IMG/VR virus record: IMGVR_UViG_3300005613_000038
Length of the DNA stretch: 64,000 nucleotides
Direction: 5' to 3' (one strand)
DNA from: an uncultured virus (IMG/VR IMGVR_UViG_3300005613_000038)
Lineage: Duplodnaviria > Heunggongvirae > Uroviricota > Caudoviricetes
The notes under the pieces: model-generated
Seen by the model: only the letters and a program-made list of their open reading frames with translations
What the model was told of the DNA's origin: nothing
The model's database searches: none
In this document: piece by piece, positions 1 through 64,000 of the stretch
Position numbering within the stretch: position 1 is the stretch's first letter
Layout of the letters: each line of letters opens with the position of its first letter
Made by a program: the position numbers and the translations under genes

Positions 1-255
1 GCACTTGTCAAAATTATGGGATGATATTTTAGAAGAAATAACAGAGCATTACCTTAATATATGCAATCAGTTGGAGAAATATGGGTATTCTATTTTAGAC
101 TATAGAATGGATTTTGATGAAATACAAGAACATTGCGAGGCAAACGAGTATAATTTTTTTGAAGATGGTAATATGGCAAATTTATAATATGCAGACTTTG
201 ACAAAGTAAATATAGTTAATAAAAAATTATTAATTTATAACAAAAGGAAAGTAAA

Positions 256-759
256 ATGTTTAAAAAAATTGATTTTGATAGAGCATTTCAATATTTAGGT
301 TTTTTATTATTCTTGAGTTGTATTTGTGTGATAATTTATGAGGTTGATAAATATAATACGAAAGAAGAATATTGTCAAAATTTAGAACATACTGAAATTT
401 CTTATCCTTTGGTAACATTGAACGGAAAAACATTTAAATCAACAAAAGGAAAAATAACAGGATCATTTTTTCTTATAATGGGTTCAATGAATGGAAATAT
501 AGAAACAAATCAAAATTATATTTTACGATATATGTATAAAGATAAATATGGAGCTAAAATAGAAACACAAACAGTAACAAATAATTCAAATATAAGAATA
601 AAAGAAATAGATGGAAATCAAGCAAAAATGATTATATTAAAAAAATATTATAGTAATGGCACTGGGCAAGAAGCGTGTACAGAAACAGAAATTATGAAAA
701 TTTTTGAAGTTCCAAAAGGAACTATTTATAAAGAATATAATGTTAATTTGAACAATTAA
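256..759 (+). CDS. hypothetical membrane-anchored protein
   Basis: 167-aa ORF with AAGGA RBS and an N-terminal hydrophobic helix (YLGFLLFLSCICVII). Confidence 0.55.
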   Translation: MFKKIDFDRAFQYLGFLLFLSCICVIIYEVDKYNTKEEYCQNLEHTEISYPLVTLNGKTFKSTKGKITGSFFLIMGSMNGNIETNQNYILRYMYKDKYGAKIETQTVTNNSNIRIKEIDGNQAKMIILKKYYSNGTGQEACTETEIMKIFEVPKGTIYKEYNVNLNN

Positions 760-770
760 AAGGAGAAAAA

Positions 771-1199
771 ATGAACAGTTTTATTAAAAGTTGTTTAGTT
801 GGATGGTTTATCACAGTAGTTGTATTTTTCTTTATCGGAGTTGCTTTTGCTTATAATCCTAACAGTTTTATTGATGAAGAAACTTTAACTGTTCAGGGTA
901 ATAGACCAAAGATTGATGTTGAATTATCAGAAATTACAATTAATATCGACCCCGAAGATTTTGTTGATGGAGTTTTTGAAAAAAGTATTGTAATTTCAAA
1001 TGAAGGCAATGTTCCTTGTAGATTAAAATTAGCATTAGAGGATGTTCCAGTTGATTTAAAAGTTGAAGCTACTGTTGATGATGATTTTCTTCTTAAAAAT
1101 GAAACTACAAATTTGAATATTGTTGTAGAATTATCAGAACAACAAGAAACAGAAAGTTTTACTTTTACTATTGTAGTTGAAGCTAGATTAAGACCATAA
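771..1199 (+). CDS. secreted acidic beta-rich (Ig-like) protein
   Basis: AAGGAG RBS, signal-peptide-like N-terminus ending AFA, ISNEGNVP motif typical of Ig-like folds. Confidence 0.45.
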   Translation: MNSFIKSCLVGWFITVVVFFFIGVAFAYNPNSFIDEETLTVQGNRPKIDVELSEITINIDPEDFVDGVFEKSIVISNEGNVPCRLKLALEDVPVDLKVEATVDDDFLLKNETTNLNIVVELSEQQETESFTFTIVVEARLRP

Positions 1200-1202
1200 A
1201 TT

Positions 1203-1547
1203 ATGAAATTAACAAATTGTTTACTTTTAATTCTAATATGCTTAATTGCTTTTCAGAAATTTTCTGAAAAGAAAAAAGAAACTGTATCATTAAAAGAAAA
1301 ACCTACAATTACAATAGGAAAAAGAGAAACAAAAACAATTAATGTTGTTAGTAAAAATAAAAATCCTGTTAAACACTCTACTACGTTTAGACAATATATG
1401 GACACAGATGGAAGAAGCACAACAGGATTAAGTCATAATATAAGAATAGGAAAAAATTATTATATTAGTGGTGGAATTACAACAAGAGAAACAAGTTATA
1501 ATGATAGAGAAGTATCAGGACAATTTTCAGCTACAAAATATTGGTAA
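1203..1547 (+). CDS. hypothetical exported/membrane protein
   Basis: N-terminal hydrophobic stretch, C-terminal beta-strand-like region ending in W. Confidence 0.4.
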   Translation: MKLTNCLLLILICLIAFQKFSEKKKETVSLKEKPTITIGKRETKTINVVSKNKNPVKHSTTFRQYMDTDGRSTTGLSHNIRIGKNYYISGGITTRETSYNDREVSGQFSATKYW

Positions 1548-1564
1548 TAAGATGAAAAAATATA

Positions 1565-1681
1565 ATGGAATTAGACGATATTACAGGTGATGCAATATAC
1601 TTTAGGAAAGTTGAAGAGGAAAAAAGAAGTTGGCACATGGTTTTTACTATTAAAATTGATAAACATTTATTTTATAAATAA
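1565..1681 (+). pseudogene. remnant of a SleB-like cell wall hydrolase C-terminus
   Basis: My translation MELDDITGDAIYFRKVEEEKRSWHMVFTIKIDKHLFYK* parallels the C-terminus of 2646-3089 (MKLDDITNGAIFFKTINEKKRSWHQVFTIKIGNHLFYK*). Confidence 0.8.
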
Positions 1682-1704
1682 GGAGAAAATTAAAGGAGAT
1701 TAAC

Positions 1705-1878
1705 ATGTTATTAAATGTCAAACAAGTTAAACTTTATGCAAAAATAAATAATAAATAAATTTCAAAGGAAGCTATTGAATTATTAGAAAGAAAAATAACA
1801 ACAATATTAGATGATGCTATTAATATTACTGGAAGATTTAAAAGGATAAGAGCAATTGAAATTGAACAAATTAAATAA
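1705..1878 (+). pseudogene. histone-fold-like small protein with an in-frame TAA at 1756-1758
   Basis: AAGGAG RBS, then MLLNVKQVKLYAKINNK*ISKEAIELLERKITTILDDAINITGRFKRIRAIEIEQIK; length and pattern resemble prokaryotic histone singlets. Confidence 0.6.
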
Positions 1879-1894
1879 GAAAGGAGAAATAATA

Positions 1895-2509
1895 ATGCGT
1901 TTATGGTCGCTACATCCAAAATATTTAGACACTAAAGGTTTAATTGCTTTATGGCGTGAAAGTTTATTAGCTCAAAGTGTATTATTAAAAGGAGAATATA
2001 CTGAATGTCCTAGATGTGAAGGAGTAGGATGGGGATTAATTGATAAAGCTAAAGATAACGTAAAATATAATGATTGTCCTAAATGTAATGGTAAAGGAAA
2101 AATTAAAACTCCTTATTATAATCATCCTCAATTAAAGAGATTTAAAAATTGCCCTTCCACGAAAATAAATTGTATAGACGAATTTAGAATAATTAAAAAT
2201 CCTTATGAATATATACAAACATATTTATTTTATATTTGGGAAGAAGCTAATAATAGAAGTTATGATTTTGATATAAATAAAATCTCTGGATATTACTCTA
2301 AATTAAAATTAACAGTTACAAAAGGTCAATTAATTTATGAATTTAATCATTTACAAAATAAGTTATATAAAAGAAATTTTAATAAATGGAATAATAATAA
2401 TAAAAATCTTCATTTATCAAGTGACAGGGGCATATTCCCTTTTGTATTTTTAAAACCTCATCCACTTTTTAAAGTAATTGATGGTAATGTAGAAAGTTGG
2501 GAAAAATAA
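1895..2509 (+). CDS. pyrimidine-dimer DNA glycosylase (endonuclease V family) with an inserted Zn finger
   Basis: MRLWSLHPKYLD..GLIALWRESLLAQ and YYNHPQLKRF family motifs; AAGGAG RBS before ATG 1895. Confidence 0.8.
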   Translation: MRLWSLHPKYLDTKGLIALWRESLLAQSVLLKGEYTECPRCEGVGWGLIDKAKDNVKYNDCPKCNGKGKIKTPYYNHPQLKRFKNCPSTKINCIDEFRIIKNPYEYIQTYLFYIWEEANNRSYDFDINKISGYYSKLKLTVTKGQLIYEFNHLQNKLYKRNFNKWNNNNKNLHLSSDRGIFPFVFLKPHPLFKVIDGNVESWEK

Positions 2510-2645
2510 AATGAAAAAATCTAAAGAATTTTACAAAAGAATGAAATTATGAATAAATATTTTCATAAAGAATATAAATTAGGAGTATTTAGATTATCTA
2601 TTTATAAATTAAAAAATAAATGGACAATTAGATTGGAGATTAGTC

Positions 2646-3089
2646 ATGGTTGGAACTAAACTGAAAAAAATTATATTCATGCTCTTGATTTTTAATATTA
2701 TATATGTTATACTTTTATCAATAGTAAATGCAGAACGAAGTTATACTCTTAATGAAGTAGTTGCATCTGTAATCTGTGCAGAAGCATGTGGCGAAGGCGA
2801 AGTTGGAATGTATGCAGTAGCAAATGTAATAGCGAACAGAAGTAGAAAATATAATATAACCCCTTATGAAGTGGTTAAACAGAAAAATCAATTTTATGGA
2901 TATATTGCTTCTAATAGAGAAGAACTTTATAATCAATGTGGAAAAATAGCAGATAGATTAACCGCAAATATAATGAAATTAGATGATATTACAAATGGAG
3001 CAATTTTCTTTAAAACTATCAATGAGAAAAAAAGAAGTTGGCATCAAGTATTTACAATTAAAATTGGAAATCATTTATTTTATAAATAA
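2646..3089 (+). CDS. SleB/CwlJ-like cell wall hydrolase (Hydrolase_2)
   Basis: AEACGEG..GMYAVANVIANR, NQF and IGNHLFY motifs; N-terminal signal/anchor. Confidence 0.85.
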   Translation: MVGTKLKKIIFMLLIFNIIYVILLSIVNAERSYTLNEVVASVICAEACGEGEVGMYAVANVIANRSRKYNITPYEVVKQKNQFYGYIASNREELYNQCGKIADRLTANIMKLDDITNGAIFFKTINEKKRSWHQVFTIKIGNHLFYK

Positions 3090-3101
3090 AAGGAGAATAA
3101 A

Positions 3102-3803
3102 ATGATTAAAAAAGAAATTGAAAAAATAATAAAAGAATTAAATTTAAATTGCACTATAAAGGAGTTTCAAGATAAAGTTGATTGGAATCGGATTTCAAGA
3201 TATCAAAATTTATCTGAAGAATTTATCAGAGAATTTAAAAATAGAGTTGATTGGAATAATATTTCAATATATCAAAAATTATCTGAACCTTTTATCAAAG
3301 AGTTTCAAGATAAAGTTAGTTGGAATCGGATTTCAATGTATCAAAATTTATCTGAACCTTTTATCAGAGAGTTTCAAGATAAAGTTGATTGGAATAATAT
3401 TTCAATGTGTCAAAATTTATCTGAAGAATTTATCAGAGAGTTTCAAGATAAAGTTGATATTAAAACATATAATGATGCTCATAAAAAGAAAAATATTATC
3501 CAAAAAAGAAAAAAAGTAAAAGAATATGCCAAAAAATATAATTTAAAATATAATAAAACATATATATATGCTTATAGAAATCATGATAAATTAGGTAGAG
3601 GCATAATTAAACCTACTCAATATAAGAAAAATATATATTATAGAGATTGGCATATAGATATGAGAGAAGATGTTAAAAACAGTTTTGGTTTTGGTGTTTT
3701 TCCTAAAGGAAATACAAAAGTAAAAGTTAAAATAAAAGACTGGGGTTGTGCTGTTATAAGAGAAGATGGAAAAGCTAGAGTGCTTGGATTTGAAATTATT
3801 TGA
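3102..3803 (+). CDS. tryptophan-repeat protein
   Basis: 23-aa tandem repeats EFQDKVDWNxISxYQxLSExFIR followed by a distinct C-terminal domain. Confidence 0.75.
   Translation: MIKKEIEKIIKELNLNCTIKEFQDKVDWNRISRYQNLSEEFIREFKNRVDWNNISIYQKLSEPFIKEFQDKVSWNRISMYQNLSEPFIREFQDKVDWNNISMCQNLSEEFIREFQDKVDIKTYNDAHKKKNIIQKRKKVKEYAKKYNLKYNKTYIYAYRNHDKLGRGIIKPTQYKKNIYYRDWHIDMREDVKNSFGFGVFPKGNTKVKVKIKDWGCAVIREDGKARVLGFEII
3162..3458 (+). repeat. 69-bp coding tandem repeat, about 4.3 copies
   Basis: gagtttcaagataaagtt..tggaat..atttca..tatcaaaa.ttatctgaa recurs at 69-nt spacing. Confidence 0.9.
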
Positions 3804-3814
3804 AAGGAAATGCT

Positions 3815-4840
3815 ATGAATTTTATTACTGAATTATGCAATCAAATTAATTATGAAGTTGAAAATAATTCTAAAGTTATCACAGAAGATGAAAAACAATC
3901 TCCTTTAGAAATTGTTTTGAAACCTGAAATTTTAAATACTTCAAATGTTGAAGAAGGAGAAGGAAACACTTCATATAGACCCGATTCATTTGATGAATAT
4001 ATCGGTCAAAACACAGCAAAACAAAGAGCATTGTGTTATATTGAAGGGTGTCAGAAATATAATGATAATTTTCCCAATACATTTTTATCAGCACCATCGG
4101 GTTGTGGAAAAACTGTGTTTGCAAATATATTAGCGAATATGCTTGATAAAAAATTTGTTACATGTACTGCTGGCGAAATTAAAAGTGAACAGCAATTAGT
4201 TGATAAGATAGTTGAGTGTGCGGGCGGAATCTTATTTCTTGATGAAGCACATAGAATTACAAATAAAATAGGCACATTCTTGCTTCCTATATTAGAAGAA
4301 TATAAAATCACCGGCAAAAAAATTAAACCTTTTAGTATGTTCTTTGCCACAACTCATAAAGGAAATTTATCAGAAAATTTATCAGCATTAGTGCAACGAT
4401 TTCCTTTACAAATTGAATTGAATGATTATACAGAGAATGAATTAATTAAAATTTTTGAACAATTTAATGCAAAACAATATGATACCGAAACAGTTTCGAA
4501 CGAGATATTAAAGAATATAGCAAAAAATTGTAGACAAACACCTCGAATAGGATTGAGTTTAATAAGAGAATATATCTATATTAAAGATTGGAAACAGATA
4601 AAAATAAACAATAACATAGTTCATAATAGTTTAACAGAACGAGATATTAAACTTTTAAAATACATTCGATTATCTGGAGGCGCTGGCAAAAATTCTTTGT
4701 CAAAATATTTAAGAGTCGAAGCTAAAACATATGAATTTGAGATTGAACCATTTCTCATTAATCAAGAGTTAATAACTATAAGTAATAAAAGAAAAATTAC
4801 AGAAAAAGGAAAGATATTATTAGAAGGATTAGAAAAATAA
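3815..4840 (+). CDS. ruvB: Holliday junction branch-migration ATPase, RuvB-like
   Basis: RPDSFDEYIGQ, Walker A SAPSGCGKT, Walker B LFLDEAHR, QTPR, and EPFLI in the C-terminal wHTH. Confidence 0.85.
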   Translation: MNFITELCNQINYEVENNSKVITEDEKQSPLEIVLKPEILNTSNVEEGEGNTSYRPDSFDEYIGQNTAKQRALCYIEGCQKYNDNFPNTFLSAPSGCGKTVFANILANMLDKKFVTCTAGEIKSEQQLVDKIVECAGGILFLDEAHRITNKIGTFLLPILEEYKITGKKIKPFSMFFATTHKGNLSENLSALVQRFPLQIELNDYTENELIKIFEQFNAKQYDTETVSNEILKNIAKNCRQTPRIGLSLIREYIYIKDWKQIKINNNIVHNSLTERDIKLLKYIRLSGGAGKNSLSKYLRVEAKTYEFEIEPFLINQELITISNKRKITEKGKILLEGLEK

Positions 4841-5130
4841 ATTATCATGAGGAGTTTTAAAAATGGGTATAGAAATATTATTAATTATATTAATTTTAAT
4901 TGTATTAGATAAGGAGTAAATAATGTCATTATTATCAATATTCGATTTAAAATTTTATTCTGATAAAACAATGAATAAAACATCCTTATTTTTAATTGAA
5001 GCATTAAATAGAATGAAAAATAAACGACAATTTCATCAAGAAGAATATGAAGATGTAATCTGCCCTTTTCAATTAATGCTAATATTAAACGAAGTTGCTA
5101 ATGACTTTGATAATAAGAGAGGGAACGAAA

Positions 5131-5940
5131 ATGCAGTTAGATGAATTTAAAAATTATTTGAAATTACATGTTAATTCAAAAAATACACAGATTCAATATC
5201 TAAGTAGAATAAATCTATTTTTTGATACATATAGAGAATTTACTCAAAAAACTGTAAATGATTTTCTCGCATTATGTGTTGATAAAAAATTAAAAGCTCA
5301 TACCTTTAACGGATATATGAACGCATTAAAACATTATGCTAAATTTATAAAATTAGATATTGAGTTTCCTAAACAAAAGAGATCTAATAAAACAAAAAAA
5401 TCTTTTTTAACTTTAAAAGAATTAGAAACAGAAATATTACCTTATTTTGATTATATCTTTAAAGACCCAGAAAAAAGAAAATTAATTGTTAGATTAATGT
5501 TTTGTTCTGGATTAAGACCTTGTGAAATTGTTAATTTAAAAAAACAAGATTTAGATTTTAAAAATAATTGGATCACTGTTAGAAACACAAAAGATAAAGA
5601 AGATAGAATAACCTTATTAGTTTCAGGATTACAATCTGAATTAAAAAAAATATGTGAAGAAACACAGAGGGAATCTTTATTTAATATTAAATTACCCTAT
5701 ATTAAATATATCTTTTTACAATTAAATGAAATGTTAAATTATAAAAAACATCTTCATAGTTACCAATTAAGACATTCCTTTGCCCATCATTGTTTACAAC
5801 AAGGCATTGATTTAAAAAGAGTACAAGAAATGATGGGACATTGGGATATTAAAATGACTGAGGAATACTTATCTCTTGAGCCACATGAAATTATAGATGT
5901 TGCAGTTAAAAAATTTAAATTTAAGAAAGGAATAAAATGA
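5131..5940 (+). CDS. tyrosine recombinase (XerC/D-like)
   Basis: GLRPCE, YQLRHSFA (Tyr at the usual His of HxxR), MGH..I..T..Y catalytic motifs. Confidence 0.9.
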   Translation: MQLDEFKNYLKLHVNSKNTQIQYLSRINLFFDTYREFTQKTVNDFLALCVDKKLKAHTFNGYMNALKHYAKFIKLDIEFPKQKRSNKTKKSFLTLKELETEILPYFDYIFKDPEKRKLIVRLMFCSGLRPCEIVNLKKQDLDFKNNWITVRNTKDKEDRITLLVSGLQSELKKICEETQRESLFNIKLPYIKYIFLQLNEMLNYKKHLHSYQLRHSFAHHCLQQGIDLKRVQEMMGHWDIKMTEEYLSLEPHEIIDVAVKKFKFKKGIK

Positions 5941-6272
5941 AAAATGAAAAAGTAATCAATCAATTTTTTGTTCCTCATAATATCTTAGATGAGGGTAAAT
6001 TTAAAAAAATGAAAAAAAGCTCTCAACTTTTATATATTTATATGTGTAAATTAAAAAATAGACATGGTGATGGTTTTTATAAACATATTGAAGATTTTCA
6101 AAAAGAAACAAATATGGGATTATCCACAATTCGTAAAGCTAAACAACAACTTATAGATAAAAAATATATAAATGTAAAGAGAGATTTCTATTTACATGGT
6201 GGATATCGTTCTGCTGATAGATATTATTTAAATGGATATAAATATCAAGATTCTAATGTTCATTTTAAATAA
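5937..6272 (+). CDS. winged-helix DNA-binding protein, putative replication initiator
   Basis: FFVPHNI..SQLLYIYM..ETNMGLSTIRKAKQQLIDKKYI matches the N-terminal wHTH pattern of phage replisome organisers. Confidence 0.6.
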   Translation: MKNEKVINQFFVPHNILDEGKFKKMKKSSQLLYIYMCKLKNRHGDGFYKHIEDFQKETNMGLSTIRKAKQQLIDKKYINVKRDFYLHGGYRSADRYYLNGYKYQDSNVHFK

Positions 6273-6321
6273 GTCCAAGCGTATCATTTTGAGTAAGTCC
6301 AGGCGTATCATTTTGATACGC
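6260..6321. repeat. 24-bp direct repeats (about 2.5 copies) ending in a palindrome
   Basis: tcattttaaataagtccaagcgta / tcattttgagtaagtccaggcgta / tcattttga; gcgtatca-ttt-tgatacgc at 6303-6321. Confidence 0.9.
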
Positions 6322-6392
6322 TATAATATAGTAAAATAAGAAATAAATAATAAGAAGTACTAAACTATTACACTACATAAAAATTTAACTTC

Positions 6393-6432
6393 GAAAATCA
6401 AAGATTTTCTTGTTCAAAAACTAAAGTTTTTG
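6393..6432. other. two adjacent short inverted repeats
   Basis: gaaaatc-aaa-gattttc (6393-6409) and caaaaact-aa-agtttttg (6415-6432). Confidence 0.75.
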
Positions 6433-6618
6433 CTAATTTAAATGCTTTTTAATTTCGATTGATAAGACACAAAAATACGTGCGAGAAAACGCTTTCTTTC
6501 AAAAATATAGTATATTGGTATAGTTTAAAGGAGAAATTGCAGTGAGAGCAATCCTGAAGCGATTACAACCCATTGTAGAAGCATATCTAATAACATTTTT
6601 AAAGTATATAAAAACAAG

Positions 6619-6654
6619 TCTAATTATTCTAACTATTCTAATAATTCTAATTAT
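6619..6654. repeat. 4 x 9-bp AT-rich tandem repeat
   Basis: tctaattat tctaactat tctaataat tctaattat. Confidence 0.85.
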
Positions 6655-6698
6655 ATATGCAATTATTATAAAAATATTTAAAATATATCAATTTTTTA

Positions 6699-6728
6699 TT
6701 GACAAAGAGTAGTTTTATATGTTATACT
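6699..6728 (+). promoter_or_regulatory. sigma70-type promoter with extended -10
   Basis: TTGACA-N18-TATACT with TG-n before the -10. Confidence 0.8.
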
Positions 6729-6990
6729 TAACTAAATGAAGAAATAAAATGAAAACATTTAGTGTAATATGTATGTTAATTATTGGTATTATTGTTATGT
6801 TTTGCAAGGAAGGATAAAATATAAAAGAAATTAAGCGAATTATTATCGACAAATGTTATAAACCACAAATTCTATATAGATATAACATAGAATTTGAAGA
6901 TAATTCTTCAATGGGAAGTTGTTTTTGTTACATTTCTTTTGAGAAATGTTATAAACAATTAGAAAAAAGTTTAATAGATTTTGGAGAATA

Positions 6991-7342
6991 ATGATGAAAG
7001 AATATTGTGTTGATTTAGAAATAGCAAAAGAGTTAAAAAAAATATAATTATTCACAATGTAGTTATTATTATTTTAAAAGAAATGATGATTGGTGTTTAA
7101 AAGATTTTAAATCTGATATTAGAAGAAATTATCCAGCTCCAACTTCTGATGAGATATTAAAAGAAATATTATTTAATATTGAAATTCATAAAAATTCTGC
7201 TGAATTCACTGTTTTAATGAGATATTATTTTGATAATATAGATTTTAGATACAATAAAAAAAGTGTTATAACTTTTGAAGATAAAAAACTCTCTAATGCT
7301 CTTGCAAAAATGTACATACATTTAAAGAAAGAAGGCTTTTAA
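6991..7342 (+). pseudogene. phage hypothetical gene frameshifted at an A8 tract (7035-7042)
   Basis: MMKEYCVDLEIAKELKK, then the +1 frame continues for 99 codons (YNYSQ..YPAPTSDEILKE..LAKMYIHLKKEGF*). Confidence 0.7.
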
Positions 7343-7926
7343 AATGAGCTACTTCTTAGATTTTTCTAATCTATCAAAAGAAGATATAATTAAAATTAAA
7401 CAATCTATGTTAAAATTTAATATAAATTTTCAACAAGCTATTGGTAAATATATGAATGATCATCCTGGAAAAATTAAAGTTCTTGGTGAAATGAAAAATG
7501 GCGAGTTTATTAGAGATGAAATTGATGAAAATGGTGTTCATGAATATAAAGGAAAAGATGGAATTTCTCGTATGATGAAAGAAGTTATAAAGAATAAAGA
7601 GGATAAAGGAGAGTAACCATGAGTGAAACGACATATTCTAAACCCAATGATGAATATAGGACAATAAATTTAGAACAACTTGAGAAGTTGAAACAAAAGT
7701 TGGACGAACAATTTGCTGTTCCAATATTTATTATGCAGGAGAAACATGAAACAGGAAAAGAAGTGCAGTTAAGGTATTTTTAATATAACCCACAAAGAGC
7801 AAAGAGGGAAAATCATGAAATGTAAAATATGTAAAGTTGATTTTTATTCTGAAAATTTAATAAATGTTGCTTGTTTAATTGTATTTGGTAAATGTTCAAA
7901 ATGCTTGCAAATAGAACAGGATAATC

Positions 7927-7956
7927 TTGACAAAGCATAAATTTATGTGTTATACT
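7927..7956 (+). promoter_or_regulatory. sigma70-type promoter with extended -10
   Basis: TTGACAaagcataaatttatgtgtTATACT, 18-nt spacer. Confidence 0.85.
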
Positions 7957-8170
7957 TATAGAAAGAGGGAAAAGAAATGAATTTAAAATTTGGCGATAAA
8001 GTGAAAATTAAATCTGGATTTTATGAAGGAATTAAAGGTATTGTGATTGATTATAAATTTGATATATCAAATAAATATGAATATTATTTAAAGGCACATA
8101 AAGCAATAAATAAGTATGTAAATCAAAAAATTAAAATTTGGATTTCAGAAGATAAATTGGAGAAAATATA

Positions 8171-8695
8171 ATGAAAAAATTAATTATTATATTATTAAGT
8201 TGTTTTCTTTTAACTGGATGTTCTTTGGTTAAAACATTAGTATCTCCTTTTAAATCATTTAAGAGTAGTTTGCCACAACAAACTGAACAATCTAAAGTTA
8301 AAGTTGTTTGTAAAGGAGAAATGAATGTCGATGAAAATGGCAATGTTATTTATTGTTCCAGAGGATATTATTCGTATGCTAGTAATTATGAGCAAAAGGA
8401 AAGAAAATTATCTTTAAAAGAAAAAATTATTCAATTTTTTGATCATTTAACTGGTTATTTCTTTTGGATTGCAATAGCATTAGTGTTTATATGTCCATCG
8501 GCATTAGGATTTATTTTTGGAAGAGTTATTGAAGCTGTTGCAGGAATTGGTTCTAAAGCATTAAAATCAACGGTTAAAGCAATACAGAAAGTAAGAAAAG
8601 ATGGTAAAAATATTAATGAAGCTTTAGCTTCTGAACAGGATTCGGACGTAAAAACATATATAGCAAAATTAAAACAAAAAGAGAATATAACATGA
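8171..8695 (+). CDS. lipoprotein with an additional transmembrane helix
   Basis: lipobox LLTG-C after a signal peptide; later hydrophobic segment FFWIAIALVFICPSALGFIFG. Confidence 0.6.
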   Translation: MKKLIIILLSCFLLTGCSLVKTLVSPFKSFKSSLPQQTEQSKVKVVCKGEMNVDENGNVIYCSRGYYSYASNYEQKERKLSLKEKIIQFFDHLTGYFFWIAIALVFICPSALGFIFGRVIEAVAGIGSKALKSTVKAIQKVRKDGKNINEALASEQDSDVKTYIAKLKQKENIT

Positions 8696-9456
8696 AACAT
8701 GATGAATTTAATATTTTAGAATTAAAAGTTTTACAAAAAGATATAGTAAATATTTTACAAGAATATCAACATTATTATTTAGTAAGTTGTCATAGTCATG
8801 TTATACACGAATGTAAAATGTATGAAAATATTTTGAAAAAACTTCAATATAAATTAGATAAACAATGTCATGATTCAAAATTAAAATTTCAAATTCACAC
8901 GCTAGGATAATAAAATGACATATTTTACTATTTACTATAATGAACAATTAGTTTTTGCAACCTCAGAAATTTTACTTTTAGTATTAGTATTTATGTTAAG
9001 TATTTCTTTAACTTATTTACAAAATAAAAACAAAAGGAAAATATAAAATGAGATATAAAAGAAAAGATATTGTAAAACTTAAAATTGGCGGAGAATCAGC
9101 AATGATTTTACAAACATATGATATAAGCACGTTAGGAATGTTTGCTGATGAGTTGCCAGCATATGAAGTAAGATTGCCTAATTATGATAAAAAAATTGTA
9201 TCCGAATTTGAATTGGTGGATTAAATGCTTAGAGATAGTCAAAAAATTATTGATGTTTATCGTCGTTATTTAGAAATAACAGGAGATCTAGTAACTATTT
9301 TAGAACGTCATTATGAAAAATTAGATACAGATATTGAATTAAAAGAAAAGAGAAAAGAATTTGTTAAACACGCAAATAAAATAATTCATATTTTTAACGA
9401 TGATTTACATAAACTTTTAAAAATTAGTTTTGAATTAAGAAATATTGAAAAATATA

Positions 9457-9987
9457 ATGTATAATAGAGAATATTATCAAAAAAATCGATCAAAATTGCT
9501 AAAACAGCAAAAGAAATATAGAAAAAAGAACAGAATCTCTATTAATTTGAAAAAAAATATTTATCGAAAACAATATCCTTGGATAAGAGTTTGGGAAAAT
9601 TTAAATCAAAGATGTAATAATGTTAATAATACCTGTTATGAAAGATATGGAGCTAAAGGTATACAAAATCTACTCACAAAAGAGGAAATAAAAAAATTAA
9701 TGATAAGAGATAATTATTGGGATTTAAAAAGACCAAGTATAGATAGAATTAATCCAAAAGATAATTATATTTTTGAAAATTGTCAATTTATTGAGTTTGA
9801 ATCTAATGTAGGTAAAGATAGAAAAAAGCCAGTTTTGCAATTTGATTTAGAAGGAAATTTTATTAGAGAATGGGAAAGTTTAACGCAAGTAAGTAAAGTA
9901 ATGAACACTACTGTTTCTAATATTAGTTCTTGTTGCAAACAAAAAAGTAAAACTGCTATAGGATTTACTTGGAGATATAAATATTAA
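9457..9987 (+). CDS. HNH-type homing endonuclease with NUMOD1-like HTH
   Basis: QRCNN..YGAKGI..SIDRI..NCQFIE, then VLQFDLEGNFIREWES..GFTWRY. Confidence 0.8.
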   Translation: MYNREYYQKNRSKLLKQQKKYRKKNRISINLKKNIYRKQYPWIRVWENLNQRCNNVNNTCYERYGAKGIQNLLTKEEIKKLMIRDNYWDLKRPSIDRINPKDNYIFENCQFIEFESNVGKDRKKPVLQFDLEGNFIREWESLTQVSKVMNTTVSNISSCCKQKSKTAIGFTWRYKY

Positions 9988-10031
9988 AAGATCGAACTAT
10001 ATTGCAAATTCAGTTATAGAAAGGATAAACA

Positions 10032-10391
10032 ATGCCATATATAAAATCAAATGATGGTCGTAGAGAAGCATTACAGAATGGCGATAGAGCTAGAAATGCT
10101 GGAGAATTAAATTATCAAATATTTTATAATGTTAAATATATAGATTTTGATTCAAATCAAGAACAGATAAAATTAAATAATGATATTTTTATTTTTGTTG
10201 AACAATTTTTAGGTTCTTCTCCCAATTATCAAAAATATAATGATATGACTGGTTGTTTAGTGAGATGTTATAAAGAAATTAAACGTAGAATTGGTATAGA
10301 TTATAAAATGTTATTACAAATTATGCATAGTTATGATGAAGAAATTAATAATTATGAAGATGAAAAAATTTTTGAAAATGGAGACGTTTAA
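10032..10391 (+). CDS. conserved phage protein (DUF6899-like)
   Basis: MPYIK..GELNY..Y..YND..G..E..RR..YEDEKI.ENGDV pattern. Confidence 0.55.
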   Translation: MPYIKSNDGRREALQNGDRARNAGELNYQIFYNVKYIDFDSNQEQIKLNNDIFIFVEQFLGSSPNYQKYNDMTGCLVRCYKEIKRRIGIDYKMLLQIMHSYDEEINNYEDEKIFENGDV

Positions 10392-11007
10392 GTGAATAAT
10401 CAAGAAAAAAGAAAATTAAGACAAATGTGTAAACTTGGTTGGAGTTTTGAGGATATTCGTTACTGTGTTCATTGTTGTGATGTGACAATTAAAAATTATA
10501 TGAAAATATTTTCAAAGGAAAATAAAAATAATTTACATGAATTATTAACTGAGTTTTTTCAGATTTTAAATACTGTTGAAGAAACTGATTCAGGAAGAGA
10601 ATTTCATCCTGTATATATAAGTTCATGTAGAGTTATGAAAACTAAAAGAGTAATCGAAATAATTTCTGAAATAAAAGATATTATTAATTATAATAAGGAT
10701 TAAAAATGATTGAAAAAGAATATAATGAAATGATTAAAATATTATTTACTCCGAAAGATTGGAATGTTCTTTCTAATCAGGACAGAGCAGAACTTTTAGC
10801 ATTATCTTTTATTGGATATGTGGCTCGACCAAAAAATATTCCCATTGAAATTTTACAAAAATGTATTGACGCTTTTAATGCTAATAGAGGAAAAATTGAA
10901 AACGAAACAGAAGCTATATTTCAAACTTTGGAGAAATTTAATGACTGAAAAAGAAGTGAAAAAATTAATTAAAAATTCTGATGTGTAACATTTAAAAAGG
11001 AAAAATT

Positions 11008-11637
11008 ATGAAAGGTCAAAATTTAATATTAACAACATATTTAGTTTCAGCTATTGAACATAATAAAACTGTTCAAGATTTAGAAAAAGAATCTCATAAG
11101 GATATTATTAAAAAAGAGCTTATTCATCCATCATTTGGGATATATGACCCAGTTGAAAGAGAAGGACAAAAAACAGGAAAAGATTGTCAACTTGCTAATC
11201 AATATATTAAAAATTTAAAAAAGGCAGGCCATTTTGATAAATTTGATGATGAGATGGATGCTATATGGTGGGGTGACATAACGCCTAGCTATGATAAAAT
11301 AGAAATTATGAGAGCTATTAGAAATGATTTTTTAAGATATGGAAACACAATTGATGATTTAAATCATTGGGGAGATTATCAAGCTGTTCTTAGAAGCAAT
11401 TTTATAATTGCTTATATAGAAAAAAATGTAAAAACTGTGGGAACTATTAAAGAAATTCATACATGTTATCTTTTTAATATTCCAATTTTATTATTGCTTC
11501 CCGATGATACTGTTACTGATGCAAATTCTTCTTTAGTAAATATGGTTAGAGCATCTGGTGGAAAAATATTTTCTGGAAATAATTGTGTTAAAGAATTAAT
11601 AGATTATATAAAAGAAAATTATAAACTTTGGAGATAA
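11008..11637 (+). CDS. nucleoside 2-deoxyribosyltransferase / nucleotide N-hydrolase-like protein
   Basis: YL near the N-terminus, IYDP, D..AV..S.FIIAY, TVGT..EI..Y..NIP motifs. Confidence 0.65.
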   Translation: MKGQNLILTTYLVSAIEHNKTVQDLEKESHKDIIKKELIHPSFGIYDPVEREGQKTGKDCQLANQYIKNLKKAGHFDKFDDEMDAIWWGDITPSYDKIEIMRAIRNDFLRYGNTIDDLNHWGDYQAVLRSNFIIAYIEKNVKTVGTIKEIHTCYLFNIPILLLLPDDTVTDANSSLVNMVRASGGKIFSGNNCVKELIDYIKENYKLWR

Positions 11638-11638
11638 A

Positions 11639-11854
11639 ATGAAAAAAATAAATCTTGAAAGTAGCACATTAAAATCTATATCTTATGATATTCAAAAAAG
11701 ATTATTAACTGTTGAATTTAAAAGAGGAGCAGTTTATCAATATAAATGTGTTGATTATATTGATGTATTAGGTATGATTTTTGCAGAATCAAGTGGTTCA
11801 TACTTTAATAAGAACATAGCAAAAGGTTATGAATACGAGAAAGTGAGTGATTAA
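11639..11854 (+). CDS. KTSC domain protein
   Basis: SSTLKSISYD..LLTVEFK.G.VYQY..V..AES.GSYFNKNI. Confidence 0.9.
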   Translation: MKKINLESSTLKSISYDIQKRLLTVEFKRGAVYQYKCVDYIDVLGMIFAESSGSYFNKNIAKGYEYEKVSD

Positions 11855-12447
11855 TGAAAAAGTTTTACAAAGTTCAAGATTCTGGTAAAAGACAAGAATT
11901 TAATACAGGTAGTCAAAGAGATAGTGATGAAAATAAAGGTAAACCTCATTTAATTGCTGGAGAGGCTATTGTTGGATTAATAAATTATATTCAATCTCCA
12001 AATTATAATTGTCGAGATAGCTATAATAGTTTAACAAATGAATTATCTAAATCTTTACATAAATATTCTACATTTGTTAAAAATAGAGATGATAACTTAG
12101 ATTTAATTTATAAAGCAATGGATTTAATTTGTTGGATTGTTAGTGAAAAAGAAAATATTGGTTATTTTCAAATGTATATTAGATTAGCACAGCATTATGA
12201 AAACGGAGCGAAAAAATATAATGAGCATAATTGGAGAAAAGGACAACCAGTTAGTAGATATTACAATTCTGCTATGCGACACTTATATAAATATTTAGAT
12301 AAGTTGGAAGATGAAGACCATGCATCAGCTTTATTATGGAATTTAGTAGCAATTATTCAAACCAAAATAGATGTAGCTAAATATCTATTGCCACAAGAAC
12401 TAAATGATTATCCAACATTAATAACAGACGTATTTAAAGGAAAATAA
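11854..12447 (+). CDS. dATP/dGTP diphosphohydrolase-domain protein (DUF5664-like)
   Basis: DSGKRQEFNTG..RD..KG; GAKKY...NWRKG......SAMRHL; EDHA. Confidence 0.75.
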   Translation: MKKFYKVQDSGKRQEFNTGSQRDSDENKGKPHLIAGEAIVGLINYIQSPNYNCRDSYNSLTNELSKSLHKYSTFVKNRDDNLDLIYKAMDLICWIVSEKENIGYFQMYIRLAQHYENGAKKYNEHNWRKGQPVSRYYNSAMRHLYKYLDKLEDEDHASALLWNLVAIIQTKIDVAKYLLPQELNDYPTLITDVFKGK

Positions 12448-12627
12448 GATGAAGAATCTAATCATTAAAACAAACAACACAAATAATAATCTATGGTGTC
12501 TATATTCAAAAGATAAAATTTATATTGGAGAAAGATATGTAACTGTTTATGAAAAATATTTTAATGATATTATAGAAAAAATTTATAAATTAGAATATGT
12601 GAATTTTATAATTGAGGAGAATAATTG

Positions 12628-12832
12628 ATGAAAAAAGTTTATTGTAAAAATTGTAAGTGGTGTTATTCTATAAAAGATTTAAAAAGAAAATTTTGTGTTT
12701 TATTTTTTACAAGAGAATTTTCAAAAAAAATATGATGTGAGTTATTTTAGAAACACAGAAATATCAGAAATTAATTTAAAAAATGATTGTTCTGATTATA
12801 AAAAAAAATGGTGGAAATTTTGGGTAAAGTAA
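12628..12832 (+). pseudogene. small Cys-rich gene frameshifted at an A8 tract (12723-12730)
   Basis: GAGGAG RBS, MKKVYCKNCKW..EFSKK, then +1 frame YDVSYF..NDCSDYKKKWWKFWVK*. Confidence 0.7.
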
Positions 12833-12935
12833 TTTTAAAATTTTTTATATTTCCAATGTATTTAACAAGAACATTTTGTAAAATGGCAAATTTGTTTTAT
12901 AACGATATAGAATGGTATATTAAGGATTTTCATTT

Positions 12936-13982
12936 ATGAAGAATAAAGTAATTGCAATAGACTCAAGCGGTTTGTTCTTTCCGACAGTGTTTAGTTTTGA
13001 AAGACAAACTATTGAAAAAATAGAATCTAAATCTGATAATTTTATAATGCCTCCTCATGCTGTTTATTTTAGTAGTTTATTAAGTTGTCTGAAAAAAATA
13101 GGTGTAGATAAAGATACAAAGATTATAGTTGCACTTGAAGGTCGTAGTTGGAGGAAGTCCATTGCTGGTTATTATAAGGCTCAAAGAGCAGATGATAGAG
13201 AAAAACATAAATTAATTGATTGGGATAAACAATTTAAGAAATTAAATGAAGTCAATGATAAGTTAGCAAAAGCTACAAATTTTCAGTTTATAAGAGAATG
13301 GAACTCGGAATGCGACGATATTTTAGCCGTATGTTGCAGATATTTTAAAGATGATGAAGTTGTTATCGTAACGGGGGATAAAGACCTTTATCAATTGGCG
13401 TTCTACAAAAATGTTCGTATTTTTAACATAAATAAAAAATGTAACGGTTCAAAAGGCATGTATGAGAAGATTGATAATCCTCTAAAGGTTATAGCCGATA
13501 AGGTAAGATTAGGTGATATTTCGGACAATATAATTGTTGACAAAGCACATGATACAAAGCAAGATGAAGAATTAAGATATGAAATAATTAATCTTTTAAA
13601 ACTTCCTGATTATATTGAAAATTCTATTACAGATATTTTAAAAAACTTATCAAAGAAAGAATTAAATTTAGATGAACTTCCCAATTTTAAAAATGCTAAA
13701 GAAAAATTTATGAAAATTTATAGTAAAGATAAAGTTATTACATATGACTATTGTGTAAATTTGCTTGAAAAACGAGAAAATAAAAAAAAGAAAATATTAA
13801 AAGAGAAACGAGATGCGAAGAAATTAGAAACAGCAAAAGAAAAATTTAAAGATAGAACATTTGAAAGTTTAACAAAGACTGAAAGAAATAAATTAATAAA
13901 GAATAATTTTTTAAAGATTTTATTTCCTGAAGAAGCAAAATTATTATTTGAAAAACAATTACAGGAAAGTAAAGATGAATAA
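12936..13982 (+). CDS. 5'-3' exonuclease / flap endonuclease (T4 RNase H-like)
   Basis: IAIDS, SWRK..YYKAQR, ECDD, TGDKDLYQL, GDISDNI. Confidence 0.9.
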   Translation: MKNKVIAIDSSGLFFPTVFSFERQTIEKIESKSDNFIMPPHAVYFSSLLSCLKKIGVDKDTKIIVALEGRSWRKSIAGYYKAQRADDREKHKLIDWDKQFKKLNEVNDKLAKATNFQFIREWNSECDDILAVCCRYFKDDEVVIVTGDKDLYQLAFYKNVRIFNINKKCNGSKGMYEKIDNPLKVIADKVRLGDISDNIIVDKAHDTKQDEELRYEIINLLKLPDYIENSITDILKNLSKKELNLDELPNFKNAKEKFMKIYSKDKVITYDYCVNLLEKRENKKKKILKEKRDAKKLETAKEKFKDRTFESLTKTERNKLIKNNFLKILFPEEAKLLFEKQLQESKDE

Positions 13983-14665
13983 ATTAAATAACATTGCATA
14001 TTATTTAACAGCTTCTATTAATAATGAATGTTCTAAAATAGCTTTAGAATCATTTAAAGATAATGATTTTATTTTAATTGAAGACGCTGGTATGAATATA
14101 ACAGAGGTTAAACAAAAGTTGTATCCATTTAAATATATAAATAACGATTTTTATGTTTTGAAAAGAACAAAACAGGAAGAATTTAATAAAAAATATAATG
14201 AAATTCTTCAATCAATAATAAATAGAATAATTAAAGGAGGAAATTAATGAAAGTAAATAAGTATCAATTAAATGAAGTTATCAATTTTATTCATGGGATG
14301 CAAATTGTGAAAGGTATAATCGATGAATATATTCTTCATTATACGCAATCTAAAGTTATAATTAAATATATTATTAGACCTTATGGAATTAAAGATTTTG
14401 TAACAATTGATGAAGATAAAATTTATACTAATTTTGAAGAAGCTAAACAAATAGTAATTAATGATTTAAAAAAGAATTATACAAAACAAAATATAAAAAG
14501 AAATTATAAAGAAGCAAAGAAACAAATGTTAAAAAAATATGAAGATGAAGTAAAAAAGTTTGATGAAAATTTTAGCAAAGCTATAGACGGAATGCAACAA
14601 TTAAATGAAAATTACTATGATAAATTAGAAGAAAATTACCAACAACAATTAAAGGAGAAAAAATA

Positions 14666-15007
14666 ATGTCATTGTTTCCAGAAAACAAAAGTGGTAATTT
14701 AGTATTTCCACCAAAGGTTGGAGAAAAAAGAATAATTAGTTTAATTGGTGAAATTGAAAGAGTTAAAGGCACAAATGAAAAGTTTAATTACAAAAATAGT
14801 GATCAAAAAGATGCTGGATATTATGATTTAGTACCTGTTATTACCGAAGTAGAAAATGAAGATGGAAATATTGAAGAAAAAGAAACAAAAATGGTTTTAG
14901 GAACGTGGAAGTTATATTTTGCTTTACGTGATTCTGGTGTTGATGTTGGAGATACAATTGAAATAAATCATGTTGGTAGAGGTGAATATACTATTAAAAA
15001 AGTTTAA
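14666..15007 (+). CDS. hypothetical, possible OB-fold ssDNA-binding protein
   Basis: beta-rich sequence in the replication region with AAGGAG RBS; the fold call is inference. Confidence 0.3.
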   Translation: MSLFPENKSGNLVFPPKVGEKRIISLIGEIERVKGTNEKFNYKNSDQKDAGYYDLVPVITEVENEDGNIEEKETKMVLGTWKLYFALRDSGVDVGDTIEINHVGRGEYTIKKV

Positions 15008-15031
15008 AATTAATTAAGGAGATAATAAACA

Positions 15032-15727
15032 ATGTCTGATAAAAAAACTGTAAATAAAATAGTTGCTTGGTTTATTCCTAAACGAGCATTAATTAAATTT
15101 GATGGTGAGGATGATTCTATTACAATTTCTGAAAATGTAATGCAAAAAACAGATTTTGCGAAATATCCTCTTTTAAAGGGTGATACTGTTGATGTTTCTA
15201 TAGAAGGAGAAGAAGTTGTATATATTCGAAAATCTGCTAAACAAGAAGCAAAAGAAGAGAAAAAGATTATCGATAAGAAAGAAGAAGTAGAAGAAAAAAC
15301 AGTTAAAGAAGATACACAAGAAATCACAAAAGAAGTTTATTGTGTTAGTAAATACGGATTAAAGTTTGTTGGTGATACAAGTTGGACAAATTTTACTGAA
15401 GAACTTCAGAAAAAAGATTTTCGTTCAATGGGAGTAGTTGCTAAAAATACAATTACTGTAGTGTTACAGAACGATAAAATTGTAGAGATTAAAAAAGTAG
15501 AAGAAGCAAAAAAATCAGAGTCTAAAGAACAAAAATCATCTTCCAATCGAAAAGCGTCTTATAGAGATGAAGAATCAACTGATAAAAGAACAGCGTCAAT
15601 GAACGCAAAAGATGTAGTTGTGGCTCTAATAAATACTAAGAGAGAAGAAGTGAACTCTAAAGAAAATATCGAAAAGGCAATTAATGCTTTGACTAAAAAA
15701 TTTTATGATATAACTAAAAATTTGTAA
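15032..15727 (+). CDS. hypothetical replication-region protein
   Basis: 231-aa ORF with AAGGAG RBS; two similar beta-rich segments separated by charged linkers. Confidence 0.45.
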   Translation: MSDKKTVNKIVAWFIPKRALIKFDGEDDSITISENVMQKTDFAKYPLLKGDTVDVSIEGEEVVYIRKSAKQEAKEEKKIIDKKEEVEEKTVKEDTQEITKEVYCVSKYGLKFVGDTSWTNFTEELQKKDFRSMGVVAKNTITVVLQNDKIVEIKKVEEAKKSESKEQKSSSNRKASYRDEESTDKRTASMNAKDVVVALINTKREEVNSKENIEKAINALTKKFYDITKNL

Positions 15728-15736
15728 GGATAAATT

Positions 15737-16321
15737 ATGAAACAAAATAAATTTACTTCAAATGATTATCAAATGTTTCATGAAACTAATTTATATCTTC
15801 CAACTAGAACGATATATTTTGGTGGTCAATGTTTTGATGAAGATGTTGTAACAAGTCAAACTGTTGCTCAATTAATAAAAAATCTTCATATTCTTGAACA
15901 TAGAGAAATCGCTCCAATTTCTATATTATTAAATACAATTGGTGGGTCTTGGGAATCTGGTATTGCTGTTTATGATGTAATTAAAAAATTAGCATCGCCT
16001 ATTACAATTATTGGGTTAGGGCAAGTATATTCTATGGGAAGTGTTATATTACAGTCGGCCAATAAAAGAGTTTTAACTGAAAACACATATATTATGATTC
16101 ATGATGGATCTGAAGGTTATGAAGGTGATCCAAAAATGATTGAACGATGGATGGAAGTTTCGAAAGCTGTTCGTCTAAAAATGTATGATATTTATTGGCA
16201 AAAAATGAAATTAAAAAATAAAAAATTAAGATTTAAAGATGTTGAAAAAATGTGTGCTGTTGACACAATTTATAATGCAGAAGAAGCAGTTAAACGAGGA
16301 TTAGCAGATGAAATCATGTAA
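15737..16321 (+). CDS. clpP: ClpP-like serine protease
   Basis: LNTIGG, YSMGS (Ser), IMIHD (His), DTIYNAEEAV..GLAD (Asp). Confidence 0.9.
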   Translation: MKQNKFTSNDYQMFHETNLYLPTRTIYFGGQCFDEDVVTSQTVAQLIKNLHILEHREIAPISILLNTIGGSWESGIAVYDVIKKLASPITIIGLGQVYSMGSVILQSANKRVLTENTYIMIHDGSEGYEGDPKMIERWMEVSKAVRLKMYDIYWQKMKLKNKKLRFKDVEKMCAVDTIYNAEEAVKRGLADEIM

Positions 16322-16474
16322 ATTAAAACATCTTCGAAATGTTCTTATTCTTTATAAAGGAAAATTAACAGAAGTAGATATTTATAAATGTGAAAAATGT
16401 AATAAATATTGTATAATAGATACAAATACAGATGCTAAAATTTCTCTTAACAATGAATTAGGAGATGAGATATA

Positions 16475-17086
16475 ATGATCGGAGATAGATTGCTTATTAC
16501 TAATAAAGCAATAGATAATGCGAAACAAATTTTAAATAAATTAACAGATGAAGAAATAATATTGATATATGGTGGTTCGGGAACGAGTAAATCCGAAACA
16601 GCAGATTGTTTACAAGAATTATTGTTTAAGAAAAATAAACAAAGTATTATGTTATCTTTAGATGACTTTTATCACACTTTACCTTCTCTTCGTAATTTAA
16701 ATCGTAAAAAATTAGGAATTGATTCTGTTGGTATTAGTGAAATTGATTGGGAAGAAATTAAAAGAATATGTGATGATTTTAAAAATAAAAAATCAATTCG
16801 ATTTAAAAGAGTTCATAAGTATGCTAATATTGTAGAACATATAACATTAGATACTGAAGATGTTTCTTATTTAATTATTGAAGGATTATACACAGGTTAT
16901 CTTAAAAAATATAATCATGGTGATGTTGCTATTTATTTAGAAGGTAATCCAAAAAATACATTTGATTTTAGAAAAAAGCGTGGTAAAGAAGATGAAGATG
17001 ATGAGTTTAGAAAAACGATTGTTAAACGAGAATTTAATATTATATCTCAATTAAAAAAATATAGTGATTTAATAATTAATTTTTAA
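16475..17086 (+). CDS. uridine kinase-like P-loop kinase
   Basis: GGSGTSKS Walker A variant, SLDDFY, LIIEGLY. Confidence 0.7.
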   Translation: MIGDRLLITNKAIDNAKQILNKLTDEEIILIYGGSGTSKSETADCLQELLFKKNKQSIMLSLDDFYHTLPSLRNLNRKKLGIDSVGISEIDWEEIKRICDDFKNKKSIRFKRVHKYANIVEHITLDTEDVSYLIIEGLYTGYLKKYNHGDVAIYLEGNPKNTFDFRKKRGKEDEDDEFRKTIVKREFNIISQLKKYSDLIINF

Positions 17087-17091
17087 AAATA

Positions 17092-17167
17092 TGCGGAAGA
17101 GTGAAACGGCTTACACACTTGGCTCATAATCAAGAGACATTGGGTTCAACTCTCATGACCGCTACCA
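17092..17167 (+). tRNA. degenerate tRNA with CAT anticodon (Met/fMet-like)
   Basis: 76 nt ending ACCA; D arm gtg..cac; anticodon arm cttgg-CTCATAA-tcaag; GGTTCAA T-loop; several stem mismatches. Confidence 0.75.
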
Positions 17168-17181
17168 AATAAAGGATAAAA

Positions 17182-17781
17182 ATGATTAAAGAAAAAATTA
17201 AAAAATTTTTAAGTGAAATTAAATTATCAGGTATATCTGCTATTATAGGTTTTATTGGCGCATATGCTGGAAGTGAAGGCACAAGTCTTTTATGGCGAAG
17301 ATGTGGAATATCTTTGATTTTTACAGTTTGTGCGTTAATAGAAATAAAAAGTTTATGGGTTATTTTATTAATGTCTATTTGGGGAGCATTATCAATTGGA
17401 TATGGAATACCCGAAAATTTAATTTATAATATTAATAAAAAATTAGTTATTTTACCAGAAGGTGATGAAGGTTCAACTCTTGCTCGATTTTGGTATAAAA
17501 TAACAAAGGGTTCTCATCTCTGGACAGATATTTTAACTCGTGGAACTGTTGCTCTTATTATATCAATAGCATTTTTAGTTATTCCTATTTTAAAAGGAAA
17601 TTGGATATGGTATTTAATTGGAAGTCTTGGTATCATTTTAGTGTATGCTGTAAATTCATGGAGAGGATATGGTGTTTTTGAAGTTACGTTTAAAGGTAAA
17701 AAATATTATTTACTTAAAGTAGATTTTGTTACTTATTCAGTATTAGGCATTTGTGGTTTAATGATAATATATAAAGGATAA
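17182..17781 (+). CDS. multi-pass membrane protein
   Basis: several hydrophobic segments. Confidence 0.6.
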   Translation: MIKEKIKKFLSEIKLSGISAIIGFIGAYAGSEGTSLLWRRCGISLIFTVCALIEIKSLWVILLMSIWGALSIGYGIPENLIYNINKKLVILPEGDEGSTLARFWYKITKGSHLWTDILTRGTVALIISIAFLVIPILKGNWIWYLIGSLGIILVYAVNSWRGYGVFEVTFKGKKYYLLKVDFVTYSVLGICGLMIIYKG

Positions 17782-17786
17782 TATAT

Positions 17787-18413
17787 ATGGCGAATACCTT
17801 TTTTAGTGCGGATTACCACTTTGCACACACAAACATTTTAAAATATGATAATAGACCGTTTAAAGATATTGAAGAAATGAAAGATGTTATAATTAAAAAA
17901 CATAATGAAAGAGTAAAACAAGATGATATAATGTATTTTTTAGGTGATTTTGGATTTTGGGCGAGTAATAATCGAGCTTTTCGTGGAGAAGGGAAACCAT
18001 ATTCTCCCGATGATATTTTAAAACAAATGAATGGGAAACATTGGTTTTATATTAAAGGCAATCATGATAAAACATCAAATAAATTTAAATCAAAAATTGA
18101 ATCAAGTATTTTAAATCAAAATGGATTAAGAATTCAATTAATTCACGATCCAATGTATGCTAAAATAGATTATGATTTCACGCTTTGTGGGCATATTCAC
18201 AATTTATGGAAAGTTAAAGAATTATATTATTGTGGTGAAATTAGATTAATTATTAATGTTGGTTGTTGTGCATGGAATTATTATCCAGTGAAATTAGATG
18301 AATTACTTTCAATTTATTATCGTTGGAAAAATGAAAGAAGTAAAATTAAACGATGGGAAAAACCAGCAATTCTAAAAGAATTAAACAAAGATACACTTCA
18401 GAGAGAATTGTAA
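17787..18413 (+). CDS. calcineurin-like metallophosphoesterase
   Basis: DYHFAH, LGDF, GNHD, H, GHIH motifs. Confidence 0.9.
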   Translation: MANTFFSADYHFAHTNILKYDNRPFKDIEEMKDVIIKKHNERVKQDDIMYFLGDFGFWASNNRAFRGEGKPYSPDDILKQMNGKHWFYIKGNHDKTSNKFKSKIESSILNQNGLRIQLIHDPMYAKIDYDFTLCGHIHNLWKVKELYYCGEIRLIINVGCCAWNYYPVKLDELLSIYYRWKNERSKIKRWEKPAILKELNKDTLQREL

Positions 18414-18418
18414 TAATC

Positions 18419-18842
18419 ATGTATAATAAAAAATATTATCAAACTCACAAAAAAGAAAGCAAATTATATAGAAATAAACGTAAAAAATTAAAACCTTGGT
18501 TTGATTCTTATAATAATGCAAGACAAAGATGTAACAATACAAAACATTTAAAATATCATTGTTATGGTGGTCGAGGTATTAAATTTTTATTAACTGAAGA
18601 TGAATGTGTTAAGTTATGGGAAAGAGATAAAGGTTGGTTATTAAAACAACATAGTATTGATAGAAAAGATAATGATGGTCATTATGAATATAGTAATTGT
18701 CAATTTATTGAGATGAAAGAGAATATAAAAGTCTTCATCAAGCAGGCTCGTTTGTCAAAAGAACACCCCAGCTATTTATTTTGCTGTAATAAATAATACT
18801 CAATGTGCTGGTTTTAAATGGGAATATAAAAATGATAATTAA
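18419..18842 (+). pseudogene. HNH homing endonuclease with a disrupted NUMOD1 tail
   Basis: HNH part intact (RCNN..YGGRGI..SIDR.DNDG.Y..NCQFIE); the NUMOD1-like segment EYKSLHQAGSFVKRTP/AIYFAV..AGFKWEYK lies in other frames. Confidence 0.65.
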
Positions 18843-19251
18843 AGTATTTAGTGAACGCACAATTAAAAATTTTAAAACAGATAAAAACTATGCGATAATT
18901 TCTATTCAAGACCCATCTTGTGATTTTGTTAAATTATATAAACCAAAAAATTGTAAAGCTATTTTGAAATTTAAATTTTATGATTTGGATAAAAAAATTG
19001 GTCAAGAAAATTATGACAATTGGCTTTTTGAAAGTAAAGATGCAAAACATATATTAAATGCTATAAATTTATTGAAAGATAAAATTGACATTCTTTGTGT
19101 TCATTGTGTTGCAGGCGTATCAAGAAGTGCTGGAGTAGCTGGAGCATTATCTAAAATTTTAAATAATGATGATATGTATTACTTTAAAAATTACTGTCCA
19201 AACATGCTTGTATATAGAACAATATTAAAGGAGTATTATGAAGAAAAATAA
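18832..19251 (+). CDS. protein tyrosine / dual-specificity phosphatase
   Basis: HCVAGVSRS (CX5R) motif, upstream FYD loop, PN motif. Confidence 0.9.
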   Translation: MIIKVFSERTIKNFKTDKNYAIISIQDPSCDFVKLYKPKNCKAILKFKFYDLDKKIGQENYDNWLFESKDAKHILNAINLLKDKIDILCVHCVAGVSRSAGVAGALSKILNNDDMYYFKNYCPNMLVYRTILKEYYEEK

Positions 19252-21157
19252 TTTAGTAAAATCATATATTCTTGATTATTTAAAAAAGAAAGTTCCAAAT
19301 TTTCAGAAAAAAAGTAAGATGTTCACGTGTTTTAAATGTAAAAACTTATCTGCTAATATATTTCCACAAAATTCTCACTCAGTTCATTGTTTCTCGCCAA
19401 CATGCGGAAAATTAGGAGATGTATACGATATATGTAGAGAGTTAGAATTTGATGATAATAAAGATGTTGAAATTAAAGATATAGAAAATCATTTAATTAA
19501 AATGTTTTCTATTAAAACAAATAATTATGTAGATAATTTATTAGAAAAATATGCTAATTGGGGATGGGATTTAGTGCCTGTAAGTAAGAATGGAAAAGCG
19601 TCTAACATAGAATCAGAATGGCAGAAAAAGCATCATAAAGATGTACGAGAATGGCAAGAATGGTTAAAATCTGGTCTAAATATGGGAGTTAAAGGTGGAA
19701 CAATGAGTGATGTTTTAATTGTTGATTTGGACATAGTGCCATCTAAATTAAAAAAGAAAATTTATGAAGGAAAAGCATCAGAACAAGAAATAGAAAAAGC
19801 AAAACAAATAAAAGCTGAGAAATTAGAACTTATTAAAACATGGGATATTTTTGATTTTACCACAGTTCAACAATTCACCTTTGGTGGTGTTCATTTTTTT
19901 CACAAGAACGATGAAGAAATAAAGAAATGTGCGTTTGATTACGAAGGAATACATATTGATATTCAAAGTGATGGTGGACAAGCTGTAATTGAACCAAGTG
20001 TCGTAGGAGGTCAACAGAGAACGATTATAGGGGATGAAATTAAATTAGTTTCATCAAAGTTAAAACAATGGATTAATTTAAATAAAGTTTTAAATAAAGA
20101 AGAAAATAAAGTAGAAATTGTTGAAAATAATGAAGAAGGAATTATTAAAGGATTAGAAGGATGTTGTAATTCTACATTTGCTAAAGTTGGTGGTAAATTA
20201 AGAAAATTTTTACCTCAAAAAGAAACTGAAACAGTATTACATATAATTAATAATGATTTATTAGATGACCCAATGAAGTCAAAGGATATGCGTTCATTAT
20301 GTAATCAGATAAATAAATATATAATATTAGATGAAGATGTTTTATATCAAAATGTATTAGAATTTTTAATTAAACATGAAGAAGCATCAATGAGAGATTT
20401 AAAAGAATGTTTGGGAGTAGAATCTAGAGATTTAAAAGAAGTATTAGCTCGATTAATTAAAGATAATAAAGTGTTTAAACATAAATCATTATATAAAGCA
20501 ATAAATAAAGCAGAATGGAAAACAGAATTTATTCAAGAGTCAAAGGTGTTAGATTATGATATTCCATATTTTAATAATCATGCTGTTTTCCGTCGAGGGG
20601 ATATGATTTGTGTGGGTGCGGAGCCAGGCATTGGGAAGAGCCATATATCGTTAAATATTATTAGAAAATTAGTTGAAAATAATATAAATTCAAAAGGCGG
20701 AATTAGATATTTGTCATCTGAACCAGGAAATAGATTTGCAAAAATAGCTATGGAAATTGGATTAAAAGAAGGAGATTTTTATTTTTGTAATCATTATCAA
20801 CCAGAAAAAATAGAATTAGAAGATGATGCCGTAACAATTGTGGACTGGTTATTACCCGAAGATTTTAGTCAAACTGCCAATCTTTATAAAATATTTGCAA
20901 GACAGTTAGATAAACACGGTGGTGTATGTTTTATTTTTTCACAGTTAAAACCAGATAAACAATTTTATGCAGAGCAAATGGTTAAATTTTTTGCTTCATT
21001 TGCAGTAAAATATTTTTATACAGAAAAAAATGGTGTGAAAGATAATCAAAATACTTATTTTAAAACAGAAAAGATAAGAGAAAGTAAAACAAATCAACAG
21101 TATATAACTATACCCACTTATTTTGGTTCAGATAAACGATTGGAATTAAAGAAATGA
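19238..21157 (+). CDS. primase-helicase (Zn finger + Prim-Pol + P-loop)
   Basis: CFKC..HCF...CG Zn-binding region, IVDLD and GGVHF Prim-Pol motifs, GAEPGIGKS Walker A, IVDW Walker B. Confidence 0.85.
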   Translation: MKKNNLVKSYILDYLKKKVPNFQKKSKMFTCFKCKNLSANIFPQNSHSVHCFSPTCGKLGDVYDICRELEFDDNKDVEIKDIENHLIKMFSIKTNNYVDNLLEKYANWGWDLVPVSKNGKASNIESEWQKKHHKDVREWQEWLKSGLNMGVKGGTMSDVLIVDLDIVPSKLKKKIYEGKASEQEIEKAKQIKAEKLELIKTWDIFDFTTVQQFTFGGVHFFHKNDEEIKKCAFDYEGIHIDIQSDGGQAVIEPSVVGGQQRTIIGDEIKLVSSKLKQWINLNKVLNKEENKVEIVENNEEGIIKGLEGCCNSTFAKVGGKLRKFLPQKETETVLHIINNDLLDDPMKSKDMRSLCNQINKYIILDEDVLYQNVLEFLIKHEEASMRDLKECLGVESRDLKEVLARLIKDNKVFKHKSLYKAINKAEWKTEFIQESKVLDYDIPYFNNHAVFRRGDMICVGAEPGIGKSHISLNIIRKLVENNINSKGGIRYLSSEPGNRFAKIAMEIGLKEGDFYFCNHYQPEKIELEDDAVTIVDWLLPEDFSQTANLYKIFARQLDKHGGVCFIFSQLKPDKQFYAEQMVKFFASFAVKYFYTEKNGVKDNQNTYFKTEKIRESKTNQQYITIPTYFGSDKRLELKK

Positions 21158-21211
21158 AATCAACAATAATATATTATGACGAAGATTATATACCAATAGC
21201 AATACAATTAT

Positions 21212-21883
21212 ATGAGGAAGAAGAAATTGAAGATTAAAATTTCAGATTTAGAAGCTAAATTAAATAAAAAAATAAAAAAAAATATTCAATCAATCGGATT
21301 GGATATTGCTGAACGCACCGGTGTATGTATTATAACAACAGATAAAACTTATATAGATTTAGATTGGCAATTTATTGAATTTGATAAAAGTGATATTAAT
21401 TCGGTTTATGAAAATATGTTTAGTGAATTTTTAAAAATTATAGTAAAAGATAAAAAGAAAAATAATGTTGTTATAATTGAAGATTCTTTTCTTCAGAGAT
21501 TTGGAAAATTTGTCCAAGCAGATGTATTTAAAAAATTAACAAGATTTGGCACAATAGCATTAGTATGTTCTTTTCTTAATAAAATGTCTTATCATTTCAT
21601 TTTGGCAAAATCAGCAAGAGCTAAACTTAAAATTAAAATGATAAAAGGACAACCAAAAGAATCTGTTGCTAAATATTTAAAAAATGAGTTAGATATTGTC
21701 GTCGATGATAATGATATAGCTGATGCGATTGTTCTTGCAATATTAGGAATAATTGAAGAAATGGATTTTAGAAGTCAGGCATCAATTGATAAGTTGAAAA
21801 AGATAGAGAAGAAGAAAGCTGAAAAATTAGCAATTAAAAAATTGAAGAAATTAAGGAAAAGAAATGAAAAGAATAAAAGTTAA
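21212..21883 (+). CDS. RuvC-like Holliday junction resolvase
   Basis: IGLDIA..TG, VIIED, DNDIADA acidic motifs. Confidence 0.8.
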   Translation: MRKKKLKIKISDLEAKLNKKIKKNIQSIGLDIAERTGVCIITTDKTYIDLDWQFIEFDKSDINSVYENMFSEFLKIIVKDKKKNNVVIIEDSFLQRFGKFVQADVFKKLTRFGTIALVCSFLNKMSYHFILAKSARAKLKIKMIKGQPKESVAKYLKNELDIVVDDNDIADAIVLAILGIIEEMDFRSQASIDKLKKIEKKKAEKLAIKKLKKLRKRNEKNKS

Positions 21884-22446
21884 TAAAGAATTGATTCAAC
21901 AACTAAAACCATATTGGCAAGAGTTAGAAAAAATTCAAAATGAATATTTTGGAAAAATATTTAAACTAGAAAAAAAGATGTCTAAAAAAACAGGAATTAA
22001 AGATTTAGAATTTTTTATGTGTGACAATTATTATTGTGGAATTGGAAATGATGATAGAACAATGAGATTAATACATTCTAATGAATTGGAAGAAAAAAGA
22101 AATTAAAAGGGAAAGAATGACTAAAACTATATCGAAGAGAAAACTAATTAATGCTTTAAAAGAAACATTAGAATTAAATAGAGTTCGTATTCAAGAATGT
22201 AATTTAAAAGCTATAAATGAAGATAATACTCCATTTAAAACATCGTCTATTGAATTTGTTGGTAAAATACCATCTATAATTCCAAAACCTTATGGATTTA
22301 AATTAGAAATTATTATTAAATCTCCTTTTAAATGGAAAAAAATAAAATGAAATGTAAAACATGTAAAAGAGTGTTACCAAATAAATCATTTAAAACAAAA
22401 AATGGATGTGTTTGGTGTGATGTAAAACATTGGCGGAGAAAATAAT

Positions 22447-22800
22447 ATGAAAAAAGATTGGGTAAAATTAGAAGAACTTATTCTTCAAAATATAAAAGAA
22501 GTTGATAAACATTCAAAGAGAACACCAGGGAGCGGTAACAAAGGGATAAAAGGAGATTTAGTAACAGATTGCGGATTAAAAATTGAATGTAAAGATAATC
22601 AAAGTTTAAAAAATGCTTATAAAGAATCTGATATGATTAAGATAATTGAAGAAGTGCCTTTACACTCACAAGATGTTCCAATTTTAATTACTCGTAATCA
22701 AGATAAAAAAATAAGAGTTCATATTCAATGGGAAGATTTTTGGGAAATATTTAAAGATGCTTATTATTGGAGAAATCCTGGTATAAATAAAGGAACTTAA
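22447..22800 (+). CDS. PD-(D/E)XK nuclease, Hjc-like resolvase
   Basis: RTPGSG..KGDL..KIECK. Confidence 0.75.
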   Translation: MKKDWVKLEELILQNIKEVDKHSKRTPGSGNKGIKGDLVTDCGLKIECKDNQSLKNAYKESDMIKIIEEVPLHSQDVPILITRNQDKKIRVHIQWEDFWEIFKDAYYWRNPGINKGT

Positions 22801-23018
22801 AAGGAGTTTAGAAAATGGGCGAACGATATAAAACATTTTATGAATTAATAAAAAATACAGCATCATATAAATTTATGTTAAAATATTATTTAACAACGGG
22901 ATTTTTTAATAAATATAAAAATATTAAAGCATATCAAGATATTTGTCAAATTTATCTTGATGAGTATCAAGAAGATAGAAATTTATTTATCGAAAATAGA
23001 TTTTTAAGGAGACAATAA

Positions 23019-23513
23019 ATGTTTTTTAGAATCAAAGATATCTATTTAAATATTAAATGGTTTTTTCAAAGAGGTAAACGAGGATATTCAGATTGTGATG
23101 TTTGGGATTTTGATAATTATTTATCTAATGTTATAATAAAAGGATTAAAAGATTTGCATAAACAAATACATGGTGTGCCAGGTGATTTAGCTGATAAATT
23201 TAAAGATCAAAATGATTCAGACAGCACAGATATTGCTATGATAGAATGGAAAAAAATTATAAAAGAAATTATTTGGACTTTTGAAACAAGTATTAAAATT
23301 CAAAATCATGATTGGTTGATTATTGATAAAGAAAAAGATAGAAAACAAATAGAAAAAAATGTTAAAATATTAAATACATCAGCAAAAGAAGAAGATAAAC
23401 TTTTTAAAGATTTACCCGATTTAAAATATTATCTTATGACTAAAGAAGACATGAAGCGATACAAACAAGGCTGGAAATATTTTCAACAATATTATTTTAA
23501 TTTATGGAATTAG
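23019..23513 (+). CDS. conserved phage hypothetical protein
   Basis: WFFQRGKRGYSDCDVW..YYFNLWN pattern common in phages. Confidence 0.55.
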   Translation: MFFRIKDIYLNIKWFFQRGKRGYSDCDVWDFDNYLSNVIIKGLKDLHKQIHGVPGDLADKFKDQNDSDSTDIAMIEWKKIIKEIIWTFETSIKIQNHDWLIIDKEKDRKQIEKNVKILNTSAKEEDKLFKDLPDLKYYLMTKEDMKRYKQGWKYFQQYYFNLWN

Positions 23514-23682
23514 GAAAAATTATGAAACCAAAATATAAATTAGTTGATAAAATTAAATATAATGGAAAAATTGGTATTATTCAATCAAGACAGTATATGG
23601 ATTATTTGGATATGTATATATATTTAATTAAATTTGATGAATTTGAGATTGTTTTAAGAGAAAACGAATTGGAGAAAGTCTA

Positions 23683-24849
23683 ATGGAAAATGAAAGAAAG
23701 AAAAAACTTATAGAGACAATGAAGTCTTTTAACAAAGGTCAAAAAGATGAAATATTGTCCTTTGGAAATGAAGCTGAAGCTAAAGAATTAATTCCCACTG
23801 GCATTAAAACAATTGATAAATTTATCGGTGGTGGAACGAAGCGTGGAACATTTACTGTTGTTTACGGTGGACAAAGTGTAGGAAAATCTACATTAGTTCT
23901 TCAAACAATAGCAAATGCTCAAAAAAATGATTTAATTTGTTGCTATGTTGACTTAGAACATACTTTTGATAAAGAACGTGCTGTATCTTTAGGAATTAAT
24001 TTAGATGAATTAATTTTGGCCGAAAAATGTGCAAATGCTGAACAGGCTTTAGAAATTATTAGAACATTATGTAAACAAAAAGTTGTTGATTTAATTGTTG
24101 TAGATAGTGTTCAAGCTATGTCACCAAAAAATGAACAAGAAAATAAAGGTAAAGAAAGAGAATTAGCTTCTAAAGAAATTGCAGAATTAGCCAGAACATT
24201 GTCAAAGTTTTTTAGAGTAGTGTCACCAGATGTATTTAATGCACAAGCAAGTGTTATTATGATTGGTCAAGTTCGTATTGCAGGTATAGGTTCATTTTAT
24301 ACTCATGCAGATATGACGGGTGGCGAAGCCTTGAAGCATTGGGCATCAACAAGATGTTTTGTTAGAAAAGGGCAAACAAAAGATGCACCAGTTTCAAAAT
24401 TCAAAGAATATTTTGTTGACCCAGACGGTAAAGTTCGATATTCAACAAAAGATATTCAGATTGGATTTGATTCTGTTATCAAATTGGAGAAAACTAAATC
24501 TTCTAAATCAGCTAAAGAAGGACAAGATATTCATGTTCCTTTTCTTTATGATAAAGGATTTGTTGATGAAGTAATTATAGATGAAAATATTCCAATTAAA
24601 ATTGATGCAGAGAATGATGAAGAACAAAAGATAATGGAAGATTATTTGATAGAAAAAGGATTAATGGATAAAAATGGAAACACGGGTGCAATTATACCTC
24701 CTCAAGGTGGAACTGGAGAAACTAAATCGAGAACAATAAGAGCAGGTGGAGAAGGTTTATCAAATGGTAAAACTTTTGAAGATGTTAAAAATGCTGTTGA
24801 TAAGGTAAAGAAAAAAGGTAGAGGAAGACCAAGAAAAGGGAGTAAATAA
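23683..24849 (+). CDS. recA: RecA/UvsX recombinase with a C-terminal AT-hook-like tail
   Basis: IPTG..D, YGGQSVGKST, YVDLEH, VVDSV, IGQVR, TGGEALKH; tail KKKGRGRPRK. Confidence 0.92.
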   Translation: MENERKKKLIETMKSFNKGQKDEILSFGNEAEAKELIPTGIKTIDKFIGGGTKRGTFTVVYGGQSVGKSTLVLQTIANAQKNDLICCYVDLEHTFDKERAVSLGINLDELILAEKCANAEQALEIIRTLCKQKVVDLIVVDSVQAMSPKNEQENKGKERELASKEIAELARTLSKFFRVVSPDVFNAQASVIMIGQVRIAGIGSFYTHADMTGGEALKHWASTRCFVRKGQTKDAPVSKFKEYFVDPDGKVRYSTKDIQIGFDSVIKLEKTKSSKSAKEGQDIHVPFLYDKGFVDEVIIDENIPIKIDAENDEEQKIMEDYLIEKGLMDKNGNTGAIIPPQGGTGETKSRTIRAGGEGLSNGKTFEDVKNAVDKVKKKGRGRPRKGSK

Positions 24850-25257
24850 TGGGTGAGAAAACTATTTATGAATTAGAATTACATGAATATTTACAGTTAG
24901 AAGATATTCAAATTATGAGAGTTGCAGGTGGTTGGATTTATAGATATTGGGATTATGAAAAGAAGGATTATTATGCAGGTTCTACTTTTGTTCCTTATCA
25001 TAATGAGTTCGATACTAGAAAACCAGAAGCGACACCTGTACCTTTTGGAGATTAAAATGGAATATATATTAGTTAAAGATAATGATTGTCATTGGTATGT
25101 TATTCCAAATGATAGACGAAAACATTGGAGTGCATGGTTAGAATTAGATTCTGAGAATGAAAGAGCTTGGGATGTACCAGAATTTGCTGAAGAAGTAGGT
25201 GGAAGTCAAACTTTAGTTAAATTTAAAGAATATAGAATTGAATAAAGGAGAAAAACA

Positions 25258-25423
25258 ATGACAGTTAAAGAATTAAAAACTATGTTAGATGAATGTAAAG
25301 ATGAACAAGAAGTAATTTTAAAAAAGTGCAAGTGGAATTGAATGGAAAATATTAGCAGAAGATTTACTTTTATCTCCTATTAAGTATAAGAAAAAAGCTA
25401 AAATGTATTTAACAGTGAAATAA
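25258..25423 (+). pseudogene. small gene frameshifted at an A6 tract (25320-25325)
   Basis: AAGGAG RBS, MTVKELKTMLDEC..EVILK, then +1 frame SASGIEWK..MYLTVK*. Confidence 0.5.
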
Positions 25424-25619
25424 TATTCAATAAAAAGGAGAAATAAAATGGGATATTTATTATTTATTTTATTAGTTGTGGTGGTTAGCTTTATAGCTGG
25501 TATGTTTGTTCAGAAACGACAGAATATTCTATCATGAAAATTTGTATTAAATGTGACAAAGTAATTGAAGATGATTGTTGGGAATGTCCATATTGTGATT
25601 CAAAAATAATCAATGATAC

Positions 25620-25649
25620 TTGACAAAATATAAAACTATGTGTTATACT
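25620..25649 (+). promoter_or_regulatory. sigma70-type promoter with extended -10
   Basis: TTGACAaaatataaaactatgtgtTATACT, 18-nt spacer. Confidence 0.85.
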
Positions 25650-25657
25650 TTAATATA

Positions 25658-26161
25658 ATGAAATATCCAAAATTACACAATTTTAACGAAATGTATACAC
25701 CACCAGAAGCATTAGATTATATAATGCCTTTTTTAAACAAAAATCTTGTTTATTGGGAAGCTTGTTATGGAGAAGGTCATTTAGCAAAGGTATTAAGAAA
25801 AAATCAATTTAATGTAATTGGAAATAAATCAATAGATTGTTTAATTGATCAACCTAATGAATATTGGGATATTTGGATTACTAATCCACCGTTTAATGGG
25901 AATAAAAAATTTATAAAAAGAGCTATTGAATTAAAAAAGCCGTTTATTTTTCTTTTAAGATTAGAACATTTAGGTGGTGTTGAAGCGTTAAGATTATTAA
26001 AAAATTTAGATTTTAAAATAATTATACCAGAAAAAAGAATTAATTATATCACACCAAAAATGATACAAGGTAAAAAAGTTGGAGGTTCTCCTTTTCATTC
26101 TATATGGTTAACTTATTTAATTGATTTACCAAAACAAATTAATTATATTAAAAAAGGATAA
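25658..26161 (+). CDS. small amino (N6-adenine-type) DNA methyltransferase
   Basis: YTP, WEACYGEG (SAM binding), ITNPPF catalytic motif. Confidence 0.8.
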   Translation: MKYPKLHNFNEMYTPPEALDYIMPFLNKNLVYWEACYGEGHLAKVLRKNQFNVIGNKSIDCLIDQPNEYWDIWITNPPFNGNKKFIKRAIELKKPFIFLLRLEHLGGVEALRLLKNLDFKIIIPEKRINYITPKMIQGKKVGGSPFHSIWLTYLIDLPKQINYIKKG

Positions 26162-26164
26162 ATA

Positions 26165-26719
26165 ATGACTTGTATAATTGGGTATATTGATAAAAATAAA
26201 AAATTGTGGATGGGTGCTGATAGTGTGGGTGCCACAGATAGTATGAAAACAAGAAGAAAAGACACCAAACTTTTTAGAAATAAAGATTTTTTAATAGGTT
26301 ATACTTCTTCATTTCGTATGGGTCAACTTCTACGATTTAAATGGAATCCTCCTAAACAGCATAATAAATCTGATTATAAATATATGTGTACTGATGTTAT
26401 TGATTCAATACGAATTTGTTTAAAAGAAAATGGTTATGCTAAAATTCAGAATAATGAAGAAGAAATTGGTACATTTTTAATTGGATATAAAAATAAATTA
26501 TATAAAATTGAAGAAGATTTACAAGTTGAAGAATGTATTGATAATTTTAATGCTTGTGGTTCTGGTGTTTATTTTGCAATAGGAGCTTTAAATATTTTAT
26601 CAAAATTAAATTTATCTGCATTAGAAATTTGTAAAAAAACATTAGAAACAGCATCAAAATTTAATCCTTTTGTCGGTAAACCGTTTGTTATTAAAAAATA
26701 TTCTAAAGAAAGAAAATAA
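26165..26719 (+). CDS. Ntn-hydrolase (HslV/proteasome-beta-like) peptidase
   Basis: N-terminal MTC (Thr nucleophile), GADS, K, ACGSG motifs. Confidence 0.75.
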   Translation: MTCIIGYIDKNKKLWMGADSVGATDSMKTRRKDTKLFRNKDFLIGYTSSFRMGQLLRFKWNPPKQHNKSDYKYMCTDVIDSIRICLKENGYAKIQNNEEEIGTFLIGYKNKLYKIEEDLQVEECIDNFNACGSGVYFAIGALNILSKLNLSALEICKKTLETASKFNPFVGKPFVIKKYSKERK

Positions 26720-26720
26720 C

Positions 26721-27221
26721 ATGTTATCAAAACAAGTTAAAAAATTATATGAAGATGGAAAAATTAACGAATTATATAAATATGCTCAACCATATTTTAA
26801 TAAAATAGATGAGTTAGCTGATAAATTTTTAGGTGATTTACTATCAGAATATGATTTAAAATATGCACAGCAAGTGCTTAATGGGTGTTCGACTAAATTA
26901 AATGTTATTGCTGGCTGTTTGGAAGCACTATTAGTTGAATACGAAAACAATTATATTATTAAAGAAGAATCTAAAATTGAGAAATTAAGAATTCAAGATC
27001 AAAATAGTTGTAAAGCAATGGCAAGAAGCAAGGTATCAGATTTAAGAAGATATGCTTCTGATTTTACAAGATATGTTTATTCAGCACAAAATGCCGTTAT
27101 AACAGTTCAAAGTTTATTGAAGAGACAAACAATTGAAAAAGGAAATAAGGGAGTAGATTTTACAGGAGATACCAGTCAGGTTGAAGAACAAGAACAAACA
27201 AAAAATGAATCAGGATGGTAA
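26721..27221 (+). CDS. helical hypothetical protein, possibly a UvsY-like mediator
   Basis: all-helical pattern near RecA and ligase; the function is inference. Confidence 0.3.
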   Translation: MLSKQVKKLYEDGKINELYKYAQPYFNKIDELADKFLGDLLSEYDLKYAQQVLNGCSTKLNVIAGCLEALLVEYENNYIIKEESKIEKLRIQDQNSCKAMARSKVSDLRRYASDFTRYVYSAQNAVITVQSLLKRQTIEKGNKGVDFTGDTSQVEEQEQTKNESGW

Positions 27222-27278
27222 AAATGAAAGTTTGTCATAAATGCAATAAAAAGAAATCAAATATTTAAGGAAACATAA

Positions 27279-28226
27279 ATGAAAAGTTATAAACCACTTT
27301 TGGCGCCAAATCAAGAAATAAATCTTAGTGAAATTAGTTATCCTATTCTAGCTTCTACTAAATTGGATGGGATAAGAGTTATATTTTATAAAGGACAAAT
27401 TCTTACTCGTTCACTTAAAAAACTACCTAATAAACAACTTAACGTAAAATTCGAACCACTTAGACAATACTCAGAAGATTATAATCTCATCATAGATGGA
27501 GAAATTTATTCACATGAATTAACTTTTCAAGAAATTATAAGTTATGTGATGACTCAGGATTTTGAAGATAAAAAATCAATTAAAAAATATGGAGAAGTTA
27601 AACAAATACCAGAGCATTTAAAATTTTATTGTTTTGATGTTATTAGAAATGATGAATTTGATAAAGATTTTTCATTAAGATATGCTGATGATGTTTTAAG
27701 AATTGGAAATGAATTTCCTAGATTAGCAATTAGTGTTTTTCATAAACAAGTTAAAAATGAACAAGAAGTTAATGAGTATTTTGAAAGCGTGTTAGAAGAA
27801 GGATATGAAGGATTAATTCTTAGGTCATTTAGTGGTCGATACAAGTGTGGTAGAGGAACTGTTAAAGAAGGAATTATCTACAAGGTGAAAAAATTTGTTG
27901 ATTTTGATGGTAAAATTATAGACGTTATACAGTCCACCGAAGTAAATGAAGATGCAGAAAAAAAGACAAACGAGCTTGGCAGAAGTGTCACTTCACATAA
28001 AAAAGATGACCGTCACTTAATTGAAAAAGCTTCAACATTTCTTGTTAATTATGAAGATAAAGAATTAAAAGTTACATTGGCTATGACAGATGAAGAAAAA
28101 GAAGAAGTTTGGAATAATAAAGAATCATACATAGGAAAATGGATAACGTATAAAGGAATGTTAGTTGGAGCAAAAGAGGTACCAAGACATCCTGTAATGA
28201 TTCGATTTAGAGAAAGTAAAGATTAA
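27279..28226 (+). CDS. ATP-dependent DNA ligase
   Basis: KLDGIR, IDGEI, FDV, EGLILR, YKVK, PRHP motifs. Confidence 0.93.
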   Translation: MKSYKPLLAPNQEINLSEISYPILASTKLDGIRVIFYKGQILTRSLKKLPNKQLNVKFEPLRQYSEDYNLIIDGEIYSHELTFQEIISYVMTQDFEDKKSIKKYGEVKQIPEHLKFYCFDVIRNDEFDKDFSLRYADDVLRIGNEFPRLAISVFHKQVKNEQEVNEYFESVLEEGYEGLILRSFSGRYKCGRGTVKEGIIYKVKKFVDFDGKIIDVIQSTEVNEDAEKKTNELGRSVTSHKKDDRHLIEKASTFLVNYEDKELKVTLAMTDEEKEEVWNNKESYIGKWITYKGMLVGAKEVPRHPVMIRFRESKD

Positions 28227-28753
28227 TGTCACTAAAAGATAAAGTAAAACGAATCGAATATCATAGAGAATATTATAAATATAATCTTGATAAATGGGAA
28301 AAACAAAAAATAGATAAAAAGAAATTTCCTTGGAAATATGTTTTAAAAGGCATAAAAACTCGTTGTAATAATTCAAAGTGTAAACGATATAAAGATTACG
28401 GTGGTAGAGGCATTAAATGTCTTATAACTCAAGAAGAAGTTAAGAAACTTTGGTTTAGAGATAAAGCTTATCTCTTAAAAAGACCTAGTATAGATAGAGA
28501 AGATAATGACGGTCATTATAAGTATTCTAATTGTAGATTTATTGAATTAAAAGAGAATTTAATTAAAGGAAATAAAGAAACTCATATTAAAACAATATTA
28601 CAATTTGATTTACACGAGAATTTCTTAAAAGAATGGAGAAGTATCGGTGATGCATCAAAATTTTATAATTGTCATATTTCTGCAATTTCAAATGCTTTAC
28701 GTTTAAAAACAAAAACATCCTGTGGATTTATTTGGAGATATCAAAATGCTTAA
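28226..28753 (+). CDS. HNH-type homing endonuclease with NUMOD1-like HTH
   Basis: TRCNN..DYGGRGI..SIDREDNDGHY..NCRFIE; ILQFDL..EWRS..GFIWRY. Confidence 0.85.
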   Translation: MSLKDKVKRIEYHREYYKYNLDKWEKQKIDKKKFPWKYVLKGIKTRCNNSKCKRYKDYGGRGIKCLITQEEVKKLWFRDKAYLLKRPSIDREDNDGHYKYSNCRFIELKENLIKGNKETHIKTILQFDLHENFLKEWRSIGDASKFYNCHISAISNALRLKTKTSCGFIWRYQNA

Positions 28754-31700
28754 TTCTGAAGTTAAAAATAATTTGGAAAAAATGAAATCTTCGGCATTGA
28801 TTTTAGATATAGAAACTTCGGCATTTTTTTCAAATAATCAAGAGATAAACATAAGAACTAACTTTGATGAATACGTTACTCATGCCAAAGTAAAATGGTT
28901 CGGTGCGTATAGCTATAAAGATAACAGAATCTATTTGTTAGATGCTCAGAAAGATGCTCAGAAAGTTTTAGATTTATGCAATTCACACGACATTTTAATT
29001 GGTTTTAATAGTTCGGAATTTGACATACCTATTCTAAAAAATAATGGATATCTTCAAGAAGGTAAATATTATACTGAAGTTGATTGTATGGTCGTGTTAG
29101 GAAAACCAACTGGTAAAACAAAAGATGGTTATCCTTATAAGGATAGAGGTACATTGATGAATTATAAATTTAAAAGAAATTCATTAAAATGTATTGCTGA
29201 AACAATGGGATTAGAAACACAAAAAGGTGATATTGATTATAAACTTTTTCATAAAGATGTATGGACCGCATCAGAAGAACAAGAGATTAAAAAATATTTA
29301 AATAATGATATTATGGCAACAAAACAAATGTTTGATAAACTATGGAATTTTTGGATGCCATTTGCAGAATTTTTAGATGAAAAAAATATATATAATTTAT
29401 CGTGGATTAAAAATTCAATTGCTTCTCTTACATATAAATCTGCTTGTAAAGTATATGATGTGGAACCGACTTATTCAGATAAGAAGACAAAAACTGAAGA
29501 AATGGGTGGTCGAGTTATTGAACCGAAATATGAAGAAATGAGAAATGTTTGGTACATTGACTATACATCATTATATCCACATATATTTTCCATGTTCAAC
29601 CTTTTTTCAGAAGTAGATAAAGATTTATTTCCTGATGCATGGCATGGGAATAAATTATTTAAAGTCAAAGGATATTATGATATTTCAAAATGGAATGTGT
29701 TATGTGAAGAAATTTCGAAAAGATTAAAAGAAAGAATTCATTTAAAGAAAATTGATAAAGATAGCCCGATGATATATACACTTAAAATCTGGCTAAATAG
29801 TTTATACGGTGCAAGTCGATCGTCGGTATTTGAAAAAATACATAGTAAAAATTGTGGTTGGGACTGTTGTCTTTTAGGTCAACAAATTCATGAATTAACC
29901 GAAGATATGATGGAAACATTTGGTTTCGAAACATTATATGGCGATACCGACGGGTTTATGATGAAAGCTAAAGATGAAAAATATAATAATAAAAAATATG
30001 TTAAAGAATGTTTAGCACAAATTATTGATATTATAAAAGATAATGTTCCTTTTCCAGTAGACACATTTAACATTGACATTGAAAATTATATTTATTATAT
30101 CATGTTTCCATTTTCTGAACAACCGATAATTGATGTTGAAACTGGTAAAAAGAAAAAAATAAAAAATAGATTAGTTAAAGAACGTAAGGGGAGAAAAAAG
30201 AATTATTTGTTTTTATATAAAGAAAATGATGAATTAAAAACGAAAATTGTTGGTCTTCCAATTAAAAAAGATAATGCTACACCTTTGGGAATGAAGATAT
30301 TTAATGAAGTATTAGAAAAACAGATTATTGAAAATAAAAGAGCAAAATTTTCTAAAGAACATATTGATAATATTATAAATGAGTATTTAAAGAATAAAGA
30401 GATTATGAAATTGTTAGCTGTTGAATATCGAGTAAAACGATTTGATACATACAAAAAAGAGAGTCAAATACAGGCTCAGATAAGCAAGGGTTACTTTGAT
30501 GGTCGGGAAGGTATAATCAGTCTAATAAAGAATAAAAGTGTCGGTAAAGCAGGCTTAGGCACTAAATACTGTACTATAGAAGAAGCAATATCAAACAATT
30601 TAACAGTAAAAGAACTTGATTTAGATAAAATTTATAATGAATTAGAACCGTTTATTTTACATGAATTTTGGGTCAAGAATACAGAAACCAATGATGAATA
30701 TTTAATAGATAATGATGCTTATGAAGCAAGTAAAGATTTTTTAGAAAAAATAGATAAAATTAAAAAGTTCGATAAAGTATTGAAAACAAAGAAGATAAAG
30801 AAAATAGATGATTCAATCAATCTATCAGATAATTTAGATGAAAAATTAACTATATCAGAATTACAAAAAAAATATAATTTTAATAAAGATGAACATAAAT
30901 TTTCGTATATATGGAAATTAAAAGATGCAATTTTTACTAAAGATAAAGGAAAAGTTTTTTCTTGTTTTGCCTGTGGTGGTGGTTCTACAATGGGATATAA
31001 ATTAGCAGGATATGATGTAATTGGTTGTAATGAAATAGATAAAAAAATGTTTGATGTGTATTGTGAAAATCATCATCCAAAATATGCATATAATGAAGAT
31101 ATACGAATATTTAAAAATCGAAATGATTTACCAGAAGAATTATATAATTTAGATATATTAGATGGTTCGCCACCGTGTTCATCTTTTTCTATTGCTGGTA
31201 ATAGAGAAAAAGATTGGGGTAAAAAGAAAAAATTTCAAGAAGGACAAGAAGAGCAAGTATTAGATACATTATTTTTTGATTTTATAGATTTAGCAAATAA
31301 ACTTCAACCAAAAATGGTTATTGCCGAAAATGTTAAGGGTCTTATGATGGGCAAAGCTAAAGATTATATTCAAAAAATTTATGAAGAATTAGATAAAGCA
31401 GGATATTATACAAAACATTATTTATTAAATTCTAAAAATATGGGTGTGCCACAAAGAAGAGAACGAGTATTTTTTATATCTATTAGAAAAGATTTAAATA
31501 ATAAATTAGAAGAATTAAATTTAAAATTTAATGAAAAAGAAATTCCAATTAAATATTTTATTAAAGGTATTAAAAAAAGAAAAACACAAAATTATTTACC
31601 TAATAGATATGGTGATATAATGTTAGATGTTAATAGACCTTGTAATACAATGGTTTCAATAAATAGATATTGGTTGGATGAAAATACTTTAATCGATGAT

Positions 31701-31856
31701 ATGTCAAAAACATTAATTGGTTCGTTTCCTTTAGATTATAAATTAATACATAAAAATTTACATCGGTTAATAGGAATGAGTGTTCCACCATTGATGATAA
31801 GTCAAATATCTTCAATAGTTTATGACAAAATGTTATCAAAGCTTGACAAACAGTGA
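28746..31856 (+). CDS. family B DNA polymerase fused to a C-terminal C5-cytosine DNA methyltransferase
   Basis: PolB: DIET, FNSSEFD, YLNND, DYTSLYP, KIWLNSLYG, YGDTDG. MTase: FACGGG, NEID, GSPPCSSFS, ENVKG, PQRRERVF, SFP, GMSVPP. One uninterrupted frame. Confidence 0.93.
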   Translation: MLNSEVKNNLEKMKSSALILDIETSAFFSNNQEINIRTNFDEYVTHAKVKWFGAYSYKDNRIYLLDAQKDAQKVLDLCNSHDILIGFNSSEFDIPILKNNGYLQEGKYYTEVDCMVVLGKPTGKTKDGYPYKDRGTLMNYKFKRNSLKCIAETMGLETQKGDIDYKLFHKDVWTASEEQEIKKYLNNDIMATKQMFDKLWNFWMPFAEFLDEKNIYNLSWIKNSIASLTYKSACKVYDVEPTYSDKKTKTEEMGGRVIEPKYEEMRNVWYIDYTSLYPHIFSMFNLFSEVDKDLFPDAWHGNKLFKVKGYYDISKWNVLCEEISKRLKERIHLKKIDKDSPMIYTLKIWLNSLYGASRSSVFEKIHSKNCGWDCCLLGQQIHELTEDMMETFGFETLYGDTDGFMMKAKDEKYNNKKYVKECLAQIIDIIKDNVPFPVDTFNIDIENYIYYIMFPFSEQPIIDVETGKKKKIKNRLVKERKGRKKNYLFLYKENDELKTKIVGLPIKKDNATPLGMKIFNEVLEKQIIENKRAKFSKEHIDNIINEYLKNKEIMKLLAVEYRVKRFDTYKKESQIQAQISKGYFDGREGIISLIKNKSVGKAGLGTKYCTIEEAISNNLTVKELDLDKIYNELEPFILHEFWVKNTETNDEYLIDNDAYEASKDFLEKIDKIKKFDKVLKTKKIKKIDDSINLSDNLDEKLTISELQKKYNFNKDEHKFSYIWKLKDAIFTKDKGKVFSCFACGGGSTMGYKLAGYDVIGCNEIDKKMFDVYCENHHPKYAYNEDIRIFKNRNDLPEELYNLDILDGSPPCSSFSIAGNREKDWGKKKKFQEGQEEQVLDTLFFDFIDLANKLQPKMVIAENVKGLMMGKAKDYIQKIYEELDKAGYYTKHYLLNSKNMGVPQRRERVFFISIRKDLNNKLEELNLKFNEKEIPIKYFIKGIKKRKTQNYLPNRYGDIMLDVNRPCNTMVSINRYWLDENTLIDDMSKTLIGSFPLDYKLIHKNLHRLIGMSVPPLMISQISSIVYDKMLSKLDKQ

Positions 31857-31872
31857 TTTTATGTGTTATACT
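31843..31872 (+). promoter_or_regulatory. sigma70-type promoter with extended -10
   Basis: TTGACAaacagtgattttatgtgtTATACT, 18-nt spacer, overlapping the end of the PolB-MTase ORF. Confidence 0.85.
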
Positions 31873-32871
31873 TAAATAAAGATTAAAAAGGAGTTAATAA
31901 TGTTTTCAGATAAAGAACAAGCAGTATTAGATTTAATTACGACTCAAGAAAAAGTTAGTATTGAACAAATAGAAAAAATATTAAGTAAATCTCATATAGG
32001 TGGGATTGGGAAATTAATACAAGCAAATTTAATCAAGAAAATAAAAATTAGAGAAGGACAAGGATATAACACAAAAACTATGATTTATTATGTTTTAATA
32101 AAAGGAGAAAAATGAAAATGGAAAAGTATGAAAGAATCACTGATGATGCAATTTTTAAAGCTATTGATGATTTAAAAAATGAAGATGAATTAGCTTTATC
32201 AAATGCTTTAAAAACATTATTGCTTGTTACACTTGATAGTAGACAGTTTATGAGGAAAATATATAAAAATATGAATGTAAAATCAAAAGTATATAAAAGA
32301 CCAACAGGAAATAAAAAAGATATTATTATTGGGTAATGAAGATTAGAATTTATAATAATTGGAAAAAGAATAATGCTAAATTTTATTAAGAATCTATTTA
32401 ACAAGAAAAAATATAGATATGGGCATTTTTGTGCTGTAGCGAAAAAAGATAAGAATGGTCAAATTAGATATTTCATATATATAGATGGCAAAAGATGTAA
32501 ACGTGAAGTAACAATATCTGGACGGGGAAAATATGAAATGTAAAATTTTTAAATCAGCTAAAGAAGGGCAATCTTCTTTTCGAGTTACTTCGAAATTAAT
32601 TGCTTCTATATACACGAAAGCTCGAAAAATAAAGAAAAAAGGTGAATTAATTCTTACTATTCCATGTGATGAAAAATATAATTATGTATTAGAATGTAAA
32701 ATAATCAAAGTTAAAAAATGAATATATCTAATGAAGAACAAAAAGAATTACTTCAACTTAAATCTTTATTAAATCATTTATCTTATATGATTAAAGATGA
32801 AGATAGATGGGTTATAGAGAACTTTCATAAATTTTGCAGAAAATATTGTAGTTATCAAATTGGAGGAAAAA

Positions 32872-33501
32872 ATGAAAAAACTGATTAAATTAACAATGTT
32901 AATAATTATGATTATTAGTGTCATGTTTTCATACAATGCAGAAGCATCTGAAAAATACACTAATGCTAACGAATTACAAATTTATATGCGACAAAATTTT
33001 ACATATCAACAAGATTCAGTGGTTGACCCATATTTTGATTATTTTCAATTACCTTGTATATTAGAATTTTCAAAAATGGGGGATTGTGATGACTTCGCTA
33101 CTTATAGTTGGTATTATTTAAATGAAATGGGAATTAAAGCAACAAGATATGTTTTATGGGGAAGAACAAGAAAAAGCGAAAATTACGGTCATGCTATCAC
33201 TGTATTTTTAGACACTGATAATACATATTCCATTTTTTCAAATCAATATGTTTTTAAAACATTGAAAACTGATCCTGTAGAAGCTATTAAAGATTTATAT
33301 AAATCGTGGAAGATTATTTGTGAATGGCACCCCATAAAATACGGATTAGTTATGTATTCTGAATTTAGAAAAGATATAATATATTGTGATAGTAAAGATA
33401 TTAAATCTAGGGCATTATATATAATTAGAAAAACTATTGGAGATACGTATGACTATAAAAAAGAAATGTATAAAAAAGAAGGCGTGTTATTGTCAAGGTA
33501 A
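32872..33501 (+). CDS. secreted transglutaminase-like cysteine protease
   Basis: signal peptide, GDCDDFA, GHA. Confidence 0.75.
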   Translation: MKKLIKLTMLIIMIISVMFSYNAEASEKYTNANELQIYMRQNFTYQQDSVVDPYFDYFQLPCILEFSKMGDCDDFATYSWYYLNEMGIKATRYVLWGRTRKSENYGHAITVFLDTDNTYSIFSNQYVFKTLKTDPVEAIKDLYKSWKIICEWHPIKYGLVMYSEFRKDIIYCDSKDIKSRALYIIRKTIGDTYDYKKEMYKKEGVLLSR

Positions 33502-33606
33502 AAAGAAAAATTGTAGAGCATGTGGTGGAACAAGGGTATATAAAGAATCAATTTATTATTTTATAGATGATGAAAAGAAAATTGCAATAGATGGAGATAC
33601 TTTAAA

Positions 33607-34017
33607 ATGATTGAAAATGTGTTAAAATTAATTGTGTCTGTATTAATTGGTTTTATTCTTGGTAGAGAAAGAAAAAAACATGCTAAAGAAGCTGGTGGCA
33701 GTCGAACATTGGCTATTGTTTCTTTAGCATCATGTTTACTTGCTATATTAACATTAGAAATTCAGAAATTAAATCCGACAGTTCATAATTTTACGAGATT
33801 GCTGGCTTATGGAATTAGCGGAATTTCATTTTTGGGAGCAGGGATAATTTGGAAAAAAAATGGAGAGATTGAAGGACTTACAACAGCTTCAACATTATGG
33901 ATTTTATTACCGATTAATTATTGTATTGGCTTGGGTTTCTGGGTCTATGGTTTTGTTACAACTATTTTAACTTTTATATTATTAGAATCTAAATATTTTC
34001 TAACTCATGAAAAATAA
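33607..34017 (+). CDS. MgtC/SapB family membrane protein
   Basis: G.ER..AG.RT..V; GISFLGAGII; EGLTTASTLW. Confidence 0.9.
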   Translation: MIENVLKLIVSVLIGFILGRERKKHAKEAGGSRTLAIVSLASCLLAILTLEIQKLNPTVHNFTRLLAYGISGISFLGAGIIWKKNGEIEGLTTASTLWILLPINYCIGLGFWVYGFVTTILTFILLESKYFLTHEK

Positions 34018-34663
34018 AATTATTTATTTATATCAAAATAAGAAGTGGTCAGCCAATAAAATTGGCAAATATTATAACTGTAGTCATAAAAAAATTATAA
34101 AAATATTAAAAGAAAATAATATTATTATTCGAAATAGAGCAGAGGCGAATATTTATACAAAAAATATAATCGGCAAAACATTTGGAAGATGGATTGTGTT
34201 GAAATATGACAAAAAATCAAAATATATATGTCAATGTAGATGCGGAGTGAAAAAATCAGTTAGTCGAAACTCTTTAATAAATAAAAAAAGTAAATCGTGT
34301 GGGTGTTGGAATTCAGATAAAGCAAGTCGACAATCTCGTTCTTGGAAATTTTTGAAGAAGAGTTTAAGAAGACCTATTTCATTAGTTTATGAAAGTTATA
34401 AACGACATGCAAAAATTAGAAAACAAGTTTTTTATTTATCAAAAGAAGAATTTGGAACATTAATAATTCAGAAATGTTATTATTGTGGAAAGATAGATAA
34501 GCGAAATTTTAATGGGATAGATAGAGTCGATAATAAAAAAGGATATACATTACAAAATTGCGTTGCATGTTGTAATTATTGTAATCACGCAAAATGGAAT
34601 TTATCAAAAACAATTTTTTTAAATCATATAAATCGAATAGCAAATTTTCAAAGGAGAAAATAA
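34007..34663 (+). CDS. HNH homing endonuclease
   Basis: GKTFGRWIV..CQCRCG..SCGC; CYYCG..NGIDRVDNKKGY..NCVACC..CN..K. Confidence 0.85.
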   Translation: MKNKIIYLYQNKKWSANKIGKYYNCSHKKIIKILKENNIIIRNRAEANIYTKNIIGKTFGRWIVLKYDKKSKYICQCRCGVKKSVSRNSLINKKSKSCGCWNSDKASRQSRSWKFLKKSLRRPISLVYESYKRHAKIRKQVFYLSKEEFGTLIIQKCYYCGKIDKRNFNGIDRVDNKKGYTLQNCVACCNYCNHAKWNLSKTIFLNHINRIANFQRRK

Positions 34664-35697
34664 TGGCTAAATTTTGGACAGATGAAAAAATAGATATTCT
34701 TATTACATATTTAAGAAATGGTGTTTCGTCAAGAGAAATAGCCAAAAAATTAAATACTACTATCGATGCGGTTGGTTCTGCTATTCGAAGATATAATTTA
34801 GCAGAACATGTTGTGGCTAAAAGTGCTACAATTAAATTTCTTCAAAATATTGAACTTGATAATTTAAATGATAAAAATTTCAAAAAATTAAAAAAAGAAG
34901 CAAAATTAAATTGGAAAATTTCAAAATCTAAAATTAAAAAAGATAAAAAGAAAAAATTTGAAATAGCTTTGTTTTTCCCCGATGCTCATATTCCTCATCA
35001 CAATCAATCAGTATGTAAATCAATAATAAAATTAATGAATGATGTTAAATTTGATAAATTTATTATTGGTGGAGATTTTATGGATTTAGGCTGTGTGAGT
35101 CATTGGAATAAAAATAGACATAAAACTTTAGAAATGAAAAGATTAAAATCTGATTATATTATTGGAAATTCTTTATTAGATGAGTTTGATAAAAAATTGC
35201 CCAAAAATTGTGATAAATATTTCTGTAAAGGTAATCATGAAAAATGGGCTGATGATTTATTAGAAGAAATGCCAGCACTCGAAGGTTTAGTCGAACCTGA
35301 ATATATGTTAAAATTAAAAGAAAGAAATTATAAAGTTTCGCAATATAATGAATTAATTAAATTTGGAAGACTTTATGTTACTCATGGTATTTACGCTGGA
35401 GTAAATCCAATTAAAAAACATATTGATGAACTCAAGGTAAATATACTTTTTTTTCATACGCATACATTAGGAATGAGATTATCATCTAGTCCAGCTCGAA
35501 ATATTGCTTTTGCTGGATATAATGCAGGTTGTGCTTGTGATTTAGCTCCTGAATATTTAAAAAATAGACCTAATTCATGGACTCATGGTTTTGCTATTGG
35601 ATATTTTTATCCTAATGGATTTTTTGATGTGCAATTAATTAGGATTATTCAAGGAAAATTCGTTTTTGCGAATAAAGTATATGATGGAAATAAATAA
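34663..35697 (+). CDS. metallophosphoesterase with an N-terminal HTH
   Basis: WTDEKI..REIAKKL HTH; DAH, GDFMD, GNHE, THG, HTH metal ligands. Confidence 0.8.
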   Translation: MAKFWTDEKIDILITYLRNGVSSREIAKKLNTTIDAVGSAIRRYNLAEHVVAKSATIKFLQNIELDNLNDKNFKKLKKEAKLNWKISKSKIKKDKKKKFEIALFFPDAHIPHHNQSVCKSIIKLMNDVKFDKFIIGGDFMDLGCVSHWNKNRHKTLEMKRLKSDYIIGNSLLDEFDKKLPKNCDKYFCKGNHEKWADDLLEEMPALEGLVEPEYMLKLKERNYKVSQYNELIKFGRLYVTHGIYAGVNPIKKHIDELKVNILFFHTHTLGMRLSSSPARNIAFAGYNAGCACDLAPEYLKNRPNSWTHGFAIGYFYPNGFFDVQLIRIIQGKFVFANKVYDGNK

Positions 35698-36089
35698 ATA
35701 TGAAGAAAAGAAAGAAAATAAAAATAGATCAGTTAAATGATAATGATATTAAATTTTGTTATATCTGTAATAAAAAAATCAAAACATTTGATTATTATTC
35801 TATTGGAAAAGATAAAAACGGAATTCAATTATATAGGCATAGAAAATGTAAACCAACTAGAGGAATAACACGAAAGATTAAAAAATGAAAATTTATTTAG
35901 ATAATGAATTATCAGATTTTCGAAAAGTAGTTTGTATTAAAAGTTCTTATAGTGAAATTATATATGATGATATTGATGTAATAATAGATGCATTAAAAGC
36001 TTATGGATATACAGATGAAGCTATACAAGAAGGATTTTTAAAAAAATGTCTTGATTGGGAATTGATAAATAGAGAATCAGAGGATGACG

Positions 36090-36278
36090 ATGCCAACATA
36101 TAACTTTTCTTGTGAAAATTGTGGATATAAACAACAAAAATTAGTTTCAATTTTATATTCAAAAAAATCTAAATGTCCTAAATGTCAAAAATATTCATTG
36201 ATTAGATTAATAGGAAAAGGTTGTGGATTTAAATTAAATGGTAAAGATTTTTATAAAAAAGGATGGAATATAAAATGA
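36090..36278 (+). CDS. FmdB-like zinc-ribbon protein
   Basis: MPTY.F.CENCG..CPKC..L.RLI..GF.L.G..FY. Confidence 0.8.
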   Translation: MPTYNFSCENCGYKQQKLVSILYSKKSKCPKCQKYSLIRLIGKGCGFKLNGKDFYKKGWNIK

Positions 36279-36484
36279 TTGAAATTAAACCAAAAGATAA
36301 TTCAGATGAAGCTTTTACAAAAGCATTAAGTGTTTTTAAAAAAGTGTGTAATAAGGATGGTTTTTTAAAAGAAATAAGAGATAGACGTTATTACAAAAAA
36401 CCAGGTGAGAAAAAAAGAGAAAGTATTAGAAAAGCAAAACGAGAACAACTAAAACATAATAAAAAAGAAAATAAATTATATTAA
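36275..36484 (+). CDS. rpsU: ribosomal protein bS21
   Basis: F.KAL..FKK.C.K.G..KE...RRYY.KP...KR signature. Confidence 0.85.
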   Translation: MIEIKPKDNSDEAFTKALSVFKKVCNKDGFLKEIRDRRYYKKPGEKKRESIRKAKREQLKHNKKENKLY

Positions 36485-36485
36485 T

Positions 36486-37598
36486 ATGAAAATTAAATCT
36501 ATAACTTTAATTAACTGGCAAAAACACACTAATCTTTATTTAGATTTTAATGATGATTTAAATATCATTAGTGGTAAGTCGGAAGCTGGCAAAAGTTGTA
36601 TTCGTAGGGCTTTATCATGGATTCTTTTTAATGCTAATATTTCTGAGAAGAGTTATCGAAGAGAAGGAACAAATGAAACATCTGTAAAAGTTGTTTTAGA
36701 TAATGATTTTGAAATTGAAAGAATTCGTTCTAATTCAATCAATCGTTATATTCTTAGACACAAAGATTTTGAAGATAAAATATTTGATTCATTTGGCAAA
36801 ACAATACCAGAAGAAATTCAGCAAGTAATAAATGTATCAGAAATTGAAGCAGATAATGATAAAATAAATTTAAATATATCAGAACAAATTACTCTTCCTT
36901 TCCTTTTAGATAAATCAGCTACCTTTCGTTCTAAACTATTTAATAAATTAACAGGTAATGAAATATTGGATAAATTATTTAAACAATTAAATAAAGAACA
37001 TTTAAAATTCAAAAGAAAAATAAGCGATACTGAAGAAAATTTAGTTAAACAAGAAGAACAATTAAGTGATTATTCTACTCAATATAAAAAATTAAAAAAG
37101 AAGTTGAATTTAGTTAAAACTAAATACGAAGACATATTAGAAAATGTTAAAATTTATGAGCATTTAAAAGATTTAAGTGATAAAATAAAAATAAATAAAG
37201 AAAATCAAGAATTTATAAAATTTAAGAAAGCTCAAATTAAAACTGTTAGTGAAGATAAATTAAACGAATTAAAATTACAAGCAGAAGAATTAAACAAAAT
37301 GCAAGAATTATTCAATAAATTAGAAGTAATAAATAATAATATTAAAACAATGCAAATTAAAAAACAACTTGTAAAAAGTGTAAAATTTGATTCAAAAGAA
37401 CTTGTTAATAATGCTGAAAGGCTTCAAAGATTAAAACAATTAAATGAACAGTTGCTTCTTAATATTAAAAAGTGTCAAACAATTGCTTTAGATAAAAAAG
37501 TAATATCAGATAAATTAAAAGAGAATGAAAAACAACTTGCAGAAATTTGGAAAGAACAAAAAGTGTGTCCGTTATGCAAACAGGAGATTAATAAATGA
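36486..37598 (+). CDS. SbcC/Rad50/gp46-like ATPase, N-terminal half
   Basis: NWQKH, Walker A GKSEAGKS, Q-loop, coiled coil, terminal CPLC hook. Confidence 0.85.
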   Translation: MKIKSITLINWQKHTNLYLDFNDDLNIISGKSEAGKSCIRRALSWILFNANISEKSYRREGTNETSVKVVLDNDFEIERIRSNSINRYILRHKDFEDKIFDSFGKTIPEEIQQVINVSEIEADNDKINLNISEQITLPFLLDKSATFRSKLFNKLTGNEILDKLFKQLNKEHLKFKRKISDTEENLVKQEEQLSDYSTQYKKLKKKLNLVKTKYEDILENVKIYEHLKDLSDKIKINKENQEFIKFKKAQIKTVSEDKLNELKLQAEELNKMQELFNKLEVINNNIKTMQIKKQLVKSVKFDSKELVNNAERLQRLKQLNEQLLLNIKKCQTIALDKKVISDKLKENEKQLAEIWKEQKVCPLCKQEINK

Positions 37599-37798
37599 GA
37601 GCTATTGTTAAAACTATAACTTATCTTTTTATTGATATGTTCATTCACGCAAGTATTGTTTATTTTGCTGGTAAAATATTGGGTTATAGCATATCTGCTT
37701 CTGAAGCAGGTGGAATTGGTATCATAATTGAAATAATAGAAACAATAGCTTATTATATTCATGAAAGAATTTGGGAATTCAATTCTTGGTTAAAATAA
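37595..37798 (+). CDS. DUF2061-like small membrane protein
   Basis: R..VKTITY..YY.HERIW. Confidence 0.7.
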   Translation: MRAIVKTITYLFIDMFIHASIVYFAGKILGYSISASEAGGIGIIIEIIETIAYYIHERIWEFNSWLK

Positions 37799-38216
37799 AA
37801 AAAAAGAAGAAAAATGAATGAATATTTAACCTTAAATTTATTAGATGATATAAGCAAAGATTTAGCCAAATATTTCCCTTATTCAGCAGAAATTATATTT
37901 ATAGAATTAAAACGCTATAAATCAGTTGATATTGTTTTGAGAGGATTTATTTTAGCTTTAGAACAAAATATTAGTTTAATCGATGCCTGTTATCGGGAAA
38001 GTTTACTAAAATGAAAATATTTAAATGTAATTCTAAAATTTATTGTGCAAAATGTTATTTCGATATTTTAACTGATACAGAATATCAACAATTACTTATT
38101 TCTTTTACTAAAGTTGCAGATGTTGATAATGATTATAAATGTGATAATTGTAATAGATTAGTTTCATCAAAAGAATCTTTAAACGCATTCAAAAAAATAG
38201 TGGAAATAATGAAATT

Positions 38217-39146
38217 ATGAAATTTCTTTACTGTAGTGATTTACATGGAAAACTAAAAAATCCAATCTCAAGATTAGATAATTATTCTGAATCTTGGTTG
38301 AAAAAGATTCGAGAAATTCAACAATTAGCGATTTATAATGAATGTGATTGTATAATCGTCAATGGAGATATTTTTGATACTCCACATATTAGCAATGTAT
38401 TAATTGATGATTTTCTTGATATTATTGAAAATCAACATACAGACCAAAAAATCTATTGGAAAATTGTTGTTGGAAATCATGATTTAATTGGAGCAAATTG
38501 GAAAAATTCGAATTCTAGTGCTTTGGCTCATATTTTTAGAAGAAGTAAACTTGTAGAGAAATTAGATACAATTGAAACATCAGATTGTTTTATTAAAGGA
38601 TATGATTATTATTATGGAATAGAAGAAGATTTAAAAAAAGATGGATTAATGCACTCTTATGAAGATAAGTTTACTATAGCTGTTCCTCATGCGTTTATTA
38701 GCATTAAACCATTCTTCAAAGAAGTATCTCATGTTTGTGCTAAAGATTTAAAGACTAATTTTGATTTAATGTTATGCTCACATTTTCATATGACCTTTGA
38801 TGAAACAATCAATGAAACAAGATTTTTAAACACGAATTCTATTGGTCGAACATCTATTACAGAACAGCATAAACCACAAATTGCTATATTTGATACTGCT
38901 AAAGATATAGTAAAAATTAATCTAAATTCAGCCAAAAAGGCAAATGATATATTCGATTTAACTAAATATGAAGAATTAAAAGCTAACAAAAAAGATATTA
39001 AAGAATTTTTAAATAGTTTAAAAGATGTCAACTTTCAATCCATGTCTGTAGCACAACAAGTTGTTAAAATAGGCAAAGAACAAAATGTAGATAAAAATAT
39101 TGTAGATTATTTATTGCAAAAAATAGAGGAAACTAAAGATGAATAA
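38217..39146 (+). CDS. SbcD/Mre11/gp47-like nuclease
   Basis: SDLH, GDIFD, GNHD, H, SHFH motifs. Confidence 0.88.
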   Translation: MKFLYCSDLHGKLKNPISRLDNYSESWLKKIREIQQLAIYNECDCIIVNGDIFDTPHISNVLIDDFLDIIENQHTDQKIYWKIVVGNHDLIGANWKNSNSSALAHIFRRSKLVEKLDTIETSDCFIKGYDYYYGIEEDLKKDGLMHSYEDKFTIAVPHAFISIKPFFKEVSHVCAKDLKTNFDLMLCSHFHMTFDETINETRFLNTNSIGRTSITEQHKPQIAIFDTAKDIVKINLNSAKKANDIFDLTKYEELKANKKDIKEFLNSLKDVNFQSMSVAQQVVKIGKEQNVDKNIVDYLLQKIEETKDE

Positions 39147-39773
39147 AGTATTTATGTGCGACCATGTTATATTTGAAACAATAAAAACATTTGAATTTAA
39201 AGATATTTGGATTATAATTGAAAAACATTATAAAAGATGTGATTGTTCTTATTGTCAAAAATTAAAATTTCCTATTGAGCTATGGTTTCCAAAAAGTAAA
39301 TCAAAACATGCTTGGCATACATTAGCAATTAAATTGTTTAATATTAAATTATATTTTAGATTATCTGGAATAGGAAAATAAAAAGATGAATAATGTAATT
39401 AAATGTCCACATTGTGGAAAAACATTTATACAATTTGACTTAGAAAATAATATATGTCCATTTTGTAAACGTAAAATAATTGATATGCCAGATTGTTTTA
39501 AAGATATATTTAAAGATATATTTAACATAGGAGATTAGAAAATGATAAATTTATTATTTTCAATATTAATACTAATAATTTTCGTTGTTGGTGGTATATG
39601 GTGTAAAAAACAAGAAAATATACAATGGAATAATGGCAGTTGTCTAAAATGTCATAAAGGCTTTTATAAATCGTTTGATATGGATTCATCTGGTGCAGTT
39701 GGTTATTCATGCACAAACTGTGGTGATACAACATGGCAATCACATAACACAAGATAATAAATAGGAGAAAATA

Positions 39774-40007
39774 ATGAACAATTCATATATTGAACAGATA
39801 CAATCTCTTGAAACTAAAATTCAAGAGAATAAAACTGAATTAACAAAACTTACAGAACGATTAGAAGTAAACAAAGAAGAGAAGAAGAATTTATTAGCAA
39901 AATTAAAAGAGTTAGATATTTCAGAAGATGATTTAGAAGATAAAATTGTTGATTTAGATATTGAACTAAGTGAAAAAATAGCAGAAATTGAGGAGCAATT
40001 GAAATGA
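39774..40007 (+). CDS. coiled-coil protein, probable middle piece of the split SbcC
   Basis: heptad pattern throughout; lies between the SbcC halves. Confidence 0.5.
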   Translation: MNNSYIEQIQSLETKIQENKTELTKLTERLEVNKEEKKNLLAKLKELDISEDDLEDKIVDLDIELSEKIAEIEEQLK

Positions 40008-40404
40008 TGATATTTAAAAGTAAAAAATATCCGTTTGGAAAGTATCAAATTTTACGTTTAACAGCAAAACATTGGAAGAGTTATTTTAATTTTAAAAAGA
40101 GTATCGGTTTTTGGAATCATCCAGAAATTCCATTAGGAGCATATGTAGATTGGACTTTAAGATTAATGTTTATTGAGATTAAAAAATGGCTTCCAGAATT
40201 GAAAAGGAATTAGAATGAAAGATTATGATCATTTTCACTTTAGTTTTATGACTAAAAATTATAAAGGAATTTTTGTGTCTTGGGGTAAACTATGGAAGGG
40301 AATTTATTGGCATTTTTCTACGTTTACAATTAGAACTTTTTTATGGGGAATAGATTGGTATTCAACTAAAGAGTTTAATAAATCATTAAAATTAGAAAAC
40401 GACT

Positions 40405-41088
40405 ATGAACTTAAATAATATAAAAGAATCAATTAAATCTTTAGAAGAGAATGTAAGCTCTCTCAAAGGGAAGGTAGATGTTTTTGAAGAACAATATCAA
40501 GAATCTACTGATAAACTTTCTGAATTAAAAAAATCTGAAATTTTAAATCTTAAATCTGTAGAATTATTAAATTTAGTTTCTAAAGCAACAAAAGAATTAA
40601 TTAAAAATATATTCGAAAAAATCACCACACATGCTTTACAGTATGTACATCAAAACAATGAGTATAATTTTTGTTTAGAATTTGGCAAACGTGGTCAACT
40701 TGATGAGATGAATCTGTGTATTAAAACACCTGAAATGCAAGAAGCACATAATATTTTAGAAACAAGAGGCGGTGGAAGTTGTGATATTATAAGTTTAGCA
40801 TTACGTTTAGTTTTATTAGAAGTATCGCATAATAAAGGATTTCTTTTTTTAGATGAGCCAGCTAAAATGCTTGATAACCCTGAAACAGTTGAGAAGATGA
40901 TAGAGTTTGTAAAAGAAACACAAAAAGACACAGATCGTCAAATTTTTTGGATAACACACAGAGATGAAGTTATTGATAGTGTTGATAATGTTATTATGAT
41001 TGAAAGTAAAAAAGAAGAAAAAAGAGTTATAGATACTAAACCAAAAAGAAAAAGAGGGAGACCAAAATCAAATGTTAAAGAAAATTAA
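40405..41088 (+). CDS. SbcC/Rad50/gp46-like ATPase, C-terminal half
   Basis: coiled coil, RGGG signature variant, FLFLDEP Walker B, ITH switch; tail KRKRGRPK. Confidence 0.85.
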   Translation: MNLNNIKESIKSLEENVSSLKGKVDVFEEQYQESTDKLSELKKSEILNLKSVELLNLVSKATKELIKNIFEKITTHALQYVHQNNEYNFCLEFGKRGQLDEMNLCIKTPEMQEAHNILETRGGGSCDIISLALRLVLLEVSHNKGFLFLDEPAKMLDNPETVEKMIEFVKETQKDTDRQIFWITHRDEVIDSVDNVIMIESKKEEKRVIDTKPKRKRGRPKSNVKEN

Positions 41089-41717
41089 ACAGTATTTTAT
41101 CAAAGTAAAACAATCAAAAACACAAAAAGTTGAATTGAAAAAAATGCAAAAATACTATGATTATCTTCGTGCAGGTGCTACATTTATTCAATTTATTAGA
41201 CAAGATTTAGTCAAAGGTCAATCTCAAATGAATCGTCATCAAAGACGAAAAATGCAAAAAACTCTTGTAAAGGGAGAATTAACCGATGAATTAATTCAGC
41301 ATTATTCAAAAGAAGTTGATAGAATTTTACAAGAAATAAACACAAGGTTAAATTCTTCAAAATCAATTGATGGTGCAAAAATGTACAATCAATTAAAGAA
41401 GAAGGAGAAATAAATAATGAAACATAAATATCAAATAAATGAAATTGTCTATGTTGTAGAAGAATATAGAGTGATTAAAAGTATTGTTGATTCTATTACA
41501 ATTGTTAAAGATATTAAAGGTGAACAATTAAGATATATTGTTTATCCATATAATCAAAAAAATAAAAACCCAAAAAAGAGACAATATGTTGAAGCATATT
41601 TAGTTTCAAATTTAGAAGTAGCAAGACAAAGTGCTTTAGCTAATTGGAGAACAATAACTCAACAAGTTGAAAAAGATTTACTTAATTTAAAAGATGAAGA
41701 TTTTGAACCGAGTGAAA

Positions 41718-42206
41718 ATGAAATCGCAACCAAATAGAAATTATAAAAGTAATGATAGAGTGATGACACCATTATCATTATGTAAACGAATAATTGATTA
41801 TTTTAATCCAGATGGTTTTATTTTAGAACCATGTAAAGGAACTGGAAATTTTTTAAAATATCTACCAAAAGAACGAACATTTTATTGTGAACAAGATGAA
41901 GGTAAACCATTTGAAGACTTTACCAAAAAAGTTAATTGGGTAATTACTAACCCACCTTGGTCTAAAATGAGATTATTTTTAAATTTATCATTTAAATGTG
42001 CTAATCATGTTGTTTTTGTAATGACAATTAATCATATTTTTACAAAAGCAAGAATTCGTGATATGAAAGAAAATAATTTTAATCTTAAAGAAATATTGTA
42101 TATTGATACCCCTAAAGAATTTCCACCGATGGGATTTCAATTAGGTGTTGTTCATTATGAACGAAATTATAAAGGTTCAACTATTATAAAAAATTTACCA
42201 GTTTAA
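41718..42206 (+). CDS. small amino (N6-adenine-type) DNA methyltransferase
   Basis: VMTP, LEPCKGTGNF, ITNPPW. Confidence 0.8.
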   Translation: MKSQPNRNYKSNDRVMTPLSLCKRIIDYFNPDGFILEPCKGTGNFLKYLPKERTFYCEQDEGKPFEDFTKKVNWVITNPPWSKMRLFLNLSFKCANHVVFVMTINHIFTKARIRDMKENNFNLKEILYIDTPKEFPPMGFQLGVVHYERNYKGSTIIKNLPV

Positions 42207-42209
42207 AGG

Positions 42210-43043
42210 ATGAAGATTTTGAATCAATTCAAACAAATACCAAATAGAGCAATTATTATAGGCGGTGGAGCCAGCATTAGAGAGCAAATGTGGAGTTTAT
42301 CTATTAATAAATTGCCAATTTGGAAAAATATTAAAGATGAATTTACAATAGGAACTAATTTTTCATTTGAATTTTTTAATTCAACTGTTTTAATGTATTC
42401 AGATTATCATTTCTATGGAGCTAATCAAAAAAAATTAAAAAATATTCCGTTAATTTTAGGAAAAGATGATGGTGCGTATCATAGAAAAAATGGTATTAAA
42501 ATTGATAATAATGTTATGTTTTTAAAAGAATGTGAAACAAAAAAATATAAAAAATGGGGAGCAAATAAAGCTGGTTTACATCCTTTTTATTGGGGAAAAG
42601 AAGCTTGGACGAGAGGGTTTTTTTCAAGTCAGTTGATCGGTATTAAAGCGTTGAATTTAGCAATTGCTTTAAATTGTAAAGATATTTATCTTTTAGGTTT
42701 CGACGCAACAGATATTAACGGACACACTCATTTTTATGATAATACTGATATTGGTAAATATACATGGGAAACTAATAAATACAATGGAACTGGTAAAAAT
42801 GAAAGAGGAAAATATAGAACAGGCAATTATAATAAAATTGAAGAATTAAATAAATTTTGGTTTCAGCCATTTGAACAAGAATTAAAAAATGGGATTAAAA
42901 TATATAATGTATCTTTACAATCAAAAATAGACACATTTCCAAAAATTTCATATAAAGAATTTTATAATAAGTTACAATATAATAAAATAAAAGTTAATCA
43001 TGAAGAAATTAGAAATAAAATACGAAAGAGATTAAAACAATGA
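42210..43043 (+). CDS. Maf/DUF115- or sialyltransferase-like nucleotide-sugar transferase
   Basis: AIIIGGGAS, IGTN, A..LA..L.C..IYLLGFD, HFY, IYN.S..S. Confidence 0.6.
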   Translation: MKILNQFKQIPNRAIIIGGGASIREQMWSLSINKLPIWKNIKDEFTIGTNFSFEFFNSTVLMYSDYHFYGANQKKLKNIPLILGKDDGAYHRKNGIKIDNNVMFLKECETKKYKKWGANKAGLHPFYWGKEAWTRGFFSSQLIGIKALNLAIALNCKDIYLLGFDATDINGHTHFYDNTDIGKYTWETNKYNGTGKNERGKYRTGNYNKIEELNKFWFQPFEQELKNGIKIYNVSLQSKIDTFPKISYKEFYNKLQYNKIKVNHEEIRNKIRKRLKQ

Positions 43044-43447
43044 CATCTATCAAAAAAATTTGGGGAGATTTAAATAATATTTTTAATAATGATAAATGTA
43101 AGATTGATGTTCTTTATTTACAAAAAAATACAGCCTGTAGTATTCATTATCATAAAAATAAAATTAATCGTTTCTGTCTTATTCGAGGTTCTGTTAAATT
43201 AAAAACTGATTTAGGCAATAAAGTTTTAAAGAAAAATGAAATCTTTGATATATCGCCGTATTTAACTCATCAATTTATTGCCTTAAAAAACTCTATTTTA
43301 ATTGAAATTGCTTTCGTTGAACAAGATAAATTAAAAGAATCTGATATTGTTCGAAAAGTTCAAGGTGGAAAGTTTATCAATGATAAATTTTATACTTTAG
43401 ATGAACTCAAGAAAGAAAATTGGAAAGAATATAAAGATTATAAATAA
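43040..43447 (+). CDS. cupin-fold protein (sugar isomerase-like)
   Basis: KIWG, SIHYH..K, HQF.A..IE. Confidence 0.75.
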   Translation: MTSIKKIWGDLNNIFNNDKCKIDVLYLQKNTACSIHYHKNKINRFCLIRGSVKLKTDLGNKVLKKNEIFDISPYLTHQFIALKNSILIEIAFVEQDKLKESDIVRKVQGGKFINDKFYTLDELKKENWKEYKDYK

Positions 43448-44052
43448 TGACAAATTTAGATAAATTAAAAAATTACATTAAAAACAAAAAATTATTAATT
43501 GTTGGTGGTTCTCCATCTGCTTCTAATAAATCGAAACAATGGTATGATTCATTTGATATTATTGTGAGATTAAATAATTATAAAAAAATTAACAGTGATA
43601 GAACAGATATTTTCTTTTCTTACTTTGGAAGAAATATTAAAAAAACTAAAGAAGAATTAATAAATGATGGTGTGAAATTTTTAATAAATAAATGCCCAAA
43701 TTTAGATATGACCAAATCTTTAAAAAATTATAATGTCGATATGACTGATTATAAATGGATTTATGATTTAAGAAAAGATTGGTGGTTTTGTCCTTTAATT
43801 TCTTTAACCGAAGAAGATTTATTATGGCAAATTAAATTATTAGATGGGTATATGCCAACAGTTGGATTATCCGCTATTTTGTTTTTTATGAATTATGTAA
43901 AGCCTATAAATATTATAGGATTTGATTGTTTTGAATCAAATATACATAACTTAGATGAACAATGGGATAAATCAGGAAATCATAATATTCAAAAAGAAAA
44001 AAAAATTCTTAATATATTTTCTAATAATAAAATAATAAATTGGAATAAATAA
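43447..44052 (+). CDS. GT29/sialyltransferase-like glycosyltransferase
   Basis: IVGGSPS..DSFD.IVRLNNY..RTD; PTVGL; IGFD; H...E. Confidence 0.65.
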   Translation: MTNLDKLKNYIKNKKLLIVGGSPSASNKSKQWYDSFDIIVRLNNYKKINSDRTDIFFSYFGRNIKKTKEELINDGVKFLINKCPNLDMTKSLKNYNVDMTDYKWIYDLRKDWWFCPLISLTEEDLLWQIKLLDGYMPTVGLSAILFFMNYVKPINIIGFDCFESNIHNLDEQWDKSGNHNIQKEKKILNIFSNNKIINWNK

Positions 44053-44053
44053 A

Positions 44054-45274
44054 ATGAAAAAAATTGAAATTAATAGTAAATTATATGAAAAAGTGTATAA
44101 AGAAATTCCTGATTATGGAAGAGCAGAATTTAATCATTGCCCAGGAATAAGATTATATCCACATTATAAACAATATCTTTCGGGAAAAATTATGGATTTA
44201 GGTTCTGGAACGGGTGAAACAGTTGAATTTTTTCGAAATAAAAAATTTGAAGCATATGGTTTAGATTGGATAAAACCAAAAAATATATTTTGTAAAAAAG
44301 CAAATATAACATTAAAAAATAAATTAGATAGATATGATGTAGTTACAAGTTTTGACACTATTGAACATTTAACCAATGCTCAAGTAAAAGCTTTATTTAC
44401 AAACATGACGGTGTGTGAAACACAAATTTTTACAATTGCGAATACTCCATCTATAGTTACTTTAAAAAATGGCGATAAAATTGATTTACATATTAATAAA
44501 AAATCATTTGATGTGTGGAGAGGTATTATTTTTGACTATTTTAATATTATTAATGAAATTTCCATTAAAGATTATCAACGATTATATATATGTAAAAAGA
44601 AAAAATCTACTGAAGAATATAATGAATATATAGCTGAACATTTAAGAAAAAACGGATATAAAGTAAAAAAATGGATAAAAGGATTACAACAAATTAATCT
44701 TAATTATTGGTATTATCCAGTTACCGATTTTGTTTATGATGAATCTTATGTAGAAAAATACAAAGAATATGCTGAAACAACAAGAGGCGAACAAATTTTA
44801 AATGCTCGATTAAATATATTAAAATCATATAAAAATCTTTTAGATATTGGAATTGGATCTGGTCATTTAATTGATAATAAAAAATATGCTAAAGGATATG
44901 ATGTTAATCCCATTGTTATTGAAAAATTAAAAAAAGAAAATAGATGGTGTGACCCATACAAAGAATCTTTAAAACACTTTGATGTAATTTCATTTTTTGA
45001 CAGTTTTGAACATATTCAATATCCAGAAAAAATATTAAATAGAATAACAAATCAAACAATTGTTATTGCCATTCCAATTTTTAATAATTATGAAAATCTT
45101 ATTCAATCTAAACATTTTCGACCAGATGAACATTTTCATTATTTTACTTTTTTAGGTTTTTTAAATTATATGAGAAATCATGGATTTATATGTGAAAATA
45201 TTTCAGATATTGAAATTCAATTAGGAAGAGAATCAATTTATACATTTGTTTTTAAACGAGGAAAAACAGAATGA
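44054..45274 (+). CDS. tandem double class I SAM methyltransferase
   Basis: two SAM motifs (MDLGSGTG, LDIGIGSG), each followed by a D..EH motif. Confidence 0.8.
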   Translation: MKKIEINSKLYEKVYKEIPDYGRAEFNHCPGIRLYPHYKQYLSGKIMDLGSGTGETVEFFRNKKFEAYGLDWIKPKNIFCKKANITLKNKLDRYDVVTSFDTIEHLTNAQVKALFTNMTVCETQIFTIANTPSIVTLKNGDKIDLHINKKSFDVWRGIIFDYFNIINEISIKDYQRLYICKKKKSTEEYNEYIAEHLRKNGYKVKKWIKGLQQINLNYWYYPVTDFVYDESYVEKYKEYAETTRGEQILNARLNILKSYKNLLDIGIGSGHLIDNKKYAKGYDVNPIVIEKLKKENRWCDPYKESLKHFDVISFFDSFEHIQYPEKILNRITNQTIVIAIPIFNNYENLIQSKHFRPDEHFHYFTFLGFLNYMRNHGFICENISDIEIQLGRESIYTFVFKRGKTE

Positions 45275-45912
45275 AAGTTGTTAAAGGGGCATCTGGTTTT
45301 GGTGATGCTATTTACATGAGAGTAATAATGGAATGGCTTTTAAAAAATAGACCAGATGAATATACTATTTTAACTAAATATCCAGATGTTTTTTCGAATT
45401 TGTCGATTAAAACAGAAAATTTTAATTCTAATCATTTAAAAATTGATTATAATTTTACGTATATTCACAATAAAACGAGTTCTTTTTCACAATTTGAGGA
45501 TTTAATAAGATATGGTAATTTATCAAACATTACATTAACAAGCGATTTAAAAAATAGAAAATTAACCAATACAATTTTAGTTATTAATCCATATGCTCCT
45601 ATGAACGGTGGTTCAATGGCAACAGAAATGAAGCCCAATCTTGAAGAATATATTAATTTTGTTTCAAATTATAATAATATTCAATTTATAAATAAAAAAT
45701 ATAAATTTAAAGATTTAATTGATATGTTTAATTCAGCTAAAGCAGTTATCAGTCAAGTGGGATGGGCTGTTCCTTTAGCAGAAATGCTTGATGTCCCATT
45801 AATTACTATATTTACGAAAAGAGCATTAAATAGTAAATATCAATTTATATCTACAATAAAACCACATAAGATTAAAACAAAGAAAACCACAATTATTAAA
45901 ATAATGGAATAA
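45271..45912 (+). CDS. GT9-like glycosyltransferase
   Basis: N-terminal GFGD; C-terminal AKAVIS..G...LA..LDVP.I.IF. Confidence 0.55.
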   Translation: MKVVKGASGFGDAIYMRVIMEWLLKNRPDEYTILTKYPDVFSNLSIKTENFNSNHLKIDYNFTYIHNKTSSFSQFEDLIRYGNLSNITLTSDLKNRKLTNTILVINPYAPMNGGSMATEMKPNLEEYINFVSNYNNIQFINKKYKFKDLIDMFNSAKAVISQVGWAVPLAEMLDVPLITIFTKRALNSKYQFISTIKPHKIKTKKTTIIKIME

Positions 45913-46374
45913 AGGTGAAAATATGAAAAATTATGATAGAAACGAAATTATCGCAAAATTGGCAAGAGATGGGTTTAAACCTGTTTATAAAAAAGGTTCA
46001 AGACAGATAACTCATTTTAAAAAACCAAAAAATCGAGTAATTGGTATTAAATATTTAGGATATTTGGATTTTCTTCAATTAAAAGCTGTTTAATGTAGGA
46101 GAAATATGAACGAAATACTGTTAAAACGTATATGTCATTTAATTGCAATGACTTATGCTATATCTAAAGAAGAGGTTTGGTTAATATATTTAAGAACAAA
46201 TTCTTTAGATGAAACATTAAAAATTATATCAGAATTAAAGTAAAAATCGCCCATATTTGCGTTGTATTGAACGATTATGCTTTAATCGAGTATTCTATCG
46301 ATTTTATCTTATATGTTTAGTCACGTTGACTATATCAAGCAAAATAAGCATATTATTTAACAAAAGGACATAAA

Positions 46375-47001
46375 ATGTTATATTATCTTATTGTTATTAT
46401 TTTTTCAGTTATTATACATGAATCTGGACATTTATTATCTGCGTTATATTTTAAAGTTAAAGTAAAAGCTTTTTCTGTGGGATTTGGTACAATTTTAATA
46501 CATAAAAAGTGGAAGAATATTGATTGGAGAATATCGTTATTACCTTTTGGTGGATATTGTGATATAGAAGAATCTATATATATTGAAAATAGTTTATCAA
46601 ATATATCTTATTTAAAACAAGTAATAATATTAATGGCTGGTGTTTTTTTAAATTTATTATTAGCGTGTATTTGTTATTTTATTCAATATAAATCTATATC
46701 AAAGGGTATAATAATCGATTTATATATTTTTAAATATATATTTTTAAAAGATTATAATTCAATAGCAATAATATTAAACACATTTAAAGCTAATATTTAT
46801 TTAGTTCAAATAAGTGTTTTAAATTTCTTTTTATTTTTAACAAATATATTGCCGATTCCCGCACTAGACGGTGGTTATTTATGGATGTTACCTTTAAGAA
46901 GAAAAATAGGCGAAATATTATTTAAACGTATTGTGTATACATTTTTTAGTTTATTAATGATAGCACAATTTATATTAATTTATTACTGGTGGATGTTATA
47001 A
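46375..47001 (+). CDS. site-2 protease (M50, RseP-like, no PDZ)
   Basis: HESGH, FSVGFG, LPFGGY, AGV..N, NILPIPALDGG. Confidence 0.92.
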   Translation: MLYYLIVIIFSVIIHESGHLLSALYFKVKVKAFSVGFGTILIHKKWKNIDWRISLLPFGGYCDIEESIYIENSLSNISYLKQVIILMAGVFLNLLLACICYFIQYKSISKGIIIDLYIFKYIFLKDYNSIAIILNTFKANIYLVQISVLNFFLFLTNILPIPALDGGYLWMLPLRRKIGEILFKRIVYTFFSLLMIAQFILIYYWWML

Positions 47002-47325
47002 TGTTTAAATGGTTTTTAACAACTAATTTATTTGTTTTTGCTGTTGGTATATTACAAACGTGTGGAGCATGGAAGTATTTAAAAGATGGTTCTGTTAAAT
47101 TTGCTCTTTTGTATTTTTTATATGCATTAACAAATTTTGTTATTTGGTGGTGTAAAGGAGAATAAATGGCAATTATAATTTTTAATATAGTTAGAATATT
47201 ATTTTTATTATTGTTTCTTTGGTGTTTAAAAATATGGTGGAATTTTAATAAAATAATAGCAATTGCTATTCCTTTAATAATCTGTCTTATGTTATATATA
47301 AGCACAATAGACTAAGGAGTATTAC

Positions 47326-47706
47326 ATGTACAAAATCATATATAGCGATGATACAGAATTTTTGGGAGGAAAGCCAACTCATTCATTATGGAATCAAATA
47401 AATGATAATAAAGCTATTAAAAAAATAGAATATTATATTGGTAATAAAGGTTATATTCTTAGTGGATTTGAAAAATATAATCATATTGTCAAACACGGGA
47501 TTCAAAGTGTTGGATGGAATGGGATAATATTTGTGTCTATTATGGGATTGTATAAAAGAAAGGTTTATCAGGTTATTTTTGACGTGTTAAAAAAGAAAAT
47601 TTATAAGAATGTTCGAGATTTTGGCAAAGAATATAATAATAAAGCTCATACAGGATGGAAACAAGGAATAATTTCAAATCAAAAACCTACCATACTTCCT
47701 CTTTAA
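47326..47706 (+). CDS. hypothetical protein, last gene of the + arm
   Basis: AAGGAG RBS; its stop overlaps the stop of the convergent - strand gene. Confidence 0.55.
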   Translation: MYKIIYSDDTEFLGGKPTHSLWNQINDNKAIKKIEYYIGNKGYILSGFEKYNHIVKHGIQSVGWNGIIFVSIMGLYKRKVYQVIFDVLKKKIYKNVRDFGKEYNNKAHTGWKQGIISNQKPTILPL

Positions 47707-49133
47707 ACAGCAGTTCCTTCCATATCATATGGTGTTGATGATATTCTAAATTGAGCTGTTCCATCAAGTGTTTTTTCTTTAGTTTCACTAGGATATACAT
47801 TTATTAAAGGTAAATCATTTGAAAATCTACATGTGATTGTATCATAATCAACATCTGATTCAAAAGAATTTAAATAATATCCATCTTGAAAAGAATATTT
47901 AGTTATTCTTTTTGCAATATATCCTGTTCTTTTAATACCTATTTGAGGATATCCATTAGTTTTAATTGATTGTGTTATCCAAGAAGAAAATGTTGTGTTT
48001 TTAGGAATATTATATTGAGCTGATAATGATGGATATACTGGTGGAAATGTATAACTAAACGCATTAATAAAAACAGCCATATTACTAGACGGACTAAAAA
48101 CATGTTCACAATATCCTTGAACTTTAGTATGTGATAATGTATGTGATAATGTATATTCAATTTCTACTGTTCCTTTAACATTATCTGTCCACGGCCAACC
48201 TCGTACTGATCCACCCCAAGGTTCTTCAAATTCATAAAATTGTTCATTATCAAATATTTGAGAATGTTCATAACTATAACTATAATTAAAATCATGTTCT
48301 GTTCTTGAAAATGTAAAAAATATTTCATATGTTTTTCCAGTTTCAATTGATATTAATCCAGTTTCTTGTGTCATATTATTCCAATGTGCATGAATATTAT
48401 AATCACCTGCTGGTAATATAGTTGGAATACAATGCGTCGCTTCATTTATAGGTATAATAGCATAATCTAAATAAATATTGGCATGGCCAATTGAAGTTCC
48501 ACCAATAATACTTCCAATTTCTAATCCTTCTGGATTATGAATATGAACAATAACTCCAGCAGGTTGTGGTAAAGATTCAAATTGAATAGATTTTGTATTA
48601 TTATCATTGTTTAATTCATCAATGATATATGTTGAATCAGCAGTGGCTATTAATGTTTTGGTTTCTTTGGGAAAAGGACTGTTTTTATCAAAGGAATATT
48701 GATGATGCAGAGTGGTTGTAGCATCTATTTCTAATGCAGGAATATCTAATGTCACATTTGATTCTTCATTACTTGGTATATTTACATTTAATTTACATGC
48801 AGTTGAAGAAGTAGTTCCTTGATTTTTCACAACAATAGCAAAATCAATATAATTTTCTCGTTCTTCTGGGGTAATGCTTTCAACAATTAAATCAGGAAGT
48901 AATTCTTCTGGCTCTGGTTCTTCTTCTGCTTGTCTTCTTGTTATTAACGCTGGTTGTAAATTTTGAATTGATAAATTTAATCTATTTAAACGATTTTGAA
49001 TTGTTTCAACTTCTTTTAAAACAAATTCAGTATTAGGCAAAACTTCAGTTCCAATTCGATTGATTAATTCACGAATTTTAGCTAATTTATTTTTAATTTG
49101 ATAATAATTTAATTTTAAAAAATCATTATACAT
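47703..49133 (-). CDS. virion/tail-associated protein with a CARDB-like Ig domain
   Basis: PDLIVESI..VKNQG..AD....IDE....NN CARDB pattern; N-terminal coiled coil. Confidence 0.65.
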   Translation of the reverse strand: MYNDFLKLNYYQIKNKLAKIRELINRIGTEVLPNTEFVLKEVETIQNRLNRLNLSIQNLQPALITRRQAEEEPEPEELLPDLIVESITPEERENYIDFAIVVKNQGTTSSTACKLNVNIPSNEESNVTLDIPALEIDATTTLHHQYSFDKNSPFPKETKTLIATADSTYIIDELNNDNNTKSIQFESLPQPAGVIVHIHNPEGLEIGSIIGGTSIGHANIYLDYAIIPINEATHCIPTILPAGDYNIHAHWNNMTQETGLISIETGKTYEIFFTFSRTEHDFNYSYSYEHSQIFDNEQFYEFEEPWGGSVRGWPWTDNVKGTVEIEYTLSHTLSHTKVQGYCEHVFSPSSNMAVFINAFSYTFPPVYPSLSAQYNIPKNTTFSSWITQSIKTNGYPQIGIKRTGYIAKRITKYSFQDGYYLNSFESDVDYDTITCRFSNDLPLINVYPSETKEKTLDGTAQFRISSTPYDMEGTAV

Positions 49134-49135
49134 AA

Positions 49136-49309
49136 TTATTCTTCATAAGTAGAATCGATATAATTTTGCATTCTATCAATTCGTGCATTAATTAATTTAA
49201 TTTCATCTAAAATTTGATTGTGAATAGCAATAAGATATTTCACATCTTCAAAATTAGTTTTTAATTTATTATTAATTTGTGTATAACTTTTTTGAACTGA
49301 TTTACTCAT
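49136..49309 (-). CDS. small coiled-coil protein (57 aa, below the ORF-track cutoff)
   Basis: MSKSVQKSY..YIDSTYEE* fills the gap between neighbours, with TAATG coupling to the upstream gene. Confidence 0.6.
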   Translation of the reverse strand: MSKSVQKSYTQINNKLKTNFEDVKYLIAIHNQILDEIKLINARIDRMQNYIDSTYEE

Positions 49310-51891
49310 TATAACCCCGAATATTCTACAATTCCTTTTTTCTTCATTTTATATTTAACCTCTGGAATTGTAACTGAATTTAAATAATTTTGTGTTCTAA
49401 CATACCATGATTTACCATAGTTACTTAATTCTAAAGTTACTAATCGTTTAGAACAATCAATTAAAACACTATTAACATTTAATGGAAATCCATTGTTATT
49501 TTTATATATTGAACTACTTATTGTGTTTCCTAAATTTATTCTGTCTTTCATTTTTATACTATAATATTTATAAGCATCTAATAATAAACTTACTGTTGCT
49601 GATGTTTGTAAAACATTATTTTGATTTAATTCAAAATTTGCTAAATCTGTGGCATAATTTGTATAATCATATTCATCATCTTGAACATAACAAAGATAAG
49701 CTTTTTCATCATCAGGATTTATTCTTTCTTCCCATCTTACATTGGCTTCTTTTTTACCATAAGAATTTAAATATAATGTTTTACGAGGTAATTCTGAACC
49801 AACAGTAACATCGTCTAAATCTTCATTAGTATCTTTAGTTTGACATTGAACAACAATTGTGGGTTTTAATGCCCATCCTCCATTTGAACCAAAGTAAAAA
49901 TACCCATATATTGTTTTATTTATTCCACAATACCATTTGCTTCCAGATTGCCCCCATTGTTGAAAACAAAAATTAACTTTATCTTTTAAATTATTAACAA
50001 AATCTATATAAGATTCCATCCATCCAGTAAAAGTCCAACGATACCATTTTTGAACAATGTGTTTCCCTAATTTAACATTTAATGATTTAGCATATCCACT
50101 TTTTTGTTTATTTAAATTAACATCACTTAAAATAACATCATATACATGTCTAGCTCCATCTAAAGAACTCAAAGATAATTCTTTTACATTACCAGAATTA
50201 ACTTTTTGAAATCGTAAATATTCATATTCATCTATATACCAATTAGCATTTGCAGTTTGACGAACAATTTCATCAAATAAATTTGCATACGTATTATAAT
50301 TTTTTGTATACTCTGGTGTAAATACTGTAGTAAATGGAGCATCTTCATGTCCCGATATATATGAACTCATTGCTGAAAACACTTCATTTAATGCTGTTCC
50401 GACACTTTTTTCAAATGTTTCAAAAACTTCTGAATCATCTTCACTTGCTTCGTATTTTGCCCCATATTCTATTTCCATAGAATTTCTGCTTAATTTATAT
50501 CTAACATCTTCAGCAATCACTGAAACAGTATCTGTATCAGACATAGCATTTATTTGATTTATATAAGCTGTTAGAAGTTTATCTGTTCCATCATATATTT
50601 CAATTTTATTTTCATTGGTTATTTGCGAATAAGTTATACCATCTAATTTATAATCTAAATTATCATGTCGTCTTGCCAACACAAATTTTGCGTTTGATGG
50701 AGTCTGGTTTAAATTATATTGAATTTGTAATGTAGAATAATCAACATCTGTTAATTCAACACCATCTAATTTTACAATTATATCATTTAAATTTCCAGCA
50801 GAAATTGTGTCATAATCATCAAATCTCACTCTTAAATTTGTAGAATATAAATTTGACGTTATTGCTTTTGTTCTTAAATTAGTGGAATATTTATTTATAG
50901 AAAACATGTTCACTATTAAATTGGTCATGTATATATATGTTTGACGTAACGCTACTCTAAGATTTGTTGCATATTTTAAATAAATATCACCAATTAAACT
51001 AAACGACCAATCATCATCTAATGTTGTAGTTTCAGAAAAAGATTTTTGTTCAGGATTAGTTTGAAGAACCCAATCATCATCTAATGTAACAGTTTCTAAT
51101 AAAAGTCTTGTTGCTGGATTAGTATCAATAACCCAATCATCATCTAATGTAACAGTTTCATCAATATCAGTTTGTAATGCTGATAATTTTAATGACCAAT
51201 CATCATCAAGAGTAACAGTTTCATCAAAATCTAAACTTTCACCACTTGAATATTCTTCAGTTGGTGGAGTAAAATTTGAAGTCCATCTTGCAATTCCTTT
51301 TGACCATCGAAATTCATCAATCCACCCATCGATGACATAATTAGAATTTGCTGTCATTGCCCCAACCTCTAAACCTACAGTTCTATCAATCAATGAAGCA
51401 CTATTTGTATAAGTTGTTCCTTGTTGAACTCCATTTTTATAGATTGTAAAATCATTTCCATTGCGAACAATAGCAATATGAAACCAAACATCTGTAGTTT
51501 CTTCTACTGTTCTATTAAAATCAATAGTTCCACCATAATCTCTAAATCGTAAATTACCACCTTCCCAAGCAAAATAAAAATAATTTACAGAAGCACTATT
51601 TCGTCCACAAATAGTTGTAGATTTGGAATCACTATTTAAATATAACCAACAATCAATAGTAAAATCTCCAGAACCTAAATCCCAATCAGCACTGTCTGGA
51701 ACAGATAAATAATCTCCTGTTCCATCCATCAAACCAGATGCAGTTCCAAATTTCTTTTCTGATGTATCTATTTGAGCATTGCCCTGTGCAGTTACAGTGT
51801 GTGCTGAAAGCGAAGCATCTGGAAAAGAAGTAGAGCCATCTGTACCATTGCAATGTAACAACAATTTTGTATAACTATCATTTCCTGGCAT
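49309..51891 (-). CDS. tail tip protein: LamG-like domain + repeats + hub-like domain
   Basis: KLLLHCNG..DFTIDCW..WFHIAIVR..IDEFRWSKGIARW LamG pattern; hub-like C-terminal region; downstream of the tape measure gene. Confidence 0.75.
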   Translation of the reverse strand: MPGNDSYTKLLLHCNGTDGSTSFPDASLSAHTVTAQGNAQIDTSEKKFGTASGLMDGTGDYLSVPDSADWDLGSGDFTIDCWLYLNSDSKSTTICGRNSASVNYFYFAWEGGNLRFRDYGGTIDFNRTVEETTDVWFHIAIVRNGNDFTIYKNGVQQGTTYTNSASLIDRTVGLEVGAMTANSNYVIDGWIDEFRWSKGIARWTSNFTPPTEEYSSGESLDFDETVTLDDDWSLKLSALQTDIDETVTLDDDWVIDTNPATRLLLETVTLDDDWVLQTNPEQKSFSETTTLDDDWSFSLIGDIYLKYATNLRVALRQTYIYMTNLIVNMFSINKYSTNLRTKAITSNLYSTNLRVRFDDYDTISAGNLNDIIVKLDGVELTDVDYSTLQIQYNLNQTPSNAKFVLARRHDNLDYKLDGITYSQITNENKIEIYDGTDKLLTAYINQINAMSDTDTVSVIAEDVRYKLSRNSMEIEYGAKYEASEDDSEVFETFEKSVGTALNEVFSAMSSYISGHEDAPFTTVFTPEYTKNYNTYANLFDEIVRQTANANWYIDEYEYLRFQKVNSGNVKELSLSSLDGARHVYDVILSDVNLNKQKSGYAKSLNVKLGKHIVQKWYRWTFTGWMESYIDFVNNLKDKVNFCFQQWGQSGSKWYCGINKTIYGYFYFGSNGGWALKPTIVVQCQTKDTNEDLDDVTVGSELPRKTLYLNSYGKKEANVRWEERINPDDEKAYLCYVQDDEYDYTNYATDLANFELNQNNVLQTSATVSLLLDAYKYYSIKMKDRINLGNTISSSIYKNNNGFPLNVNSVLIDCSKRLVTLELSNYGKSWYVRTQNYLNSVTIPEVKYKMKKKGIVEYSGL
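50827..51222 (-). repeat. coding repeats: 4 x ET(V/T)TLDDDW (63-nt period) and 4 x YxTNL (42-nt period)
   Basis: Trp codons at 51007, 51070, 51133, 51196; Tyr codons at 50845, 50887, 50929, 50971. Confidence 0.85.
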
Positions 51892-51916
51892 TTAAAAATC
51901 TCCAATAAACTATTTA

Positions 51917-52384
51917 TTAAACTCTCGCAACAGTAATTTCAGCTGTAACTGTTAAATCTACACTTGAACTTACCGATAATGCAGAAAAGACAAGTCGAGC
52001 TAACATAACAGAACCAGATGCTATTGCACTGTCAAAAATACCAGCTTCAGTTATATCTTCTGCAACTCCAGAACCAAATGTAAAAGTTTTTGTAAATTTA
52101 GCTTTATAATCTGCTTCATATGATAAAGTAGCTAATTCTCTAGTGTATTCAGTTTCTAAAACTGTATCAGAATTGGTAACAGCAGTTGTTCCAGTTCCAA
52201 TAGCCAATGCTCTAAAATATGTTGAACTTTCACCATTGATCAGTTTAGCCATTCTTTCTAAACCATTATTAACAATAGTATTACAAATATCTCTTTCATC
52301 AAGAACTTGTTTACTAATTTTATCTATAATTTTTAAATTCCAATTTTCAATAAATTTAAATGTACCGGCGTTTATTTTACTCAT
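51917..52384 (-). CDS. tail/baseplate structural protein
   Basis: NTIVNNG..AIGTGTT..TEAGIF pattern of virion proteins. Confidence 0.65.
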   Translation of the reverse strand: MSKINAGTFKFIENWNLKIIDKISKQVLDERDICNTIVNNGLERMAKLINGESSTYFRALAIGTGTTAVTNSDTVLETEYTRELATLSYEADYKAKFTKTFTFGSGVAEDITEAGIFDSAIASGSVMLARLVFSALSVSSSVDLTVTAEITVARV

Positions 52385-52420
52385 TTTATTTCTCCTTAGA
52401 TTTATCTTGATATTCTATTA

Positions 52421-53053
52421 TCAATTAGTTGTATATGTGATAACAAATATTGGATTATGCGATGCTGGTGTATCATAACCACCTGGTATTACAATTTTAA
52501 AATTAAAATATAAATTACCAGCTCCAGATAACGCTCCATTTCCATCATTTAATAATAATATATTACTTGCACCACTTCCAGCTAAAGCGACACCTGTCCA
52601 ATCAGCCGATGGTGTAGAAGTTGTTGTACAAATAGCTTTATACCAACTATTAGCTGGCACACCAGTTCCCAAAGCGGGGTCTACAAAACTATCCATACTA
52701 TTATTATCCCACGCTTCTAATTGAGGCTCTGTAGCAGTAGCTCCATCAAACGCTACTCCAAAAGCATATCTTTTTTCTTGATTGCCAGCATTAAAAATTT
52801 CATATAATTTATCAGCAGATAAATCAGTGATAAAATATTTAGGAACTATTACAGGGTCAACCGCATCTAATTGAACAGCAGACCTATTTAATTCTTCTTC
52901 AGTTGGAATATCAGCATCATCTACAACTCCAACACCACCATTAGAAAAAATAAATGTATCATATCCAGCTACTACTTCTTTCCAATCACTTCCACTGGAA
53001 CCAATAGGCAATTCGTTAGTTTGATGATTAATATATAATGTTGCTATTGACAT
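52421..53053 (-). CDS. putative virion structural protein
   Basis: G/A/T/S-rich composition; position in the tail module. Confidence 0.5.
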   Translation of the reverse strand: MSIATLYINHQTNELPIGSSGSDWKEVVAGYDTFIFSNGGVGVVDDADIPTEEELNRSAVQLDAVDPVIVPKYFITDLSADKLYEIFNAGNQEKRYAFGVAFDGATATEPQLEAWDNNSMDSFVDPALGTGVPANSWYKAICTTTSTPSADWTGVALAGSGASNILLLNDGNGALSGAGNLYFNFKIVIPGGYDTPASHNPIFVITYTTN

Positions 53054-53069
53054 AATTTAACTCCTTATT

Positions 53070-53486
53070 TTACCACGAATTTACTCTTAAAATTATATTA
53101 TATTCTTGAACACCTCGTCCACTTCTAAATCCTTCTGAATAAACGATAGGTTGTAATCGTTTTACTTTGTATGTATATGTACTTGCACCACCATCAACTT
53201 TATCTAATTTAATATAATAAGGTTGTGCAAATTCAAGAGCTGTTTCTAAAGCATCTATAGCATTTGTGACATCTTCATAAGTCCAATTATCTCCTCTTAA
53301 ATATCCTCGAATATTTAAATCCCACGCTTTAGTAGAACCATCGATAATAATAGAGTTATTTCCACGTATACCTTCAATTTCAACAAATTTTTGAATAGTT
53401 TGAGGTGCATTAATATATTGAACTAATGGAAATGTATACCTTAATGTTAAACCATCACTGGCATATAATTTTAAATTTATAGTCAT
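53070..53486 (-). CDS. putative distal tail protein
   Basis: immediately downstream of the tape measure gene; suitable size. Confidence 0.5.
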   Translation of the reverse strand: MTINLKLYASDGLTLRYTFPLVQYINAPQTIQKFVEIEGIRGNNSIIIDGSTKAWDLNIRGYLRGDNWTYEDVTNAIDALETALEFAQPYYIKLDKVDGGASTYTYKVKRLQPIVYSEGFRSGRGVQEYNIILRVNSW

Positions 53487-53498
53487 AATTATAATCCT

Positions 53499-56177
53499 TT
53501 AATAATTCTCGATAATTTCTTCAATAGATTCTTTTACTACTGTATCATTTTCTAAAGCATCAGCTAACCCTGATAATATCTGTTGAGATAATTGTTCTTT
53601 GCTTAAAGCTTGTTTTAATTCTAATTTAACAGTTGCAATATTCGTTTCTATTTTTGGCAATTTAATAGCTGTAGCTGGTATTGGTCTAAACCCTTCCATT
53701 GCGGTTCTTTCACCTATTGGAATTCCTTTACCTCTACCTTCAAAGAAAAATCTTGAAGCCTGTCTTTGAGTAAGTTCACTTTGAAAATATTTTTCTAATG
53801 TTGCTCGTAAATTAGAAAATTTTCCTCCACCTTCAAAAGCTTCTACTGATATTCCACCTTTTAAGAATTTTGAAATATTATAAGCTACATCTCGTCCTTT
53901 TGTTTTAGCAATCTCATATAATTTCATAGAATCACTAGATAAATCATTCTGCATTAATTTTTCTTTAGTTAATTCTCTTTCAAGATTTAATTCATATTGT
54001 AATTGAGAATTTTTATCTTGATTAATCCCATACATATTTTCTAAGATGCGTTCTGCTTGTAATAATTGTAAATTCGTAGCACCTTGTATTTTTAATGCTT
54101 CTGTTTGATTACGAATTAATCCTTCTAATCTAATTCGTTTAAGTTCAATTTCTTCTATTCGTTCTAAACTACGAATTAATTCTTTTTGTAAATCTATTTC
54201 TTTGTTTGTGTATAACTGTGTCTCAATACGATATTGTAAAATTCGTTTTTCTATATCTAATTCAGATAAACCTAAAGCATTTAATTCATTTCGTTCTTGT
54301 TTTTCAATTGCTAAAAATTCTGCATTATTTCTAATATGTTCTGTTATACTTTTTTGAGATTTTTCTTGTTTTTTTTCTAAATTTTTAATATTAAAATCTA
54401 ATTCAGACATACCTTCATCAATGCCTAACGAAATTTGTTTATTTAATTGAAATCTTAAAGCACCAACCGTTTTTGCAAATTCTTTATCATCAAATTTAAA
54501 TGCCCCACCCGATTCTTTTTTTAATTTCGCTACTGTTTTAGGTATACTTTCAATAAACTTAGTTAATTGAGATTCAGACATACCACCTCGCATACCTTTA
54601 ACTATTTTATTGGAAAAATCTAACATTTTATCTTGAACACTATTTATTTCTTTATCGGCATCATCATAAAAATTTGTCCACATTTTTCCCCATTGTAAGG
54701 TTAATCCTTGAAATATTAATGATACGCCAGAACCAAAATTTCGAAAACTATCTAAATTCTCTTCTAAAGTTGTTACCATTGTTTTTAAAGAAGTATTAAA
54801 ATCTTCTCCACCAACAACACCTGTAACAAAAGCTTTTCCAGCTTCTTTACTAACATTTTTAAATCTATCTGCTAAAATACCAGTGGTTTCTGCGGTATCA
54901 TTAACTTCTTTATTAAACTTTTTTACATCTGGTGTCACAGCAAAATTTTCTTTTAATACATCTCTAAGCGACACTAAAGTTGCAATAGGAATTTGTCCTC
55001 TTAAATTAAATAATTCTCTTAATGCTTCACTTGATTCTGCTATCCCTTCAAATCCACCAGTGTTTCGAACCTTCACTAAGGCATCTACAACTTTAATCAA
55101 AACAGACGACATATTATCAACTTCTGGATTAACATCAATTTTTAAAACTTTTTGGACTTTTCCTAAATCAGAAGCTAATCTAAGCATAGAACTTCCCAAT
55201 AATCGACCACCTCGTTGTCCAACTAAAGCACCTGAATGTAATGTTGCCATTAATTTAATAGTATCTTCTAAACTAACATCGGTTATTTTTGCTGTTGAAG
55301 CAAATCTTTCTAAAGATTTTCCCATTTCCCCAATATCAAAAGCATTTGTTTTCCATAACTCATCTATTAAAGCAGTAACTGTCTCTAATTTAATATTTTT
55401 ATCGGTAACATCATCTATACTATCACCAAGAACTTTATATACTTTTGCTAACGCATCAGCAGTTTTTTTAGTATCACCAAATTCAGCTATAGCTAATTTA
55501 GTAGAAGCTGTTGCTCCAGCCATAGACGTTTCAAAATCTTGACCTGTAGTTGCAAATCTTTGAAATGAAGTAACTATATCTTCAACTGCAACACCTGTTT
55601 TCAATGATAACTCTAATGCAGATTTCTTTAATTTATCAAAATTAATAGCAATTTCTTTAGGCGTTCCTTGCATATTTCTACGAGCTTTTTGTAAAGCTTT
55701 ATCCATTAATGCTATATTTGAAATACCATCTCTAAATGTAGAGATTGTTCCCATAACAGCACCACGCAAAGCTAACCATAAAGGAATTGTGAGTGCGGCC
55801 CTTTTCGCTAACCTAGAAATATTTTGACCTAAAGATACCGTATTTTTATCTAAATTCTTATATGAATTGGTGACTTGTGCAACACCTTTAGAATTTACTT
55901 TGGTTGTTTTAGTGACCTTAATCAAAGAACCATCTAATTTCTTAAAAGTATCAGATGTTTTTGTTGATGTATTCGCTAAATTATCAAGTCCTGCTCTTGC
56001 ATCTTTAGTAGAAATACTGCCAAGAGTTGTTCCAACTTGTTTTAATCCTTTACTTAAATCTGTGCCAAGTTTTCCACCAAATCGTTTATTCAGTGCTTCT
56101 AATTGTCGAAGCTTTGATTTAATATCAGACACATCGGCAATATAAGCTATAACTTTTCTATCTGCTGAACTAGCCAT
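53499..56177 (-). CDS. tail tape measure protein
   Basis: 892 aa, helical, Ala/Lys-rich; TP901-type core pattern; follows the tail tube and chaperone genes. Confidence 0.88.
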   Translation of the reverse strand: MASSADRKVIAYIADVSDIKSKLRQLEALNKRFGGKLGTDLSKGLKQVGTTLGSISTKDARAGLDNLANTSTKTSDTFKKLDGSLIKVTKTTKVNSKGVAQVTNSYKNLDKNTVSLGQNISRLAKRAALTIPLWLALRGAVMGTISTFRDGISNIALMDKALQKARRNMQGTPKEIAINFDKLKKSALELSLKTGVAVEDIVTSFQRFATTGQDFETSMAGATASTKLAIAEFGDTKKTADALAKVYKVLGDSIDDVTDKNIKLETVTALIDELWKTNAFDIGEMGKSLERFASTAKITDVSLEDTIKLMATLHSGALVGQRGGRLLGSSMLRLASDLGKVQKVLKIDVNPEVDNMSSVLIKVVDALVKVRNTGGFEGIAESSEALRELFNLRGQIPIATLVSLRDVLKENFAVTPDVKKFNKEVNDTAETTGILADRFKNVSKEAGKAFVTGVVGGEDFNTSLKTMVTTLEENLDSFRNFGSGVSLIFQGLTLQWGKMWTNFYDDADKEINSVQDKMLDFSNKIVKGMRGGMSESQLTKFIESIPKTVAKLKKESGGAFKFDDKEFAKTVGALRFQLNKQISLGIDEGMSELDFNIKNLEKKQEKSQKSITEHIRNNAEFLAIEKQERNELNALGLSELDIEKRILQYRIETQLYTNKEIDLQKELIRSLERIEEIELKRIRLEGLIRNQTEALKIQGATNLQLLQAERILENMYGINQDKNSQLQYELNLERELTKEKLMQNDLSSDSMKLYEIAKTKGRDVAYNISKFLKGGISVEAFEGGGKFSNLRATLEKYFQSELTQRQASRFFFEGRGKGIPIGERTAMEGFRPIPATAIKLPKIETNIATVKLELKQALSKEQLSQQILSGLADALENDTVVKESIEEIIENY

Positions 56178-56178
56178 T

Positions 56179-56571
56179 TTATTGTTCTCTCCTCAAATCT
56201 ACATTAATAACACTTTCTTTGCCAGGATTTTTAAATCCCTTTTTTCTATTATTCTTTAATCGTGATTCTCTTTCAGTTTGTCTATGTTGTTTCCATTGAT
56301 ATTCATATTTTTTATTTCTATGAATTAAATAAGCGTCGCATCTATCAATATCTTTTATTACCTTTTCTGTTAAAGAATCATCTTCAAAAGTTGATAATTC
56401 TTCATATAATTTTTTATACACAGAAAGCCAATATAAAAATCGAACTTGTAATCCACTATAATTAAAAGTATTTTCAAACAAAGAAATATTAGAACATTCT
56501 AAAGAAGCTCTATACAATCCTTGCCAATACACAGTTTGTGCTAATTTTCTTAATTCAACATCTAAATTCAT
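56179..56571 (-). CDS. putative tail assembly chaperone (second part)
   Basis: position directly upstream of the tape measure gene. Confidence 0.5.
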   Translation of the reverse strand: MNLDVELRKLAQTVYWQGLYRASLECSNISLFENTFNYSGLQVRFLYWLSVYKKLYEELSTFEDDSLTEKVIKDIDRCDAYLIHRNKKYEYQWKQHRQTERESRLKNNRKKGFKNPGKESVINVDLRREQ

Positions 56572-56573
56572 AA

Positions 56574-57200
56574 TTACACCGAAAATAATAATTTAGTAAA
56601 CTTACCCACAGCTAACATTCTAACTTTACTTCGATCTTTTAAAAATTCATCAAAAGAAACCCAGACATTTTCCCACTTCTCTTCTTTTTCTTTCTTAATA
56701 AGTTTTTCTGTGCAACATGATGTCAAATATCTATAATATTCATCTTGTGCCTGATTTTCTATTGCAGGTGCTAATAAATTAGATTCTTCTATAATTAATT
56801 CTATACGACTATCACGAATTTTATTTAATTGTTCTTTATATTTCTCTATCTCGTCTATTTCATCATCTCTTTTTTTGTTTAAAGATATATAAACTTTCAT
56901 CATTTCAGCTTCAAATTCTTTTAATTTTTTATCAATATCATCTATATCAATATTTTTCTTTTTTAAAATATTTTTTAACTGTTTTAAAGTTAATGTGTTT
57001 TCTTCTTGAAGCAATTTAATATATAATTGATTTTTATATCTTGTTGCTTCATTTTGTTCTTTTTGATCTGGCATTCTTACTCTATAAATATCATCAGTAC
57101 AATTAAAGTGCAATTTATTATCTTGAATTAAACCAGCATTGAGTACATCTTTTTGTAACTCTTCTAATACTAATTTTACATTCATATCTTCTGTTTTCAT
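56574..57200 (-). CDS. putative tail assembly chaperone
   Basis: position between the tail tube and tape measure genes. Confidence 0.5.
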   Translation of the reverse strand: MKTEDMNVKLVLEELQKDVLNAGLIQDNKLHFNCTDDIYRVRMPDQKEQNEATRYKNQLYIKLLQEENTLTLKQLKNILKKKNIDIDDIDKKLKEFEAEMMKVYISLNKKRDDEIDEIEKYKEQLNKIRDSRIELIIEESNLLAPAIENQAQDEYYRYLTSCCTEKLIKKEKEEKWENVWVSFDEFLKDRSKVRMLAVGKFTKLLFSV

Positions 57201-57524
57201 TTTTACCTTACCTTTTACATAGAAAAAACCTGTTCTCTTATTCAGATACAGGTTTCTTTAAATTAATATTTATATTTACACCTTGACTAAAAGCAGAAAT
57301 TTGAGCATCTATTTCTCTCATAGAATTATAAGCATATTTCTTAATCATTTCTTTGATTAATTTTTCAGCTACAGATTTATCTAAATCTTCTTTGAAAAAA
57401 TTTTCTATAGTTTCACAAGAAGTTCCAACGAAAGAATTAAATTTTTTTCTTAAAATAGACTGAAGAACTTTTTCATCAATAGTATACATAATAAACCTTA
57501 CCTTTTCATACATGAATTAACACT

Positions 57525-57554
57525 TAGAGAGGTAGATTTATTTCTACCTCTCTA
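57525..57554 (-). terminator. perfect 12-bp hairpin after the major tail gene
   Basis: tagagaggtaga-tttatt-tctacctctcta; the U-tract is weak, so it may be a stability hairpin or leaky terminator. Confidence 0.65.
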
Positions 57555-57571
57555 TATATAAATAATAAAAA

Positions 57572-58813
57572 TTATACCACCAAATCTCCTTCGGTAGTAG
57601 AAATTTTTAAATTATCGCTATTCACCGATATTGTAGAACTTCCAAATTCATTTGCATTATATTCTGCTGGCGAATCATCTGATAATTCACATCCAGTCAC
57701 CATATAACCAATTTTAAACGTAGACTTAGCACTTGTTTCATAAACTTTAACAATCACAGCAATTTCAGTCATATCAGCATAATTAATTATACCCCATGAC
57801 TGTCCAGCTTGAGCCATTAACGCTTCTTGAATAGGATAATTCTTCACATATCCACCTAAATCAACAGAAACATCATAACTCTCAACATCATTAAATATAT
57901 CTTCACTTGTTCCAATTGCACCTTCACCTATTCTATTTAATGTAGCTGAAATTGATAAAGATGTTAATTTATCTAATTCTACAGCACTATGTGTTCCGTC
58001 ATCAACAGTAACAGTCACATTCTCTGCTGGTATATAATAATCATCTGCATCATTAAGAACTTGTGGATCTCCAGCAGAACCATAAGAAGCGGCTGTATAC
58101 CAAATTCTATAATTATCACTAGCTAAACCAGATATAATAGTTATTTCTTTAGAAACATTACTATAAGTATAATCTGTTGTTAAATCTAACTCTGTAGCAA
58201 CACCCGCTCGAATTCTATAAATTTTCAAAATATATTCATCAGCAACATTAGGATTTACAACAGGTGCGGGGTCACTTACATCTATAACATAATTTCCAGA
58301 TGTTCCAGATGGAGCATCATCAGAAACAAAAATAACATATTTATTTCCTTCTCTTGCTATTTTACAATAATTACCACTTAATTCAAAACTTCTTTCTAAT
58401 CTTTCATCTGCATTGATATTTAAAGTGAATGAATCAAGAGATAATCTCTCAGCCCATAAAGTTTGCTCTAATGTTCCAGCATATTCTGTTTTCCCGGGAC
58501 TTATAAAATCTGTTCTAGCATTATCAAAATCATCTAAATCTAATCCACCAGACGGCATAGATGATAAACCAGCTAATTGCAAGAAAGAATCTAATGTTCC
58601 ATATTCATATTGAGTGATAGAAACAGATACTTCTAGTTTATCTTTGTCTGTAGCCATTTTCTCTAATCTACCCAACTCATATAATTTTTCTTGAGGTTGA
58701 TTAACCGCAACTGAAAAATTTTGAACTCTATCCCAATTATCTCTATCTATTGCGTTTCGTTCTGCAACCGTAATAGGTTTAAAAGCACTGGAATGTCTAA
58801 TTTCTGTGGCCAT
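57572..58813 (-). CDS. major tail tube protein
   Basis: acidic and beta-rich, 413 aa, AAGGAG RBS, followed by a hairpin; canonical synteny. Confidence 0.7.
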   Translation of the reverse strand: MATEIRHSSAFKPITVAERNAIDRDNWDRVQNFSVAVNQPQEKLYELGRLEKMATDKDKLEVSVSITQYEYGTLDSFLQLAGLSSMPSGGLDLDDFDNARTDFISPGKTEYAGTLEQTLWAERLSLDSFTLNINADERLERSFELSGNYCKIAREGNKYVIFVSDDAPSGTSGNYVIDVSDPAPVVNPNVADEYILKIYRIRAGVATELDLTTDYTYSNVSKEITIISGLASDNYRIWYTAASYGSAGDPQVLNDADDYYIPAENVTVTVDDGTHSAVELDKLTSLSISATLNRIGEGAIGTSEDIFNDVESYDVSVDLGGYVKNYPIQEALMAQAGQSWGIINYADMTEIAVIVKVYETSAKSTFKIGYMVTGCELSDDSPAEYNANEFGSSTISVNSDNLKISTTEGDLVV

Positions 58814-58842
58814 TTTATTTCTCCTTTTATATTATATATAAA

Positions 58843-59058
58843 TTATTTACTTAATTTTCCTTCGATAGTTGAAACTCTTTCTCTTATTTTAGAATTACCA
58901 ATTTCTATCGAATTAACTTTTTCTTTTATTAATGTAATATCTTCTTGTAAATGTTTCCAATGATTTGTTAGAATTTTCCATCCAAAGAAACAAATTATCC
59001 CAAGCTGTAAAACATCTAAACCATAATTTTCCCATAAATATAATAAAACTTTAAACAT
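58843..59058 (-). CDS. small TM + coiled-coil protein (holin/XhlA-like)
   Basis: one TM helix, then NH..HL..RVS.IEG coiled coil. Confidence 0.45.
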   Translation of the reverse strand: MFKVLLYLWENYGLDVLQLGIICFFGWKILTNHWKHLQEDITLIKEKVNSIEIGNSKIRERVSTIEGKLSK

Positions 59059-59072
59059 TTAAATACTCCTCA

Positions 59073-59555
59073 TTAACTAATCCAAACATTAACAGACACT
59101 CTGTGTCTATGAGCATCAATCTCTGAAATATTTTGTCCTAATGAAACTCTTGTATTTGTTAAAAAATCCACATTAATCCATCCACCAGCAACTTTAGTTG
59201 GTGATTCTGGGTTACTGGGTTTATAAGTATATGTATAATATCTTAAACCATTATTAATTGTATCTGTCAACCATTTTGCTAAATCTAATCTTTCTCCTTC
59301 ATTTGTGGCATAAATATCTATTATAATCAACTCTCTAGCATCTCTATTATTTGAACCAATTTCAAATCTTGATAAAGTTTCAGATTCATTATATAGAGAA
59401 ATGCATGGAAGTGTCCAATTATCATCATTTTTTCTACCAACTCTAACTGGAATATTAACACCATTAATATCTGTTACAGAATCTGTTATTATTTCTGTAT
59501 CTAAAAAATCTTTAATACTATTTTCTAAATTTCGTAAAATGCCCCAAGCTAACAT
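59073..59555 (-). CDS. putative tail terminator
   Basis: synteny; LPCIS..IDIYA pattern. Confidence 0.55.
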   Translation of the reverse strand: MLAWGILRNLENSIKDFLDTEIITDSVTDINGVNIPVRVGRKNDDNWTLPCISLYNESETLSRFEIGSNNRDARELIIIDIYATNEGERLDLAKWLTDTINNGLRYYTYTYKPSNPESPTKVAGGWINVDFLTNTRVSLGQNISEIDAHRHRVSVNVWIS

Positions 59556-59561
59556 ATATTT

Positions 59562-60020
59562 TTATCCTTTTAATATTCTAGGTATCTCAATTTCCATACG
59601 TTGTAATGTCTCGGAAATATAATTCATGGCTGGTATGGGTGAATTTGGTTGTATTCCAGAATAACCATCTTCACTTTCAAGCCATCTTCCATCGTGCCAC
59701 AAACCCTTTGGTAAAAAATGTTGCCAATTGGCTCCTATTCCTTCACTACCCTTATCAACATGATTCCAATACGGGACTGCACTATCTAACTCGTCTATAT
59801 CACCAACTGCCCAACCATCTACTATTTGATGAGCATAAAATCCATGTGCTAAATTACCAGTTGGATGTTTTGCTTTGTTCATTATTGTTTCACGAATTAC
59901 AGCTTGACATTCTCTAGCAATTCTTTCTAAATCTAAATCAGCCACATTGGCAATTCTTTTTAATTCTCGAATAGTAAAATCTTTTCCTACCTTGTCCCTC
60001 ATAGCTACTCGTATACGCAT
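59562..60020 (-). CDS. putative HK97 gp10-like tail completion protein
   Basis: TGNL..Y..V..G..PAMNY pattern; synteny. Confidence 0.55.
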   Translation of the reverse strand: MRIRVAMRDKVGKDFTIRELKRIANVADLDLERIARECQAVIRETIMNKAKHPTGNLAHGFYAHQIVDGWAVGDIDELDSAVPYWNHVDKGSEGIGANWQHFLPKGLWHDGRWLESEDGYSGIQPNSPIPAMNYISETLQRMEIEIPRILKG

Positions 60021-60022
60021 TA

Positions 60023-60424
60023 TTATGCTCCTTTACGGAACAAAACAACCCTTGAAAAATCAAAATCACTTTTATATATTTGAACTCTATCACCTAAAGC
60101 CTTATTAAATGGAGAATATTCAACATCATTATATTTTACTTTTTCACAAATTCTAAATAAATTGGCATCTCTTGATTCAATAACAATTTCAATTGCACCA
60201 GAATGAACTAAACCTAATTCTCTAGCAATTAAACTATCACCTCGTATTTGTCTAACATACGCTTTTACTGGTTCTGGACTTTGATTAGTTTTAGTATATC
60301 CAGTATTCCTGTAAGGATCGTAGGAATTTCCCTTAGTATTACTAGCTTTCAAATAAACCCAGACGGTCTCTGTGTAATCAGAAAAAATACTATCTTTTAA
60401 TTTTTGATGTACATTTCTATTCAT
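60023..60424 (-). CDS. putative head-closure (stopper) protein
   Basis: size, synteny, beta-rich. Confidence 0.45.
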   Translation of the reverse strand: MNRNVHQKLKDSIFSDYTETVWVYLKASNTKGNSYDPYRNTGYTKTNQSPEPVKAYVRQIRGDSLIARELGLVHSGAIEIVIESRDANLFRICEKVKYNDVEYSPFNKALGDRVQIYKSDFDFSRVVLFRKGA

Positions 60425-60482
60425 TATTTACCTTTATAACGATAATACAATATTAAAAACATTATTAATATTAAAATATTTA

Positions 60483-62456
60483 TTAAGATGGTTCTGTCCA
60501 TGATAAATCTTCATCTTCAAAATAAAAATCTTCTTTAAAAATTGTTCTTACTTGACCACTCGAATTTTCAATTTCTATTTCTATATTTATATTATTTAAA
60601 AAATTATCTGTTAAATCTTTAGCACAAGTAATAATAAATTCACCAGTAGACGCATTTATGATTTCTATTTGTGCATCAGACCCACCACTGTTTGAAGTGG
60701 CTAATTTAACTTCATTTTCATCACTATCAGTTATTTGACATCTAATTTTATAACTTGTTAAATTCGTGTCAATCACACCATCTAATGTAAAAGTATCACC
60801 CAAAATAAATCTATCAGGAGCATCTATATTTGCAATTAAATCATCAATTCTAGTTTCTCTACTCATTGAAAAATTTAATTCAGTAGTAGCAATTGTTATT
60901 GTGTTAGATTCAGATAAAGAATCAAAATGGGTCTTACTTAAAGTTGCTGTATATGTTCCTATATCATAAGTAAAAGAAAAAGGACTACTTTGAACAGAAG
61001 AATCAGAACTATCTCCCGCATCAAATGTAACATCTGGTATATGATTATCTTTTGAATCTTTAATATTAATTGTTATAGTTACTTGATTAACATTAACAAC
61101 TAAAACATCTTCGGTATAAGCATCATAAGAATCAGTGATTTTTAAATATACATTTTTATTTCCAGAATGAGTAAAAGCATTAGAGAATGCTTGAACCGCT
61201 TCTAATAGAGTAGAATAAGCTCCCTGTGAAATTTCAACATAGCTTCCACCTTCTTCTTTCCATTCTGCTTTTACAATATTACCTTCAGCGTCTGAAAATA
61301 AACAATCTGAAAAAGGAGTAATAGCTACATTATAAATCGCTGTTTTATTTAATCCCGCATATACTAATGGAGCAGTATTAACTACATAACCCACCTGGTT
61401 TTCATTCAACTCTACTTTTTGTGTTCCATCAGAAATTAAAAAGACTTTAACATATATTTTATCAGCAGTTGGGTCAAAATCTAACATATGAGCTTCACAT
61501 TCTGCCTCTGTGTTATAATCGCTTGCTCCCGCTGTCGCCCAAATAAAACCATTCCAATATAACCAAGTTACACCATCATCAGATAATTGATATCGAACAT
61601 CACCTTCATTTCCACTTCCTAAAGTTTCAGAAAAAGCTATAAATTCTTCTATATTTGCAACGCTGTCTCCAAGAGTTTTATAAATAGTTGGAGAATCATC
61701 AGTATAAGGGTTTTCTGGAATTGCTACTGGAGTATAATTAGCGGTATGCTGAACTGTAGAAAAAACTTGAAAATCATCTATTTTAAATTGAGAATAAGTA
61801 TAATTACCAGCATCATAATCCGTTCCAATTCTTAATAATCCAATATTTGAATCTCTTAAACAAGTGCTAATACATGTAGAGCCATTCTGTGCCCCATTTA
61901 TAAACAAACGTGATGCACCAGTAGTAAAATCCCAATTAACTTCAATTTCATATTCTGTTCCTGCAACTGGTAAAAATTGACCAAAAAGATGTCCTCCTAC
62001 AAAATTTCCATCTTTATCATAAACATGAAGTCTTAAATAAGCTCCTGAATTAGAATGTCTTAATTGTATTGTATTTTTTATATCATTATGTGCTTTACAT
62101 ACACAAAAAAACCATCTATCAGTTGTCGGAGCATCTGAATAAGCTGGTGTAATTTTAAATCTAATGCATCCTACTTGTTCACTGTCAGCATTTAAATTTG
62201 CATCATAATTTACATATCTTTTATCATTGTAAGATAAATCTAATTTACCACCATTAACCGAAGCCCCACCAACAGCAGTTCCAATTAAAACACCTAATCC
62301 TCTACTTCCATTTATGTTAGAGTTATAATTAGCATAAAATGTTTCATTAGTAGGTGTGAGATTTTTTAATTTAGCTAACCCTGAATCTACTTCAATCTTA
62401 TCAGAATTATATTGATAATTTGCAGGTGTTGTATATGGTATTGAAAAATTTGCCAT
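60483..62456 (-). CDS. large virion-associated protein with LamG-like and Ig-like domains
   Basis: RLFINGAQ..IG..IDDFQVF LamG-like end; NTAP.V.AG..D.EG.IV..EW PKD-like motif. Confidence 0.6.
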   Translation of the reverse strand: MANFSIPYTTPANYQYNSDKIEVDSGLAKLKNLTPTNETFYANYNSNINGSRGLGVLIGTAVGGASVNGGKLDLSYNDKRYVNYDANLNADSEQVGCIRFKITPAYSDAPTTDRWFFCVCKAHNDIKNTIQLRHSNSGAYLRLHVYDKDGNFVGGHLFGQFLPVAGTEYEIEVNWDFTTGASRLFINGAQNGSTCISTCLRDSNIGLLRIGTDYDAGNYTYSQFKIDDFQVFSTVQHTANYTPVAIPENPYTDDSPTIYKTLGDSVANIEEFIAFSETLGSGNEGDVRYQLSDDGVTWLYWNGFIWATAGASDYNTEAECEAHMLDFDPTADKIYVKVFLISDGTQKVELNENQVGYVVNTAPLVYAGLNKTAIYNVAITPFSDCLFSDAEGNIVKAEWKEEGGSYVEISQGAYSTLLEAVQAFSNAFTHSGNKNVYLKITDSYDAYTEDVLVVNVNQVTITINIKDSKDNHIPDVTFDAGDSSDSSVQSSPFSFTYDIGTYTATLSKTHFDSLSESNTITIATTELNFSMSRETRIDDLIANIDAPDRFILGDTFTLDGVIDTNLTSYKIRCQITDSDENEVKLATSNSGGSDAQIEIINASTGEFIITCAKDLTDNFLNNINIEIEIENSSGQVRTIFKEDFYFEDEDLSWTEPS

Positions 62457-62458
62457 TT

Positions 62459-63070
62459 TTAATCCTTAATTTCTAAAAAATCTAAGGAAATAAATCCTCG
62501 ATTAAATTGAACAAAAACATCATTAATTAATTCGCTTTTACTTTTATTTTCGGTAGAACTTATTGTAAAATCTCTTGTTCTTATATCTATATTCTGTGGG
62601 TCTATATCAATAGCTGTTATTAACGCAATCAAATCACCTTCACTTCTTGTTGGATTTACTCCGTTATCGGTAACAACTTCATTATCATCATTCATATAAA
62701 ACCTTTTATTATATCTCATTTGAGTAAAACGAGTAAGATTAGATTTTATATAACTTGTAATTTCATTGTCCGACCACTTCTCGTAAAAACTATAAGTAAT
62801 AATAATTGAATCACCTGAGGTTAATGAATAACCTGAACCACTCATATTTAAAGTTACTTTATTAGTATCAGCATTATATGAATATTCTGAAGAAGGTAAT
62901 TCTGTTCCATTTTGATAAACTTTAATTGTGGAAGAACTAACTCTAGAATCACCTAATTTAAAAGAAGCATCAGTTTCATATTCAAAACCATCACGTCCAT
63001 TAGAATTAAGAATGTCTTTGATCAAACCACGTATTAAAGTAATTATTGATGCTGTAGTAACTTGTGCCAT
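62459..63070 (-). CDS. putative head-tail adaptor
   Basis: IRGLIKD N-terminus and WSDNEI motif flanking an inserted beta domain. Confidence 0.5.
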   Translation of the reverse strand: MAQVTTASIITLIRGLIKDILNSNGRDGFEYETDASFKLGDSRVSSSTIKVYQNGTELPSSEYSYNADTNKVTLNMSGSGYSLTSGDSIIITYSFYEKWSDNEITSYIKSNLTRFTQMRYNKRFYMNDDNEVVTDNGVNPTRSEGDLIALITAIDIDPQNIDIRTRDFTISSTENKSKSELINDVFVQFNRGFISLDFLEIKD

Positions 63071-63072
63071 AA

Positions 63073-63465
63073 TTATTTACCTTTTTTATAATATCTTTTT
63101 TCTGGATTATAATATAATAAAAATACTGTATCTTGTTTACCGATTATTCTAAATCCATTAGATTTTAAAACAAAACCTAATTTATTCTTTTCATCTATTT
63201 TTGCATATATAGATTTTTTATAATTCCAAAAAAATATTTTTAATAAATTATTTGCTACTCTTTTTGTTTCTGTTACTATCTTTAAATAACAATCTTTATC
63301 TTGTTTTTCAACAAAAATTAAACCATTTATTTCATTTTCTTCATCTGATATAAACGCTAATTTTTTACATTTAATAAAATCAGAAAATAAATAATTAGAT
63401 AAATTATGATTATTCGCAAAACATTGAAAATTTAATTTATCTTTTGATTTCAGTTTTCGTAGCAT
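63073..63465 (-). CDS. hypothetical, GNAT-like fold possible
   Basis: INGLIFV..LLK..N....L...GF pattern. Confidence 0.3.
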   Translation of the reverse strand: MLRKLKSKDKLNFQCFANNHNLSNYLFSDFIKCKKLAFISDEENEINGLIFVEKQDKDCYLKIVTETKRVANNLLKIFFWNYKKSIYAKIDEKNKLGFVLKSNGFRIIGKQDTVFLLYYNPEKRYYKKGK

Positions 63466-63974
63466 TTGATTCCTTTAATTAAATTTTCTTTGGCCCATAA
63501 AGACTGTAAGTTACTGTAATGAAAACATTTGCGTTGTTCTTCGGGTTTACTCAAATCAAAACTTGCACAGGGTTTGATATGGTCTATATGCCATTCTTGC
63601 ATTCCTTTTCCATTGAGACCAGTGCCATAATTATCCCAGTTCATGCCTTCTGTAAATTGTGATTCTAAGTGTTTACGCAAAAAAGCAATAGTACAGCCAG
63701 TTAATTTTTCTGTTGAATCTGATTTTTTTCTATGTTTAATTGAGTGTGTTATTCTACCTCGTAAATTACACAAAATTTTATATTCAACATCGTTTTTTCT
63801 GCGTTTTCGACAATAAGAATTTTTATATTCTCTTATGCGTTCTTTATTTTCTTGTCTATATTTTTGATAATATTCTTTATTTTCTGCCCAATCTATTTTA
63901 TTATATATTTTGCGTTCTTCTATATGTTCAAGATAATATTTTCTAGATTGCTTTTTAATTTTATCTTTATTCAC
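63450..63974 (-). CDS. HNH endonuclease
   Basis: GC....L..HLE.QF..GM.WDNYG..WHIDHIKPC..CFHY.NLQ.LWA.EN..K. Confidence 0.85.
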   Translation of the reverse strand: MNKDKIKKQSRKYYLEHIEERKIYNKIDWAENKEYYQKYRQENKERIREYKNSYCRKRRKNDVEYKILCNLRGRITHSIKHRKKSDSTEKLTGCTIAFLRKHLESQFTEGMNWDNYGTGLNGKGMQEWHIDHIKPCASFDLSKPEEQRKCFHYSNLQSLWAKENLIKGIKCYEN

Positions 63975-64000
63975 ATCTCGATATTTTTTGTGACGTTGTT

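Follow-up and report, generated by a model that had tools for sequence, protein, structure and literature searches.

We found that a single open reading frame in this viral genome encodes a replicative family-B DNA polymerase (PolB) joined end to end to a complete C5-cytosine DNA methyltransferase (MTase). The sequence analysed was a 64,000 nt stretch from an uncultured member of the Caudoviricetes (hereafter, the window), in which the gene for the fusion protein (P0001) occupies positions 28746..31856 of the plus strand and consists of 1036 codons plus stop. The motifs and folds of both halves are intact, and MTases recur as fusion partners and as neighbours within the same PolB family. Our preferred explanation, which in our judgement has about an even chance of being correct, is that the gene product is a single polypeptide, made up of the polymerase, its own tail, a flexible tether and the C5-MTase, that methylates the duplex as it leaves the polymerase.

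A single frame runs through both domains

The frame is open for 1044 codons from a GTG at 28722, or for 1036 codons from the ATG at 28746, which is the start position in homologues, to 31856 on the plus strand. The encoded protein comprises PolB (aa 1-637), the variable tail of the PolB family (aa ~638-697), a joint of ~15 residues and the C5-MTase (aa ~712-1036). A preliminary description of this DNA had claimed that one frame carries a complete PolB and a complete C5-MTase, and the ORF itself, profile matches, motif alignments and predicted folds all bear this out. It had also reported that the linker contains neither a stop nor an in-frame ATG. We find the same, and our frame analysis extends the observation, as neither ATG nor GTG occurs in frame within aa 638-748, where a TTG at aa 679 (30780) is the only canonical alternative start. 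The other two frames across the PolB/MTase join are packed with stops. The openness of the frame across the join is beyond chance; when 30657-30990 was shuffled, 0 of 20,000 shuffles remained open, and when only the 33-codon joint was shuffled, 1.3% did.

Upstream of the fusion gene lies an ATP-dependent DNA ligase gene (27279..28226, plus strand; PF01068, PF14743). In this PolB family a ligase is the typical neighbour, and it adjoins PolB in many relatives. Between the two genes is a gene for an HNH homing-type endonuclease (28226..28753, plus strand; phrog_3377, E 5e-14) that overlaps the start of the fusion gene. It matches a homing-type HNH family best and, less strongly, a family labelled restriction endonuclease; no feature links it to the MTase. 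In the 82%-identical relative L040 there is no HNH gene between those for the ligase and PolB. The gene has paralogues in the window at 9445-9984 and 18353-18793.

The polymerase half

The family-B DNA polymerase core, with its 3′-5′ exonuclease, palm, fingers and thumb, was delimited to aa 1-637 (28746..30656, plus strand) by invariant motifs, the structural model and Foldseek. The core had been expected to end near 30657, in agreement with the end found here (aa 637, nt 30656). It had likewise been stated that all PolB motifs are present in frame, and every column that is invariant in 26 PolBs of the family (fusion protein included) is indeed kept. These include exonuclease residues D21/E23 of Exo I, N88/F92/D93 of Exo II and Y184/D188 of Exo III, together with polymerase residues D272 and S275-P278 of motif A, K347 and L353-G355 of motif B, and D400/D402 of motif C.

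The preliminary description had proposed a profile scan and structure prediction as checks on the fusion. In the Pfam scan, the MTase half gave a strong match (PF00145, E 5e-44), and the PolB half a weak one (PF00136, aa 245-286, E 1.8e-5; 24.1 bits vs a cut-off of 23). Matches of the fusion protein to the NCBIfam Pol II models were also weak. PHROGs recognised a polymerase exonuclease at aa 6-202 (phrog_403) and a DNA polymerase at aa 144-577, and PDB sequence matches of this half reached down to E 1e-9. Structure prediction folded both halves confidently, with a flexible tether between them. The PolB model has a pLDDT of 80-98 over aa 1-640, and in Foldseek it matches E. coli Pol II and archaeal PolBs best (E 1e-21, ~700 columns, target-normalised TM ~0.5).

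The tail, the joint and the tether

The region that follows the core had been described as a charged linker of ~80 codons. It is free of stops, but it is not a novel linker: ~60 of its residues are the PolB family's own optional tail modules, which are found on unfused relatives too, ~25 are the N-terminal segment of the MTase itself, and only ~15 form the true junction. The first tail module is a small beta-beta-alpha unit at aa ~640-668 (30663..30749, plus strand), modelled as strands at 640-645 and 651-655 and a helix at 656-661 with a pLDDT of ~70-80. The same mini-module follows the core in four unfused PolBs (P0004, P0007, P0012 and P0105) and in one PolB fused to a Dam-type MTase (P0045; see below). 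One relative's contig swaps exactly this unit, so that 117 nt are skipped and 45 other letters stand in their place.

Beyond the mini-module, at 30759..30878 (plus strand), are a lysine-rich stretch of PolB tail, common to P0002, P0005, P0007, P0012 and P0056, and the non-homologous joint of ~15 residues. In both independent models the pLDDT falls below 50 at aa 672-704 and 710-731, and aa 672-731 is predicted to be a flexible tether joining two confident folds.

The methyltransferase half

The C5-MTase domain at aa ~712-1036 (30879..31853, plus strand) is complete as judged by PF00145, TIGR00675, its relatives and the model. The Pfam match covers aa 736-944 (profile positions 2-194), TIGR00675 matches with an E of 4e-36, and the DNA methyltransferase families of PHROGs match as well. 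An ordered and complete set of C5-MTase motifs had been claimed earlier, and alignment to CmoX, M.HaeIII and M.HhaI upholds this for motifs I, IV, VI, VIII and X. Motif IV contains the catalytic Cys811 (codon 31176..31178, plus strand), which in the alignment matches CmoX Cys98 and the active-site Cys of M.HaeIII; motif VI lies at E861-V863, motif VIII at Q903-R907 and motif X at G1010-P1015. The model has a pLDDT of 84-98 over aa 732-1036 and shows a two-domain fold with a target-recognition domain, for which Foldseek gave target-normalised TM values of 0.70-0.75 against M.HhaI, 0.71 against 8yf3 and 0.71 against M.HaeIII (1dct_A).

In four standalone relatives (55-67% identity) the start Met aligns to aa 712-713, where the fusion has no start codon, and the C-terminus of the fusion lies 3 residues past the end of the standalone relatives. 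By alignment, the MTase half corresponds to an entire free-standing phage enzyme that lacks only its start Met. Of the 86 window ORFs scanned, no other has a DNA MTase domain that Pfam recognises. The domain is probably active, and we would expect both activities to function in the fusion.

The fusion most likely arose from a free-standing phage MTase gene located directly 3′ of polB, through loss of the polB stop and the MTase start codon. In family-B polymerases, the thumb and C-terminus sit where the finished duplex exits, so that a tethered MTase would be held at high local concentration on newly made duplex DNA. Each polymerase molecule made would also bring one MTase with it. The DNA of progeny phage may in this way be methylated during synthesis, with methylation kinetically coupled to polymerization, and would have a shorter exposure to host restriction, in which case the benefit of the fusion would be anti-restriction.

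Methyltransferase fusions in the polymerase family

The exact PolB-C5 fusion is a singleton among the proteins searched. Just one of the 96 long proteins with this MTase family has PF00136, namely the fusion itself, and among 1.84 billion cluster representatives no match scored above the PolB-only level. A literature search found no published PolB-C5-MTase fusion. The nearest PolBs (78-82% identical) are unfused (P0002 and L038 at 78-79%, L040 at 82%), and in L038 polB is followed by a gene for an ABC-type ATPase and not by an MTase gene. Furthermore, other samples yielded contigs whose PolB 3′ cores are near-identical but which continue, immediately past aa 637, into different tails, and a second contig of the same phage, 100% identical, breaks off at 30544, 111 nt short of this divergence point. 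The joint is thus known from a single assembly and falls where the population varies.

Six PolBs of the same family (P0011, P0045, P0216, P0217, P0218 and P0219) carry a C-terminal Dam-type N6-adenine MTase of the D12 class (PF02086). As in the PolB-C5 fusion, these are single-frame proteins in which the MTase is C-terminal, after the tail modules; they differ in the class of MTase and in being six proteins, whereas the C5 form was seen once. In addition, P0011 and P0218 have a PolB-type terminal peptide after the MTase that the PolB-C5 fusion lacks. Their Dam domains are 49-82% identical to one another and have thus diverged enough to indicate that the PolB-Dam architecture persists, and two of the fusions were recovered again as contigs L097 and L103. 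These proteins are uncharacterised, one being named by its source only as "Dam family ... methyltransferase". On the PolB tree the Dam fusions are scattered, with 5 state changes, beside unfused PolBs at 69-91% identity. The scatter implies that the MTase module is easily gained or lost, a pattern compatible with weak selection and with repeated advantage alike.

MTase genes are also found next to polB. As raw counts, they adjoin it in 5 of 20 viral loci, and in metagenome loci they lie downstream of polB in 3 of 52 and upstream in 1 of 63, which is few (4 loci in total). At one locus (L014), an unfused polB is followed by a C5-MTase gene with overlapping stop and start, an arrangement that a single small change can fuse. 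For the coupling of methylation to synthesis, the Dam MTases at the same C-terminal position in six PolBs and the MTase genes adjoining PolB count as support, whereas the singleton status, the unfused closest PolBs, the other tails on near-identical cores and the one-assembly joint weaken it.

The most serious alternative is that the fusion is a neutral accident at a gene boundary, in which polB and an MTase gene merged recently to give a short-lived form whose domains act independently, with no kinetic gain. The singleton status, the unfused nearest relatives and the overlapping pair at L014 all fit this explanation, as do the Dam fusions standing next to unfused sisters and the alternative tails, which mark the region as a hot spot of module exchange. 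We nevertheless consider it doubtful, given that a second, unrelated class of MTase is fused at the same position and has persisted over the 49-82% divergence of its Dam domains and across very distant PolB branches. Moreover, the codon usage of the MTase half is fully that of the phage (r 0.94 vs nine other ORFs), and the catalytic motifs of both halves are all intact.

An assembly or sequencing artefact, in which a PolB core was joined to the tail-MTase segment of another variant or a stop was removed by error, has in its favour the single assembly, the second contig ending short of the joint, the branching of variants at 30655 and an A8 run at 30865-30872, inside the joint region. However, the segment past 30655 itself begins with PolB-family tail modules that continue in frame into the MTase, so a branch at that point cannot create the fusion. 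Homology to PolB tails runs in frame to ~aa 697 and homology to MTases resumes in the same frame from aa 712-713, and an intervening indel would therefore yield no canonical MTase start; the first ATG after the join, at aa 749, is already past motif I. Judging from the reading frames, in which the alternatives are closed, splitting the fusion into two genes by one indel would be impossible, and a stop-to-sense error would additionally require loss of the start Met. We therefore regard an artefact as improbable.

Relationship to CmoX and the nature of the transferred group

The MTase half had been labelled "Dcm-type" in the preliminary description. The label calls for a qualification: the nearest solved homologue is a carboxymethyltransferase, though the Arg that defines that enzyme is not kept. 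This homologue, closest in both sequence and fold, is SpCmoX (8yf3), the DNA cytosine C5-carboxymethyltransferase of Synechococcus phage S-B43, which is the best PDB match by sequence (E 1.4e-42, vs 1.8e-21 for M.HaeIII) and also ranks first in Foldseek. In the CmoX report, the definition of the enzyme requires a catalytic-loop motif as first criterion together with Arg350, which binds the carboxyl group and whose position contacts the cofactor side chain (PMC12783734). The four-residue motif (S95-C98 in SpCmoX) is identical in the fusion MTase and is of the CmoX type in 106 of the 110 relatives with a recognisable motif IV. At the position of Arg350, by contrast, the alignment places Met1011 of motif X (codon 31776..31778, plus strand), where classical C5-MTases have an Asn lining the cofactor pocket (Asn304 in M.HhaI). 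Met is the norm of the clade at this contact position, being present in 61 of the same 110 relatives.

SpCmoX is a standalone enzyme, whereas the MTase here is fused, and neither a CmoA nor a ligase partner was seen in the window. CmoA was not found among 85 window ORFs searched with Pfam or in one generic MTase-fold ORF searched with NCBIfam, and an AMP-forming ligase was not found among the window ORFs with Pfam; the phage genome may be longer than the window. A single generic methyltransferase-fold protein is encoded in the window, at 44054-45271, and it has no CmoA match. Because the defining Arg is replaced by Met and CmoA is absent, plain methylation appears more likely than carboxymethylation, and the donor would then be SAM. 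The kinship with SpCmoX, the shared catalytic loop and a conserved Met that is neither the classical Asn nor the CmoX Arg would suit a domain that places a different group, carboxymethyl or the like, on cytosine C5, as CmoX does, as a handle for hypermodification. With the carboxyl-binding residue missing and neither partner enzyme found in the window, we think this decidedly improbable. It is highly improbable that the appended domain is mainly a double-strand-DNA grip that raises polymerase processivity, with methylation secondary or lost: AT-hook-like (RGRP-containing) or lysine-rich ends occur at the same position in relatives and the window showed no recognisable sliding clamp (Pfam; PHROGs on 44 of 85 other ORFs), but the MTase retains all its catalytic and cofactor-binding motifs, its tail-less relatives are ordinary enzymes, and there is no sign of relaxed constraint.

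Comparison with known systems and significance

Standalone C5-MTases from Flavobacterium, Cellulophaga and Rhodobacteraceae phages and from IMG/VR (L004-L007) are 48-67% identical over the whole MTase half. They share its N-terminal segment and motif-X Met, but each is encoded by a gene of its own with its own start Met, and no PolB of the fusion's family was seen in the flanks examined. In eukaryotes, DNMT1 is coupled to the replication fork through PCNA. Coupling of that type needs a clamp-binding peptide and a clamp, which was not recognised in our window; here the coupling would be covalent.

Another parallel is offered by family-A DNA polymerases of phages (SP15-like YerA41 and phiLo) that bear an active UDG as a fused domain; these have been characterised structurally and biochemically, and their authors propose that such polymerases are platforms for additional activities (PMC13697223). 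There, too, a replicative phage polymerase covalently carries a DNA-processing enzyme, but the UDG works on the template in front of synthesis; here the polymerase is of family B and the MTase is C-terminal, behind synthesis. In another report, a ranavirus C5-MTase is found on nascent DNA and interacts with the viral DNA polymerase (PMC8734342); it is likewise a C5-MTase brought to new DNA by the replication machinery, but through protein contacts and in a eukaryotic virus.

Phage DNA methylation is usually viewed as the work of a free enzyme acting after replication. If our preferred explanation is true, a covalent polymerase-MTase would be the simplest possible device for replication-coupled marking, and such enzymes could serve as tools that write methylation during DNA synthesis. 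Whether the two are coupled is directly testable by comparing one purified protein with its two halves. For cofactor discovery, the Met-type clade that is sister to CmoX offers an inexpensive target of its own. We put forward, as a possible but tentative generalisation, that the C-terminus of this PolB family is a docking site for DNA-marking enzymes, at which at least two unrelated classes, C5 and Dam, were captured independently to give clamp-free, co-replicative "copy-and-mark" replicases, and that the MTase, which may use an alkyl donor other than plain SAM, is one of a large group of Met-type enzymes, uncharacterised and sister to CmoX. That Dam fusions recur in the PolB family suggests a general way in which phages may shorten the unprotected window of their new DNA.

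The fusion protein and its polymerase half

The fusion is encoded at 28746-31856 by a single open frame of 1036 codons, for an estimated protein mass of ~121 kDa, and its start is the ATG at 28746, where homologues begin, rather than an upstream GTG. Pfam, PHROGs, and NCBIfam agree in assigning the first ~640 residues to a family-B DNA polymerase (PolB) and the part from residue ~736 onward to a C5-cytosine DNA methyltransferase (MTase). The detection of both domains by this profile scan confirms the preliminary description of PolB and a complete C5-MTase in one frame. A separate match, to phrog_116, begins at residue 567, within the PolB thumb.

In an alignment of 26 PolB members, the acidic residues of Exo I-III and motifs A, B, and C are kept in the fusion and every invariant column is present, so that the polymerase motifs first read from the sequence are intact. 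Structure prediction was confident for both halves: residues 1-640 were modeled by AlphaFold2 from the 26-member alignment at pLDDT 80-98, and residues 732-1036 at pLDDT 84-98 from alignment A3. By Foldseek, E. coli Pol II and archaeal PolBs align with the PolB model over ~700 columns, and the MTase model matches the carboxymethyltransferase SpCmoX (PDB 8yf3), M.HhaI, and M.HaeIII. The folding alignments were A3 and A1, of which A3 places both halves correctly; the combined PolB and MTase alignments, A2 and A4, were discarded because MAFFT had laid MTase-only rows onto the PolB half.

The polymerase belongs to a large, viral, uncharacterized family, with 412 matches at E <= 0.001 among 8000 candidates scored. 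Nearly all of the 120 matches listed are 590-750 residues long, or longer through inteins. When 185,579 species genomes were scanned with the PolB alignment, the family was found at just two loci, both on MAG contigs labeled archaeal, and we therefore regard it as essentially viral; no host clue was drawn from these two loci of the genome collection.

The conserved core ends at residues 632-637 and is followed throughout the family by a variable, modular tail. Among the 58 metagenome loci with a recognizable core end and stop, the tail is <=20 residues long in 22, 21-100 in 34, and >300 in 2. Its building blocks include a mini-module of ~30 residues, another module that is helical, and lysine-rich stretches; some tails end in an AT-hook-like, RGRP-containing sequence and others in D-W-D. 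Two small modules reappear in differing combinations in the tails of related proteins P0002-P0120. In the fusion, the mini-module (residues ~640-668) is a small beta-beta-alpha unit with pLDDT ~70-80, and the lysine-rich stretch reaches residue ~697; both are common to unfused relatives, which leaves ~15 residues (~698-711) belonging to neither parent. The linker of ~80 codons reported earlier is indeed open and lacks an in-frame ATG, but it is not novel, being mostly the PolB family's own tail. Residues 672-704 and 710-731 have pLDDT < 50 in both models and would be expected to form a flexible tether.

The methyltransferase half

The MTase half amounts to a complete enzyme attached by its N-terminus to the end of the PolB tail. 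The preliminary description called its motif set Dcm-type, a label to be taken with caution given that the nearest solved homologue is a carboxymethyltransferase; motifs I, IV (Cys811), VI, VIII, and X have aligned counterparts in solved enzymes. Its nearest relatives are free-standing phage enzymes of Flavobacterium, Cellulophaga, and Rhodobacteraceae phages (48-60% identity), and standalone MTases 55-67% identical to it are encoded on four IMG/VR contigs (L004-L007). Each of these four IMG/VR proteins begins with a Met placed a few residues ahead of the conserved N-terminal segment; this Met aligns to residues 712-713 of the fusion, where there is no start codon, and the next in-frame ATG is at residue 749, past motif I. 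The sole canonical alternative start is a TTG at residue 679 (30780), in the PolB tail, ahead of which no ribosome-binding site convinces by eye; internal initiation from this TTG is possible. Codon usage correlates with that of nine other phage ORFs at r 0.94 for the MTase half and 0.97 for the PolB half. No PolB was found near the closest standalone MTases within the flanks examined.

The best solved match, SpCmoX, moves a carboxymethyl group from Cx-SAM, rather than a methyl group. Passages of PMC12783734 define CmoX candidates by a four-residue catalytic-loop motif together with Arg350, which takes the place of M.HhaI Asn304 and touches the carboxyl group, and state that CmoA, the Cx-SAM synthase, is encoded on most CmoX-candidate contigs. 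The fusion has the loop motif in common with CmoX, whereas the Arg position is Met1011. Neither CmoA nor an AMP-forming ligase was found among the window ORFs scanned. We therefore rejected membership of CmoX, given that Arg350 is not kept and CmoA is absent from the window. In a residue table of 213 proteins, motif IV was recognizable in 110, and the loop motif was common to 106 of these; at the motif-X position, 61 have Met, as in the fusion, 13 Arg, and 4 Asn, with no recognizable motif X in 24. This tabulation places the fusion domain, at the level of sequence motifs, in a large clade of the Met type that is sister to CmoX, and plain methylation is its more likely activity.

Gene neighborhood

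The window contig, from a tailed phage, has a G+C content of 25%. Its + strand carries a replication and recombination block with Prim-Pol (19238-21154), a bacterial-type RecA (23683-24846), an ATP-dependent ligase (27279-28226), and 5'-3' exonuclease and SbcCD-like genes, while the - strand carries the tail module, including the tape-measure protein (53502-56177). There is also a phage-encoded homologue of the bacterial-type ribosomal protein S21 at 36263-36481 (PF01165, E 1e-12). Together with a peptidoglycan hydrolase and the bacterial-type RecA, this homologue suggests a bacterial host.

Several other genes deserve mention. Four encode HNH endonucleases (9445-9984, 18353-18793, 28226-28753, and 34007-34660), three of them from one PHROG family; the gene at 28226 lies between ligase and polB, whereas no such gene separates the two in the 82%-identical relative L040. 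Paralogous small ORFs at 25640-26158 and 41694-42203 (173 and 170 residues) match PHROG 799 ("DNA methyltransferase") in its middle only (profile ~200-376 of 458) and have no Pfam match, and may represent a domain that accompanies MTases and is not itself an enzyme. A metallophosphoesterase (34594-35694) weakly resembles the GcrA cell-cycle regulator family at its N-terminus, with an E-value of 4e-5 that misses the curated cut-off. ClpP-like, HslV-like, MgtC-family, and M50 peptidase genes lie at 15737-16318, 26165-26716, 33607-34014, and 46375-46998, and MgtC and trypsin-like peptidase genes are found again near polB of relatives L019 and L103.

Rarity of the fusion and related arrangements

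Among 96 matches of 569-1813 residues, only the fusion itself has PF00136 alongside the MTase family. In an exhaustive HMMER search of 1.84 billion cluster representatives, the best match scored 760 bits, which is what PolB alone gives; the fusion's own cluster is represented by a different protein, so that fused members may hide behind representatives. The nearest PolB, P0002, is unfused, 78% identical (82% over tree columns), and sister to the fusion PolB with full local support (FastTree); on its contig type, L038, polB is followed by an ABC-type ATPase. The preliminary description knew of no characterized PolB-Dcm fusion, and no report of a DNA polymerase joined to a DNA methyltransferase turned up in a literature that mostly comprised journals open without subscription; the passages on phage methylases in PMC7824862 mention none.

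Fusions to another MTase do recur in the family. Six PolBs (P0011, P0045, P0216, P0217, P0218, and P0219) carry a D12-class, N6-adenine Dam MTase (PF02086) after the tail, two of the loci being L097:3471-7574 and L103:3492-6575; no paper describing them was found in the same, mostly subscription-free, literature. Some also bear inteins, which P0216 and P0217 lack, and one is named just "Dam methyltransferase" by its source. Identity to the P0045 Dam domain is 49-82% for the others. In a 124-sequence FastTree phylogeny, with local support values only, two of the six fall on a PolB branch that is very distant, and five changes of state are needed to account for the fusions. Three of the six have unfused PolBs next to them, at 89% (P0011/P0004), 91% (P0045/P0056), and 69% (P0216/P0119). 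The Dam domain of P0011 and P0218 is succeeded by a terminal peptide of the PolB type, as if the MTase had been placed ahead of it by insertion.

MTase genes also abut polB in 5 of 20 distinct IMG/VR loci (duplicate L023 left out): a C5 MTase upstream in L009, L011, and L016, an N6/N4 MTase upstream in L022, and a C5 MTase downstream, with stop and start overlapping, in L014. The L014 MTase is unrelated to that of the fusion (E 0.2), and we rejected this locus as the unfused ancestor type; it is an analogue only. In the 80 metagenome loci, of which L112 and L046 are also in the IMG/VR set as L010 and L019, Dam fusions account for 2 of 61 with a complete polB 3' end (L097 and L103), an N6/N4 MTase abuts polB in 3 of 52 with >=300 nt downstream, a C5 MTase abuts it in 1 of 63 with upstream sequence, and an MTase lies within two genes in three further loci. 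These raw counts are suggestive of MTase enrichment beside polB.

Some upstream C5-MTase genes are split into two ORFs (L009:1-1475, L016:4965-6410, and L109:250-1392), with an HNH endonuclease ORF between or over the halves in L009 and L016; either a split enzyme or an insertion, intron-like or homing, could account for this. At L010:8200-9558 (= L112:6670-8058), genes for a TET-associated glycosyltransferase and a Mom-family protein come directly after an intein-bearing polB, so the polB 3' side harbors further kinds of DNA-modification genes as well. Elsewhere, P0152 (77 member sequences) joins a C5-MTase of the fusion's clade to a CHC2 zinc-finger and Toprim primase, and P0357 has a uracil-DNA glycosylase N-terminal to a family-B polymerase; both suggest the same direction as the PolB-MTase.

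Reality of the joint

Contig L039 matches the window without a single mismatch over 5,299 nt (25246-30544) and ends inside polB, 111 nt short of the core end. Contigs from runs X1, X2, and X5 differ from the window at two positions over the final ~200 nt of the core and then split exactly at 30655. One alternative joint has 117 nt swapped for 45 others and returns to the window sequence at the lysine-rich stretch; one loose end past 30655 resembles the tail of unfused P0002. The tail is thus a population-variable site, the joint rests on a single assembly, and the polB 3' end (30544-30773) has the look of a site that recombines often within the population. The main rival to a functional association is a neutral, recent merger of abutting genes at this recombination-prone gene end. 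The interpretation of the preliminary description, replication-coupled methylation, stands in part: it gains from the recurrent Dam counterparts and is weakened by the fusion being a singleton whose joint lacks read support. We consider a neutral merger the less likely reading, though a serious one.

An assembly or sequencing artifact at the joint is improbable. Both homologies are in one frame, ~15 codons apart, with no start between them and the other frames closed, so a single indel does not undo the fusion; shuffling showed the open frame across the joint to be beyond chance. An error at the A8 run (30865-30872) was rejected as the cause, since it would yield a truncated polymerase and a start-less MTase, with no canonical start and the other frames closed. 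Nor would a mis-join at 30655 make the fusion, because what lies downstream already starts in PolB tail modules, from which the frame continues into the MTase. The reads neither confirm nor contradict the joint: the 10 runs listed each hold <=0.07 of the sampled words, with no RNA run holding window words among them, and no contig bridging 30886-30951, an interval that includes the joint, was listed when 30200-31400 was searched in X1, X2, X3, and X5. X5 pieces at 30951-31039 are 90-95% alike and come from other MTases. The exact 60-nt junction word has no match in IMG/VR.

Proposed mechanism

Published analogues are the phage family-A polymerases fused to active UDG, described in passages of PMC13697223, and a ranavirus C5-MTase that is present on nascent DNA and interacts with the viral polymerase, in passages of PMC8734342. 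Replicative polymerases with an accessory DNA enzyme, and replication-linked methylation, are kinds already known. It is established structural background that the finished duplex leaves a family-B polymerase on the side of its thumb and C-terminus. A cis-tethered MTase acting on the duplex as it leaves the polymerase is the reading we favor, with even confidence for and against: the MTase would be present in a 1:1 ratio with PolB, the tether of ~60-90 residues would hold it where the finished duplex exits, and fresh phage DNA would be methylated during its synthesis.
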